Source: a virus (Duplodnaviria; Heunggongvirae; Uroviricota; Caudoviricetes). Taken from it: a stretch of DNA of 38,527 bases. This document shows positions 1-38,527 of this stretch, piece by piece; positions within the stretch are counted from its first letter, which is position 1, and each line of letters starts with the position of its first letter. Under the pieces are notes generated by a model. It saw only the letters and a list, made by a program, of their open reading frames with translations, did no database searches and was not told the origin of the DNA. The DNA is taken from the IMG/VR virus record IMGVR_UViG_2563366883_000008; one strand, written 5' to 3'. Both the position numbers and the translations under genes were made by a program.

Positions 1-738
1 TCATTCACTCTCTTTCAAACCAGTTTTAACTGTTTGTGGTTTTGGGTAAGGCTGGACTTTGAATAGCTTTGTGTTGAGGCGTTTTCTGGCCCTCTTGTTC
101 AGAAACCGGATGTAACGAAACTGTCGGAACTTATGCACACTGGCTCTGTCGATATTAGCCCTCAGATGTTCACCTCGTTGTCCGCCTCGTTTAATGGCAT
201 TCCTGCAAATCTCGTGATACCACTCGCCATCAAGTTCATAGAATATTGTTTCATGGCTGCCTACATAATCAAAATTGCTTGCCTGATACACGACACCAAG
301 ACAGCCACAACGCTCATCTGCAAACGACTGAACCCACTGTACCTGCGGATAAAGCTGCCTGATTAGCTTGAGCGCGTAACTGATTGCCCTTGATTCGGAG
401 TTTCTCGGCATACAGTCATGCAGCCATAGCCGGTTAAGCTCCATATATTCTCGGTTCTGCGTACCCGTTACGACGCGTGCACCACTGTTTGGGTTAAGGG
501 CGTAACCCCATTGCATTACGCCAACAAGTTCCCGTTCTGAAAATATGCCCAGATGAAGGTAGGAGTTATTTACGAAACGGTGGCTGTAATGTTTATTGAC
601 GATGACCAGTCTGGCCAGCCAGCAACTTATTGTCTCAACCCGCAACTCACGGGAGCCATAACCAACGATATTGTCGTTATAGCGAATAAGTTCAGGCGTG
701 CTGATGATACGGGATGTGACTTGCTTTCTGTTCCCCAC
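1..738 (-). CDS. mom: Mom-like DNA modification protein (245 aa); stop codon at 1-3 so the gene is complete
   Basis: Last gene after gin, start overlapped by an upstream Com-like zinc-finger ORF, as in the Mu com-mom operon. Call is positional plus approximate size; not verified by alignment. Confidence 0.55.
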
Positions 739-892
739 GACAGGATTTCCTTGTGTATGTGGGGTGCTCTGTGGCGCTCGGAGATGTGATTTGATTGAGG
801 GTTTTACAGCGCGGACATTTTACTTCCAGATAACTGAAACTGGCCCGTGCCAGTAGCTTATTGCAGTGTCGGCACCGTATGTTTCGATACAT
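692..892 (-). CDS. com: Com-like zinc-finger translational activator of mom (about 66 aa from the internal ATG)
   Basis: [10 protein letters not shown]...[10 protein letters not shown] CxxC...CxxC motif resembling Mu Com; AGGAGG upstream of ATG at 890-892; 3' end overlaps mom start. The ORF-track start at 937 is a TTG. Confidence 0.6.
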
Positions 893-934
893 GGCCGCAT
901 AACCTCCTGCTTTGTTGTTGATGCCTTTCTCATG

Positions 935-1080
935 CAATCGATCGACAAAAACGATCGATTCGATTTGTTTAATTGATACAACAAATAGATTGAAAAGTCA
1001 TCAACAATGATTCAGGGCGGTGATTATTTACTTAAAGAAAACGAAGAGTTAGGTGGTGAAAACGATCATAAAATGATCAT
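935..1080 (-). promoter_or_regulatory. Putative com-mom control region with clustered GATC (Dam) sites
   Basis: GATC at 940-943, 953-956, 1064-1067 and 1075-1078; palindrome GATCATAAAATGATC at 1064-1078; AT-rich; upstream of com. Mu Pmom is controlled by Dam methylation of upstream GATC sites. Confidence 0.3.
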
Positions 1081-1149
1081 TTTATTGCCTTTTTATCCAG
1101 TGAAGGTAGGATCGCGCGTATATGTAGTATGTTTCAAATCAACAGGATA

Positions 1150-1191
1150 CTACATAAAAGGGAAACCCAGCATAGCTGGAACTATGCTGGG
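1150..1191 (-). terminator. Rho-independent terminator (minus-strand sense)
   Basis: 10-bp perfect stem cccagcatag/ctatgctggg (1166-1191), loop ctggaa, followed on the minus strand by a U-rich tract. Confidence 0.5.
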
Positions 1192-1378
1192 CCGATTTAG
1201 ACAAGTTTGCATCAATGCTTTACTTCGGGACTACATAAATGGCGACTCAGATAGCGCGAACTATTCTGGGTCAATCTGTAAAAAACTGCATCAATGCTTC
1301 ACTCTGAGCTCGTGGTGTATCCTATGATATTCCCCGGCCTCCTGTAAAGCAGAGATGCATCTGTTCAGGCAGGAGAAA

Positions 1379-1585
1379 ATGGATAAACTGACCACCGACC
1401 AAAAGTTACAGGCTGCGCGAATTGCAGCTGATATCACAATTGCAGCAATGACATCCACCAGTTGTGTCTTTACCTCTTTTCATACAGCTGGTGATTCATC
1501 AGCTATGCAATTATGGAACGCGTGCTTTTCTGATGTAATTCGGGCAATCAGCGAGTCAACTGACCCTCACGAACCGCAAAAATAG
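1379..1585 (+). CDS. Hypothetical small protein (68 aa from ATG at 1379)
   Basis: Strong AGGAGAAA RBS immediately upstream of ATG; AT-rich cargo region; convergent with and overlapping 1548-1748 by 38 bp. Coding status uncertain. Confidence 0.35.
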   Translation: MDKLTTDQKLQAARIAADITIAAMTSTSCVFTSFHTAGDSSAMQLWNACFSDVIRAISESTDPHEPQK

Positions 1586-1748
1586 CGCATCTTGGGGTAC
1601 ACAGGATCTGCATCGCTATCCACATTGCAGTGGTGAAGTTTCGATCCTGTAATGTATTTTCATCAAGTCCTGAACGTAGCGCATTGATAATTTCTGCGCT
1701 TAATATTTCCAGACCTTTGGTATCGGGCTGCTTTTTGTTCTTGTCCAT
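1548..1748 (-). CDS. Hypothetical small protein (66 aa)
   Basis: ATG at 1746-1748 preceded by GAGGAAA RBS; no recognisable family. Confidence 0.4.
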   Translation of the reverse strand: MDKNKKQPDTKGLEILSAEIINALRSGLDENTLQDRNFTTAMWIAMQILCTPRCAIFAVREGQLTR

Positions 1749-1789
1749 GATTATTTCCTCTGACTGGTATATACATCGCCCATGAAAAT

Positions 1790-1817
1790 CAAACCGACAG
1801 GAGAAGCTGTCGGTTTG
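1790..1817 (-). terminator. Rho-independent terminator after the 81-aa ORF
   Basis: 11-bp perfect stem caaaccgacag/ctgtcggtttg with loop gagaag, 5 nt after the stop at 1823; U-rich tail on the minus strand. Confidence 0.55.
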
Positions 1818-1822
1818 TATTG

Positions 1823-2068
1823 TTACATCATGGCACTGTCAGTTCCGGGCTGAACCGGCTCTGGTTGCTCTACGGGCTGAGGCTCATTCTCCGTGCTGTT
1901 TTCAGCCGGAGGATGGCCAACCATTCGGGCCAGCACTTCATCAACATATGCGTCGATTTGTGCCTCAAAATCCTTGCGAACCTGCGCCTTCAGCACGCGG
2001 TTCACTTCTTCAGAATAAAGTGCCTGTTTGACAAGCTCTTCAGTAACCGTGCCTTTAATCTCTGGCAT
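1823..2068 (-). CDS. Hypothetical protein (81 aa), acidic with Pro/Glu-rich C-terminus
   Basis: Strong RBS AGGAAAGGAGA before ATG; followed by an intrinsic terminator. Confidence 0.45.
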   Translation of the reverse strand: MPEIKGTVTEELVKQALYSEEVNRVLKAQVRKDFEAQIDAYVDEVLARMVGHPPAENSTENEPQPVEQPEPVQPGTDSAMM

Positions 2069-2103
2069 GAATATTCTCCTTTCCTTTTCTGGTTCACAAA
2101 AAA

Positions 2104-2289
2104 TTAAATCTGACCGGAGTCTTTCGGCTGCGGCATTACAGCACCGCTTTTTATCTTTTCCTCTGCGGCTGCATCAATTTTATTTCGAAAATAATTTCGG
2201 ATAATTTTGTAACCTCCGCTGAGGAGATAAAGCAGACACACACACGTGCAAAAATAAAGCATAAATGTATGTAGTATTGGCATAATCAC
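2104..2289 (-). CDS. Hypothetical small membrane protein (61 aa)
   Basis: N-terminal hydrophobic helix (ILHTFMLYFCTCVCLLYLL); GGTGAG RBS; directly downstream of the esterase gene. Confidence 0.4.
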   Translation of the reverse strand: MIMPILHTFMLYFCTCVCLLYLLSGGYKIIRNYFRNKIDAAAEEKIKSGAVMPQPKDSGQI

Positions 2290-2318
2290 TCACCATTTTA
2301 AATAAAATGAATTACCCG

Positions 2319-4400
2319 TCATTTATTCACATTAGACGAAGAGACCGCATCGTTAACCTGCACTTTAATTGTGTCAAACAACATCGGGTAAGTGGCTGCA
2401 TTGCCGGTAATATCGGTCAGTGTCAGTTGATCCACCGTGAACCCGGCATTCACCCACTTCACAAGTTCAAATGGTTCACCATCTTTCCCGTCCAGAACTG
2501 GGGTAACACTCATGCTATTACCACCTGCAAACCGTAACGAGAGCGTATGCCATTCATGATCAAAGACACCATACGATCCTATCTGTTGACTTCCGCTCCC
2601 TTTGTGATACATCACATTCAGGTTAGCTGAATCCGTTTGCAGGAAACATGATGCGATGAGGTTATTTTTTCCGTCACCGTCAGGCCAGTTACTTACAGCC
2701 CAGTAAATACCAACACCATACCGGTTTTCCGCAATGCCCGCATCCGATGGAATTTTGAAACGGAGGGAAATATCACCACCTCTGGCGAACAAATCCCTGG
2801 CATTATCAGCTGTGATCGGATGATACATTTTCCATGAGGCCATGCTGTTAGGCGCTTTATTCACCCTTAACGCTTTGTTACCACCTGTTGCAGCAGCATC
2901 CGTGACAAAGGTTGCTTTTCCGGAAGCCGCATTCCACCCCTGATCTTTCATTGGTTCTGTCGGGGCGTTTGCAGTATACGAAACGATGATCTTCATCTGA
3001 TCGCTCACGTCCTTCACATCCCCGGTGGGTTCAGGCTCACTCTTACCGGTATCAGAATGTTCTGTTGCCGTTACACCGCGGAAGAAAGCAGATTTTTGTC
3101 CTGACAATGTCAGAATCGCTGTTGCCAGACGGTCTGAAATAATTCCACGGCGCGCCCATGAACTGAAATGGCTTGCCCTGTCGTTTGATGTCCAGTTAGT
3201 CGAATCGCGACTTATGGCACCATAATAGCCAATACCTGGAATATCCGGGTCTTCATCTGGATTATTTGTCGGTACATTTTTTCCATTTTCATCCACAACA
3301 AATGGAACAAAGTGAATGTTCTTTGCTTCATTAGCATATTTGCCATAAACAGCTTTGTATTGTTCTGGATATGTATTTTTCCAGTAATACGTCGTATCAC
3401 CACAGATCCACGGTACAGAAGCCATATCTCCGGCTGGAGATTGCGCAGAAAAAGCCGAAAGTTCACGCCTGAATGTTTCGACCATCGTCACAAACAGACC
3501 GGAATGTTCAGCATGTTTTCCTGTTTTCAGATCATTCTCGCCCTGCATCCAGACAACGGACAGGAGAATATTTCTGGGGTTACTGCTGAGAGCCGCTTTT
3601 GTTCGGTTAACAAGATCGCTGAACAAAGGTTTATTGACTCCCCAGCGCGATGATGCAGATGTTGCTCCGGAAGCTTCAGTAAATTCACCATCAGCACCAT
3701 CGGTAAATGCAGAGCCTCCTCTGGCACAGGGAACCAGAAGGATACCAGCCTCTTCCGGGATAAAGGGCAGGAGTTTTTTTGCAATATGCAAACCCTGGCC
3801 GACACAACCATACTGACCTTTTGAAAGATCTGCTTTTGGATGATTATGGTTACTCATATCCAGCACATCATGAAGACAGTGATCTGCCGGAATTATATCG
3901 TTGTAGGCGCATTCAACCCCGCCAGGTGTAACCGTGTTACGGCGAGCCAGCTGTTTAATACGTGGATCAGGTCGATCATAGGTATCAGGCAAAGGAAGAC
4001 CTTCACCAAATGACGATGCATTCGACTGACCAGCAATAACAACCACGTAATACCAGGACGGAGTTTGACCTGCAACTTTATCTCCTGCTGAAGAAGTGTA
4101 TGTTTCCGCATTGTTCCAGTCTGACGGTTCAGTAGTACCGGCAACATCAGCACTTAACGGAATGACAGCACCAATACCCGCTCCGGTAATTTCCACGTTC
4201 GGATCACCGGATACTGGCCTTACCCACAGGCAATCCCGTGTATTAAAACTGATGAGACAGTCAGCAAATGTCATACCTCCTTTCGTTTCAGCCGGAGGAA
4301 AGGGAGCCTCAAGAAATGCCGCTGTACCACCGGAAACTTTAACGGTAAAGTTTCCGGGCATTGATGATAGTTGAACCCATTTGGACGTCATAATATTCAT
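2319..4400 (-). CDS. SGNH/SASA-type carbohydrate esterase domain protein (sialate O-acetylesterase-like), 693 aa, with extra N- and C-terminal domains
   Basis: VVIAGQSNA block (GQSN nucleophile motif) in the central region; long C-terminal domain of unknown function; lies between gin and com where Mu has no gene. Family call from motif only. Confidence 0.6.
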   Translation of the reverse strand: MNIMTSKWVQLSSMPGNFTVKVSGGTAAFLEAPFPPAETKGGMTFADCLISFNTRDCLWVRPVSGDPNVEITGAGIGAVIPLSADVAGTTEPSDWNNAETYTSSAGDKVAGQTPSWYYVVVIAGQSNASSFGEGLPLPDTYDRPDPRIKQLARRNTVTPGGVECAYNDIIPADHCLHDVLDMSNHNHPKADLSKGQYGCVGQGLHIAKKLLPFIPEEAGILLVPCARGGSAFTDGADGEFTEASGATSASSRWGVNKPLFSDLVNRTKAALSSNPRNILLSVVWMQGENDLKTGKHAEHSGLFVTMVETFRRELSAFSAQSPAGDMASVPWICGDTTYYWKNTYPEQYKAVYGKYANEAKNIHFVPFVVDENGKNVPTNNPDEDPDIPGIGYYGAISRDSTNWTSNDRASHFSSWARRGIISDRLATAILTLSGQKSAFFRGVTATEHSDTGKSEPEPTGDVKDVSDQMKIIVSYTANAPTEPMKDQGWNAASGKATFVTDAAATGGNKALRVNKAPNSMASWKMYHPITADNARDLFARGGDISLRFKIPSDAGIAENRYGVGIYWAVSNWPDGDGKNNLIASCFLQTDSANLNVMYHKGSGSQQIGSYGVFDHEWHTLSLRFAGGNSMSVTPVLDGKDGEPFELVKWVNAGFTVDQLTLTDITGNAATYPMLFDTIKVQVNDAVSSSNVNK

Positions 4401-4490
4401 CCTGTTCCTGAATAAACAGAATTATCATATCCACAGACCGATAAACGCCATTTTGCGTTAATTCAGTAAAGGCCCAACAAAGGGAGCGTC

Positions 4491-5051
4491 TTATTTTTCC
4501 GAAACGCTCGCAGGAAAATAACGATAAAGGGTTGAAAGGCCGATATCAAAAATAAGTGCCACCTGTCTTCGGCTGACACCCCCGGCCAGTAAACGCCCGA
4601 CCTGCTCGTATTGTTCCTGCGTGAGACGACGGGGTCTGCCGCCGGTTCGTCCCCTTTCACGGGCAGCTGCAAGACCAGCCCGTGTCCGTTCGACAATCAA
4701 TTCACGCTCCATTTCTGCCAGCGCACCCATTATGTGAAAAAAGAAGCGCCCCATGGGGGTTGACGTATCAATGCTGTCAGTAAGACTACGAAAATTTATC
4801 CCCTGTTGCTGTAATTCATCTGTCAGCGCAACAAGGTGGCGCATACTGCGCCCCAGCCTGTCCAGTTTCCAGACCATCAGCGTGTCACCGGGTTTTAGTT
4901 TCTTCAGTGCCCGCTTCAGTCCCGGCCGCTGTGTTGTTTTTCCGCTCATTTTATCTTCAAAAATCTGCTCACATCCTGCACATTCCAGCGCATTTCTTTG
5001 TAAACCTGTGTTCTGGTCATTTGTTGATACGCGTATATAGCCAATCAGCAT
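4491..5051 (-). CDS. gin: Gin/Hin/Cin-family serine DNA invertase (186 aa)
   Basis: N-terminal IGYIRVSTNDQN catalytic-serine motif, C-terminal HTH; adjacent to an inverted-repeat-bounded tail-fibre segment. Confidence 0.9.
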   Translation of the reverse strand: MLIGYIRVSTNDQNTGLQRNALECAGCEQIFEDKMSGKTTQRPGLKRALKKLKPGDTLMVWKLDRLGRSMRHLVALTDELQQQGINFRSLTDSIDTSTPMGRFFFHIMGALAEMERELIVERTRAGLAAARERGRTGGRPRRLTQEQYEQVGRLLAGGVSRRQVALIFDIGLSTLYRYFPASVSEK

Positions 5052-5105
5052 GTATTTACCTTCCTTAAAAAGAGGTGGAAAGGCCTTTTAAAGCAGATAT
5101 ACGGC

Positions 5106-5131
5106 ATCCCTGAAACCTCGGTTTACGGGAA
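5106..5131. other. gix-like recombination site (left)
   Basis: Reverse complement reads TTCCCGTAAACC-GA-GGTTTCAGGGAT, close to Mu gixL TTCCTGTAAACC-GA-GGTTTTGGATAA as I remember it; central dinucleotide sits at the outer edge of the inverted repeat. Confidence 0.6.
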
Positions 5132-5266
5132 ACGGTAAATAAGGCGGCGAATGCCCTGCCATCGGACGGCACCGCTGCGGCAGCGAATAAACTCGCCACC
5201 CCAAGAAATATTAATGGTGTTCCTTTCGACGGGACGCAGGATATCAGCATTACTTCAGGGATGACG
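5119..5266. repeat. Inverted repeat, left copy (148 bp, identical to reverse complement of 6396-6543)
   Basis: Compared base by base in the sequence; identity ends exactly at the gix centre on the outside and after ATGACG on the inside. Confidence 0.9.
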
Positions 5267-5500
5267 CAGTCAACCGCAGATGACCGGTATGTACAGAACG
5301 TTCAGCTTGGAGCACAGAGCTATCATTCACCCGGAGGCAATGAAATGTCATGGAATTACAGTGCGCCTTCCGGTTGTATGCTTTCCGGTATTAACGTGCA
5401 GGAAACAGGAAAAAACTCTGCCGATAACATTGGCGGGGTTTATTTCCGTCCTGTGCAGATATATATCAGTAATGCATGGCGTACAGTTTCATCTGTCTGA
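5261..5500 (+). CDS. Alternative tail-fibre C-terminal segment (S'v-like), not joined to the fibre gene in this orientation
   Basis: MTQSTADDRYVQNVQLGAQ parallels MTESTANQRYVTGVRLGAQ of the fibre C-terminus; in frame with the inverted repeat so inversion would fuse it to the constant part. Confidence 0.6.
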   Translation: MTQSTADDRYVQNVQLGAQSYHSPGGNEMSWNYSAPSGCMLSGINVQETGKNSADNIGGVYFRPVQIYISNAWRTVSSV

Positions 5501-5505
5501 TGAAA

Positions 5506-5532
5506 GAAAAAGGGTGCGATAAGCACCCTTTA
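5506..5532. terminator. Bidirectional hairpin between convergent S'v and tail-fibre assembly genes
   Basis: aaagggtgc / gcacccttt stem with loop gataa, flanked by A-run and T-run. Confidence 0.5.
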
Positions 5533-5534
5533 AG

Positions 5535-6077
5535 TTATTCAGGCTGTTCGGGCCATTTAATGGCATCAAATTCAGCTTCAGTTTTAATGGCGGATGGTTC
5601 CATTTTTTTCACCTGACTGATGTATGCCATCCATCGGGTAAGTGCGGCTCTGTCTTCATCACTGATGGTGCCCAGCTGTAATTCTGTTCTCCAGTCATTA
5701 ATTTTTTCATATGCCTGATTAAGATATAACTGGCGCATTGCTTCCAGTTTTCTTGCGTAGTTAACCGGAATACGGGAGATCACGCCATTATCAAACTTCC
5801 AGTTACCCGAAATATCAGCACCTTCAGGGAGTTCGTCGACTTCAACCACAGAGAACCCCGCAGGATACAGCGCCGAAGCGTCCTGTGATATTGAGCAGAT
5901 AATGCCGCTGTCAGGTGTTATACAAAGTTTATATTTTTTGGTGAATAATGGCAGGGACTCGTAGAAATCCTTACCATCTTCACTCTGAAAATACTGTACA
6001 TCATTACCATAGAGGGTGTTTTCCGGGTAATATCGTTTAACATTAATCAGTTGCATAAACATCACCATGTGAATCAA
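5535..6077 (-). CDS. Tail-fibre assembly protein (Mu U-like), 180 aa
   Basis: Immediately downstream of the tail-fibre gene inside the invertible segment; size and position as for Mu U/Tfa. Positional call. Confidence 0.55.
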   Translation of the reverse strand: MIHMVMFMQLINVKRYYPENTLYGNDVQYFQSEDGKDFYESLPLFTKKYKLCITPDSGIICSISQDASALYPAGFSVVEVDELPEGADISGNWKFDNGVISRIPVNYARKLEAMRQLYLNQAYEKINDWRTELQLGTISDEDRAALTRWMAYISQVKKMEPSAIKTEAEFDAIKWPEQPE

Positions 6078-6176
6078 TGATAAAAACAGGAATAATACTA
6101 TCGCTATATACGGACAGGGATTGTCTGAGATAACACATATATCAGGCGCTGCCTGCCGTACGCCATGAGCCGTTAA

Positions 6177-7073
6177 TTAAATACTTGCAGCGGATACCCA
6201 ATTCCCATTAATACAATATTGTATCTGTCTGTAATAAACACGGTCATCACCACTACGCATTTCCCAGTCTCCATCAGTCTTAAAACCGGTAATCACATTT
6301 CCTGATGACAGGGAGTAATTATATTCCAGTCCGCCGCTTAATGCCTGCGCTCCCAGTCTTACCCCTGTAACATAACGCTGATTGGCTGTTGATTCCGTCA
6401 TCCCTGAAGTAATGCTGATATCCTGCGTCCCGTCGAAAGGAACACCATTAATATTTCTTGGGGTGGCGAGTTTATTCGCTGCCGCAGCGGTGCCGTCCGA
6501 TGGCAGGGCATTCGCCGCCTTATTTACCGTTTCCCGTAAACCGACGTTATCGATAAAGGTTCCTTTGTCCGCGATATCCGCGCCATTCTGATCCTTGCGC
6601 AGATAACGGTTATCACCTTCGCTCTTGCTGTAAACATCCAGATTCTGGCGGGCCGTCGGTTTATCCGGTACATCGCCAAAATTCATGGATTTCTCCAGTG
6701 CTCCCACATCATTAGCAGCCAGGCTGTCTTTTCCTGATAATCCTCCAAGCCCAAGATGACGGCGGGCAGCAGCCTGTGCTTCTGCACCTGCATCCGCAAT
6801 CTCCTTAAGGTTGTTTTTCCGGCTGTATGCGTTTGCTGCAATGATTGCCTTAATGGCTATCACCAGCTGGTTCAGTTTTGCCTTATCCGGCTGAACCTGT
6901 CCTTCTGTCAGAATGGCAAGCAGCTCTGCCTGCACGATGTTCAGCCAGTCCTGACCTATATGGCTGATCCCTTTGCGTCCGTCACCTTCAGTAAACCATT
7001 TAACCTGCGTGCCCTGTGAGGGGGCCAGTGGTGGCATATCGGTCACACCTGAATTGTTGTCGACAAAATACAT
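6177..7073 (-). CDS. Tail-fibre protein (Mu S-like): constant part plus variable C-terminus inside the invertible segment
   Basis: Follows baseplate genes; its 3' part crosses the 148-bp inverted repeat (6396-6543) and the gix-like site. Confidence 0.8.
   Translation of the reverse strand: MYFVDNNSGVTDMPPLAPSQGTQVKWFTEGDGRKGISHIGQDWLNIVQAELLAILTEGQVQPDKAKLNQLVIAIKAIIAANAYSRKNNLKEIADAGAEAQAAARRHLGLGGLSGKDSLAANDVGALEKSMNFGDVPDKPTARQNLDVYSKSEGDNRYLRKDQNGADIADKGTFIDNVGLRETVNKAANALPSDGTAAAANKLATPRNINGVPFDGTQDISITSGMTESTANQRYVTGVRLGAQALSGGLEYNYSLSSGNVITGFKTDGDWEMRSGDDRVYYRQIQYCINGNWVSAASI
6396..6543. repeat. Inverted repeat, right copy (148 bp)
   Basis: Reverse complement identical to 5119-5266; lies inside the tail-fibre coding sequence. 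Confidence 0.9.
6531..6556. other. gix-like recombination site (right)
   Basis: TTCCCGTAAACC-GA-CGTTATCGATAA; inner half-site identical to the left site, outer half-site diverged. Confidence 0.6.
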
Positions 7074-7630
7074 TACTCCGTCTCCTCATGACTGTTTTCG
7101 TACAGATATAAAAACGTCTGCCAGGCTGGCTTATAACGGTTTAAAATGCACTCCAGCGCACTTGCATCATAAATTCGCAGTGGCGTAAGAATATCGTCCA
7201 GTACATTCATGTGACGGTATCCAACCGCTGTCTTCACTGTCACAATACTGATCCATTGTGATTCCGGTGATGGCTGGATATCTATTTCATAACCAAACTC
7301 TGCCGCAAACCGGATATAAAATTCACGGTTAAGAGAGGGTTTCATCCGGTATTTATTCCCGGCATAACGCTGACGCTCCTGAATGGTTGCGCCGGTCATA
7401 TCACATTCCGGTAACCCCAGATAACGCTCCCAGTCTTCCAGCAGCAGACGGGATGAATCAGGAAAACGTTCTGCCAGCATCTGGTTGCCGGTCCAGGAAA
7501 CACGCTCCGTGGAATGACTGAGGCCCAGGCACAAAGCCGCAAGAACGGATGACGGCCGCTTATCCCATACCAGCCCGTCAGGCAGCAACTGCAACAGGGC
7601 GCGCTGATGCGGGGTCAGGGTTACAGCCAT
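7073..7630 (-). CDS. Baseplate/tail protein (Mu gp48-like), 185 aa
   Basis: Position between baseplate J-like gene and tail fibre; 1-nt ATGA overlap with the fibre gene. Confidence 0.65.
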   Translation of the reverse strand: MAVTLTPHQRALLQLLPDGLVWDKRPSSVLAALCLGLSHSTERVSWTGNQMLAERFPDSSRLLLEDWERYLGLPECDMTGATIQERQRYAGNKYRMKPSLNREFYIRFAAEFGYEIDIQPSPESQWISIVTVKTAVGYRHMNVLDDILTPLRIYDASALECILNRYKPAWQTFLYLYENSHEETE

Positions 7631-8706
7631 GTGATTTCCCCCACGGTCAGCAACTCTGTATCTCCGGCCATCACGGACTTCAGCGGGCTGCGAACTTCAA
7701 AATCCTCCAGTCCTTTCACCCCTGCAACAGCCCGCCAGAATGATGAAGGCAATACAAGTCCACCCGGCCGCGATTCGTTATAAAGCAGGTCCGTTAATGC
7801 CTGTTTTACGGCAGCCTGATTTTCCGGCGTTTTGGGTACAATCCTTATCTCAAACACCACCGGCTTATTGGTCAGCTTAAACACGCTGATTGTCGGCCCA
7901 AGTGGCTGACCAACGGGCTGGCCCGTCGCCGGATCATCATGACTGCGGATATAATCCGCCACCCGCTTCACATCACCTTCCCCGGGGAAAATGTCAGGGT
8001 TATTATCCTGAACAAAAGTCACACCAACACTACCAGCCTCAGGCCATTCAGGCTTACACCATGCCCGCGTCACGCCAGGTACTTCCCGTGCCCAGCGTTC
8101 AAAATCATACTGTGTTCCCCCTGATGGCGGGTTCTGTACCCGGAATACCAGCCTGGACAGCAACTCCGGCACCGTTTCCACATCCGCACCACCGGTGAGT
8201 CCCGTGCCGGTGACCGTGGCTGTCTGGTTGATGCCCGCCTGTGGTGTGATAAAGGACAGGCGGGTTCCGGTCGGGGTATTTCCGGCGCGCCCCGCACTTT
8301 CCGCCTCCACATTAACATTCAGTGTTCCGGCTTTTCCGGTCGCAGAGCCAGTGATGCGGTACACAACACCATCGCTTCGCTGAAGGAGTACGCCTTCCGT
8401 GATCCCTGCATCCGTGGTCAGCATCAGTTGTACCGGTCCGTCAGCGCGGGAAGCCGGTTTACGGATGACACCCCAGAATGCGCAGTGTTTCAGGAGTTCG
8501 GCTTCATCAGCTTCTGTCGGAATTATCTGCCGGGAGATCCAGGCCAGATGTTCATGCTCCTGTGCTGACAGCCCCGCCTGTGCATACGCAATGGCATTCA
8601 GGGTGGTTTCATTCACGCCCGGCTGCGAACCGGGCAGGCGCTGGCTGATATCCTGTTGTGTCTGTGTGATCAGTTGCGCCAGTGGTAAGGGCTGATAAGG
8701 CATCAT
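7621..8706 (-). CDS. Baseplate J-like protein (Mu gp47-like), 361 aa
   Basis: Size and position in the baseplate module; translationally coupled to neighbours. Confidence 0.75.
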   Translation of the reverse strand: MMPYQPLPLAQLITQTQQDISQRLPGSQPGVNETTLNAIAYAQAGLSAQEHEHLAWISRQIIPTEADEAELLKHCAFWGVIRKPASRADGPVQLMLTTDAGITEGVLLQRSDGVVYRITGSATGKAGTLNVNVEAESAGRAGNTPTGTRLSFITPQAGINQTATVTGTGLTGGADVETVPELLSRLVFRVQNPPSGGTQYDFERWAREVPGVTRAWCKPEWPEAGSVGVTFVQDNNPDIFPGEGDVKRVADYIRSHDDPATGQPVGQPLGPTISVFKLTNKPVVFEIRIVPKTPENQAAVKQALTDLLYNESRPGGLVLPSSFWRAVAGVKGLEDFEVRSPLKSVMAGDTELLTVGEITWL

Positions 8707-9140
8707 TCCCCCTTCATATCAGCATAAAAAATCATCGGATGTCTGCTTCCGTCCGGCAGGGTGATTTTCACGGAAAGCGAAAGGCGATCATGCCCCACAC
8801 GCATGGCATGACATACCACGGATGTGGCAGCACCGCTTTTATGCAGCCACGCCAGCGCTTCATCAGCATAGGCCTGTGCACGGCTGACCACGGAGGACAG
8901 CGTCTTTTCACGGCTTAACAGCCAGAGACGGGAGCCAACGGGGCGCTCCCGGAAACTGTCTCCCCACCATCCCCGCCTGTCACGAGTGCCGTCAGGGATT
9001 TCATCAGAATCCAGCGCCCGCCTGTCCGTAAACAGCGAAATCAGAACGGCCGTCAGCAGACTGTCATCCGTCAGCAGGTCGGCACCGTTCAGTTGCAGCG
9101 AGCCGCACCCCTGATCCCATACAATTGCAATATCAGCCAT
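8703..9140 (-). CDS. Baseplate wedge protein, GPW/gp25-like (Mu gp46-like); start at internal ATG 9138-9140
   Basis: ATG overlaps the stop of the upstream gene (ATGGCTGA); the longer ORF in the track would overlap it by 150 bp. Confidence 0.7.
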   Translation of the reverse strand: MADIAIVWDQGCGSLQLNGADLLTDDSLLTAVLISLFTDRRALDSDEIPDGTRDRRGWWGDSFRERPVGSRLWLLSREKTLSSVVSRAQAYADEALAWLHKSGAATSVVCHAMRVGHDRLSLSVKITLPDGSRHPMIFYADMKGE

Positions 9141-9747
9141 TCTCCGGTGCTCCTGTCTTACTGCCTTTGCCGTTATCCTGATGCACATGACCGGAATACC
9201 GTATCCCTGCAATAACGGCATCCGACATTGTGAACAGTCCCTGAGATTTCCCCGTACCATCAAGCGCGAAATTCCCCTTAACATGCAGGTTTTTATCCAC
9301 CGTCACATTGCCCGTAAAGGTGGCTTCCGGCGTATCCACCCGCATCCCCTCGTCGGCGTAAATCTCCAGCATTTTGCATGTCACAATAATGCGACCATCC
9401 TTTGTTAACCGTATCCGGTGCCCCTCATGGTGATACACCCCCGTATCTCCGGCTTTGAGTCCGGTCGGACGGCTGCGCCGGTCTTCCACCACAAGCACCA
9501 CAGTCTGATCCCGCTGTCCGCCCAGACAGGCAAAAAAGGTTTCTGCACCCGGCAGGGGAACGCTGATCTGCCCGTACTGCTGGGGGCGCTCCACATCATC
9601 AAAGGTTTCGCCGTCCATGCCGGTGAGCTGCACATTCTGCATTTTCAGTTCGTCATGTGTGCCGGTCAGAACGCCCCGGCCAAACAGCAGGCGAATACCG
9701 CGCGTTACCGGGGCAATCAGGCGGCTGAACACTTCATCATTCATCAA
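9133..9747 (-). CDS. Baseplate assembly protein V-like spike (Mu gp45-like), 204 aa
   Basis: Position and size in the baseplate module. Confidence 0.7.
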   Translation of the reverse strand: MMNDEVFSRLIAPVTRGIRLLFGRGVLTGTHDELKMQNVQLTGMDGETFDDVERPQQYGQISVPLPGAETFFACLGGQRDQTVVLVVEDRRSRPTGLKAGDTGVYHHEGHRIRLTKDGRIIVTCKMLEIYADEGMRVDTPEATFTGNVTVDKNLHVKGNFALDGTGKSQGLFTMSDAVIAGIRYSGHVHQDNGKGSKTGAPENG

Positions 9748-10861
9748 AGCTGATCCCCTGTTTTTTCATCTGCTGGCGAATAAAGGCATCAACATCGTCA
9801 CCGGAACCACCCCGGCCCTTACTGTCCGGCTCTGCCGGAACGATAAAGCCGTCACGCGGTGCCAGTACCAGCCGGGTGACTTCCCCGTTCTGTTCATCCA
9901 GTAAAAACTCCACCTGACAGACCAGCAGTTCAGTCTGTTCTATACCGAAACGCTGGGCCGAAACACCGGTCAGCAGATTGACATCCCATAACCGGCCATC
10001 ATCCCGGAACCAGCCACGCACGGTGGCAGAAAACCGTTCTGAACGGGCAATCGCACGGCGCATTTCACGCAGGGCACGCTGCCGTGCACCGGTGGTGTCT
10101 GTCTGTTGATCGGCGAGGATGATTTTCGGCCGGTAGCGGCCGATCTGCTCATCACTGATGACGCCCACAGGTGCTGCCAGCCGGGCGGCGGACTCGCTGT
10201 CTCCCCGTTTGCCACCACCGCGCCCGTGTCCCCGGACACGGTATTCACTGTATCGTCCTCGCCAGTCCGTGTTGTAATCGGCATCAAGCAGGTTATCTCC
10301 CAGCACCAGTCTGTCCGTCTGCTGGCTTCCTGCCTGGGTGAACACCAGATCGCCGTCAGCATTACTGGTCACCAGCACCCCGCGATGCCGAGCAGAACGG
10401 GTCAGCGCATCCGCCACGGTTTCTGAGTTTTCCAGCGTAAAAGAGCTGAAAGGGCGTGCAGCCGTGTCGTCGTTAACCTGCCAGCGCACAGCTATCCCGA
10501 AGGGCGCACATAAATCTGCGGCAATCTGTGCCAGCGTCCGGTTGCGCCACTGACTGCCGGGGTGGATGGCGGCACAGTCCACCAGATCGCCGGTTTTATC
10601 CCGGCCGCTGATGCTGATCTGATGACGGGTTGCACTGATCCGCTGACTGACCTGATCCAGCCAGCCACTGATGACCGTCTGCCCGTTAATTCTGAGCGTC
10701 AGGGACTGACCGGTCCGCAGGGCTGAGGGGATGCGCTCACCGGGCAGCATCAGCCCCAGTTCAAACGACCCGGCCAGATGCTCCAGCGAGCGACGGACGC
10801 TGACCGTCAGCCAGCCGGAAAAAATACTGCCGCCGATATACAGTTCAATCCTGCTGCTCAC
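9737..10861 (-). CDS. Tail protein P (Mu gp44-like, late control D-like), 374 aa
   Basis: Position after the DNA circularisation gene; size. Confidence 0.7.
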   Translation of the reverse strand: MSSRIELYIGGSIFSGWLTVSVRRSLEHLAGSFELGLMLPGERIPSALRTGQSLTLRINGQTVISGWLDQVSQRISATRHQISISGRDKTGDLVDCAAIHPGSQWRNRTLAQIAADLCAPFGIAVRWQVNDDTAARPFSSFTLENSETVADALTRSARHRGVLVTSNADGDLVFTQAGSQQTDRLVLGDNLLDADYNTDWRGRYSEYRVRGHGRGGGKRGDSESAARLAAPVGVISDEQIGRYRPKIILADQQTDTTGARQRALREMRRAIARSERFSATVRGWFRDDGRLWDVNLLTGVSAQRFGIEQTELLVCQVEFLLDEQNGEVTRLVLAPRDGFIVPAEPDSKGRGGSGDDVDAFIRQQMKKQGISFDE

Positions 10862-12203
10862 TGATCACCTCCACGCTGCGGCCACCCGGAACAAAAACCG
10901 GATCGGGGATGTTGTTTCTGCGGACAAAATACTGCCAGCGGCGGCTGTTGCCGGTGGCACGGTACAGCGTGACCAGTGCCGGTTCGGTGGTTCGCACCAT
11001 GACCTGAAAAGCACCGGGAAGATGAACACTCCGCGTGGTTAAATCTTCTGTCAGCGCAAGCCCTGCATCACGTAATGCAAGGGCGGTGCCGGTATGGCCC
11101 TGTGCGGACAGATCCAGTACCTGTTGTTCCATGGCATCACTCAAATCCCGGTTGATACGCTGCACATCGGCAGAACTTTCCAGCCAGGCCAGTCCACCCG
11201 CACGGTCAGTATCCTGAACGTGCCTTGTATTCTGCCGGATGACCTGATCCAGCAGTTTCCCGACCGTCTGCGCCTGCGACACCAGGGTTGCACTCTGCAT
11301 GACGCTCCGCAGCAGACGGATATTTTTCTGTGCCGCAGGCGTCAGACCAATCAGGCGCTGCGGATCATCCTGTTCGCTGAGGGTGTAACGCAGGGAAGAA
11401 AGTGTGCGGTACAGCTGCGGCATTGCCTGCTCTGTCATGCTGTCACGGTTTGTGGTCAGGCTGCCGGACGGCCTTCCTGCCTTCCCGGTCAGTGACAGGG
11501 AAGGATTGCCGGGCAGCCCGGTCAGCACGGCAAATATTCCGGCCAGCGATTCAGCCATGCGACGGGGCGCATTAATCAGGGCGGCGGCATTGCCTTTAAT
11601 GGCGGTAAAACTGGCCGTAAAGGCACTGACATCCTGCACAATCCCCATCCCTGAAACGGCATTCTCCAGCGCATCAATCTTATCGCTGATGGTGTCGGTC
11701 ATGGCCTGAACATCATGCAGACCGTCTGAAATCACCGTCCAGCCGTCTGAAAGCGTGTTAAACAGCTGATTCATTGCTGAACCGCTTTTCTGCTCCAGCG
11801 CAGCTGCCGTATCTTCTGCCACCGAAGGGGCGGTATCGTCACTGGCGGGGATCACGTTGATCGTGAACTCAACCGTTCCCTGCTCGCTGGCGTTATAACG
11901 GCTTTCAAAGCTGTTTATCAGCACGTTTAACGTGCCGTAATCCGGGTGCATCAGTTCACCGGCACCGGGTGCACGCAGCGCATCACGCAGGCGGCTTCGC
12001 TGTGTCTGAAGATCGTCTCCGGTCACCAGAACCGTGAATGTGAACTCCGGGAGTTTTGGCCCCAGATCATCCGCACCGCCGCTTTCACGCAGTGGGTATT
12101 CACGGCGCACAATGTTACGTCCGCCCCGTTCCCGCTGCTCCTGATAAACCAGGAACGGTACGCCACGAAAGGAGCCACGCCCCGGCGTGTCAGTAGAGGC
12201 CAT
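10845..12203 (-). CDS. DNA circularisation protein N (Mu gp43-like), 452 aa
   Basis: Position directly after the tape-measure gene; size. Confidence 0.7.
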   Translation of the reverse strand: MASTDTPGRGSFRGVPFLVYQEQRERGGRNIVRREYPLRESGGADDLGPKLPEFTFTVLVTGDDLQTQRSRLRDALRAPGAGELMHPDYGTLNVLINSFESRYNASEQGTVEFTINVIPASDDTAPSVAEDTAAALEQKSGSAMNQLFNTLSDGWTVISDGLHDVQAMTDTISDKIDALENAVSGMGIVQDVSAFTASFTAIKGNAAALINAPRRMAESLAGIFAVLTGLPGNPSLSLTGKAGRPSGSLTTNRDSMTEQAMPQLYRTLSSLRYTLSEQDDPQRLIGLTPAAQKNIRLLRSVMQSATLVSQAQTVGKLLDQVIRQNTRHVQDTDRAGGLAWLESSADVQRINRDLSDAMEQQVLDLSAQGHTGTALALRDAGLALTEDLTTRSVHLPGAFQVMVRTTEPALVTLYRATGNSRRWQYFVRRNNIPDPVFVPGGRSVEVISEQQD

Positions 12204-14247
12204 AGTTCCCTCCGTTCCAGACGTTCACATCCAGGCCATGCTGTGCGGTATCATCCACATCAATACTGCGCGCCCGCCAGCCTTCAGGGGCCACAAGCTC
12301 TACCCGTGCGGCGGTTTTCGCGGTGGCCTGTCCGCCGTTTTCGTCACTGCTGCCACGCAGTTTCTGCCAGGCCTGCGTCAGCCAGCCCCCCAGATAATCA
12401 CCGAGATAGCTGCCCACTGTGGAACCAATGGCAACCCCGACCGGACCGGCAGCCGCCCCCAGCGCGCCACCGGCGATACTTCCGGCAAGGGAACCCACGG
12501 CACCGGCTTTATCGGCTGCACTGGCGCTGCTGTCCAGCAGTACAGGAGCCGCCATGGCACCGGCCCACAGGGCACCCCCACCCAGCCGACCGGCACCACG
12601 GAACAGCCCGGCAAAACGCCCCAGCCCCATGCGGTTTCCGGCCGCCGAAAGCAGACCACCGGCACGGCTCATCATACGACCGAAGAAGCCCTGTTTACCG
12701 GCGCTCTCCGCCAGCTGCTCACCGGCGGTCACGACGGTCGTGACACCCCGCCCGCGTCCGGGGCCGCGTTTTTTACGGTCGCGCACGGTTTTGCCGTCAC
12801 CGCTGACCACCACATCCCCGCTGCCTGAGGCCAGGCCACCCGCAGGCCAGTTGGTGACCAGCACGGGCTGAACGGCAGCAGGATTTACCCCGGTAAGGAA
12901 ATTCAGGAAGCGGCCAGCGCGTCCGGGCTGCGTTCCCGGCACAGTGGTCTGCGGTTTGCGGAAGGGCGACGTCAGCACGGAGGTCATCGCCATACCATAG
13001 CGTAAGGGGGTTGCGCCGAGACGTAATGCTCCCGCCCCCGCAAACCTGAGCACCTTCAGCGCGCGGGAGGCGAGATACATATACATCAGGTATTTTGCGG
13101 CGGTCTGCGCCCCCTGACCAATACGATCCAGTGCATCGCCATAACCGGCGTCGCGCAGTGCCTGAAGCGTTTCCCTGACTTTCTGAATGGCACGGTAAAA
13201 GCCGGTTGCAGCGTCTCTGGCATACTCGAATCCCTGATTCAGGGCCGAGGCCGTCTGTGTGGCCAGCTTATCCTGTAAGCCGCTTTTCTGTGCCGCATCA
13301 GCATAATCCAGGAAGCCTTTCAGGCTCTTTTTCAGACTGTCAAACGGTCCCTTTGCCATCACTTCACGGGCAAACTGATCCCAGACGTCGCCCATCATGG
13401 ACGTCATTCCCGTCCAGGAATTCATGGCGTTTTTCTGGGCACCTTTTGCCTGTTCGGCCATCACCTGAAATAACAGGCGAATGCTGTCCGGCCCCAGTTT
13501 TCCTTTTTCGCCTTTCTCACGGATGAGCTTCTGGTTTACGCCCAGCTTATCGGCCAGTAACTGGTAAACGTTAATCCCGTATCCGGTCAGAATATTGGCG
13601 TCCGCTGCCTGGATACTCTGGCGGGCAAACATCTGTTTGAGTTGCAGGGACGCACCCTGTGCATCTGACAGTGACCAGCCGTGATAGCCGCCCTGATCCT
13701 GAAGCATGGTAATAAAGCGACGGGCTTCCCTGTCACTCATGCCAAACCCGCGACTGGAGGCGTATTCCTGCATAACCCCCGCCAGCCCCCAGGTGGTGTC
13801 TTTGGCGTTCTGTACTGCCCAGGCTTTCACTGCTTCCGTTTTTGCCTTATCGCCATGATTAATGGCGTTGAGACGCAGAATATAGTTCTCCATCTCTGCG
13901 GCCGGGCGGATAAAGGCTTTATTAAAACCGTAGACCGCAGCCCCTCCCGCCAGCATCCCGTAAAGGTTGCTTATCCGCCCGATGGTGCCGGTAATGCTGC
14001 CCTGCAGGCGGTCAAAATCTGACGTTACCGTGCGGATGCTGCCACGAACACCGGCAAGCGTTCGCTGCATACGGGAGCCGACAAGTTCTGTTTCCTGACC
14101 GGCCCGGCGGGCTGCATTTCCAAGACCACCCAGGCCTGTCCTGCCGGAACGGGAGAACGCCCCCAGCTCCTGTGACCACTGGCGGGATTTGGCGGAAATA
14201 TTGCCGAGTAAATCGACAATCAGGGAGGCTTTCAGGTTTTTTGCCAT
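12190..14247 (-). CDS. Tail tape-measure protein, 685 aa
   Basis: Long Gly/Ala-rich protein with hydrophobic glycine-zipper segments near the C-terminus, downstream of the tube and chaperone genes. Confidence 0.85.
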   Translation of the reverse strand: MAKNLKASLIVDLLGNISAKSRQWSQELGAFSRSGRTGLGGLGNAARRAGQETELVGSRMQRTLAGVRGSIRTVTSDFDRLQGSITGTIGRISNLYGMLAGGAAVYGFNKAFIRPAAEMENYILRLNAINHGDKAKTEAVKAWAVQNAKDTTWGLAGVMQEYASSRGFGMSDREARRFITMLQDQGGYHGWSLSDAQGASLQLKQMFARQSIQAADANILTGYGINVYQLLADKLGVNQKLIREKGEKGKLGPDSIRLLFQVMAEQAKGAQKNAMNSWTGMTSMMGDVWDQFAREVMAKGPFDSLKKSLKGFLDYADAAQKSGLQDKLATQTASALNQGFEYARDAATGFYRAIQKVRETLQALRDAGYGDALDRIGQGAQTAAKYLMYMYLASRALKVLRFAGAGALRLGATPLRYGMAMTSVLTSPFRKPQTTVPGTQPGRAGRFLNFLTGVNPAAVQPVLVTNWPAGGLASGSGDVVVSGDGKTVRDRKKRGPGRGRGVTTVVTAGEQLAESAGKQGFFGRMMSRAGGLLSAAGNRMGLGRFAGLFRGAGRLGGGALWAGAMAAPVLLDSSASAADKAGAVGSLAGSIAGGALGAAAGPVGVAIGSTVGSYLGDYLGGWLTQAWQKLRGSSDENGGQATAKTAARVELVAPEGWRARSIDVDDTAQHGLDVNVWNGGNYGLY

Positions 14248-14374
14248 GGGTTACTGCTTCGTTCTGAGAATTTTTTCGGTCTGTCGGCAGTGCCGGTAAA
14301 GCTGCGATAAGGGGAGGTTAAGCGCCCACTCCGGGCCGCTTTTTGTCACCATCCCCAGCACAATTGCGGCTTCT

Positions 14375-14851
14375 TCAATCTGATCCCGGCACTGCATCTG
14401 GTCGCCCCCGTTCAGCGACCAGCTTTCCTGCCATCGCGGAATCAAGCAGGCTTACCGCCGCCATCAGACGGGAGAGATCGCGCTCGCTGAGCTGTCCGAT
14501 CTGACGCGGAGATAATGGCCCCTCAATCTGGCCGACAGCGGCAATCTGACGGCGCAGCAGCGCAATGCCGCGCAGTGCCGGAGAGGCCACCAGAACCGGA
14601 CCGTTTCGGGTTTCCATAAGACGCTCGGCCTCACTCTCCGCATCAATGCTGTCTTTCGCCGTCAGTTCGCGGAAGGTGACGCGGTATTCACGGGATTCAC
14701 CGAACGGCAGGCCGTCGAGCAGATCCACATAGCCGTTCACCAGCTGTTCAGCCAGCCCGGCGGTGCGGGGATCGCCGTCTTCAAGTGCATCCCGGATAGC
14801 CTCCATCACGGCCTCGTCAGAAACCGCCGTTTTTTTCTTACGTGTGCTCAT
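14375..14851 (-). CDS. Tail assembly chaperone (Mu gp41-like), 158 aa
   Basis: Between tail tube and tape measure; 3' end overlapped by a second ORF (14251-14445) in another frame. Confidence 0.6.
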   Translation of the reverse strand: MSTRKKKTAVSDEAVMEAIRDALEDGDPRTAGLAEQLVNGYVDLLDGLPFGESREYRVTFRELTAKDSIDAESEAERLMETRNGPVLVASPALRGIALLRRQIAAVGQIEGPLSPRQIGQLSERDLSRLMAAVSLLDSAMAGKLVAERGRPDAVPGSD

Positions 14852-14865
14852 TACATTTTTCCTGA

Positions 14866-15231
14866 TTACTGGACACGGGTACTGGTGGCGCTGGCGAACT
14901 TCGCGGAGATATCACCGCCACCGTCAAGCGAGGCCGGTTCACTGCTCCAGGCCTTCGTCATCATGTGGACTTCACCGGTATCGGCCACAAACTCAATCGT
15001 GACCGCAGTCCAGGTGTTGATTTCATCGGCAGCCGGTGAACCTTCTCCGCCAGCCGGAAATTTACAGTCCAGCGTCGCCTCACGGGGTTTCTCGCGATAG
15101 CCATAGACTTTCGCGCCTTTCACCACTTCACGCTCATAGCCGGACGGGGAGAACGTGGCCCCCTCAAGGGTGTCGTACTCCTGTCCGTTCACACGGATGG
15201 TGGCCGTGCCCTGATACTGTTTTCCGCTCAT
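14866..15231 (-). CDS. Tail tube protein (Mu M-like), 121 aa
   Basis: Position directly after the sheath gene; size. Confidence 0.75.
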   Translation of the reverse strand: MSGKQYQGTATIRVNGQEYDTLEGATFSPSGYEREVVKGAKVYGYREKPREATLDCKFPAGGEGSPAADEINTWTAVTIEFVADTGEVHMMTKAWSSEPASLDGGGDISAKFASATSTRVQ

Positions 15232-15239
15232 GCCTTACC

Positions 15240-16742
15240 TCACAAAATGAAACGGATCTGTGCTGCCAGGAAGCGGAACTGGTTAACCAGATCCGGCGTG
15301 CATAACACGTCAAGGCGGTTTCGATCTGACGTATTACGCTCCACAAGCAGATTCTTTTTAAACGTGTCCAGATTTTCGACCAGCCCGAGTTCCACCCACT
15401 CTTCACCCAGCGAAATTAACTGAAGCTTCATGATCTCCGGCGTCACGATATTCTGACCGGCACGAACGGGCGTCCCGTCATCAGCCAGTTTATGGCGCGG
15501 AAAACGTTGAGTGATGAAAGTGCGCAGGGAATAACGCAGATATGACAGGGTGTAGATGGTTTCCACATCCAGATAGCTGGGATCACTTTCGCCGTACACG
15601 TTCTGGCGATACATCGTCACCTGACGCTCAATCTGAACCATATCCCCGGCCGCCACACTGACCGTGGCAATCCCTCCCCACAGCAGACTGTTACGCTCTT
15701 CACGCGTCAGACGATCGGCCGGGGCCGGGGCCATGCGTGACGGAAGCGCCAGCGTCTGAAGCGGACGCGCAGGATCTGCTCCCAGAGAGGGTGCACAGGT
15801 GGCACAGACCGCCGCTGCCCAGAGGTAATCCGGTTCAGGGGCTTTGGGAATGGATGTGCAGGTCGCCAGAAAATCATTGCGTTTTGCCCCGAATGCCTGC
15901 ACCTCACCAAACGTGCCGGTATGTGCCAGCCACAGCACGCCGTCAGACATTTTGGCCGGTCCCCAGCGTTTCAGAAGTTCATCACTGATGATTTTCAGGT
16001 TTGCATCGTCCTTGTAGGGCATGACAACATAGTTGTACTGGCGATCCCCCATTCCGGCCACACTTCGGGTGATATCGGGATTGCGGGCTCTTGAGGAGGG
16101 AAAGCCTGTCTGGGGCGTCAGCCCTGACGGCAGGGTTTCACCGTCGTGATAATTCAGGCGCAGATCGTGCACAGAGCATTCACCAATGAAGCGGGCGCTC
16201 ACTCCCATACTTCCTTTCAGACCGCCTGCATTACTGCCATCAACAACCGCAGATACAGCTGTGAATGGCGCATCAGTATCCTTATTTATCAGGGCAACAA
16301 GCGCATCAATGATAGCTTTTCCTTTTTGTCCGGCTTTTACGGGCAGCGCATAGCGTCGTCCACCAATATAGATGCAGAGCAAACCATCGGTCGCAGCCGT
16401 ACCGGTAAGGTTAAAGGCGGCGGCATTTGCCCCGCCTGTTCCGGCCCCCTGCGCAATAGCATACAGTTCCGCATCAGGATTGATGGCAATAAATTCAGCC
16501 ACCATCAGAGCGATCATGGAGCCACGCCCCCAGAGCTCCACAGCCTGAGAGGCGCGAGTGATCCTGACCGGAACATCCAGCACACCGGTACCGTCCACAG
16601 CATTCTCTTTCATTCTCGCCTGACCAAACAGCAGCACACACTGACGCTGTGCCGGGGTGCCGGTGACCGCCATGGAGTTATTAAACTCAACCCCAATCAG
16701 CGGTATACGGCGGTCATTACCGATCCCGTCAAAATTAATCAT
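15240..16742 (-). CDS. Contractile tail sheath protein (Mu L-like), 500 aa
   Basis: Size and position; followed by tube, chaperone and tape measure. Confidence 0.85.
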   Translation of the reverse strand: MINFDGIGNDRRIPLIGVEFNNSMAVTGTPAQRQCVLLFGQARMKENAVDGTGVLDVPVRITRASQAVELWGRGSMIALMVAEFIAINPDAELYAIAQGAGTGGANAAAFNLTGTAATDGLLCIYIGGRRYALPVKAGQKGKAIIDALVALINKDTDAPFTAVSAVVDGSNAGGLKGSMGVSARFIGECSVHDLRLNYHDGETLPSGLTPQTGFPSSRARNPDITRSVAGMGDRQYNYVVMPYKDDANLKIISDELLKRWGPAKMSDGVLWLAHTGTFGEVQAFGAKRNDFLATCTSIPKAPEPDYLWAAAVCATCAPSLGADPARPLQTLALPSRMAPAPADRLTREERNSLLWGGIATVSVAAGDMVQIERQVTMYRQNVYGESDPSYLDVETIYTLSYLRYSLRTFITQRFPRHKLADDGTPVRAGQNIVTPEIMKLQLISLGEEWVELGLVENLDTFKKNLLVERNTSDRNRLDVLCTPDLVNQFRFLAAQIRFIL

Positions 16743-16984
16743 TGCGGTTTCTCCTTATCGGATGCCGGTTGGGCGACCGGTTTTTCTGTCGCAGTCGTTG
16801 CATCCGCAGATACAGCCGGAGCCTCTTCAGCGGCTTTTTCAGCCTGAATGACATCGCCGTCATCAAGACGCCGACACCAGAACGGCGTGAAGGTTTTTTC
16901 CTCCCCCTCCTGTGCCAGCGGGCGCATTGTGTCGGGATCACGAATCAGGCGTCCCGGCGCGGGTTTGATAAAGATGGTTTTCAT
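16739..16984 (-). CDS. Hypothetical virion protein (Mu gp38 position), 81 aa
   Basis: Conserved position upstream of the sheath gene; overlapping stop/start. Confidence 0.5.
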   Translation of the reverse strand: MKTIFIKPAPGRLIRDPDTMRPLAQEGEEKTFTPFWCRRLDDGDVIQAEKAAEEAPAVSADATTATEKPVAQPASDKEKPQ

Positions 16985-17545
16985 TTACAGTTCCTCCGGC
17001 GGTTCGACCGCCGTTGTCGTGTTCCCCGGCAAATCAATATGTGCCTCAAACGGCGGCGTACCGGGCGGCTCCACAAAGGTTTCGTAATGACGCAGGAAGT
17101 CGTCCAGCGAGCTGATATCCGTCAGTGGCGCGATCATTTCCTCGCAGGAGAAATAAAGCGCATACATCACGGCCCCACTGTTCGCCTGGGTTTCGGTGTA
17201 ACCGTTGACCGCCTTTTCAAAGTAAAGCGGTGAGGTTTTTTCTGTTCTGAAGCCGTTAAGCACGGCAATCAGCCGGGCCACAATCTGATACAGTCCGGGA
17301 CGGCTGGCCTCACGCCCGTTGAGCATGTCGCCGATGACGTAGAACACCCAGTGACTGACCAGGCGACCACGGGTACGGCCTTCACCGGCACCCAGCCAGG
17401 CAACGTAGATCGCCGGAGCGTTAATCAGCATGGTGCGCAGTACGCTGTCGCTCCAGTCGCCGGGATGCGTGTCAACAGACACAAGTTCATTCCCGAAATA
17501 CTCACGGATACGGGCGATGTATGCCTGTTCGGTTTCCGTAATCAT
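16985..17545 (-). CDS. Head-tail joining protein (Mu gp37-like), 186 aa
   Basis: Position between head and tail modules. Confidence 0.55.
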   Translation of the reverse strand: MITETEQAYIARIREYFGNELVSVDTHPGDWSDSVLRTMLINAPAIYVAWLGAGEGRTRGRLVSHWVFYVIGDMLNGREASRPGLYQIVARLIAVLNGFRTEKTSPLYFEKAVNGYTETQANSGAVMYALYFSCEEMIAPLTDISSLDDFLRHYETFVEPPGTPPFEAHIDLPGNTTTAVEPPEEL

Positions 17546-17961
17546 ATGAAGCCCTTCTGGTTGCGCCCGAATACCGCCGCATCAGACTGAACCTGTGGTA
17601 AATCCCCGGATTCAGGGGCCGCACCGTTCGTATCCACACCGACCGGCACATTGCCGTTCATGACATCTTTCAGCCAGGCCAGCGCTTCGCGGTAACGGTC
17701 ACGCGCCTGATCGGAGGCTCTCTGATCGCACAGGTAATAAAAGGCAATCGCGCAACAGTGCTGAACAAGAACTGCCGGAATAACCTCCAGCGGCAGCGTG
17801 TAACGGGCGGACAGATAGCTGTCGATAAGGGCTGACGCATCTGTCAGCGCCCGGTTCAGCTTGCGCGTGTCCGGCTCATCCGAACGGGGCACTGCCAGTA
17901 ACGGCCTGAGCAAATCCTCGCGGTAACGCGCCCGCATATCGGTTTCAGTGGCGTAATTCAT
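17542..17961 (-). CDS. Head completion/connector protein (Mu gp36-like), 139 aa
   Basis: Position after the major head gene region. Confidence 0.55.
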   Translation of the reverse strand: MNYATETDMRARYREDLLRPLLAVPRSDEPDTRKLNRALTDASALIDSYLSARYTLPLEVIPAVLVQHCCAIAFYYLCDQRASDQARDRYREALAWLKDVMNGNVPVGVDTNGAAPESGDLPQVQSDAAVFGRNQKGFI

Positions 17962-18395
17962 GCGTGGGCCTTTTTCGCCTGTTTCGCTTTGTTACCGGTC
18001 TTTTTCCGGGGAGCATCCTGTCCGGCTTCGGCTTCGGCTTCGGCTTCGGCTTCGGCTTCGGCTTCGGCTTCGGCTTCGGCTTCGGCTTCGGCTTCGGCTT
18101 CGGCTTCGGCTTCGGCTAAATCTGTACCGGCCACTGCATGAACCACACCCGCCACGCTCCCCGCATCATCAGCAGGCGTCTGTAGTATTCGCACAGTGAG
18201 GCATGGCTCCGCCTCCAGTCGGGCAAGCTGCTCCGGGGTGACCTCAACCTGCTGACGTCCACGCGTGAACAGGAACCCCGCACGACGAAACGCCGAACGA
18301 CTGCAACGCACTTCTGCCAGCACCGTGACAGAATTGTCACCACTGACCTGAAGACCTGAATCATCTGTTGCTGCCACAGTGTGATGTTCATTCAT
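17958..18395 (-). CDS. Hypothetical head-module protein with (Ala-Glu)n repeat and Lys-rich C-terminal tail, 145 aa
   Basis: Between major head gene and connector genes; contains the GGCTTC tandem repeat. Confidence 0.6.
   Translation of the reverse strand: MNEHHTVAATDDSGLQVSGDNSVTVLAEVRCSRSAFRRAGFLFTRGRQQVEVTPEQLARLEAEPCLTVRILQTPADDAGSVAGVVHAVAGTDLAEAEAEAEAEAEAEAEAEAEAEAEAEAEAEAGQDAPRKKTGNKAKQAKKAHA
18022..18117. repeat. Tandem hexanucleotide repeat (GGCTTC), about 15-16 copies, encoding (AE)n
   Basis: Read directly: cggcttc repeated without interruption across 18022-18117. Confidence 0.95.
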
Positions 18396-18438
18396 ATTTG
18401 CCCTCCGCAGGGGTCGGGCCGTAAACCCGGCTCACCGT

Positions 18439-19386
18439 TTACAGATAATCCGCGACAACCAGCTCCAGCTTGCCCTTCATCTCGTTAGAGACGGTTGCGT
18501 TTCCGTCTGCGAACAGTTCACGCTCCAGCAGCTGCACCGCCTGTTTTTCCAGCGAGGTGGGGACAACAATATGGGTGGGTTTGATGCCGAGTTTGCGGCC
18601 ACCGTCAGCGGTAAATTCGCGCATGGCTGACCAGCCGTGCCACAGTGCATCCAGCGTCAGCGGTGACTGCATCATGTAGGCCATCTGCCAGAAGCCGTAG
18701 CCCACATTGCGACGGGCGGAAGCACCGAACACAAATTCGTTATCGGTGAATGCGCGACCTTCATCGACTTTGGTCTGGGCAACCAGTTCAGCCTTACGGC
18801 GATCCTGATAAATCAGCGGTTTGATTGCGCGTGAACAGTCGAGCAGATACCAGGCAGGACCGCTGTAATCCGCCTGTGCACCGACAGAACCGGTTTTTGC
18901 CACAAACATATTGCTGACCATCTGCGCATCCCCGGAGCCATCAACTTTGGGGTAAACAGGATGTTCGGTATCAAAGAAGTTCTGGCCGTCATAGCAGGCC
19001 GCATTAATCCCGTCACGAAGAGCAGCAAAGACCAGTTCATCCGGTTGTGCCGCAGCAGCGCGCCCCATCTCCTGGAACAACGGGGAATAAATACCGAGGT
19101 TATCGTCTTCGAAGTCATCGCGGTTAATGGCGACGGTGCCTTCAAAGGTTTTGTTCACGATGGCATAGCCATAGGCCTTCATCTTCTCGATGACGCGGGA
19201 GCCGATCCACTCACGGAACTGCGGGAACTGCCCCAGCCAGCCGTAGGTGTTGGATTTCGAGGTGGAGGGCACGGTCATCGCAATTTTTTTGTACTGCGAC
19301 GGGGCCATGGACATCCCGGCCTGAAAATCAGAACGGTAGCCCGTCATCAGGGCGGTGATCATCGCCGGTGTAATCGGGGTAGGCAT
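18439..19386 (-). CDS. Major head (capsid) protein (Mu T-like), 315 aa
   Basis: Size and position after the protease/scaffold gene. Confidence 0.8.
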   Translation of the reverse strand: MPTPITPAMITALMTGYRSDFQAGMSMAPSQYKKIAMTVPSTSKSNTYGWLGQFPQFREWIGSRVIEKMKAYGYAIVNKTFEGTVAINRDDFEDDNLGIYSPLFQEMGRAAAAQPDELVFAALRDGINAACYDGQNFFDTEHPVYPKVDGSGDAQMVSNMFVAKTGSVGAQADYSGPAWYLLDCSRAIKPLIYQDRRKAELVAQTKVDEGRAFTDNEFVFGASARRNVGYGFWQMAYMMQSPLTLDALWHGWSAMREFTADGGRKLGIKPTHIVVPTSLEKQAVQLLERELFADGNATVSNEMKGKLELVVADYL

Positions 19387-20510
19387 TATTGCATTTCCTC
19401 TTTCATTTTCAGGAATTCGGCTTCGGTTTTACCCAGAAGATGGGCGGCGGCGATATCTTCAGCCGACAGCGAGGCGGTGGCGGTCTTTTTATCCGGCACG
19501 GTCACGGTGTCGGTCTGAAGGCCGGTCAGGGCTGCAACCGGCTGTCGGGCGTCAAGCTGTGCAGAAAGTGCAGTAACACCAATCTGCCCACCCAGCTGTT
19601 CCAGATAGCCGCGTTCGCTTTTGAAGATGCGCCCTTCGGACTCGGCCTTGTCCAGCACCTGCTCCAGCGTGGTGCTGCCGTGCTGTGCTGACAGCGCAAC
19701 GTATTCGGTACGCAGGGCGTTATACGTTTCAATGGGCACATATTTCGTCAGATCAATACTGCCGCCAGCCGGTGTACCTTTTGCGGTTTCCAGCTCTGCC
19801 GACAGACTGGCGACCTGTGTTTTCAGGTTGTCGTGTGCATCCGCACGGGTTTTGATCCCGGTGAGGGCAGACAGCGCCGCCGTGCCCAGCTCCGGCGTAA
19901 ATTCGTCACCGTCAGCCACGGTCAGACCGAGCGCCGTCAGCAACTGGCGTAATTGCTCATTCATGGAGGTATCCTTTAAAGGAGGGTTTAAGGCGTTATA
20001 AAGGTCATCCGCCGACAGCGCGGCGACAGGATTCATGCCGGTCAGACCGGGGTCACCGGTAATAGCCAGCATCCGAAGTTCGACAGGTTCGCCGGTGTTC
20101 TCGTCATAGCCAATCACCGGTGAAAACCAGGGGAATTCGTTATTACGCAGATGTTCAAGGGCCGGAGGGTTCCACTTCGGGCGCACCTCGAAGCCACGCT
20201 CTTCACTGAAGCGGAAGTTTTCCGGTGAAGCCGTCACAAAACCGGCAGCCGGTGCCTGATGCCCCTTAATCAGGGTCTGGTGGTTGTAGTCAATTTTGAC
20301 CGGCTGATTGAGCGCCACAACCCGGGATACCATGCGCTCAACGGTCGCACGGTTAATCAGCCAGCCTTCAGCCGGTTTTTCCGGGCGACCGTCACGGGCC
20401 TTTACCCGACCGGCTGGCATGATCTGACACCAGTCACCGTCCCCGTCTGCGGACAGGCTGATGGCATTCAGAATGGCATAAGCAAGTTTGGGCGTGTTTT
20501 TCGTCTTCAT
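19386..20510 (-). CDS. Head protease/scaffold protein (Mu I-like), 374 aa
   Basis: Position between G and the major head gene; Ala-rich C-terminal half consistent with a scaffold domain. Confidence 0.75.
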   Translation of the reverse strand: MKTKNTPKLAYAILNAISLSADGDGDWCQIMPAGRVKARDGRPEKPAEGWLINRATVERMVSRVVALNQPVKIDYNHQTLIKGHQAPAAGFVTASPENFRFSEERGFEVRPKWNPPALEHLRNNEFPWFSPVIGYDENTGEPVELRMLAITGDPGLTGMNPVAALSADDLYNALNPPLKDTSMNEQLRQLLTALGLTVADGDEFTPELGTAALSALTGIKTRADAHDNLKTQVASLSAELETAKGTPAGGSIDLTKYVPIETYNALRTEYVALSAQHGSTTLEQVLDKAESEGRIFKSERGYLEQLGGQIGVTALSAQLDARQPVAALTGLQTDTVTVPDKKTATASLSAEDIAAAHLLGKTEAEFLKMKEEMQ

Positions 20511-20686
20511 TCCGGCAGCATAAGCCGGGAATTTTCAGGGCGGGTTTTGCGGGATTTCAGGAAGTGCTTCCAGGGGAAAAATACAAAGGCGCTTCACGCA
20601 GATTTTAAAGCCCGTTAAATACAGGTTAGAAAATCACGACACGCGCCTGAAGGGGGTAAGGTAATGCATTTGCATACCTTAAACAA

Positions 20687-21160
20687 TTAAGGCGTTTCTG
20701 TGGCCTTTTTAAAGCGTTTTCTGATTTCGGCCATGATCTCCTGCTCTGCCACCTGATCAAAGCCCATATACGGACGTGCACCAATGGCCGCCGGTCCAGG
20801 CGGCATACCTGGCAGGCCACCCCACTGATGAATGGCCGCATAAGGCTCATTTGATCCAATCAGCGCCCAGGTATCGCCATAATCCGTGGTCAGGCGTCGG
20901 GCCAGATCGCCGTTCAGCGTCAGGATTTTGCCGGGCATGTATCCCTTACGGGTACGCCACTTGCGGTAAGGATCTGACCAGTCATGCCAGCGTTCGCCGT
21001 CCGGCTCTTTTTCCTGTTCAAACGCCATTTCTGAGGATGACAGAAGGCTGGACGCCACACTGCGGGCCAGGTCTTTTCCACCACCCACAAACTGAAGCCG
21101 GGCAAAGACCCGCTGGAGACGCGCAACGTCCACCACCACGGCTGCATCGATGGATGACAT
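20687..21160 (-). CDS. Virion morphogenesis protein (Mu G-like), 157 aa
   Basis: Size (Mu G is about 156 aa) and position after F. Confidence 0.7.
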   Translation of the reverse strand: MSSIDAAVVVDVARLQRVFARLQFVGGGKDLARSVASSLLSSSEMAFEQEKEPDGERWHDWSDPYRKWRTRKGYMPGKILTLNGDLARRLTTDYGDTWALIGSNEPYAAIHQWGGLPGMPPGPAAIGARPYMGFDQVAEQEIMAEIRKRFKKATETP

Positions 21161-21198
21161 GTTGCCTCCTTAAAACTATCTGATTAAAATAAATACAG

Positions 21199-21278
21199 GC
21201 CGGTGTACTCTTAACTGGTAAAGCGGCATAAACCCTCAGGGGTCATATGTTTATGCGGGTTCGACCCCCGTCACCGGC
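21199..21278. other. Structured GC-rich element in the F-G intergenic gap (nested stems, tRNA-like acceptor/T-arm geometry)
   Basis: gccggtg (21199-21205) pairs with caccggc (21272-21278); internal gcataaac/gtttatgc stem; gcggg-TTCGACC-cccgt hairpin; a U-rich tract follows on the minus strand before the G RBS. Confidence 0.3.
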
Positions 21279-22604
21279 TTACAATTTACCTTCCAGTAGT
21301 TCCAGCTTTCCGCCCTCTATTGCTTTTTCAATATCAAATTTATTTACCCGGTAAGCATTAATTACCACATCCAGCTTATCCGGCTGGCGCTTCACACCAT
21401 AAGGCGCATTGACGGCAATCTTTGCCGTTCCGTCACGGGTTTCAGTGATGTAAAGCAGGTTCTGGTGGACATTATCCCACAGCACGGCATCGGGGGCGGC
21501 CAGCATTGCCGGTAATCGCCCGAAATCCTCCGGCGTCAGGGCAATGCCGTCATTCTGATGTTTCACGCTGTCCGCATGGAGCACATTTTTACCGCTCATC
21601 GCCAGCAGGCGGGCCGGTGGCGTTCCCGTCCGGCTTTCCACCGCCTGCGCAATACTTTCGGTCATAAAGCCCAGCGTGCGGATATCGTTACCGCCTCGCC
21701 GGGTTTTCATGATGTTTTTTGCCCAGATGCGGAACGCCAGCTGCCGCTCCGGGCTGTTGTTCATCTCCTGAACCACCATTTCCCGTAACGCCGGGCTTTT
21801 CACCTCGATCAGTTTACGGATCAGCGCCTGGTCTGTGCCGAACGCCGCCGAACCGGGGTTATATGACCAGCCCACATCCGGTGTCATGGTTCTGGTGCCA
21901 TCTGAATATGTGGTCACCGGCATTTCTCTGACTTCCCCGGTCTGCTTATCCACGCCAGCCTCAACATTGCGGGTGGAGAGATGATCCTGACCGGATGAAA
22001 CAGAGAGTCCCATTGCATCCAGACGGGCCTGAGACAATGGCCGGACACGGCAGCGACAGTTCCAGCCATTGGGCGGGTAGTGTGTATTCCAGAACGGATC
22101 GTCATAGCGGAATACCAGCCCGTTAAGGGCGGAATGCGCCGGGCGGGTGCGGCTGTCCATCACCGCCACATACTGCCAGAACGGATGCGTGTCCGTGTTG
22201 TTCATCATCTGCGTGTAACGCCCGGCATTGTAAGCCACGCGGGTGTTCACGTTGTAAATCAGCGCCAGACGACGGGGACTGCCCAGTTGCACTTCTTCCG
22301 CGTTCCCTGCGCTGTCCACCACAATCTGCTTTCCCCACCATCCCAGCTTTTGCAGGCGGGGTGTCAGCGTGCGGATAAATGCTTTCTGTGAAATCCCCTC
22401 ATCAACAGCACGCTGCACTTCCGCCTGTAGTGTGGTCAGTACGTCCAGGCGTGCCACTTTTGCCGCCGTGAATGAACGGGCATGAACATCCGCGTCTGTT
22501 TCGAACCAGTTCCAGCTGATATGCACCCCTTTGGCGCGGAAGTATGCCACCGCCTCTTTTGAGGGAAGGGTGGCGGCATAACCTAAATCAATCCCCTGAG
22601 CCAT
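21279..22604 (-). CDS. Head morphogenesis protein (Mu F-like), 441 aa
   Basis: Size and position after the portal gene. Confidence 0.8.
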   Translation of the reverse strand: MAQGIDLGYAATLPSKEAVAYFRAKGVHISWNWFETDADVHARSFTAAKVARLDVLTTLQAEVQRAVDEGISQKAFIRTLTPRLQKLGWWGKQIVVDSAGNAEEVQLGSPRRLALIYNVNTRVAYNAGRYTQMMNNTDTHPFWQYVAVMDSRTRPAHSALNGLVFRYDDPFWNTHYPPNGWNCRCRVRPLSQARLDAMGLSVSSGQDHLSTRNVEAGVDKQTGEVREMPVTTYSDGTRTMTPDVGWSYNPGSAAFGTDQALIRKLIEVKSPALREMVVQEMNNSPERQLAFRIWAKNIMKTRRGGNDIRTLGFMTESIAQAVESRTGTPPARLLAMSGKNVLHADSVKHQNDGIALTPEDFGRLPAMLAAPDAVLWDNVHQNLLYITETRDGTAKIAVNAPYGVKRQPDKLDVVINAYRVNKFDIEKAIEGGKLELLEGKL

Positions 22605-24186
22605 CCAGCATCCCCTTCATTTCCGCAGCAAACATGGCATCACTGAGCAGCGTCATCAGGCGGGAATCATCCATTTCACGGTAAAGGGCGGGCAGGTCTG
22701 CCAGTGCCTCCGCCAGCCCCCGCGTTCTGATGGCATCAATGACCGGCTCCAGTACCGGGTCGATGGCCTCCTGTAACCGGCGGGCAGGCACCGCATCCCC
22801 CATGTCGTCCAGTTCATCACGGGGGCTGCTTTTCGCTTCCGGCAGTCTGGCAGCCAGCGCTGTCTGCTCTGTCTTCTCCTGTTTTTCCGGTGGCATCTCT
22901 TTGTCTGTCTGAGCAGGTTCATTGCCACTCTGACGGACACGGAAGATGGCTTCACCGGGCGTGGGCTGCGGAATACCGGTCTGCTCCCTTATCCAGGGAT
23001 CAGAAATATCCATCCCCGTACTGAGCTGCATCACCGCACTGGTGATTTTGGTGATATCCCCCGGCTCTTTTGTCTGGAAACAGATACGCGGCAGGCGACG
23101 GATATCAATGGCGTGGGCGGTGTTCAGGGCATACAGCGGATACACCAGATCGCGGTTCAGCGTGGCGGCCAGCTGGCGTAAATCAGAATCCCTGATTTCC
23201 CGGCGCACCTCGTTATGCACTTCACCCAGCGAGCGCGCGCCTTTGTCTCCGGCTTCCGTGGTCAGCGTGCCGCCGAGTATTGCTTTGGAGATGGAACGCT
23301 CCCCCCACGAAATCATGGTTTCAAACGGATCGGCCTGACCGTTCGCTGCCGCCTGAAACTCCAGCGACATCCCGGCCGGGATGATCCCGCCTGTACGTCG
23401 CCCGATATCCATCACCGCCCGCATCAGGGCACTTTTCTGCTCCGGTGTTGCCCCGGACGGGTATTTCCCGACCTTCATCGGCAGGCCGTACACCTCCAGA
23501 AATTCCGCCAGATCGCGCACGGAATAGTTTTTGAAAATGAACGGCCAGATAAGCGTTCTGACAAGCCCCGTCGCACCACCGTAGCCGGTGCGTGAACGCG
23601 ACTGATGCACTATCCAGCCAAAGGGCTGAAACGCCACCCCGGCATGGCTGCCGTCACGCAGTCGCAGTTCGCTCAAATCATCCGGGTTAAGGCAGAAATG
23701 CCCGCTGTCACGCCAGCGGATGGCGCGGATGATGTGCATTTTACCGAGCATCCCGTGCTCAATTTCCATGCAGGAATAGCCCTTCAGGATGGCATCCGTG
23801 GCGTCAAACAGCATGGCATCAAACCAGTCTGCGGAATGCAGATATTCGTCGAGCATTTCCGCGTCCTTTTTCTCATTCGCGCTGGCGTTCGGTGGCGGCT
23901 CAATGCTCCATGGCACCCCCTGAATGGCAAGACGTCGCTTGCCCAGCTCCGCAAAAAGGTGGGTGTCCTTTTCTTCAATGTCAGCCGCCAGATCGGACTG
24001 GGCAATCAGATCGCCACGTTCAGCCCCGCGAAGGCACTGCGCCGCCCGGTTCGGGGTGATACCCGAGGCGGGATGCTCAACATAACGGCTGGCAATCTGC
24101 GGAATATCCAGCGCGGTACTTTGCATCTCCGGGTCAAAGGAGAAAGGTTTTCCGTCAAGATCAATTATGCGTCCCACTACCAGCAC
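22588..24186 (-). CDS. Portal protein (Mu gp29/H-like), 532 aa
   Basis: Size and position directly after the large terminase gene. Confidence 0.8.
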   Translation of the reverse strand: MLVVGRIIDLDGKPFSFDPEMQSTALDIPQIASRYVEHPASGITPNRAAQCLRGAERGDLIAQSDLAADIEEKDTHLFAELGKRRLAIQGVPWSIEPPPNASANEKKDAEMLDEYLHSADWFDAMLFDATDAILKGYSCMEIEHGMLGKMHIIRAIRWRDSGHFCLNPDDLSELRLRDGSHAGVAFQPFGWIVHQSRSRTGYGGATGLVRTLIWPFIFKNYSVRDLAEFLEVYGLPMKVGKYPSGATPEQKSALMRAVMDIGRRTGGIIPAGMSLEFQAAANGQADPFETMISWGERSISKAILGGTLTTEAGDKGARSLGEVHNEVRREIRDSDLRQLAATLNRDLVYPLYALNTAHAIDIRRLPRICFQTKEPGDITKITSAVMQLSTGMDISDPWIREQTGIPQPTPGEAIFRVRQSGNEPAQTDKEMPPEKQEKTEQTALAARLPEAKSSPRDELDDMGDAVPARRLQEAIDPVLEPVIDAIRTRGLAEALADLPALYREMDDSRLMTLLSDAMFAAEMKGMLDGSGD

Positions 24187-25841
24187 CCCCGATCAAATTC
24201 ATGATATGCCTCATCGTCATCACGATAACCGCCCTCCATTGCCCGCGACCGCTCCGGCAGCGCCTGACAGGCTGATTCATCCAGGATGAAACCCTCCATG
24301 TATGACGCCCGGTTTGCCATACAGAGTGCCACGGCAAAATCACCATGGCGGCGGGCGTTCGCAGCCGTTGCGTTCTGGTCCTTCGTGCGCCCCTTGTCGA
24401 TTTGCGGGATACCATTCACCACCTTCACATGGCGCAAATCATCAAGCGTGGTCTGATGGCGGGCGACGAGGATATTCTGATCTTCAAACTCGGCTTTCAG
24501 TTTTGGCATCCACTCGCCGTACCACTTCGGCGACAACATCACGCAGTCGATGATGTCCGGGCCAAAGGCCAGCAGCGCGGCTTCTGCCAGATAGCCGCCG
24601 TTACCGGTGGCGTCAAACGCTGCACCAACCAGGGCCGGAACGCGGGTCAGGATGTACATCATCACCTGCTCCTGCTGGGCATACGGCAAGTTGCGCAGCT
24701 CCACGCGAAACACCTCACGTTTTGCCAGGGATTCGGTGATTTCCAGCAGCACAAAGCAGGAGAGGTCACCGGTGCGGGCAAAGTCTTCCCCGAAGCTGAA
24801 GCGGGAACGGGGATTTAACGCCTCTAAAAGCGGTTTTAAATGTTCTTCACACCAGGTTAAAACTTCCGATTCACGCAGCCATGCGGCACGGCTGATGAAG
24901 TCGTCCGGGGCTTCAAACGTCAGAATCGGGATGTCGCGGATCATCGCCATTTCAATAAGTGCGTGAGGAATATAGGCACCGCCGGATTTTTTCGGGATAC
25001 AGCCGTATTCCTCGTCGGCATCCTCACGGGTCGGGGCGTTTTTGTAGAGATCATCACGCCACTTCTGCTCGCTTTCCGGTGACCATTCGCGGCCGGTGAC
25101 ATAACAGATACGACGGTACAGCCCGTCCGCAATGGCATCATCCAGGGTTATGCGGTGGACGCTGTAATCCTTGCGTCCCTCGCGGGCTTCCTGAATGTAC
25201 TGATTAAACAGATTATCGACGCCGTTATGCGTGGAGATAATACGCACGCGCGCGCCCCACATGGTAAGCGCCATTGCCGCCTTGAGAAGCTCATCCAGTG
25301 ACTCGTGGAACGCGGCTTCATCAATCACCACATCTCCCTGAAGGCCGCGCAGGTTTGACGGACGGGAAGACAGTGCCTGAATTTTGAATCCACTGTTCGG
25401 AAAGCGGATCATGTAGGTCAGAATTTCTTCTTTTTTATCCCGATCCCAGAAGGTCTGCTCATACACATCAGCATCTGCCAGCTGGTTAAAGGCACGGGAG
25501 AACAGGGCGCAGGCAGAAATATATTCCAGCGCCATCTCCTGCTTTGACCCCACATAAAACACATTGCGGCCACCGCGCCGCTTCGGTTTTGCAGCGGTAA
25601 TGACGTTACGCCCGGCTTCCGCCCAGGTAAGCCCGGTACGGCGGGATTTTTCCGCGATGCAGACCTCGCTTTCATCCTCAAACCAGCGGGCCTGATAATC
25701 CAGAAATACCGGCATATCACCGGGCAAATCAAGGCTGTCCGGCACATCCACGCCCAGCAGGGCTTTTTCACCGGCCAGATCAATTTTGCGGGTAGAGACG
25801 GTATTCGTCAGTAAGGGGGAGAGTTCTTCGGCGTTATTCAT
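24177..25841 (-). CDS. Terminase large subunit (Mu gp28/E-like), 554 aa
   Basis: VVIDEAAF Walker-B-like ATPase motif; size; followed by portal. Confidence 0.85.
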   Translation of the reverse strand: MNNAEELSPLLTNTVSTRKIDLAGEKALLGVDVPDSLDLPGDMPVFLDYQARWFEDESEVCIAEKSRRTGLTWAEAGRNVITAAKPKRRGGRNVFYVGSKQEMALEYISACALFSRAFNQLADADVYEQTFWDRDKKEEILTYMIRFPNSGFKIQALSSRPSNLRGLQGDVVIDEAAFHESLDELLKAAMALTMWGARVRIISTHNGVDNLFNQYIQEAREGRKDYSVHRITLDDAIADGLYRRICYVTGREWSPESEQKWRDDLYKNAPTREDADEEYGCIPKKSGGAYIPHALIEMAMIRDIPILTFEAPDDFISRAAWLRESEVLTWCEEHLKPLLEALNPRSRFSFGEDFARTGDLSCFVLLEITESLAKREVFRVELRNLPYAQQEQVMMYILTRVPALVGAAFDATGNGGYLAEAALLAFGPDIIDCVMLSPKWYGEWMPKLKAEFEDQNILVARHQTTLDDLRHVKVVNGIPQIDKGRTKDQNATAANARRHGDFAVALCMANRASYMEGFILDESACQALPERSRAMEGGYRDDDEAYHEFDRGCW

Positions 25842-26422
25842 CAGACTTTACCCAACAGAATCCCCTTAATACGGGACTCAAGCTGTTCACTCATCCCGTC
25901 CACGCCGCGCAGTTCGTCGGTGAGCGCGTTCGCCATCTCTTCAGCAAATGCGGCCCGGATTTCTTTTTCACGCTTAATGCTGCGCTCGGCGGCACTTTCC
26001 GCACGCTGTGCCGACAGGAGGATGTCCTTGATGAGGCGCATATCCACGTCGCTGTCGCTGTTCAGGGATTCGGTGGCGGCACGCAGACGGCGGTACATCA
26101 GGGCACGGGACATCTCCAGAATCAGCGCCGTAGTTTCACCGGTCGGCTTATCCCCCAGTTCAGCCATCATGGCTTTTGTCTGCTCGCGCAAATCACGCAG
26201 ATTGCGGGCAATCAGCTCATTACGGGAGGCTTCCCGGCTGATGGCCGCCGGTGAAAGCTGCTGCTCTTCCGGCAGGCCTGCCTCGCGGATCAGACGGTTG
26301 ATTTCCTCGCGGATCTGGACCTGCGTCAGACGTTTTTCACGCAGCATTTCCAGCAGCGGCTTACGGATGCTGTCGGGGAGCAAATCCACCTTGCGCACGC
26401 GGCCACGCGTCGGCTTGTCCAT
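25841..26422 (-). CDS. Terminase small subunit-like protein (Mu gp27/D-like), 193 aa
   Basis: Charged, coiled-coil-rich protein immediately upstream of the large terminase. Confidence 0.55.
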   Translation of the reverse strand: MDKPTRGRVRKVDLLPDSIRKPLLEMLREKRLTQVQIREEINRLIREAGLPEEQQLSPAAISREASRNELIARNLRDLREQTKAMMAELGDKPTGETTALILEMSRALMYRRLRAATESLNSDSDVDMRLIKDILLSAQRAESAAERSIKREKEIRAAFAEEMANALTDELRGVDGMSEQLESRIKGILLGKV

Positions 26423-26424
26423 CG

Positions 26425-26715
26425 TTACCCCCTTGCGCGTGGTTTCTTCACACCCGGAACACTGGCGCGGCCTTCCGCCACATCCTGCCCCCGGCCGGTC
26501 AGCTCTGCGATGAAATAACCGTTAATCAGAACGCGTTTGCGCACCAGTCCCTGTTCGGCAAGCCAGGCAATGTGGGTGTGAACGGTGTCGCGGGACACGT
26601 GGTGACCGTAATCATCCAGACAGTCCTGGAGCACGGATTCACCCAGTTCACCGTTGTAATCTGCCAGCGACCGCAGAATGACCAGACGCTGATCTTCAGT
26701 AATGAAATCACTCAT
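26425..26715 (-). CDS. Putative winged-helix DNA-binding protein (Mu gp26 position), 96 aa
   Basis: Position between lysis and packaging genes. Confidence 0.45.
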   Translation of the reverse strand: MSDFITEDQRLVILRSLADYNGELGESVLQDCLDDYGHHVSRDTVHTHIAWLAEQGLVRKRVLINGYFIAELTGRGQDVAEGRASVPGVKKPRARG

Positions 26716-27020
26716 TGCGTTTTTTTCCTTACAGCCTGCTCCAGCAGCAGTTCGTTCTGATAGGAGACAGAGCGGAGCGTGGCGTTCGTGGTTTTCAGTT
26801 CACCCCGCAGGGTCACGATTTCCACATTCAGACGGTTGACCTCGGCTTCTGTCGGCAGTGACGACAGGCGGGTTTCCACCTTCTCAACGCGGTCGGAGAG
26901 TTTTTCAAAGGCCTCGCGGGGGACAAACGTTTTGCGCATCAGCGCCATGAATATCCCGCCAGCGGTTGCCGTCGCCGAAAGGATCGGCACAACATAATCT
27001 TTAACGATGCTGACCCACAT
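26712..27020 (-). CDS. Small membrane protein with coiled-coil (Mu gp25 position), 102 aa
   Basis: N-terminal hydrophobic helix (VVPILSATATAGGIFMALM) followed by a predicted coiled-coil. Confidence 0.45.
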   Translation of the reverse strand: MWVSIVKDYVVPILSATATAGGIFMALMRKTFVPREAFEKLSDRVEKVETRLSSLPTEAEVNRLNVEIVTLRGELKTTNATLRSVSYQNELLLEQAVRKKTQ

Positions 27021-27228
27021 GACGGGCCTCCATGATGTTCTGGCAGTTCACACAACGGATGGCATCCGGCACAGCAACAAGACGTGCGGCGGGGATCTCT
27101 CCGCCACAGTCTGCGCAGACACGTCTGCCCGGAGCATCCATTGCCCGGCACTTACGTGTCAGCCGGTTACAAAGGGCGCGTTCTGATCCCCGCTCCATCA
27201 CAGCCTGAGCACGATCTGAATCATCCAT
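27001..27228 (-). CDS. TraR/DksA-family C4 zinc-finger protein, 75 aa
   Basis: CADCGGEIP...RCVNCQ four-cysteine motif near the C-terminus. Confidence 0.7.
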   Translation of the reverse strand: MDDSDRAQAVMERGSERALCNRLTRKCRAMDAPGRRVCADCGGEIPAARLVAVPDAIRCVNCQNIMEARHVGQHR

Positions 27229-27237
27229 AGCTTTTCC

Positions 27238-27609
27238 TTACTTCGTCTTTCCTGCCGGAACAGCAGGCGTTCCGGCCATATCAGTAAATTCATGTTGTCG
27301 CCGCGCCTCCAGACGACGAATACTGGCCTTGTCCACGTTGCAGTTCTTGATCACCGCCAGCAGTTGCAGGTTGTAAGTGACCGATGCCCCAAACGTGAAC
27401 GGCTCCGGCGCAGGAGGCACCAGGCAGTCAGCCAGCCATTCAGCGGGGATCGGCACCGGCTTCACAGGCACGTATTTCACAGACGGCCCGGCGCACCCGA
27501 TCAGCCACATCATCAGGAACAGGGGCAGAGGCCGCAGGCACTGCTGCCAGCGACCGGCGGACAACGCTCTGCTGCCCCTCGCTGTGCTGAATGTTCTGTT
27601 GTTTTTCAT
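27238..27609 (-). CDS. Putative o-spanin (outer-membrane lipoprotein), start at internal ATG
   Basis: Lipobox-like LIGC after a hydrophobic stretch; Pro-rich mature region; embedded in another frame of the i-spanin gene and extending past it. Confidence 0.5.
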   Translation of the reverse strand: MKNNRTFSTARGSRALSAGRWQQCLRPLPLFLMMWLIGCAGPSVKYVPVKPVPIPAEWLADCLVPPAPEPFTFGASVTYNLQLLAVIKNCNVDKASIRRLEARRQHEFTDMAGTPAVPAGKTK

Positions 27610-27940
27610 TCGTGGCCGCCTCACTGATTTGTGAAATGAGTTGCAGGGTGCGTTGCTGGTTTGCCAGCACCAGACGGGCTTCGTCCCGTTCGCGCACAAG
27701 CACATGATTATTGTCCTCAAGGCGCTGCGTCTTCTGGTGCATTCCCCATACCACGGCAGCCAGCACGCTCATCACCCCCAGCGCCGCCATACAGCCTCCG
27801 GCAATCAGGGCCGGTAAGGGATTATTCACCGCAGCCACAGCACACCCCGCAGCAGCACAACGGCACACAGCAGCGCAATCATGAGCGGTCGCCAGAAGCG
27901 GTTCAGACTTTCGGCAAATCGTAGCGACATAACCATTCAT
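27440..27940 (-). CDS. Putative i-spanin (start at ATG 27938-27940; the ORF-track start is a TTG)
   Basis: Hydrophobic N-terminal segment then coiled-coil-like region; overlaps the endolysin 3' end. Confidence 0.5.
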   Translation of the reverse strand: MNGYVATICRKSEPLLATAHDCAAVCRCAAAGCAVAAVNNPLPALIAGGCMAALGVMSVLAAVVWGMHQKTQRLEDNNHVLVRERDEARLVLANQQRTLQLISQISEAATNEKQQNIQHSEGQQSVVRRSLAAVPAASAPVPDDVADRVRRAVCEIRACEAGADPR

Positions 27941-28403
27941 CCGCCGAACGGCGGGCCTCAAGACCGGGGAGTTTCACCCCCTTCGAATAAATCCAGCGGA
28001 TGTACTGCTTACAGGACGCGGGCATCTGCCCGGCATTGATCAGGCGCAGAAGCGTGGAGTTGCGGAAGTTCGTTTCACCAGCCCAGAAGATCCACGAAGC
28101 CAGCGCCACCGTCTGACCACGGGTAAGCGGCACCTGAACACGCCGATCAATGGCCGCAAAGGCCCATTTCATGTCCTTTTCCAGTAGTTCCAGGCATTCT
28201 TCATCCGTCAGGGTCATACCCGGTTTCACATCCGGGCCGGTATGGCCGTAACAGATGGTTGGTGTACCGGTGGGATCGATATACGTGGAGTTTTCTTTCC
28301 CTTCCCAGTAACCGGTGTAATGCGTGGTAATGGTGAACGTCCCGGCACCGGCCAGAACAAGGGCAATCAGCTTTTTACGCAGTGGTGCGGGGAGTTTTGG
28401 CAT
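27903..28403 (-). CDS. Endolysin, T4-lysozyme-like (GH24), probably SAR-type, 166 aa
   Basis: N-terminal weakly hydrophobic Gly/Ala-rich segment (LIALVLAGAGTFTITT); YWEGKENSTYIDPTGTPTICYGHT E-D-T catalytic block. Confidence 0.85.
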   Translation of the reverse strand: MPKLPAPLRKKLIALVLAGAGTFTITTHYTGYWEGKENSTYIDPTGTPTICYGHTGPDVKPGMTLTDEECLELLEKDMKWAFAAIDRRVQVPLTRGQTVALASWIFWAGETNFRNSTLLRLINAGQMPASCKQYIRWIYSKGVKLPGLEARRSADEWLCRYDLPKV

Positions 28404-28474
28404 TGTTACGCTGTCTCATGATGTTCTCTGAGTCAGCGTAACGGTGAAGGAAAGGCGGCAGGCTTTGCGGAATA

Positions 28475-28897
28475 TCAGAAAAGTGGCGGTTGCGTTCTTG
28501 CCAGATGCAGACGGCGCTGTTCGCGTATGACGGTATAAATCTGGGTTTCTGACATCCTGTAATGGCGGCGCAGGGTTTCAATTTTTTCGCCCTGGCTCCA
28601 GCGGGAAAAAATCTCATTATTGCGCAGTTCGGTGAAAAGGGATTCACCGACCGGGAGATAATAACCACGCCCGCCCATGTACCCGGCCTGTGCGGCCGCA
28701 ACTTTACGGGCAAGCATTCCTGCCTGAGCAGGTTCAATCCCCTGACGGTGCAGTTCAGCACTGATCACATCAACCAGGTCCCGCAGCGTGCCGGGCCAGT
28801 TCTTTTTCAGCTCATCATCAGGAATGTCATCCAGACGGTCAATCAGCGCGTGCAGCTGTTCGCTGTCACCAAACATGCTCATCTGTGTTTCAGCCAT
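28475..28897 (-). CDS. Mor/C-family transcriptional activator of middle/late genes, 140 aa
   Basis: C-terminal HTH region and QPPLF terminus resemble Mu Mor as I recall it; directly upstream of the lysis genes. Cannot say whether it is Mor or C. Confidence 0.75.
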   Translation of the reverse strand: MAETQMSMFGDSEQLHALIDRLDDIPDDELKKNWPGTLRDLVDVISAELHRQGIEPAQAGMLARKVAAAQAGYMGGRGYYLPVGESLFTELRNNEIFSRWSQGEKIETLRRHYRMSETQIYTVIREQRRLHLARTQPPLF

Positions 28898-28939
28898 ACC
28901 CGCCTCCGGTCATCATTACACAGGGCAAGTTTAAAATAA

Positions 28940-28963
28940 AAATCCCGCGCTGTGGCGGGATTT
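28940..28963. terminator. Terminator hairpin, copy 1
   Basis: 9-bp stem aaatcccgc/gcgggattt, loop gctgtg; A-run before and T-run after, strong in minus-strand sense. Confidence 0.6.
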
Positions 28964-29237
28964 AGAGGCGCTGTAAATCATAACCCGAAATGAGCTGTGT
29001 ATTTATTGATCATTTTCCGGTGTAACTATATGATAAAGATCGTTTTTATTTTTAAAAATACAAACCCTGAAGGAGTTTTTCTTATCAAAAAGCTTGTGCA
29101 TATTGCGGGTTATTGTTGTTTCATCAACATGAAAACCAATTATCCCAACTCTTAAAGCACACCAGGCTTGCTCCAGTGCAAAAACAAATAATTTCAGTCT
29201 GCCTGACAGCGTTCCACCGGAATAAAGGAAGATATCC

Positions 29238-29660
29238 ATGAAACAACCTCCATCTTTGCTTTTATCGTGCCCACCAGAACTGGCCCATGAACTCAATGAT
29301 CTGGCGAAAGAGTATAAACTTACAAATCATAATATAGAAGCAGCAACACTTAGTGCTGCCGGAAGCGATATTGTATTGATCGTTCTGGCCGCAGCTTCAT
29401 GCGATGGGTTCTGGCAGGCATTAGCCAGTATGTTTCAGACGTGGTTACATCGTAAACCAACAAAACAAACACCCCCGGAAAAGAAAGTTATTCGTAGCGT
29501 CATTGTTCGTAGCTGGGAACACTATCAGGAGACAACTAAACAAACTGAATTTTATAACTTTGATGCTGATGAGCTGGCTAAATTGATAGCGTTATATGAA
29601 AAACCAGATGAAACAATTGGTTGCATAATCCCGTCAGAAACGGAAATTCAGGAAAAATAA
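29238..29660 (+). CDS. Hypothetical protein (140 aa), opposite-strand moron gene
   Basis: AGGAAG RBS; hydrophobic segment DIVLIVLAAASCDGFWQALASMF; AT-rich; stop immediately followed by hairpin copy 2. Confidence 0.6.
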   Translation: MKQPPSLLLSCPPELAHELNDLAKEYKLTNHNIEAATLSAAGSDIVLIVLAAASCDGFWQALASMFQTWLHRKPTKQTPPEKKVIRSVIVRSWEHYQETTKQTEFYNFDADELAKLIALYEKPDETIGCIIPSETEIQEK

Positions 29661-29683
29661 AATCCCGCACTGTGGCGGGATTT
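29660..29683. terminator. Bidirectional terminator hairpin, copy 2
   Basis: aaatcccgc-actgtg-gcgggattt, one loop mismatch versus copy 1; sits between the convergent stops of gemA (29687) and the moron gene (29660). Confidence 0.65.
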
Positions 29684-29686
29684 GGG

Positions 29687-30196
29687 TTAACAGGGGAATG
29701 ATTTTTCATACAGCCTGCAAACGCGCTCATAACTCATCACTGCACGCTCCGACATATCCAGGGCTGCCAGCATTTTGCGGCGGTGCCAGCGTTTGAGACG
29801 CTCCAGCACATCAGAGGCCAGCTCGGGGTGTTGCTCCAGCCACTGCCAGTTAGCCACACCTTCGCCGCCGTTCTGCGCGGCCGTCTGCGATTGCACCCAG
29901 CGGTTAAGGGCCGTTTCCGCACCATCAGAAATAAAGCCCTGCCGGTGCATCACTTTCCAGATGGCGCGAATTTTGGCGGTCACCGTACCCGGCTTTAAGG
30001 CCCGGTTAACCGGTTTCTGACGCACTTTAAAACCGCGTTTTTTGAAAACATCCAGTACGCGGGATAACTCATCCGGTGACATATCCCGGCAACTGGCTTT
30101 ACCGGTGGCTGCCAGCAGTGCGGATGTATAGGTTTCATCATCCAGAGCAAGCTCGCGTTTTGCCACATGAATGGCAGATATCAGTTTTCCTCTCAT
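29687..30196 (-). CDS. gemA: GemA-like regulatory protein (Mu gp16 family), 169 aa
   Basis: ISAIHVAKRELALDDETYTSALLAATGKAS... resembles the Mu gp16/GemA family; last gene of the early operon. Confidence 0.75.
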   Translation of the reverse strand: MRGKLISAIHVAKRELALDDETYTSALLAATGKASCRDMSPDELSRVLDVFKKRGFKVRQKPVNRALKPGTVTAKIRAIWKVMHRQGFISDGAETALNRWVQSQTAAQNGGEGVANWQWLEQHPELASDVLERLKRWHRRKMLAALDMSERAVMSYERVCRLYEKSFPC

Positions 30197-30504
30197 ACCG
30201 TATTTACCTTTTTACGGACATGGAAAGCCTTTTCTGGCTCATTCCACCGGATATGATGCGTTGGCGGAATAATCATTATGTGCCAGCCATCTCTGGTTGT
30301 TATTCGGCAGAAAAACTCACCGCTGTATAACACAATGGCCTGCTGAATAAGCGCATCCGCAGCCAGTTCAAGCAGATATCTTTTATCAAAAAGGCTGATA
30401 ATTTTCCGGCATAACCACCGGGTGATAACAAATGCGCCGAAAAACGATGTGATATATAAACACCAGAACAGCAGAGAAATATTGTCCGTTATTTGCTCAT
30501 CCAT
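30193..30504 (-). CDS. Hypothetical membrane protein, 103 aa
   Basis: N-terminal hydrophobic helix; AT-rich accessory region. Confidence 0.45.
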   Translation of the reverse strand: MDEQITDNISLLFWCLYITSFFGAFVITRWLCRKIISLFDKRYLLELAADALIQQAIVLYSGEFFCRITTRDGWHIMIIPPTHHIRWNEPEKAFHVRKKVNTV

Positions 30505-30829
30505 TGTGTATCTCCCGTAATTCCGGTAAAGCCGAAATATGGCACCAGTGCGTCACCTGTCCATCCTCATCTTCAAGGCAGGCTCCGGTTTCTTCATCAA
30601 CAAAAAAACCTTCATACCCGATATGGCCGATGCGCAGCTCCTGTCGGTGACCGTACTGAACAATCAGTACAACAGCCTCCATATCAGGCGGGAAAGCATC
30701 ATTCAGTGAATGCCAGGGATAACCGCGCAAATCCCCGAAATAAACCCCGGTCAGGGTTCCGCCACAGACCGGCATCCCGGCGGCACATACCAGAGGTTCG
30801 TCTGATTCAACAAATAAGGTCGTTATCAT
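30497..30829 (-). CDS. Hypothetical protein, 110 aa
   Basis: ORF in tight overlapping array; no recognised motif. Confidence 0.5.
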   Translation of the reverse strand: MITTLFVESDEPLVCAAGMPVCGGTLTGVYFGDLRGYPWHSLNDAFPPDMEAVVLIVQYGHRQELRIGHIGYEGFFVDEETGACLEDEDGQVTHWCHISALPELREIHNG

Positions 30830-31377
30830 GGCGTTAACTCCCGTAATACAGCGTCCCCGGCAGTCCGGCGATGGTGATAAATAAAATTCACCGTACTCTC
30901 GGATAATTCAAATTTCTCGCCTATTTCCCGGAAGGTAAGACGTCGTGGTGATTCAGCATCCCGTAATTCACGAATAAGATGAACATCATCGTCAGGTATA
31001 CGGGTGAAGGGCAGCAATTCTCCGTATTTTTTCATGCTTACGCCAATATATCGCGCCCGATTGTGGACAGAATCCCGGTCTCGCCCCAGATATTCTCCTA
31101 TTTGCTTACCGGTCATCGTTCTGGCATTTTTTCGGATAAATTTATCTTCATCATGTTTAAATCTTGGACGTTTGCATTTGAGCAACTCCGGGTAAGTACC
31201 GCGTAATAAAACAATCCGGTTATGTACACCCCAGAAACTTCTTTTTACCCTGACAGCAATATTCTTAACCGGGGTGGATGGATAAAGCGCAATCAGCAGC
31301 GCATCTTCTTCAGGTGTCCACGCACGGACATGAGCAGGTGCCTGACCTTTTCGCCCCATGGGTTGTAAAATCATCAT
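30826..31377 (-). CDS. Hypothetical protein with two HTH-like segments (SANT/Myb-like WTPEEDALL motif), 183 aa
   Basis: WTPEEDALLIALYP and two later HTH-like stretches (TGKQIGEYLGRDRDSV; FREIGEKFELSESTV). Confidence 0.5.
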   Translation of the reverse strand: MMILQPMGRKGQAPAHVRAWTPEEDALLIALYPSTPVKNIAVRVKRSFWGVHNRIVLLRGTYPELLKCKRPRFKHDEDKFIRKNARTMTGKQIGEYLGRDRDSVHNRARYIGVSMKKYGELLPFTRIPDDDVHLIRELRDAESPRRLTFREIGEKFELSESTVNFIYHHRRTAGDAVLRELTP

Positions 31378-31380
31378 ACA

Positions 31381-31896
31381 TCACCCCCTGACTCGCTTTT
31401 CAGCAGCATAAAACTCATCAGACAGAATTTCGGTCATTTTCTGATTTGCGGGTTTTACGCCGCACTCAAGGTAAATCACATCGTCAACGCAGAACCACTT
31501 CACAGGGCCAAACATGATTGCCGAGAAATCAATACCCAGCCAGAACAACAGGGCATCGGTTCTGGCATACGTGACGGGCGAATATTCACGCCACAGAATG
31601 TTCAGTTCATCAGAGGCAACACGCAGGGTTTTAGGGATACGTGATGTGCGCGGCGTACAGCTCCAGCCATTCGACGCAGTTGGTTTTCGCCATAAGTCGC
31701 GATGAAAAGGATATTTGTCATCCATAAAGCGCAGCCCCTTAAAACAAAAGCCACTGATACTGAATTCAAATACCGACCGGCACGCAACATTCAGCACGGC
31801 CTCAAGGCGTTTCGCCTCATCTTTTACCGTCTGGCAGTCCTGCTGGTATTTTTGCCACGCAGCCAGCGCGGCAGGGTTTGATGTTTTAAAGAACAT
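31381..31896 (-). CDS. Hypothetical protein, 171 aa
   Basis: ORF in the early accessory array; no recognised motif. Confidence 0.5.
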   Translation of the reverse strand: MFFKTSNPAALAAWQKYQQDCQTVKDEAKRLEAVLNVACRSVFEFSISGFCFKGLRFMDDKYPFHRDLWRKPTASNGWSCTPRTSRIPKTLRVASDELNILWREYSPVTYARTDALLFWLGIDFSAIMFGPVKWFCVDDVIYLECGVKPANQKMTEILSDEFYAAEKRVRG

Positions 31897-32429
31897 TACT
31901 CTACCTCCGCAGAAATCGCGGCAGGCGCAGCCGTCCGGTCAACAATCAGGTAACGCAGAACATGTTCGGTGATATTCCAGCCGCTTAAACCGCAGATAAT
32001 GACGCCCAGGCGAATGTCGATATACGCCATCACAAACTGGGGCACGCCTTCTTTCATGGCCTGCTCATCAACTTCAGCCACCACATAAACGGTTTCACAG
32101 GTCAGAACGCCCTGAGCAAATTCCCACGCCATCGACGGAATATCATGCCCCTCAATCCACGGCAGGGATTTTCTGAAGCTGCACCACTGAACATCATCAG
32201 CCGCACCTTCCTGGCTGCATTTGCGACGAACCGGCTGCACCGGGCGGGGACGCGGAATATCATAAAAACCGTTACGGTCCGTCAGCACACCGGCATCGAC
32301 CGCATCACGCAGAAAATAAACCATGGAGGATAGCGGCATATTCATTTTTTCTGCCAGAGAACGACTGGTCAGACGGCCAGAAAAACGCAGCCAGCTTTTA
32401 ACCCCTTCAAGCACTTTTGCATCAATCAT
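31896..32429 (-). CDS. Hypothetical protein with N-terminal winged-helix-like region, 177 aa
   Basis: SLAEKMNMPLSSMVYFLRDAVDAGVL HTH-like segment; 1-nt overlap with the downstream gene. Confidence 0.5.
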   Translation of the reverse strand: MIDAKVLEGVKSWLRFSGRLTSRSLAEKMNMPLSSMVYFLRDAVDAGVLTDRNGFYDIPRPRPVQPVRRKCSQEGAADDVQWCSFRKSLPWIEGHDIPSMAWEFAQGVLTCETVYVVAEVDEQAMKEGVPQFVMAYIDIRLGVIICGLSGWNITEHVLRYLIVDRTAAPAAISAEVE

Positions 32430-32432
32430 GAA

Positions 32433-33023
32433 TTATTCCTCCGTTATTGCGATGAATTCGGAATGCTTGATTGCCATCAATGACGGATGCAGCTTTTCAG
32501 GTGAAAAGGCATTATCTGATTCACCGACAGGAATACGAACCACAACAGCCCCTTTGTCGCCATAGAACCCGGCAGAAGAGCACGCCATAACTGTGCGGCC
32601 GTTGCTGACACCAAAAACCTCAAAATAGCAGTCCAGTTTATTAACCATCCAGGTACTGAATGACGGAAGCTGTTTTAACTTCTCGTTTAAGATATTCAGT
32701 GCTTTGTTCAGTTTTTTTCCCTCTCGGAATCTGCGGTCGGGCTTAACTGAAAATAAAACGCGGCCATCTTCATCAAATTTATCAGACAGCACCCGCTTAT
32801 TTCTTCCGACATCAACATCCTCATGAACCAGTATTGATGTGACAAAAATATGCCCATAACACCAGAAGTAAAGGTATCCTTTAGCTCTATGATTACTGAG
32901 AAAATCATCAATCAATTTCTTGCGCTCCCTGCCAGCGCAATCAAGCCATTCCCTGTGATAATGACGGGAATCGCGCTCATTCATTTTAAAATAACGATAT
33001 TTTATACTCATGATATGCCTCAT
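32433..33023 (-). CDS. Hypothetical protein, 196 aa
   Basis: AT-rich ORF immediately after gam; no recognised motif. Confidence 0.5.
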   Translation of the reverse strand: MRHIMSIKYRYFKMNERDSRHYHREWLDCAGRERKKLIDDFLSNHRAKGYLYFWCYGHIFVTSILVHEDVDVGRNKRVLSDKFDEDGRVLFSVKPDRRFREGKKLNKALNILNEKLKQLPSFSTWMVNKLDCYFEVFGVSNGRTVMACSSAGFYGDKGAVVVRIPVGESDNAFSPEKLHPSLMAIKHSEFIAITEE

Positions 33024-33095
33024 TCAGGCGCGAGCAGTCCCCTGACGCAAGCGCCATAATTAAAACGATGTGATATTTAAAGATTTAATGCGGTG

Positions 33096-33626
33096 TTATT
33101 TATTCAGTCCGGCGTCCTGTTCAAAAGGCTCGACATGAAAACTTTCAGCGCCTTTATTCACCTTAATACCAGCAATCCCTTTCACCGCATCCGGCTCTGC
33201 CAGGACAGCTTGCTTATTCACTTCCTCTTTCGTGCGGATGAAGCGCTCAAGCCCCATACGACGCAGCATTTCAATCACACCTTCCACATCACGACTGACG
33301 CTGCATGATGGATTTCCCAGCCGCCATGACACCGTTCCGGTGGTCAGATTGGCAGTTTTGGTTTCGCCGCCGTTCGTCAGCTCATTGCGGTTGGTTTTAC
33401 ACCAGTCATGAATCCCCTTAAAAAGCACTTTGATTTCTTTTTTAAGGTTTTCAATCTGTGGCGTATAACGGGCGGTGATTTCTGCCACTTCATCATTCAT
33501 TGCCGTTTCCAGGCGCAGCGCCTCTCGCTGAATATCGCCCAGGGTGCGGATATCGCGGCTGACCTCTTCACGGGTCTGCGGTGCCGCCTCTGCTGCGGCC
33601 TTTAATTTTGTAACGCGTTTTGCCAT
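33096..33626 (-). CDS. gam: Gam-like host-nuclease inhibitor / DNA-end-binding protein, 176 aa
   Basis: Strong resemblance to Mu Gam as I recall it (LETAMNDEVAEIT...TANLTTGTVSWR...FIRTKEE). Confidence 0.85.
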   Translation of the reverse strand: MAKRVTKLKAAAEAAPQTREEVSRDIRTLGDIQREALRLETAMNDEVAEITARYTPQIENLKKEIKVLFKGIHDWCKTNRNELTNGGETKTANLTTGTVSWRLGNPSCSVSRDVEGVIEMLRRMGLERFIRTKEEVNKQAVLAEPDAVKGIAGIKVNKGAESFHVEPFEQDAGLNK

Positions 33627-33637
33627 TTTGTTTTTCC

Positions 33638-33931
33638 TTATTGCAATGTGCCTGATGCTTTATGCACGCGGTGGCGTTTAATGACGGCATCCGCCCCAAA
33701 AGCCTGTACAGAGGCCTGAAATTCCGCTGAGAGAAACTGAATAATTGCAGGACTGTGATACTGGAGAATACTTGCATAAACATCACAGAGTGACGTCGGG
33801 CTGTTATCCGTATCACGTTCTGTTTTCACATCCACTCCAATCTTTTCATGCACTTCAACACTGTCATTGCCTGCCGGTTTTTCGTCATGCGAAACATGCT
33901 CAAATTCAAAAATAACGCGTACTTTGCTCAT
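33638..33931 (-). CDS. Hypothetical small protein, paralogue 2 (start at MSKVRVIFEF)
   Basis: N-terminus parallels the adjacent upstream ORF; tandem duplication. Confidence 0.45.
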   Translation of the reverse strand: MSKVRVIFEFEHVSHDEKPAGNDSVEVHEKIGVDVKTERDTDNSPTSLCDVYASILQYHSPAIIQFLSAEFQASVQAFGADAVIKRHRVHKASGTLQ

Positions 33932-33935
33932 GGAA

Positions 33936-34208
33936 TTACCCCTGTTGATTAAATTCATTACTGTCAATAACCCCGGTAGTCATGCCCCTGTCTTTCATGA
34001 ATGCACTGGCTTTCATTGCCACAAGCTCTGCGAAGTTTCTGCTTTCTGCCAGCATAACCACCCCAAAAATCATGGCAGGTCCATCACCTTTCTGCTTTAT
34101 CCCGGTTGAACGTATGTCCAGACTTACCCCCATGCGCACTGTTCCATCCGCGTTTTTATGGATAACGTGCTCCTTGTATTCGAAAATAATGCGTACGACT
34201 TTACTCAT
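33936..34208 (-). CDS. Hypothetical small protein, paralogue 1 (start at MSKVVRIIFEY)
   Basis: N-terminus parallels the adjacent downstream ORF. Confidence 0.45.
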   Translation of the reverse strand: MSKVVRIIFEYKEHVIHKNADGTVRMGVSLDIRSTGIKQKGDGPAMIFGVVMLAESRNFAELVAMKASAFMKDRGMTTGVIDSNEFNQQG

Positions 34209-34282
34209 CCTCTGGTCCTCGTTTTGTTCGGATAACTGACCCGGCGTCTGACCTGATGACAGAGCCGAACCATGAAGCAACT

Positions 34283-34513
34283 TCATACTTCCCAGTAAAC
34301 CGTGCAGCCGCTGATGCGGGTGGCTTTTACACGGCGGCGCAGGCCGTTGGTCTTAACGGTGATTTCAATTTCCTCTCCAGTCCCCTGAACCTTGCTTAGC
34401 GGCGGCGTGGTTTTCAGTGCAAAGCGTTGCGGGTAGCGTTTGCTGCGCTCCAGTACCGCACCGGCAAGTTCGGTCAGTCGACGGGCGTTATTCAGTGAAT
34501 CAAACAAATTCAT
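34283..34513 (-). CDS. Hypothetical protein, 76 aa
   Basis: ORF in the early array; overlapping start/stop with neighbours. Confidence 0.4.
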   Translation of the reverse strand: MNLFDSLNNARRLTELAGAVLERSKRYPQRFALKTTPPLSKVQGTGEEIEITVKTNGLRRRVKATRISGCTVYWEV

Positions 34514-34919
34514 AGGTGAACTCCGGTTGTATCAGTAATGGATTCATGCGCAATGCAGCCAGCTCTGACAGGAAGCCTCGATTAACTTTACCCATCCCCG
34601 GAATTTTTCGAGTTTCGCCACGCATGATTGCACGAAGAATGGAGTAACCGTGTCGCCACCCCTGGCGATAATCATCCATAATCAGAAAACCAAAGCGCAG
34701 GCTTTCCCATACATCCACATCAAAGCATTCATGATTAAAACGGCGTCTGATGGAATCAAGTTGCATGTCTGCATACCACTGATACAGGTCTATATACAGA
34801 AAACACACACCATCACCGTCCATCAATTCATAGATATAATCACAAACCTCCCCGTCATCGACGTTAAACTCTCGAAAGCTGTGGAGAACATTGATTTCCT
34901 GCTGTATCTGCATTTTCAT
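34500..34919 (-). CDS. Hypothetical protein, 139 aa
   Basis: AT-rich early-region ORF; no recognised motif. Confidence 0.5.
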   Translation of the reverse strand: MKMQIQQEINVLHSFREFNVDDGEVCDYIYELMDGDGVCFLYIDLYQWYADMQLDSIRRRFNHECFDVDVWESLRFGFLIMDDYRQGWRHGYSILRAIMRGETRKIPGMGKVNRGFLSELAALRMNPLLIQPEFTYEFV

Positions 34920-34931
34920 ATAACCTCTCGT

Positions 34932-35159
34932 TTAACTAACCCGTCTTGCACCGATAAAGCGACAAATATTGCTGTAAGCTTCTTTCGCACCTTCACGATC
35001 AAGTCCTGCCGATATTGCCATTCGGGTGCGATCATTAAATTCAAAGAGTAAATCGCCACATTCTTCACTGTCAGACATGGAGACTGCTTTGACGTTATCG
35101 AAATTCACCAGGTAAAAGCGTCCGTAAATATCAGGAATATTAAATACAGCCATAATCAC
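34932..35159 (-). CDS. Hypothetical small protein at the Mu kil position, 75 aa
   Basis: First gene after B, overlapping the B stop; position and size match Mu kil. Not sequence-verified. Confidence 0.4.
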   Translation of the reverse strand: MIMAVFNIPDIYGRFYLVNFDNVKAVSMSDSEECGDLLFEFNDRTRMAISAGLDREGAKEAYSNICRFIGARRVS

Positions 35160-36088
35160 ACCTGCGAGAGTAATTCAGGGTTGGTGTAAACCTCTTTAAA
35201 GGCCGCATTAATATGTTTTTCTGTCAGCGCCGCGCCTTCACCGCTGGCTGTGAGCCACGCCTGGTTAAGCGTATGTGTCAGAACACGTAATGCTCCCGGT
35301 TTTTCAGCAATAGCCTGCATGACAGCCAGCTCGGCCTCACCACTGATACCCCATGCCCTGGCAATAGCCAGCACATCCGCCTTTTTAGCCCTGCGAAGTT
35401 GTTTTGTACGGGCAAGACGGCTGAACAGGCGCGATAAATCATCAAAGGCGCGGCGTCCACCTTTAAACAGTCCGCGCGGGTTACCAATAAGCACCATCCC
35501 GATCCCCGTGGCGTCCTGAATTGCCCGGAGTTGCTCCAGACCGTCAATACCAAGATGATCCGCCTCATCCACAATCACCAGTCCGCGCGTTCCCATCAGG
35601 CGACGGCGGATGGCGCGGGATAATGCCCCTTTGTTCGCGCGGGTGTAATCAATCCCCAGCGCATCGGCCAGCTCCAGCAGACACTCCGTGACGCTGGAAT
35701 GCGCGGGAGACAGGGTGATCATCCAGGTGTTTGGTTGCTCCTGGCAGTAATTACGGGCGGTGGCCGTTTTACCCACACCCGGTACGCCCACAATAACGTT
35801 AATACAGCCCATCAGACGAACCGCCTGAAACAGTGCGCGCAGCTCCTGGACTGTCTGCGTTTCCACAAACTGCGGCGGTTCCGGCAGTGCGCTTTGTTTA
35901 TTCCAGTTCTCATACCAGGAGCGCAGGGAAGCAGCCACAGCAGCGTTATCGCCTTTATATTTTCCCTTACGGAAAGCCGATAATGTGCCGTCGGAAATTC
36001 CCGCCTCTCTGGCGATGGCATACTGCGTCAGTACGCCGCCATCAATAAGTTCATCAATGGTCTTGATTACATCGTTAATATCAGTCAT
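35156..36088 (-). CDS. B: Transposition ATPase B (MuB-like, AAA+), 310 aa
   Basis: N-terminal HTH, Walker A GVPGVGKT, Walker B VIVDEADHL; follows the transposase. Confidence 0.85.
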   Translation of the reverse strand: MTDINDVIKTIDELIDGGVLTQYAIAREAGISDGTLSAFRKGKYKGDNAAVAASLRSWYENWNKQSALPEPPQFVETQTVQELRALFQAVRLMGCINVIVGVPGVGKTATARNYCQEQPNTWMITLSPAHSSVTECLLELADALGIDYTRANKGALSRAIRRRLMGTRGLVIVDEADHLGIDGLEQLRAIQDATGIGMVLIGNPRGLFKGGRRAFDDLSRLFSRLARTKQLRRAKKADVLAIARAWGISGEAELAVMQAIAEKPGALRVLTHTLNQAWLTASGEGAALTEKHINAAFKEVYTNPELLSQV

Positions 36089-36126
36089 ATTATTAACCTC
36101 TCATTTGATACCTTGTTTAATCAAAT

Positions 36127-36159
36127 AACCTGAGTCGCCGCTCGGGTTATTTTTTTATT
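36127..36159. terminator. Hairpin plus T-run in the A-B intergenic region
   Basis: aacctgag/ctcgggtt stem (one G-U) with loop tcgccg, followed on the plus strand by atttttttatt; on the minus strand it lies between the A stop and the B RBS. Confidence 0.35.
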
Positions 36160-38250
36160 TCAGGCCAGCGGGTCATTTTCTTTTAATTTCGCTTCGAGCA
36201 ACTGCAATCCCCGCTGGAAATTACGCTCGTATTCTTCATCAGGCTCATCATCAACGGCAGGTTGCTGAACGGCCACCGTATTACCTACCGGGCGATAGAT
36301 GTTTTCCAGCCAGGGCTCTTGCGGCTTGTGCTCCAGCACGTTGACCACCTCATCCTCGGCATCACGGATTTTTTCCTCTGCACGTTTACGCATGCCTTTA
36401 AGGCGTTGCTGCTGTTTGTAGTATTCCGCGCTGACCGGGAAGGCTTCGCGTTTATTGCCGTCCCATACCGCCTCGCAAATCACGCTGCCATCCAGGCGAC
36501 GCACGGTAATTCGTTCGGCATCATGAATGTCATAGCTGATAAGCACCTTGCGGCCATGCTCGTCACGCAGCTCGGGCGCGTAGTAAATATTATTCAGCCA
36601 GCGTATTTCACAGCGTCTTACAGGGCGTTCCACCATCGGCCGGAACATATCCCGCAGCTCAACATCGGACAGCCATTCAATTTCAGTGTCCTCTTCCGCC
36701 AGGCGTTTTTTTCTGAACTCCGCCGGGCTGTAATGTTTCCCGTTCGGCTTCATGGGTAATTCATCGTGCGGCCGGTTGTTGTACCACTCAACACCGTCAC
36801 GAATGGCATCAATCAGTTCAGACCAGGACGGTAAATCACGCATCGCTGACTGCTGCCGGGCGTTCAGCCGTTTGCCCTGTTGCAGGGCAGTAAATGCCGA
36901 GCGTAAATCGCGGTTGGTTTTGCGTAACGTCTCGCGATCTGCACCTTTCCCGAAATAGGTGCGGTATTTACGGGCTATGCGCATCGGTAATGTGCGGTTA
37001 AGCCGTTCGATAATGCCTCGTCCCTGCGGATTACCGGCAATCCCGGTCGGGTGATTAATCCCCAGTCGCGGCAGTATCCCCACAACCTCCTTATCCAGGA
37101 TGTCGGCGGTTTCCCCGGAGCCGTTATCCGAGTAATACAGAAACGGTTTGCCGTGATGGCGAATGCCGTGCTGTATGGCTCCGGCTACGGCGAAAACATT
37201 TTCAGCCAGGTCAAGGCTCCAGCCCACCACAAAGCGCGTGCCACCGTCGATAACAAAGGTCACTTCCGGTGCAAATGGCCGACCGTGAACCGGGTGTGCG
37301 CATTTCAGCTTCATGCCGTGACCGTCACCAATCCAGACATAATTCACCGGCATTTTTGACCAGTCGCGGCGCGTGAATCCCTCAAGCTGGCGGTATTCAC
37401 TGCCGGTCACCCGGCCTTTTTGTTTCACCACTTCCGGCAGTTTCTTCATTGCGCGGCGAATGGTGTCATAAGACGGCATGATATCGAGCATATAAGGCTC
37501 ATCAGCGTGCCGGTGCTGCCATTCAGCGACAAAATCCTCGTAAGCCTCGGTCATTGGTCGACCGTTTGACTGGCGATACTGCGCCAGAAACTCGGGCAGC
37601 CAGTTAATATCTTCGGCTTTTATTTCCTGGCGCTTACCCGGTGCCAGCAAAAGCAGGCGTTCAGCGGCGTTCTGCGCCTTGTTAAAGGCTGCAATCCAGC
37701 GTTTCAGCGTGATTTCACTCAACGCGCGGCTGTTTCCCTTTTTGGCGTTCGCCGTCTCAACCATTGCCACAATGCGCTCGTCCAGTTGCGAACGTGCCAG
37801 GTTGTCAACGATAAACCGGATAGCCTTCGCGCAGCTGAAACCGGGTTGTTGCGCGACTTTCATCACTTCGCTGACGATCGCGATTCGTGCATCAGCCACC
37901 TGGCGCTGGTTTTCAGTCAGGGCATTAAGGCGTTCAACCATCAGTTGTGGTGATCCGCGATATGCCTCCACCGCATCAACCACGGCAGGCGAGCGTCTGG
38001 CCTTTGTCACCACCGGAGCCGGTGATTCATCGGCTTTTTGCGTCATCAGTTGAAGGGCATAACGTTCACGCAATACTTGTTGCGCGCCAGAAGGCAAACA
38101 ATCGATATTAAATTCGATTGCTTTTGTCCCCTTACGTTTGCGTAACATGGCTGCATTTCCCGCAGCTGCTTTTGTGAGTCGATGGCGAATGTTATGTTCC
38201 ATCATTGGTAAATCAGGAAGACCAACACATTCTTTTGCTGTTACCCACAT
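36160..38250 (-). CDS. A: DDE transposase A (MuA-like), 696 aa
   Basis: Size, position between ner and B, central DDE-type core (VWIGDGHGMKL region). Confidence 0.9.
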   Translation of the reverse strand: MWVTAKECVGLPDLPMMEHNIRHRLTKAAAGNAAMLRKRKGTKAIEFNIDCLPSGAQQVLRERYALQLMTQKADESPAPVVTKARRSPAVVDAVEAYRGSPQLMVERLNALTENQRQVADARIAIVSEVMKVAQQPGFSCAKAIRFIVDNLARSQLDERIVAMVETANAKKGNSRALSEITLKRWIAAFNKAQNAAERLLLLAPGKRQEIKAEDINWLPEFLAQYRQSNGRPMTEAYEDFVAEWQHRHADEPYMLDIMPSYDTIRRAMKKLPEVVKQKGRVTGSEYRQLEGFTRRDWSKMPVNYVWIGDGHGMKLKCAHPVHGRPFAPEVTFVIDGGTRFVVGWSLDLAENVFAVAGAIQHGIRHHGKPFLYYSDNGSGETADILDKEVVGILPRLGINHPTGIAGNPQGRGIIERLNRTLPMRIARKYRTYFGKGADRETLRKTNRDLRSAFTALQQGKRLNARQQSAMRDLPSWSELIDAIRDGVEWYNNRPHDELPMKPNGKHYSPAEFRKKRLAEEDTEIEWLSDVELRDMFRPMVERPVRRCEIRWLNNIYYAPELRDEHGRKVLISYDIHDAERITVRRLDGSVICEAVWDGNKREAFPVSAEYYKQQQRLKGMRKRAEEKIRDAEDEVVNVLEHKPQEPWLENIYRPVGNTVAVQQPAVDDEPDEEYERNFQRGLQLLEAKLKENDPLA

Positions 38251-38260
38251 ACATCCCCCA

Positions 38261-38527
38261 TCAAGCCACTTCTCTGGCGTCCACCTGGTATCTGCTGGGC
38301 CAGATTACAGCAGGTTCAACCCCTATTTTTTCGGCGATGGCGGCTTCGTATTTACGGCACTGGCGGTAAAACACATTGCGCATTGATCCGCTTTTTAATC
38401 CTAACTCCCTTTCCAGTTCAGGGAGGTCTGTGCCTTTGTTTTCAAGGGCTGCATATACCGCTTTAGCAGACCAGTCACACCCCTCTCGAACAAACAAATT
38501 ATTCGATGCTTGTCTGGATACCCTCAT
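38261..38527 (-). CDS. ner: Ner-like DNA-binding regulator, 88 aa; start codon at the window edge
   Basis: PAVIWPSRYQ C-terminal motif typical of the Ner/Nlp family; immediately upstream of the transposase. Confidence 0.8.
   Translation of the reverse strand: MRVSRQASNNLFVREGCDWSAKAVYAALENKGTDLPELERELGLKSGSMRNVFYRQCRKYEAAIAEKIGVEPAVIWPSRYQVDAREVA

Follow-up and report, generated by a model that had tools for sequence, protein, structure and literature searches.

The interval considered here forms part of the window, the whole 38,527-nucleotide stretch of viral DNA that was analysed (IMG/VR record IMGVR_UViG_2563366883_000008). Pfam and PHROG matches reveal the same gene order as in phage Mu: ner, A, B, kil, gam, an array of six ORFs, gemA, mor and lysozyme. 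The flanking genes are gam (Pfam Phage_Mu_Gam, 2.1e-39), whose product is 55% identical to Mu Gam, and gemA (Pfam GemA, 1.3e-29), whose product is 47% identical to Mu gp16. Read from gam towards gemA, the features are as follows.

33096..33626, minus strand: gam, the upstream flank, Mu Gam-like DNA-end-binding protein
33024..33095, minus strand: gam-O6 intergenic spacer, which contains a conserved 15-mer at 33062-33076
32433..33023, minus strand: O6, 196 aa as the longest ORF, DUF5420-family protein
31896..32429, minus strand: O5, 177 aa, orthologue of phage Mu gp11
31381..31896, minus strand: O4, 171 aa, orthologue of phage Mu gp12 (family PF26885)
30826..31377, minus strand: O3, 183 aa, predicted DNA-binding protein with three tandem HTH/Myb-like repeats
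30497..30829, minus strand: O2, 110 aa, fold not recognised, found in enterobacterial Mu-like prophages
30193..30504, minus strand: O1, 103 aa, predicted single-pass membrane protein
29687..30196, minus strand: gemA, the downstream flank of the array

An earlier sequence-only reading had described six tightly packed minus-strand ORFs of 103, 110, 183, 171, 177 and 196 aa at 30193-33023, and these coordinates are exact. Proceeding from O6 to gemA, the junctions consist of a 3-nt gap, a 1-nt overlap, a 3-nt gap and overlaps of 4, 8 and 4 nt, the last of which joins the O1 stop to the gemA start. A Shine-Dalgarno-like purine run precedes five of the six ORFs, O6 being the exception; for O6 the fifth codon (33011) is the probable start, giving a protein of 192 aa as in its homologues and in RefSeq. 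The minus strand of 30193-33023 has no terminator-like site within the array, and promoter-like matches there are at chance level. Because the junctions overlap or are 3 nt in length, and there is no internal terminator, the array most likely shares one polycistronic early-promoter message with ner, A, B, kil and gam, and it would be transcribed immediately upon infection or induction. Gene order and the Mu map both agree with the earlier view that the interval between gam and gemA holds accessory genes of an early operon of the Mu type. No RNA family was found by Rfam in 27000-38527.

As the ORFs are short, overlapping and without functional annotation, it might be argued that some are chance open frames and not genes. 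This has next to no chance of being correct. All six match PHROG families, with E values from 5e-33 to 1.7e-100, and all six are annotated in RefSeq relatives. In addition, dN/dS relative to Salmonella relatives is 0.05-0.29 wherever dS can be estimated (dS reaches saturation for O3 and largely so for O6, and O1 lacks a counterpart in Salmonella), which represents strong purifying selection despite saturated synonymous divergence; for O1 the constraint is seen within the lineage too. These comparisons identify the six ORFs as real genes under purifying selection and refute the alternative.

The array had been called visibly more AT-rich than its flanks. This is the case relative to gam and gemA (GC 0.474 vs 0.510 and 0.547), but AT-richness is not a trait of the array as such, because the whole semi-essential early (SEE) region has equal composition (0.481, with 0.462 for the B-gam block). 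The array falls at the 15th percentile among segments of the same size, and individual genes have values of 0.423 (O6), 0.426 (O1), 0.460 (O3), 0.494 (O4), 0.511 (O2) and 0.528 (O5). A horizontally acquired AT-rich island, i.e. a moron block expressed independently of the early operon, would account for the difference between the array and the late region (GC 0.575) or the flanking genes (0.51-0.55), and the most AT-rich genes, O6 and O1 (0.42-0.43), are also variable ones. However, the SEE region as a whole shares this composition and the gam-gemA interval of Mu itself has a GC of 0.50; the array genes share the early strand, their junctions are coupled, and promoter or terminator signals of their own do not exceed chance; gp11 and gp12 were already present in the ancestor of the group; and a real moron-like cassette nearby looks quite different. 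Composition and synteny largely refute the island, which is considered very improbable. The nearby cassette lies between gemA and mor on the opposite strand, has a GC of 0.39 and carries duplicated hairpins on both sides.

The view that none of the products resembles a known protein has to be abandoned for four of them: O5 and O4 correspond to Mu gp11 and gp12, O3 is related to Mu gp9/E8, and O6 belongs to DUF5420. O5 shares 66% identity with Mu Mup11 (gp11) over 172 aa, is a member of Pfam Gp11_C (PF25754; 5.9e-41, 139.1 bits against a threshold of 27) and matches phrog_1949 at 1.7e-100. The protein is built of a highly conserved N-terminal portion of about 56 aa, a variable linker and the Gp11_C domain (alignment A5), and it is found in every related locus examined. 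PDB sequence searches with O5 and with a gp11 profile gave no relative. HTH-like segments had been noted in two products; this is borne out for O3 and is not for O5, with which the Pfam HTH and PDB profile searches are empty.

O6 is a member of Pfam DUF5420 (PF17457; 51.2 bits, gathering threshold 26) and matches phrog_2260 at 4e-37. Its C-terminal KHSEFIAITEE is invariant among close homologues. O4 is 55% identical to Mu Mup12 (gp12) over 169 aa and matches phrog_2314 at 1e-83; its close homologues carry PF26885 in precomputed annotations, and O4 itself is assigned to this family via those homologues. DUF5420 and the gp12 family, and hence O6 and O4, are distant homologues. A deep DUF5420 alignment compared by hhalign with one of gp12 gives a probability of 90.8% and an E value of 1.2e-6 over 154 columns, while the predicted secondary-structure elements of O6 and O4 follow in the same order and the two proteins have BFVD structural neighbours in common. 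The deep alignment is required, as direct comparison of O6 with O4 by BLASTP and by shallow profile-profile comparison is empty. The predicted O4 model is moderately confident (pLDDT 70.8). The predicted model of O6 matches no solved fold, and structure thus offers no biochemical hint.

The superfamily has at least 148 representatives at 50% identity, and 109 of 135 superfamily representatives also match DUF5420. Fusions of DUF5420 to other domains were rejected, as almost all of the 148 are single-domain proteins. Elsewhere, DUF5420 genes follow YqaJ-RecT or adjoin a methylase, primase or exonuclease gene, and in a FluMu-like contig one lies between gam and GemA. Two other proteins of that contig proved unrelated to the families here: a 185-aa HI_1489_N protein considered as a gp11 relative, and a 125-aa protein encoded directly downstream of DUF5420 considered as a gp12 relative. 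In every case among the related, Salmonella and SfMu-like loci, gp11 adjoins at least one gene of the DUF5420/gp12 superfamily. A literature search on DUF5420, Mup11-15 and arm/cim yielded nothing usable. The link between DUF5420 and gp12 unites two Pfam families, both ‘unknown’ so far, in a single phage superfamily, so that a single structural or biochemical study would be informative for many temperate phages.

O3 (phrog_323, 1.7e-57) is predicted to be a multi-HTH DNA-binding protein akin to Mu gp9/E8, with an extra N-terminal Myb-like repeat. The repeat model is based on separate HTH matches together with the gp9 alignment, in which residues 66-168 of O3 cover the whole length of Mu gp9 at 30% identity (E 5e-10). 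Sub-threshold Pfam matches are to HTH_11, AsnC-type and sigma70_r4 at 131-167 and to Myb at 19-31; the best HTH-family scores of 19-21 bits fall below the gathering cut-offs of 24-27 and do not confer membership. Homologues of 42-58% identity carry Myb_DNA-binding PF00249 and Sigma70_r4 PF04545 in precomputed Pfam annotations, for which thresholds are not given. By simple alignment the internal repeats are weak (z ~2). Two O3 alleles exist in the lineage (~70% and >89% identity). PDB sequence searches with O3, O6 and O2 returned chance matches or none.

Relatives of the locus were compared in 39 IMG/VR loci and three E. coli genomes, as well as in Salmonella and SfMu-like relatives; a scan of genome contigs gave only three loci. 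Matches are carried by about 4% of complete E. coli genomes (232 of 5426), many STEC among them. The comparison shows gp11 (O5), gp12 (O4) and O3 to be the fixed core of the lineage. Around this core, ~40 related prophages carry O6, O2 and O1, lack them or have something else in their place, and this polymorphism suggests that the three genes are dispensable. The slot directly after gam, here termed slot A, has three states: empty (149 bp), the O6 allele, or an allele 23% identical to it. The slot between O3 and gemA, which holds O2 and O1 in the window, shows at least seven length classes and at least eight small gene families, and in some relatives it is occupied by gp13- and gp14-like genes. 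Slot content differs even between prophages that are >90% identical elsewhere. By the accessory-region criterion of Silas et al., slot A and the O3-gemA slot qualify, and O5, O4 and O3 do not. The interpretation of the array as accessory, host-interaction genes is upheld in part: it fits the hypervariable O6, O2 and O1 slots and does not fit the central three genes, which are a conserved core.

O2 (phrog_6925, 9.5e-51) has no match in Pfam, NCBIfam, PADLOC or PDB. It is found in E. coli and Salmonella Mu-like prophages only, is missing from some relatives, and among cultured phage records is present only in Mu-like inserts of two Stx phages. Amino-acid identity to Salmonella relatives is 81-84%, compared with 47-64% for neighbouring genes; its dN/dS of 0.05-0.09 at a pS of 0.61-0.70 indicates stronger constraint than on transposition protein B and, by these estimates, the strongest in the array. 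A DUF551-like identity, considered on account of the W..LP ... THW motif pattern, is not supported, as O2 has no Pfam match at E values up to 0.1. A relationship to the Gp11_C domain is likewise not supported, and tblastn gives matches at E ~1 only, to small hypothetical proteins of Salmonella siphophages.

O1 (phrog_17269, 5e-33) was thought to have an N-terminal membrane helix, and the hydropathy agrees, with a Kyte-Doolittle 19-residue mean of 2.09 at residues 9-27. From the acidic N-terminus and the basic residues past the helix, the C-terminal domain is predicted to be cytoplasmic. Relatives have O1 alleles of 100, 87 and 50% identity or are without O1. Between the 50% alleles, residues 12-34 are invariant despite ~9 synonymous differences, and the tail diverges. 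Both O1 and O2 are restricted to enterobacterial Mu-like prophages.

The closest known counterpart is the SEE region of Mu (gp11-gp15), which lies between gam (Mup10) and gemA (Mup16) and matches the array in position, strand and operon context. Its gp11 and gp12 have their orthologues here in O5 and O4, and the GC of the array is similar to that of the Mu region and below that of the late genes. It had been assumed that Mu carries a few small genes here; there are five, two of them of 176 aa. Mu differs in that it has no DUF5420, O2 or O1, and has an antisense gp15 that the array lacks. The gp9-like gene of Mu is upstream of gam and encodes two HTH repeats, whereas O3 is downstream of gp12 and has three. 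No homologue links the array to a characterised Mu housekeeping protein, the homologues in Mu being uncharacterised too. Shigella phage SfMu and SfMu-like prophages resemble the window in having a DUF5420 gene between gam and gp11. Their order is gam, DUF5420, gp11 and then gemA, and most of these loci are without gp12, O3, O2 and O1; their DUF5420 protein is only 24-28% identical to O6. Pseudomonas Mu-like phages with regions of genomic plasticity, as summarised in the abstract of PMC4378225, have broadly the same architecture of conserved core and accessory genome; their genes have no sequence relationship to those of the array beyond Gam. Enterobacteriophage accessory regions also have conserved flanks that bracket variable slots, as here, and they hold small, non-essential genes that are expressed early (Silas et al., bioRxiv 10.1101/2023.04.06.535777). 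In the array only the O6, O2 and O1 slots vary in this manner.

The array is probably the ordinary mosaic SEE stretch of a Mu-like E. coli prophage, in which early DNA-binding or DNA-transaction helpers are combined with swappable host-interaction genes; we put the probability of this at about 0.7. The core would act on DNA, with O3, and probably also the N-terminus of O5, binding DNA. O5 may partner with a member of the DUF5420/gp12 superfamily, a cooperation suggested because gp11 always adjoins at least one such gene. Since DUF5420 genes stand beside recombination and replication genes outside Mu-like phages, the most likely role of the core is to adjust DNA transactions of the phage or the host, or gene expression, in the course of replicative transposition. 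The Mu SEE region carries genetically defined functions (arm, cim and others), and a core of this type would match those that are unassigned. The slot genes would be host-interaction factors: the constraint on O2 resembles that on a protein which must fit a conserved partner, and O1 may be a membrane-anchored protein of which the helix is the constrained portion. The search for SEE functions is thereby narrowed to the pair of gp11 and gp12/DUF5420, the predicted gp9-like DNA binder, and O2 and O1, two unusually constrained small accessory proteins.

The sequence-only reading saw the array chiefly as an island for counter-defence and host takeover, whose products would each inhibit host restriction, abortive infection or another immune function, or a host pathway, straight after induction. 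This is possible, though doubtful for the array as a whole. The array adjoins Gam, a known nuclease inhibitor, and the very low dN/dS of O2 would suit an inhibitor tied to a conserved host target. Distant DUF5420 genes are near a Gad1-like fragment, DNA methylases and a weak Lar match, and the synteny with recombination and replication genes fits such a role equally well. On the other hand, all six proteins are without a match in PADLOC or in the anti-defence Pfam families, O5, O4 and O3 are a core conserved from Mu to Salmonella prophages and not fast-turnover cargo, and the multi-HTH structure of O3 is more typical of a regulator. The only PADLOC match is a chance-level one of O3 to a homing endonuclease (0.028), and it should be pointed out that PADLOC models defence and not anti-defence proteins; the named anti-defence Pfam families (Gad1, Ocr, ArdA, Lar etc.) give no match at E values up to 0.1, and NCBIfam gives no meaningful match to the array ORFs. 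Variation of the O6, O2 and O1 slots among prophages >90% identical is the signature of an accessory region (bioRxiv 10.1101/2023.04.06.535777). The same study ranks E6/Mup07 of this Mu region as a host-modifying accessory gene, gnarl2, and its authors suggest that it inhibits O-antigen-modifying enzymes. None of the six array genes is in its main text, and none matches a named counter-defence family.

A further proposal, offered tentatively and regarded as unlikely, is that gp11 and DUF5420/gp12 form a conserved module of two proteins that acts at DNA ends or replication intermediates with Gam/RecT-type proteins, and that either aids recombination or transposition or blunts host defence; separately, O2 would be a tight-binding inhibitor, and O1 a membrane factor that targets through its helix. 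The module would then represent a fold without a solved relative, and the defence that is blunted would be one that senses Gam/RecT-type proteins. The target of O2 would be a conserved enterobacterial protein and that of the O1 helix a host membrane protein.

What appears to be new, as judged from these comparisons, is the homology between DUF5420 and gp12, the adjacency of gp11 to the superfamily, the constraint on O2 and the invariant O1 helix. In all other respects the locus is an ordinary case of a genome region already known. A minor observation concerns the gam-O6 spacer, where the 15-mer at 33062-33076 recurs inside O1 (30441-30455). Shuffles lead one to expect 0 exact copies in the window, which has two, and both positions are conserved in relatives, whatever slot A contains.

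The six-gene array between gam and gemA is an ordinary case of a known type of region, the semi-essential early segment of Mu, and it is found in many sequenced E. coli at high identity. The ORF listing and family scans identify the window as a Mu-like transposable prophage carried on the minus strand.

Genes of the early region of the window, in early order
38261-38527, minus strand: ner, first in the early order
36160-38250, minus strand: transposase A
35156-36088, minus strand: transposition protein B
34283-34513, minus strand: homologue of the septation inhibitor Kil, 76 aa (phrog_2679, 9.5e-39), overlapping its neighbours on both sides
33096-33626, minus strand: gam, upstream flank of the array
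32433-33023, minus strand: O6, DUF5420 protein (51.2 bits; cut-off 26)
31896-32429, minus strand: O5, orthologue of Mu gp11 (66% identity; Pfam Gp11_C, 5.9e-41)
31381-31896, minus strand: O4, orthologue of Mu gp12 (55% identity; PF26885 on homologues)
30826-31377, minus strand: O3, phrog_323 member
30497-30829, minus strand: O2, phrog_6925
30193-30504, minus strand: O1, phrog_17269
29687-30196, minus strand: gemA, downstream flank of the array
28475-28897, minus strand: mor, after gemA, with a lysozyme gene next

Five small ORFs, one of them the Kil homologue, lie between B and gam. E. coli prophages come closest among public sequences; a match occurs in 232 of 5426 complete E. coli genomes, the best identities being 95–99%. 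Among cultured phage records, close matches (~93% identity) are found only in Mu-like insertions within two Stx-converting phages. Between B and kil, an ORF of 139 aa (34500-34919) has no Pfam or PHROG match and is present in some related prophages only, and thus marks a further variable slot of the early region.

The coordinates and lengths that the sequence-only reading gave for the six ORFs agree exactly with the ORF listing. From O6 to O1 the junctions are a 3-nt gap, a 1-nt overlap, a 3-nt gap, a 4-nt overlap and an 8-nt overlap, and O1 overlaps gemA by 4 nt. A purine-rich ribosome-binding stretch is found 5′ of five of the six ORFs, O6 being the exception. The coding strand of the array has no terminator-like hairpin, and promoter-like matches occur no more often than shuffling would give; the genes would be translated from the early transcript. 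All six are genuine genes. They match PHROG families (E 5e-33 to 1.7e-100), and synonymous divergence from Salmonella relatives is saturated for the five ORFs present there (O1 is absent), with dN/dS of 0.05–0.29, a ratio estimable neither for O3 nor mostly for O6. A spurious-ORF explanation is rejected on the basis of the family matches and purifying selection.

The array had also been described as AT-rich. Its GC content (0.474) is indeed below that of gam (0.510) and gemA (0.547), but low GC is common to the semi-essential region (0.481 overall; 0.462 in the B–gam block). The array stands at the 15th percentile among same-size windows, and values range from 0.423 in O6 to 0.528 in O5; the gam–gemA interval of Mu itself has a GC content of 0.50. 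The proposal of a foreign AT-rich island is rejected. GC is also low at positions 1–7500 (0.46 vs 0.575 for 7500–28900), which we assume to hold tail-fibre or right-end prophage genes.

The belief that no product resembles a known protein was wrong, because O5, O4, O3 and O6 have homologues in Mu or in catalogued families, O3 being similar to gp9/E8; the Mu counterparts are themselves uncharacterised. The whole of Mu gp9/E8 aligns to O3 residues 66–168 (30% identity, E 5e-10), and O3 has an additional Myb-like repeat at its N-terminus. In the precomputed Pfam annotation of the collection, Myb_DNA-binding and sigma-70 region 4 domains are assigned to homologues of O3; O3 itself scores below Pfam cut-offs. 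HTH content is upheld for O3, and for O5 it could not be verified; O3 and probably O5 would bind DNA. In homologues and RefSeq, O6 starts four codons downstream, at 33011. O2 and O1 are found in enterobacterial Mu-like prophages only, with no relatives in Pfam, NCBIfam, PADLOC or the PDB.

The interval was compared across 39 IMG/VR loci sharing O4, three annotated E. coli genomes, and Salmonella and SfMu-like relatives. The E. coli lineage has a fixed order: gam, slot A, gp11, gp12, O3, slot B, gemA, slot D, mor. Three states of slot A occur: no gene (149 bp), an O6-type DUF5420 gene (670 bp) or a DUF5420 allele of only 23% identity (647 bp; E 6e-9). Slot B varies from 633 to 1497 bp and contains, in varying mix, O2, alleles of O1 (100, 87 and 50% identity) and no fewer than six further families of small genes; among these are Mu gp13 and gp14 homologues, Cys-rich mini-proteins and a membrane peptide of 61 aa. 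O3 has two alleles (~70% and >89% identity). The array is thus a conserved core of three genes (gp11, gp12, O3) flanked on both sides by hypervariable slots. [quoted passage not shown] The corresponding interval of Mu carries gp11, gp12, gp13, gp14 and an antisense gp15.

In Salmonella Mu-like prophages (L053-L059), tblastn finds no Gam homologue at the expected place of gam, in the ~1 kb between kil and the DUF5420 gene, despite collinearity of the remaining early region; non-homologous replacement is possible.

The two genes that flank gp11 are related. When a deep DUF5420 alignment is set against the gp12 family, hhalign reports a probability of 90.8% (E 1.2e-6), and the 154 matched columns span almost the whole length; a shallow DUF5420 alignment gave nothing in the profile–profile comparison. 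The gp12 C-terminal 'EILSDEFYAAEK' aligns gap-free with the 'EIKKSEFIALTEE' helix, which, together with an N-terminal 'RYF' strand, is conserved in most DUF5420 representatives. An exhaustive profile search yields 148 of these at 50% identity, nearly all single-domain and 170–210 aa long. The predicted O4 structure is of moderate quality (pLDDT 70.8) and has the element order of O6: strand, long helix, hairpins, two helices, hairpins, strand and C-terminal helix. All seven of O4's best BFVD neighbours are among the top fifteen of O6. By profile and model, DUF5420 and gp12 are one superfamily, which makes O6 and O4 distant paralogues on either side of gp11. No examined locus has gp11 without such a gene next to it: gp12 only in Mu, DUF5420 only in seven SfMu-like loci, and both in locus L063, the Salmonella prophages and the window. 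The family link, the constant gp11 pairing and the lack of a solved fold for this superfamily are modest new points. Most likely, gp11 and its partner would act together on DNA transactions or gene expression of phage or host in replicative transposition.

Elsewhere, DUF5420 genes lie in early replication, recombination or accessory neighbourhoods: between gam and GemA in a FluMu-like contig and, in non-transposable temperate elements, after YqaJ-RecT, beside an HTH_17 regulator, C5 methylase and primase, or near a CII regulator, integrase, exonuclease and methylase. Two genes 3′ of DUF5420 in an Izemoplasma MAG (L071), a 107-aa ORF (6826-7149) is a Gad1-like fragment (Gabija anti-defence, PF25705; 3.5e-17, profile positions 159–202 of 293). 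Such neighbourhoods are as compatible with a counter-defence factor as with a DNA-transaction helper. O6, O2 and O1 are probably exchangeable host-interaction factors, and the original guess of anti-defence or host takeover is reasonable, as a putative role, for half of the array genes. That the slot genes are specifically anti-defence factors is a live, though less likely, rival reading: published work identifies E6/Mup07, also an early accessory gene of Mu, as the host-modifying gnarl2 (bioRxiv 10.1101/2023.04.06.535777), but no array gene matches a defence system in PADLOC or a named anti-defence family in Pfam.

O2 and the helix of O1 are unusually constrained, a further modest new point. 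Between E. coli and Salmonella prophages O2 is 81–84% identical, its neighbours 47–64%. This is constraint rather than recent transfer, because pS (0.61–0.70) is saturated as in the neighbours and pN is just 0.10. The dN/dS of O2 (0.05–0.09) is below that of transposition protein B (0.08–0.21); despite this, O2 is absent from some relatives. Hydropathy confirms the N-terminal membrane helix proposed for O1. Residues 12–34, the helix and a following basic patch, are invariant between alleles only 50% identical overall, with about nine synonymous differences in this stretch; the C-terminal ~65 residues are divergent. The charge distribution of O1 predicts that its C-terminal domain is cytoplasmic.

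The 15-mer ATATCACATCGTTTT (minus strand) has two exact copies, where shuffles expect 0. One (33062-33076) lies just past the stop codon of gam, on the margin of slot A, and the other (30441-30455) is among the O1 codons for the invariant helix. Both positions are kept in relatives regardless of slot A filling, and the putative element could be a recombination boundary or binding site.

The gemA–mor spacing is 793 bp in the window and 76 bp in most relatives. About 700 bp is a low-GC insert (0.39) containing an antisense ORF of 140 aa (29238-29660, plus strand) and a minus-strand ORF of 97 aa, neither with a Pfam or PHROG match. It is flanked by a 31-nt direct repeat (28933-28963 and 29653-29683), each copy of which is a terminator-like hairpin with a T-run, and looks like a moron cassette at the gemA terminator.

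Follow-up and report, generated by a model that had tools for sequence, protein, structure and literature searches.

A predicted D5-like protein with three helix-turn-helix modules from the early operon of a Mu-like prophage

The window, by which we mean the whole stretch of 38,527 nucleotides that was analysed, is a Mu-like prophage that reads on the minus strand. The gene studied here lies in its early region, between a gp12-like gene and gemA, and this gene order bears out the first-pass annotation, which had placed it in the early operon of such a prophage. The genes of this part of the window are, in reading order:

36160..38250, minus strand, transposase A, in the early region
35156..36088, minus strand, B, after A
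33096..33626, minus strand, gam, followed by the genes for the DUF5420, Gp11-like and gp12-like proteins and by the gene studied here
directly before the gene studied here, minus strand, the gp12-like gene (phrog_2314)
30826..31377, minus strand, the gene studied here
30497..30829 and 30193..30504, two small ORFs between this gene and gemA
29687..30196, minus strand, gemA, after the two small ORFs
28475..28897, minus strand, mor, after gemA and followed by the lysozyme gene

The gene begins with an ATG, has 183 codons and ends with a TAA stop at 30826-30828. The boundaries of the RefSeq CDS in an E. coli prophage (98.6% identity) are identical. A G-rich Shine-Dalgarno sequence (AGGGGGTGA) is located 4-12 nt 5' of the start codon and overlaps the stop codon of the preceding gene, and the stop codon of the gene itself is overlapped by the ATG of the next one. 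By these two overlaps the gene is embedded in the early operon. A promoter scan gave no sign of a separate promoter, the sigma-70-like matches in the region staying below those in shuffled sequence. The locus is present in about 4% of the complete E. coli genomes (232 of 5426).

Several other features of the region were observed. The DUF5420 protein (32433..33023) is kept at about 90-98% identity in some related loci, shows 22-24% identity in others or is absent, and the two small ORFs (30497..30829 and 30193..30504) are kept or replaced independently of one another. These mosaic slots (32433..33023 and 30193..30829) flank the block of gp11, gp12 and the gene studied here. A few hundred bases downstream of B, at about the position of kil/gp6-gp8 in Mu, there is a minus-strand ORF (34500..34919, 139 residues) with no match in PHROG or PADLOC. 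Between gemA and mor lies a 720-bp segment of low GC content (28933..29683; about 40-43% versus 50-56% in the flanks), with a 31-nt direct repeat at either end (28933-28963 and 29653-29683); on the minus strand both copies are hairpins resembling intrinsic terminators. The segment contains an ORF on the opposite strand (29238..29660, plus strand, 140 residues) that has no PHROG, Pfam or PADLOC match. As it is absent from most related loci, the segment looks like a moron inserted at the terminator of the early operon. A single gene of the Mor/C family (28475..28897) stands between gemA and lysozyme, where Mu has mor, three small ORFs, C and lys; the middle/late cascade may thus use a single activator or another factor.

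A search of 5.8 billion proteins yielded 25 homologues, down to 40% identity, from E. coli, Salmonella and Citrobacter, which the sources name AsnC, SANT/Myb or winged-HTH proteins. The 21 full-length homologues were aligned (alignment A1), and an AlphaFold2 model was computed from this alignment (pLDDT 82, pTM 0.47). It is all helical with zero strands and consists of a disordered N-terminal arm, three independent three-helix bundles (residues 22-59, 75-110 and 129-169) and a helix at the C-terminus (173-181); with a pTM of 0.47 the geometry between the domains is unreliable. The product is a basic protein (pI 10.1) of three helix-turn-helix (HTH) modules, D1 to D3, with the following layout:

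31321..31377, minus strand, N-terminal arm, residues 1-19 (MMILQPMGRKGQAPAHVRA), net charge +3, predicted to be disordered (pLDDT 42-61)
31198..31320, minus strand, D1, HTH module, residues 20-60, helices 22-31, 37-43 and 48-59, containing WTPEEDALLIALYP
31039..31161, minus strand, D2, HTH module, residues 73-113 (FKHDEDKFIRKN...), helices 75-84, 90-97 and 101-110
30865..30999, minus strand, D3, HTH module, residues 127-171, helices 129-140, 149-156 and 160-169
30829..30864, minus strand, C-terminal helix, residues 172-183 (TAGDAVLRELTP), helical at 173-181 in the model

D1 (net charge +3) resembles Myb/SANT domains or the DNA-binding domain (DBD) of GcrA. D2 (net +4) is a second Myb-like repeat, which aligns with repeat R3 of c-Myb and with gp9 of phage Mu. 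The two modules match each other as an internal repeat (hhalign 98.4%, E 5e-15) and are a true duplication. D3 (net -2) resembles sigma-70 region 4 and AsnC-type HTHs; its match to D2 is marginal (hhalign 68.9%) and that to D1 without significance. The two HTH-like segments which the first-pass annotation had noted behind the Myb-like motif correspond to the bundles at 75-110 and 129-169, and its caveat that a structure prediction might be free of HTH folds is answered by a model consisting of HTH bundles. The terminal parts are conserved as well. In A1 the N-terminal arm has a low entropy (0.85 bits), with G11 and H16 invariant and P6, G8, P14, A15 and R18 conserved to at least 90%; it could be an arm that contacts DNA or a motif for protein contact. 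In the C-terminal helix T172 is invariant, and A173, R179, E180 and P183 reach at least 90%.

The SANT/Myb-like motif read from the 183-residue product, WTPEEDALLIALYP (residues 20-33, nt 31279..31320), could be substantiated by profile comparison. The profile of A1 matches the R2R3 region of c-Myb and B-Myb over both repeats (residues 18-106 versus 60-150 of c-Myb, E 4.4e-6). With the single sequence, the Pfam models for Myb/SANT (PF00249/PF13921) stay below threshold (14.7 versus 24.4 and 14.8 versus 22.9 bits), and the match spans residues 19-32 with merely 13 residues aligned; precomputed matches to these Myb models are present on several homologues. The three-helix bundle of about 50 residues with an HTH and the R2R3-like tandem spacing are both found. 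The Myb triad of Trp residues is incomplete. In comparison with eukaryotic R2R3 proteins (c-Myb, B-Myb, WER) only the first Trp is kept, as the invariant W20, while the equivalents of the second and third are V/T/I and L58, and D2 begins with F, W or L where Myb has W. Further differences from these proteins are the third, non-Myb HTH, the origin from a bacterial virus and the scores below the Pfam thresholds. The Myb-like motif is nevertheless more than a chance resemblance.

Membership in two other families was considered and rejected. GcrA is defined by a C-terminal domain which interacts with sigma-70 and has a CCCH zinc motif (PMC5887438). The protein studied here has one Cys in total and only a 12-residue helix beyond D3, and GcrA (PF07750) gave no Pfam match to it at E <= 10. 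It thus differs from the GcrA of Caulobacter (DBD in PDB 5yiu) in missing the defining zinc domain, and also in having three modules versus one. No evidence was found that it reads methylated DNA. All Pfam matches of the single sequence are below threshold, those to generic HTH families lying at residues 131-167 and that to Myb at 19-32. The matches in D3 are to HTH_11, HTH_AsnC-type and Sigma70_r4. Similarity to sigma-70 is confined to region 4, again below threshold (residues 145-167; TIGR02937 13.9 versus 42.9 bits), and a sigma factor was rejected because the defining region 2, responsible for -10 recognition and core binding, is missing.

In RefSeq, close homologues carry the label ‘AsnC family protein’, by which the gene would encode a ligand-responsive transcription factor of the AsnC/Lrp family. 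The label agrees with the HTH_AsnC-type match at residues 131-163, which stays below threshold (E 5.5e-4, 20.1 bits versus a cutoff of 27). However, this similarity covers a generic HTH segment only, AsnC_trans_reg gives no match even at E <= 10, and the all-helical model has no RAM (alpha-beta) ligand-binding domain. As the RAM domain is absent, the RefSeq name is wrong, and we regard a function of the AsnC/Lrp type as practically untenable.

The closest characterized protein came from phage T5. The protein falls into PHROG 323, ‘transcriptional regulator, D5-like’ (E 1.7e-57, 196 bits; residues 2-182 versus positions 80-256 of the 319 in the profile), as does D5 of T5 itself (T5.118, 255 residues, E 1.2e-71). 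In a direct comparison of A1 with D5 (hhalign 96.6%, E 5.7e-10), residues 18-169 align with 72-232 of D5, and the three modules follow in the same order. Both proteins share the WTPE(E/Q) opening of module 1 and (L/M)T..EI.EK in module 3, and both are encoded by early genes close to replication genes. D5 is the only experimentally studied relative. In the T5 record it is described as ‘DNA-binding protein; required for DNA replication and late transcription; also involved in shutoff’; its primary reference, as cited in PMC12630848, is McCorquodale et al. 1979. The homologous family is thus a DNA-binding one, which meets the second caveat of the first-pass annotation, that homology might lead to a family that does not bind DNA. 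The identity to D5 is about 26% over aligned columns, and the N-terminal 70 or so residues of D5 (D5 1-71; profile 1-79) have no counterpart. With a link this remote, the function of D5 may not transfer. T5 also differs from the prophage in being a virulent phage with its own replisome.

Phage Mu itself encodes a relative. Mu gp9 (E8, Mup09, 99 residues), which has the phrog_323 label in the Mu reference genome, matches this PHROG (E 5e-29) and aligns with residues 66-168, that is with D2 and D3, at 30% identity (E 5e-10). By the common PHROG and this alignment, Mu possesses a two-module version. The earlier proposal of a multi-HTH early protein outside the canonical Mu repertoire therefore needs revision in one part: the multi-HTH architecture and the early operon stand, but Mu gp9 has the fold. 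Each of the two genes belongs to the semi-essential early part of a transposable phage genome. Mu gp9 lacks the Myb-like D1 and the N-terminal arm, and its gene is located directly upstream of gam, whereas the gene in the window follows the gp12 homologue, in the slot of gp13-gp15 of Mu. At the position of gp9 in Mu no homologue was found in the window. In comparison with Mu, the differences are the additional module at the N-terminus, which is Myb-like, and the location after gp12 instead of before gam.

As a specificity control, the A1 HMM was run against every ORF in three sequences: 30 kb of T5, the 11.5 kb Mu early region and the window. It found only the protein itself, Mu gp9 (8e-13) and T5 D5 (8e-9); no other T5 protein annotated as HTH or Myb was matched in the 30 kb. 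As a relative of D5, the protein is short and truncated at the N-terminus; as a relative of Mu gp9, it is longer and has three modules.

D1 and D2 also have much wider connections. An exhaustive profile search returned 14,257 representatives at E <= 1e-3, many of them with 3-10 matched stretches. Many are long proteins with 3-10 tandem copies of a unit of about 48 residues (WT.EED...EIA..LGRS..SV..RA..LGL), and some of these long arrays are fused to helicase or HNH domains. The protein studied here, in contrast, has just two units, to which a third HTH of a different kind and a conserved arm are added. The HTH-repeat proteins have no curated Pfam family and are covered via overlapping Myb, GcrA and sigma-region-4 models; the repeat matches thus place D1-D2 in a very large prokaryotic and phage superfamily of HTH repeats which overlaps those models. 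Against D1-D2 the generic tandem-repeat proteins outscore D5 by far, so part of the similarity to D5 is at the level of the superfamily. A Foldseek search of BFVD gave 14 phage multi-HTH proteins at E <= 1e-3; a D5 protein of a Vibrio phage was matched at E 5.5e-3.

Among the repeat proteins, P0028, P0029, P0034, P0037, P0070 and P0088 consist almost wholly of tandem HTH units of about 48 residues, and P0029 has about nine copies fused to a ResIII/Helicase_C helicase. This helicase-plus-Myb-repeat architecture is also that of T5.108 (T5 L069 4546..7332), a ‘replication origin binding’ protein with a SANT/Myb (IPR001005) and a DEAD-like helicase domain according to its record; the A1 profile gives no match to T5.108.

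Relatives of the protein are encoded in 65 IMG/VR loci. In the Mu-like loci the gene is invariably located between the gp12-like gene and gemA. About 20 loci, and in addition the Citrobacter phage Shae_phiSM, have a P2-like setting (int, C, cox, replication gene A), in which the gene belongs to the early operon and lies invariably upstream of replication gene A, abutting it in eight loci. In a P2-like prophage of Vibrio, a gene for a D5-like protein of 150 residues ends 7 nt before gene A. In T5, D5 is located between the ligase gene and the genes for a DnaB-like helicase, primase and polymerase. The recurrent traits of the context are early expression and nearness to replication genes; no single partner gene accompanies the gene in both the Mu-like and the P2-like backbones. 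Among the GTDB species-representative genomes only two relatives were found, both remote and partial. In its full-length form the family occurs sporadically, as a prophage gene, and all named matches are from E. coli, Salmonella or Citrobacter. PADLOC defence models did not match the protein or seven neighbouring proteins, and a literature search on Myb proteins of Mu-like prophages or on Mu gp9 found nothing.

The Mu-like loci contain two major alleles, with at least 89% (type A) or about 70% (type B) protein identity to the protein of the window. Between alleles the length of 183 codons is kept exactly and gap-free, and dN/dS is 0.21-0.32, which indicates purifying selection and hence a genuine coding gene. 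A chance ORF or pseudogene was rejected on the basis of this selection and of the conserved synteny. The dS between alleles is 0.54-0.82 in this gene versus 0.09-0.43 in the other compared genes. These values mark an older allele, exchanged via recombination and kept under purifying selection. Co-variation was analysed in 39 Mu-like loci, comparing type A with type B and anchored on positions 24000-38527 of the window. All but one of the 76 positions that discriminate the alleles are inside the gene, in the interval 30800-31299, and none are clustered elsewhere. The gene thus behaves as a clean cassette, and no candidate binding site co-varies with the allele type in 24000-38527, that is in the early and lysis parts. 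A co-divergence of mor, suggested by three pairwise comparisons, did not hold over all loci and was rejected.

Exchange as a cassette would also be expected of a degenerate DNA-binding relic, left by a homing endonuclease or another selfish element and without use for the phage. Weak PHROG matches to HNH endonucleases with similar HTH arrays (phrog_1891, 6156) and endonucleases carrying such arrays among the BFVD matches point in the same direction. Nevertheless, we consider this origin very improbable: the protein has no nuclease domain, its length is kept exactly between alleles with a dN/dS of 0.21-0.32, the operon position is conserved over the 65 loci, and the gene is closely coupled to the stop codon before it and the start codon after it.

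Within each module the third helix is the most variable element (1.79, 1.92 and 2.04 bits, versus 0.27-1.46 for helices 1 and 2). The exposed positions i, i+1, i+4 and i+5 of the third helices are hypervariable, while the core and one Arg in each (R54, R107 and R170) are conserved. The helix-3 dN is fourfold that elsewhere (0.48 versus 0.12), with a helix-3 dN/dS of 0.4-0.9. As it does not exceed 0.9, positive selection is unproven, and a relaxed constraint is an equally good explanation. The pattern fits a changing DNA specificity, and likewise a weak sequence specificity as in a general duplex binder of the D5 type.

This pattern is an argument for a sequence-specific regulator directed at the host or a competitor, in which the three HTHs together would recognise a long asymmetric sequence in the host chromosome or in some other mobile element. 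Different sites would then be the targets of the alternative alleles, whose differences lie for the most part on the exposed recognition-helix faces. The clean cassette swap, with no co-varying phage site within about 14 kb, agrees with this, and the occurrence of the gene in two unrelated backbones, Mu-like and P2-like, argues against a backbone-specific target on the phage. On the other hand, relaxed constraint accounts for the helix-3 values just as well, the co-variation analysis covered the early and lysis parts only and found no target site, and no defence or anti-defence family was matched in PADLOC. On balance we regard a regulator of this kind as unlikely.

D3 differs from the other modules in being acidic and in its conservation, which resides on helices 1 and 2 and not on the recognition helix (0.50, 0.27 and 2.04 bits for helices 1, 2 and 3; the first two are near-invariant). 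This suits contact with a protein as well as DNA binding. The protein might therefore act mainly by binding proteins, with D3, the SANT-like D1 or both docking onto RNA polymerase or a replication protein and DNA contact being secondary; for example, the near-invariant D3 could be a mimic or appropriator of sigma-70 region 4. But the matches to sigma region 4 all stay under the Pfam thresholds, the gene keeps no common partner between the Mu-like and P2-like settings, and the pI of 10.1 together with the D5, Myb and GcrA relatives points to DNA binding. A mainly protein-binding role thus seems quite improbable.

We favour the view that the protein acts as a D5-like early DNA-binding protein, to which we give a probability of about 0.55 as the overall best explanation. 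Early expression, proximity to replication genes and homology to D5 are the reasons for this preference. As to its parts, the fold and a likely binding of DNA had in our judgement been read correctly in the first-pass annotation, and binding to duplex DNA is very probable; the specific role of D5 is a tentative assignment, with slightly less than even odds. After induction the gene would be transcribed with the early operon ner-A-B-gam...gemA. Early in the lytic cycle its product is expected to bind duplex DNA by a beads-on-a-string array of three HTH modules: D1-D2 would act as a duplicated pair of the Myb R2R3 type, for which we infer third helices in adjacent major grooves, and D3 as a sigma-region-4-like HTH. 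The basic N-terminal arm and the D2-D3 linker, with the conserved residues K117, G119, T125 and R126, probably add contacts to the backbone or the minor groove. Most likely, the protein would act on phage DNA in the early-to-late transition, supporting replication, or shutting off early and enabling later transcription, or both, as a non-essential accessory factor.

Two further readings appear improbable. The gene may be a swappable specificity cassette serving competition or host reprogramming, in which alleles that differ mainly at the DNA-facing residues of the three recognition helices, and that are freely exchanged between Mu-like and P2-like prophages, recognise different extended sites outside the early region of the phage. 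Alternatively, it could be a Mu-type accessory protein which couples transpositional replication to the early-to-middle switch, a coupling that D5 is said to perform in T5.

By its sequence relationships, the protein is a new member of the D5-like tandem-HTH proteins of phages, and it is misnamed in RefSeq. By the analysis, a gene that was unnamed and mis-annotated is placed structurally and evolutionarily, and its ‘AsnC family’ label is corrected. T5 D5, Mu gp9/E8 and an accessory gene of P2-like early operons are thereby linked, a link absent from the literature that could be searched. This link and the cassette behaviour with hypervariable recognition helices are the only elements that go beyond routine annotation, and the latter raises the possibility that the alleles differ in DNA specificity. 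Provided that the role is D5-like, the protein described here and Mu gp9 would be candidates for accessory functions in the semi-essential region of Mu, which are poorly mapped. Should the gene instead be a specificity cassette, it would encode a programmable factor for competition between mobile elements or for reprogramming of the host.
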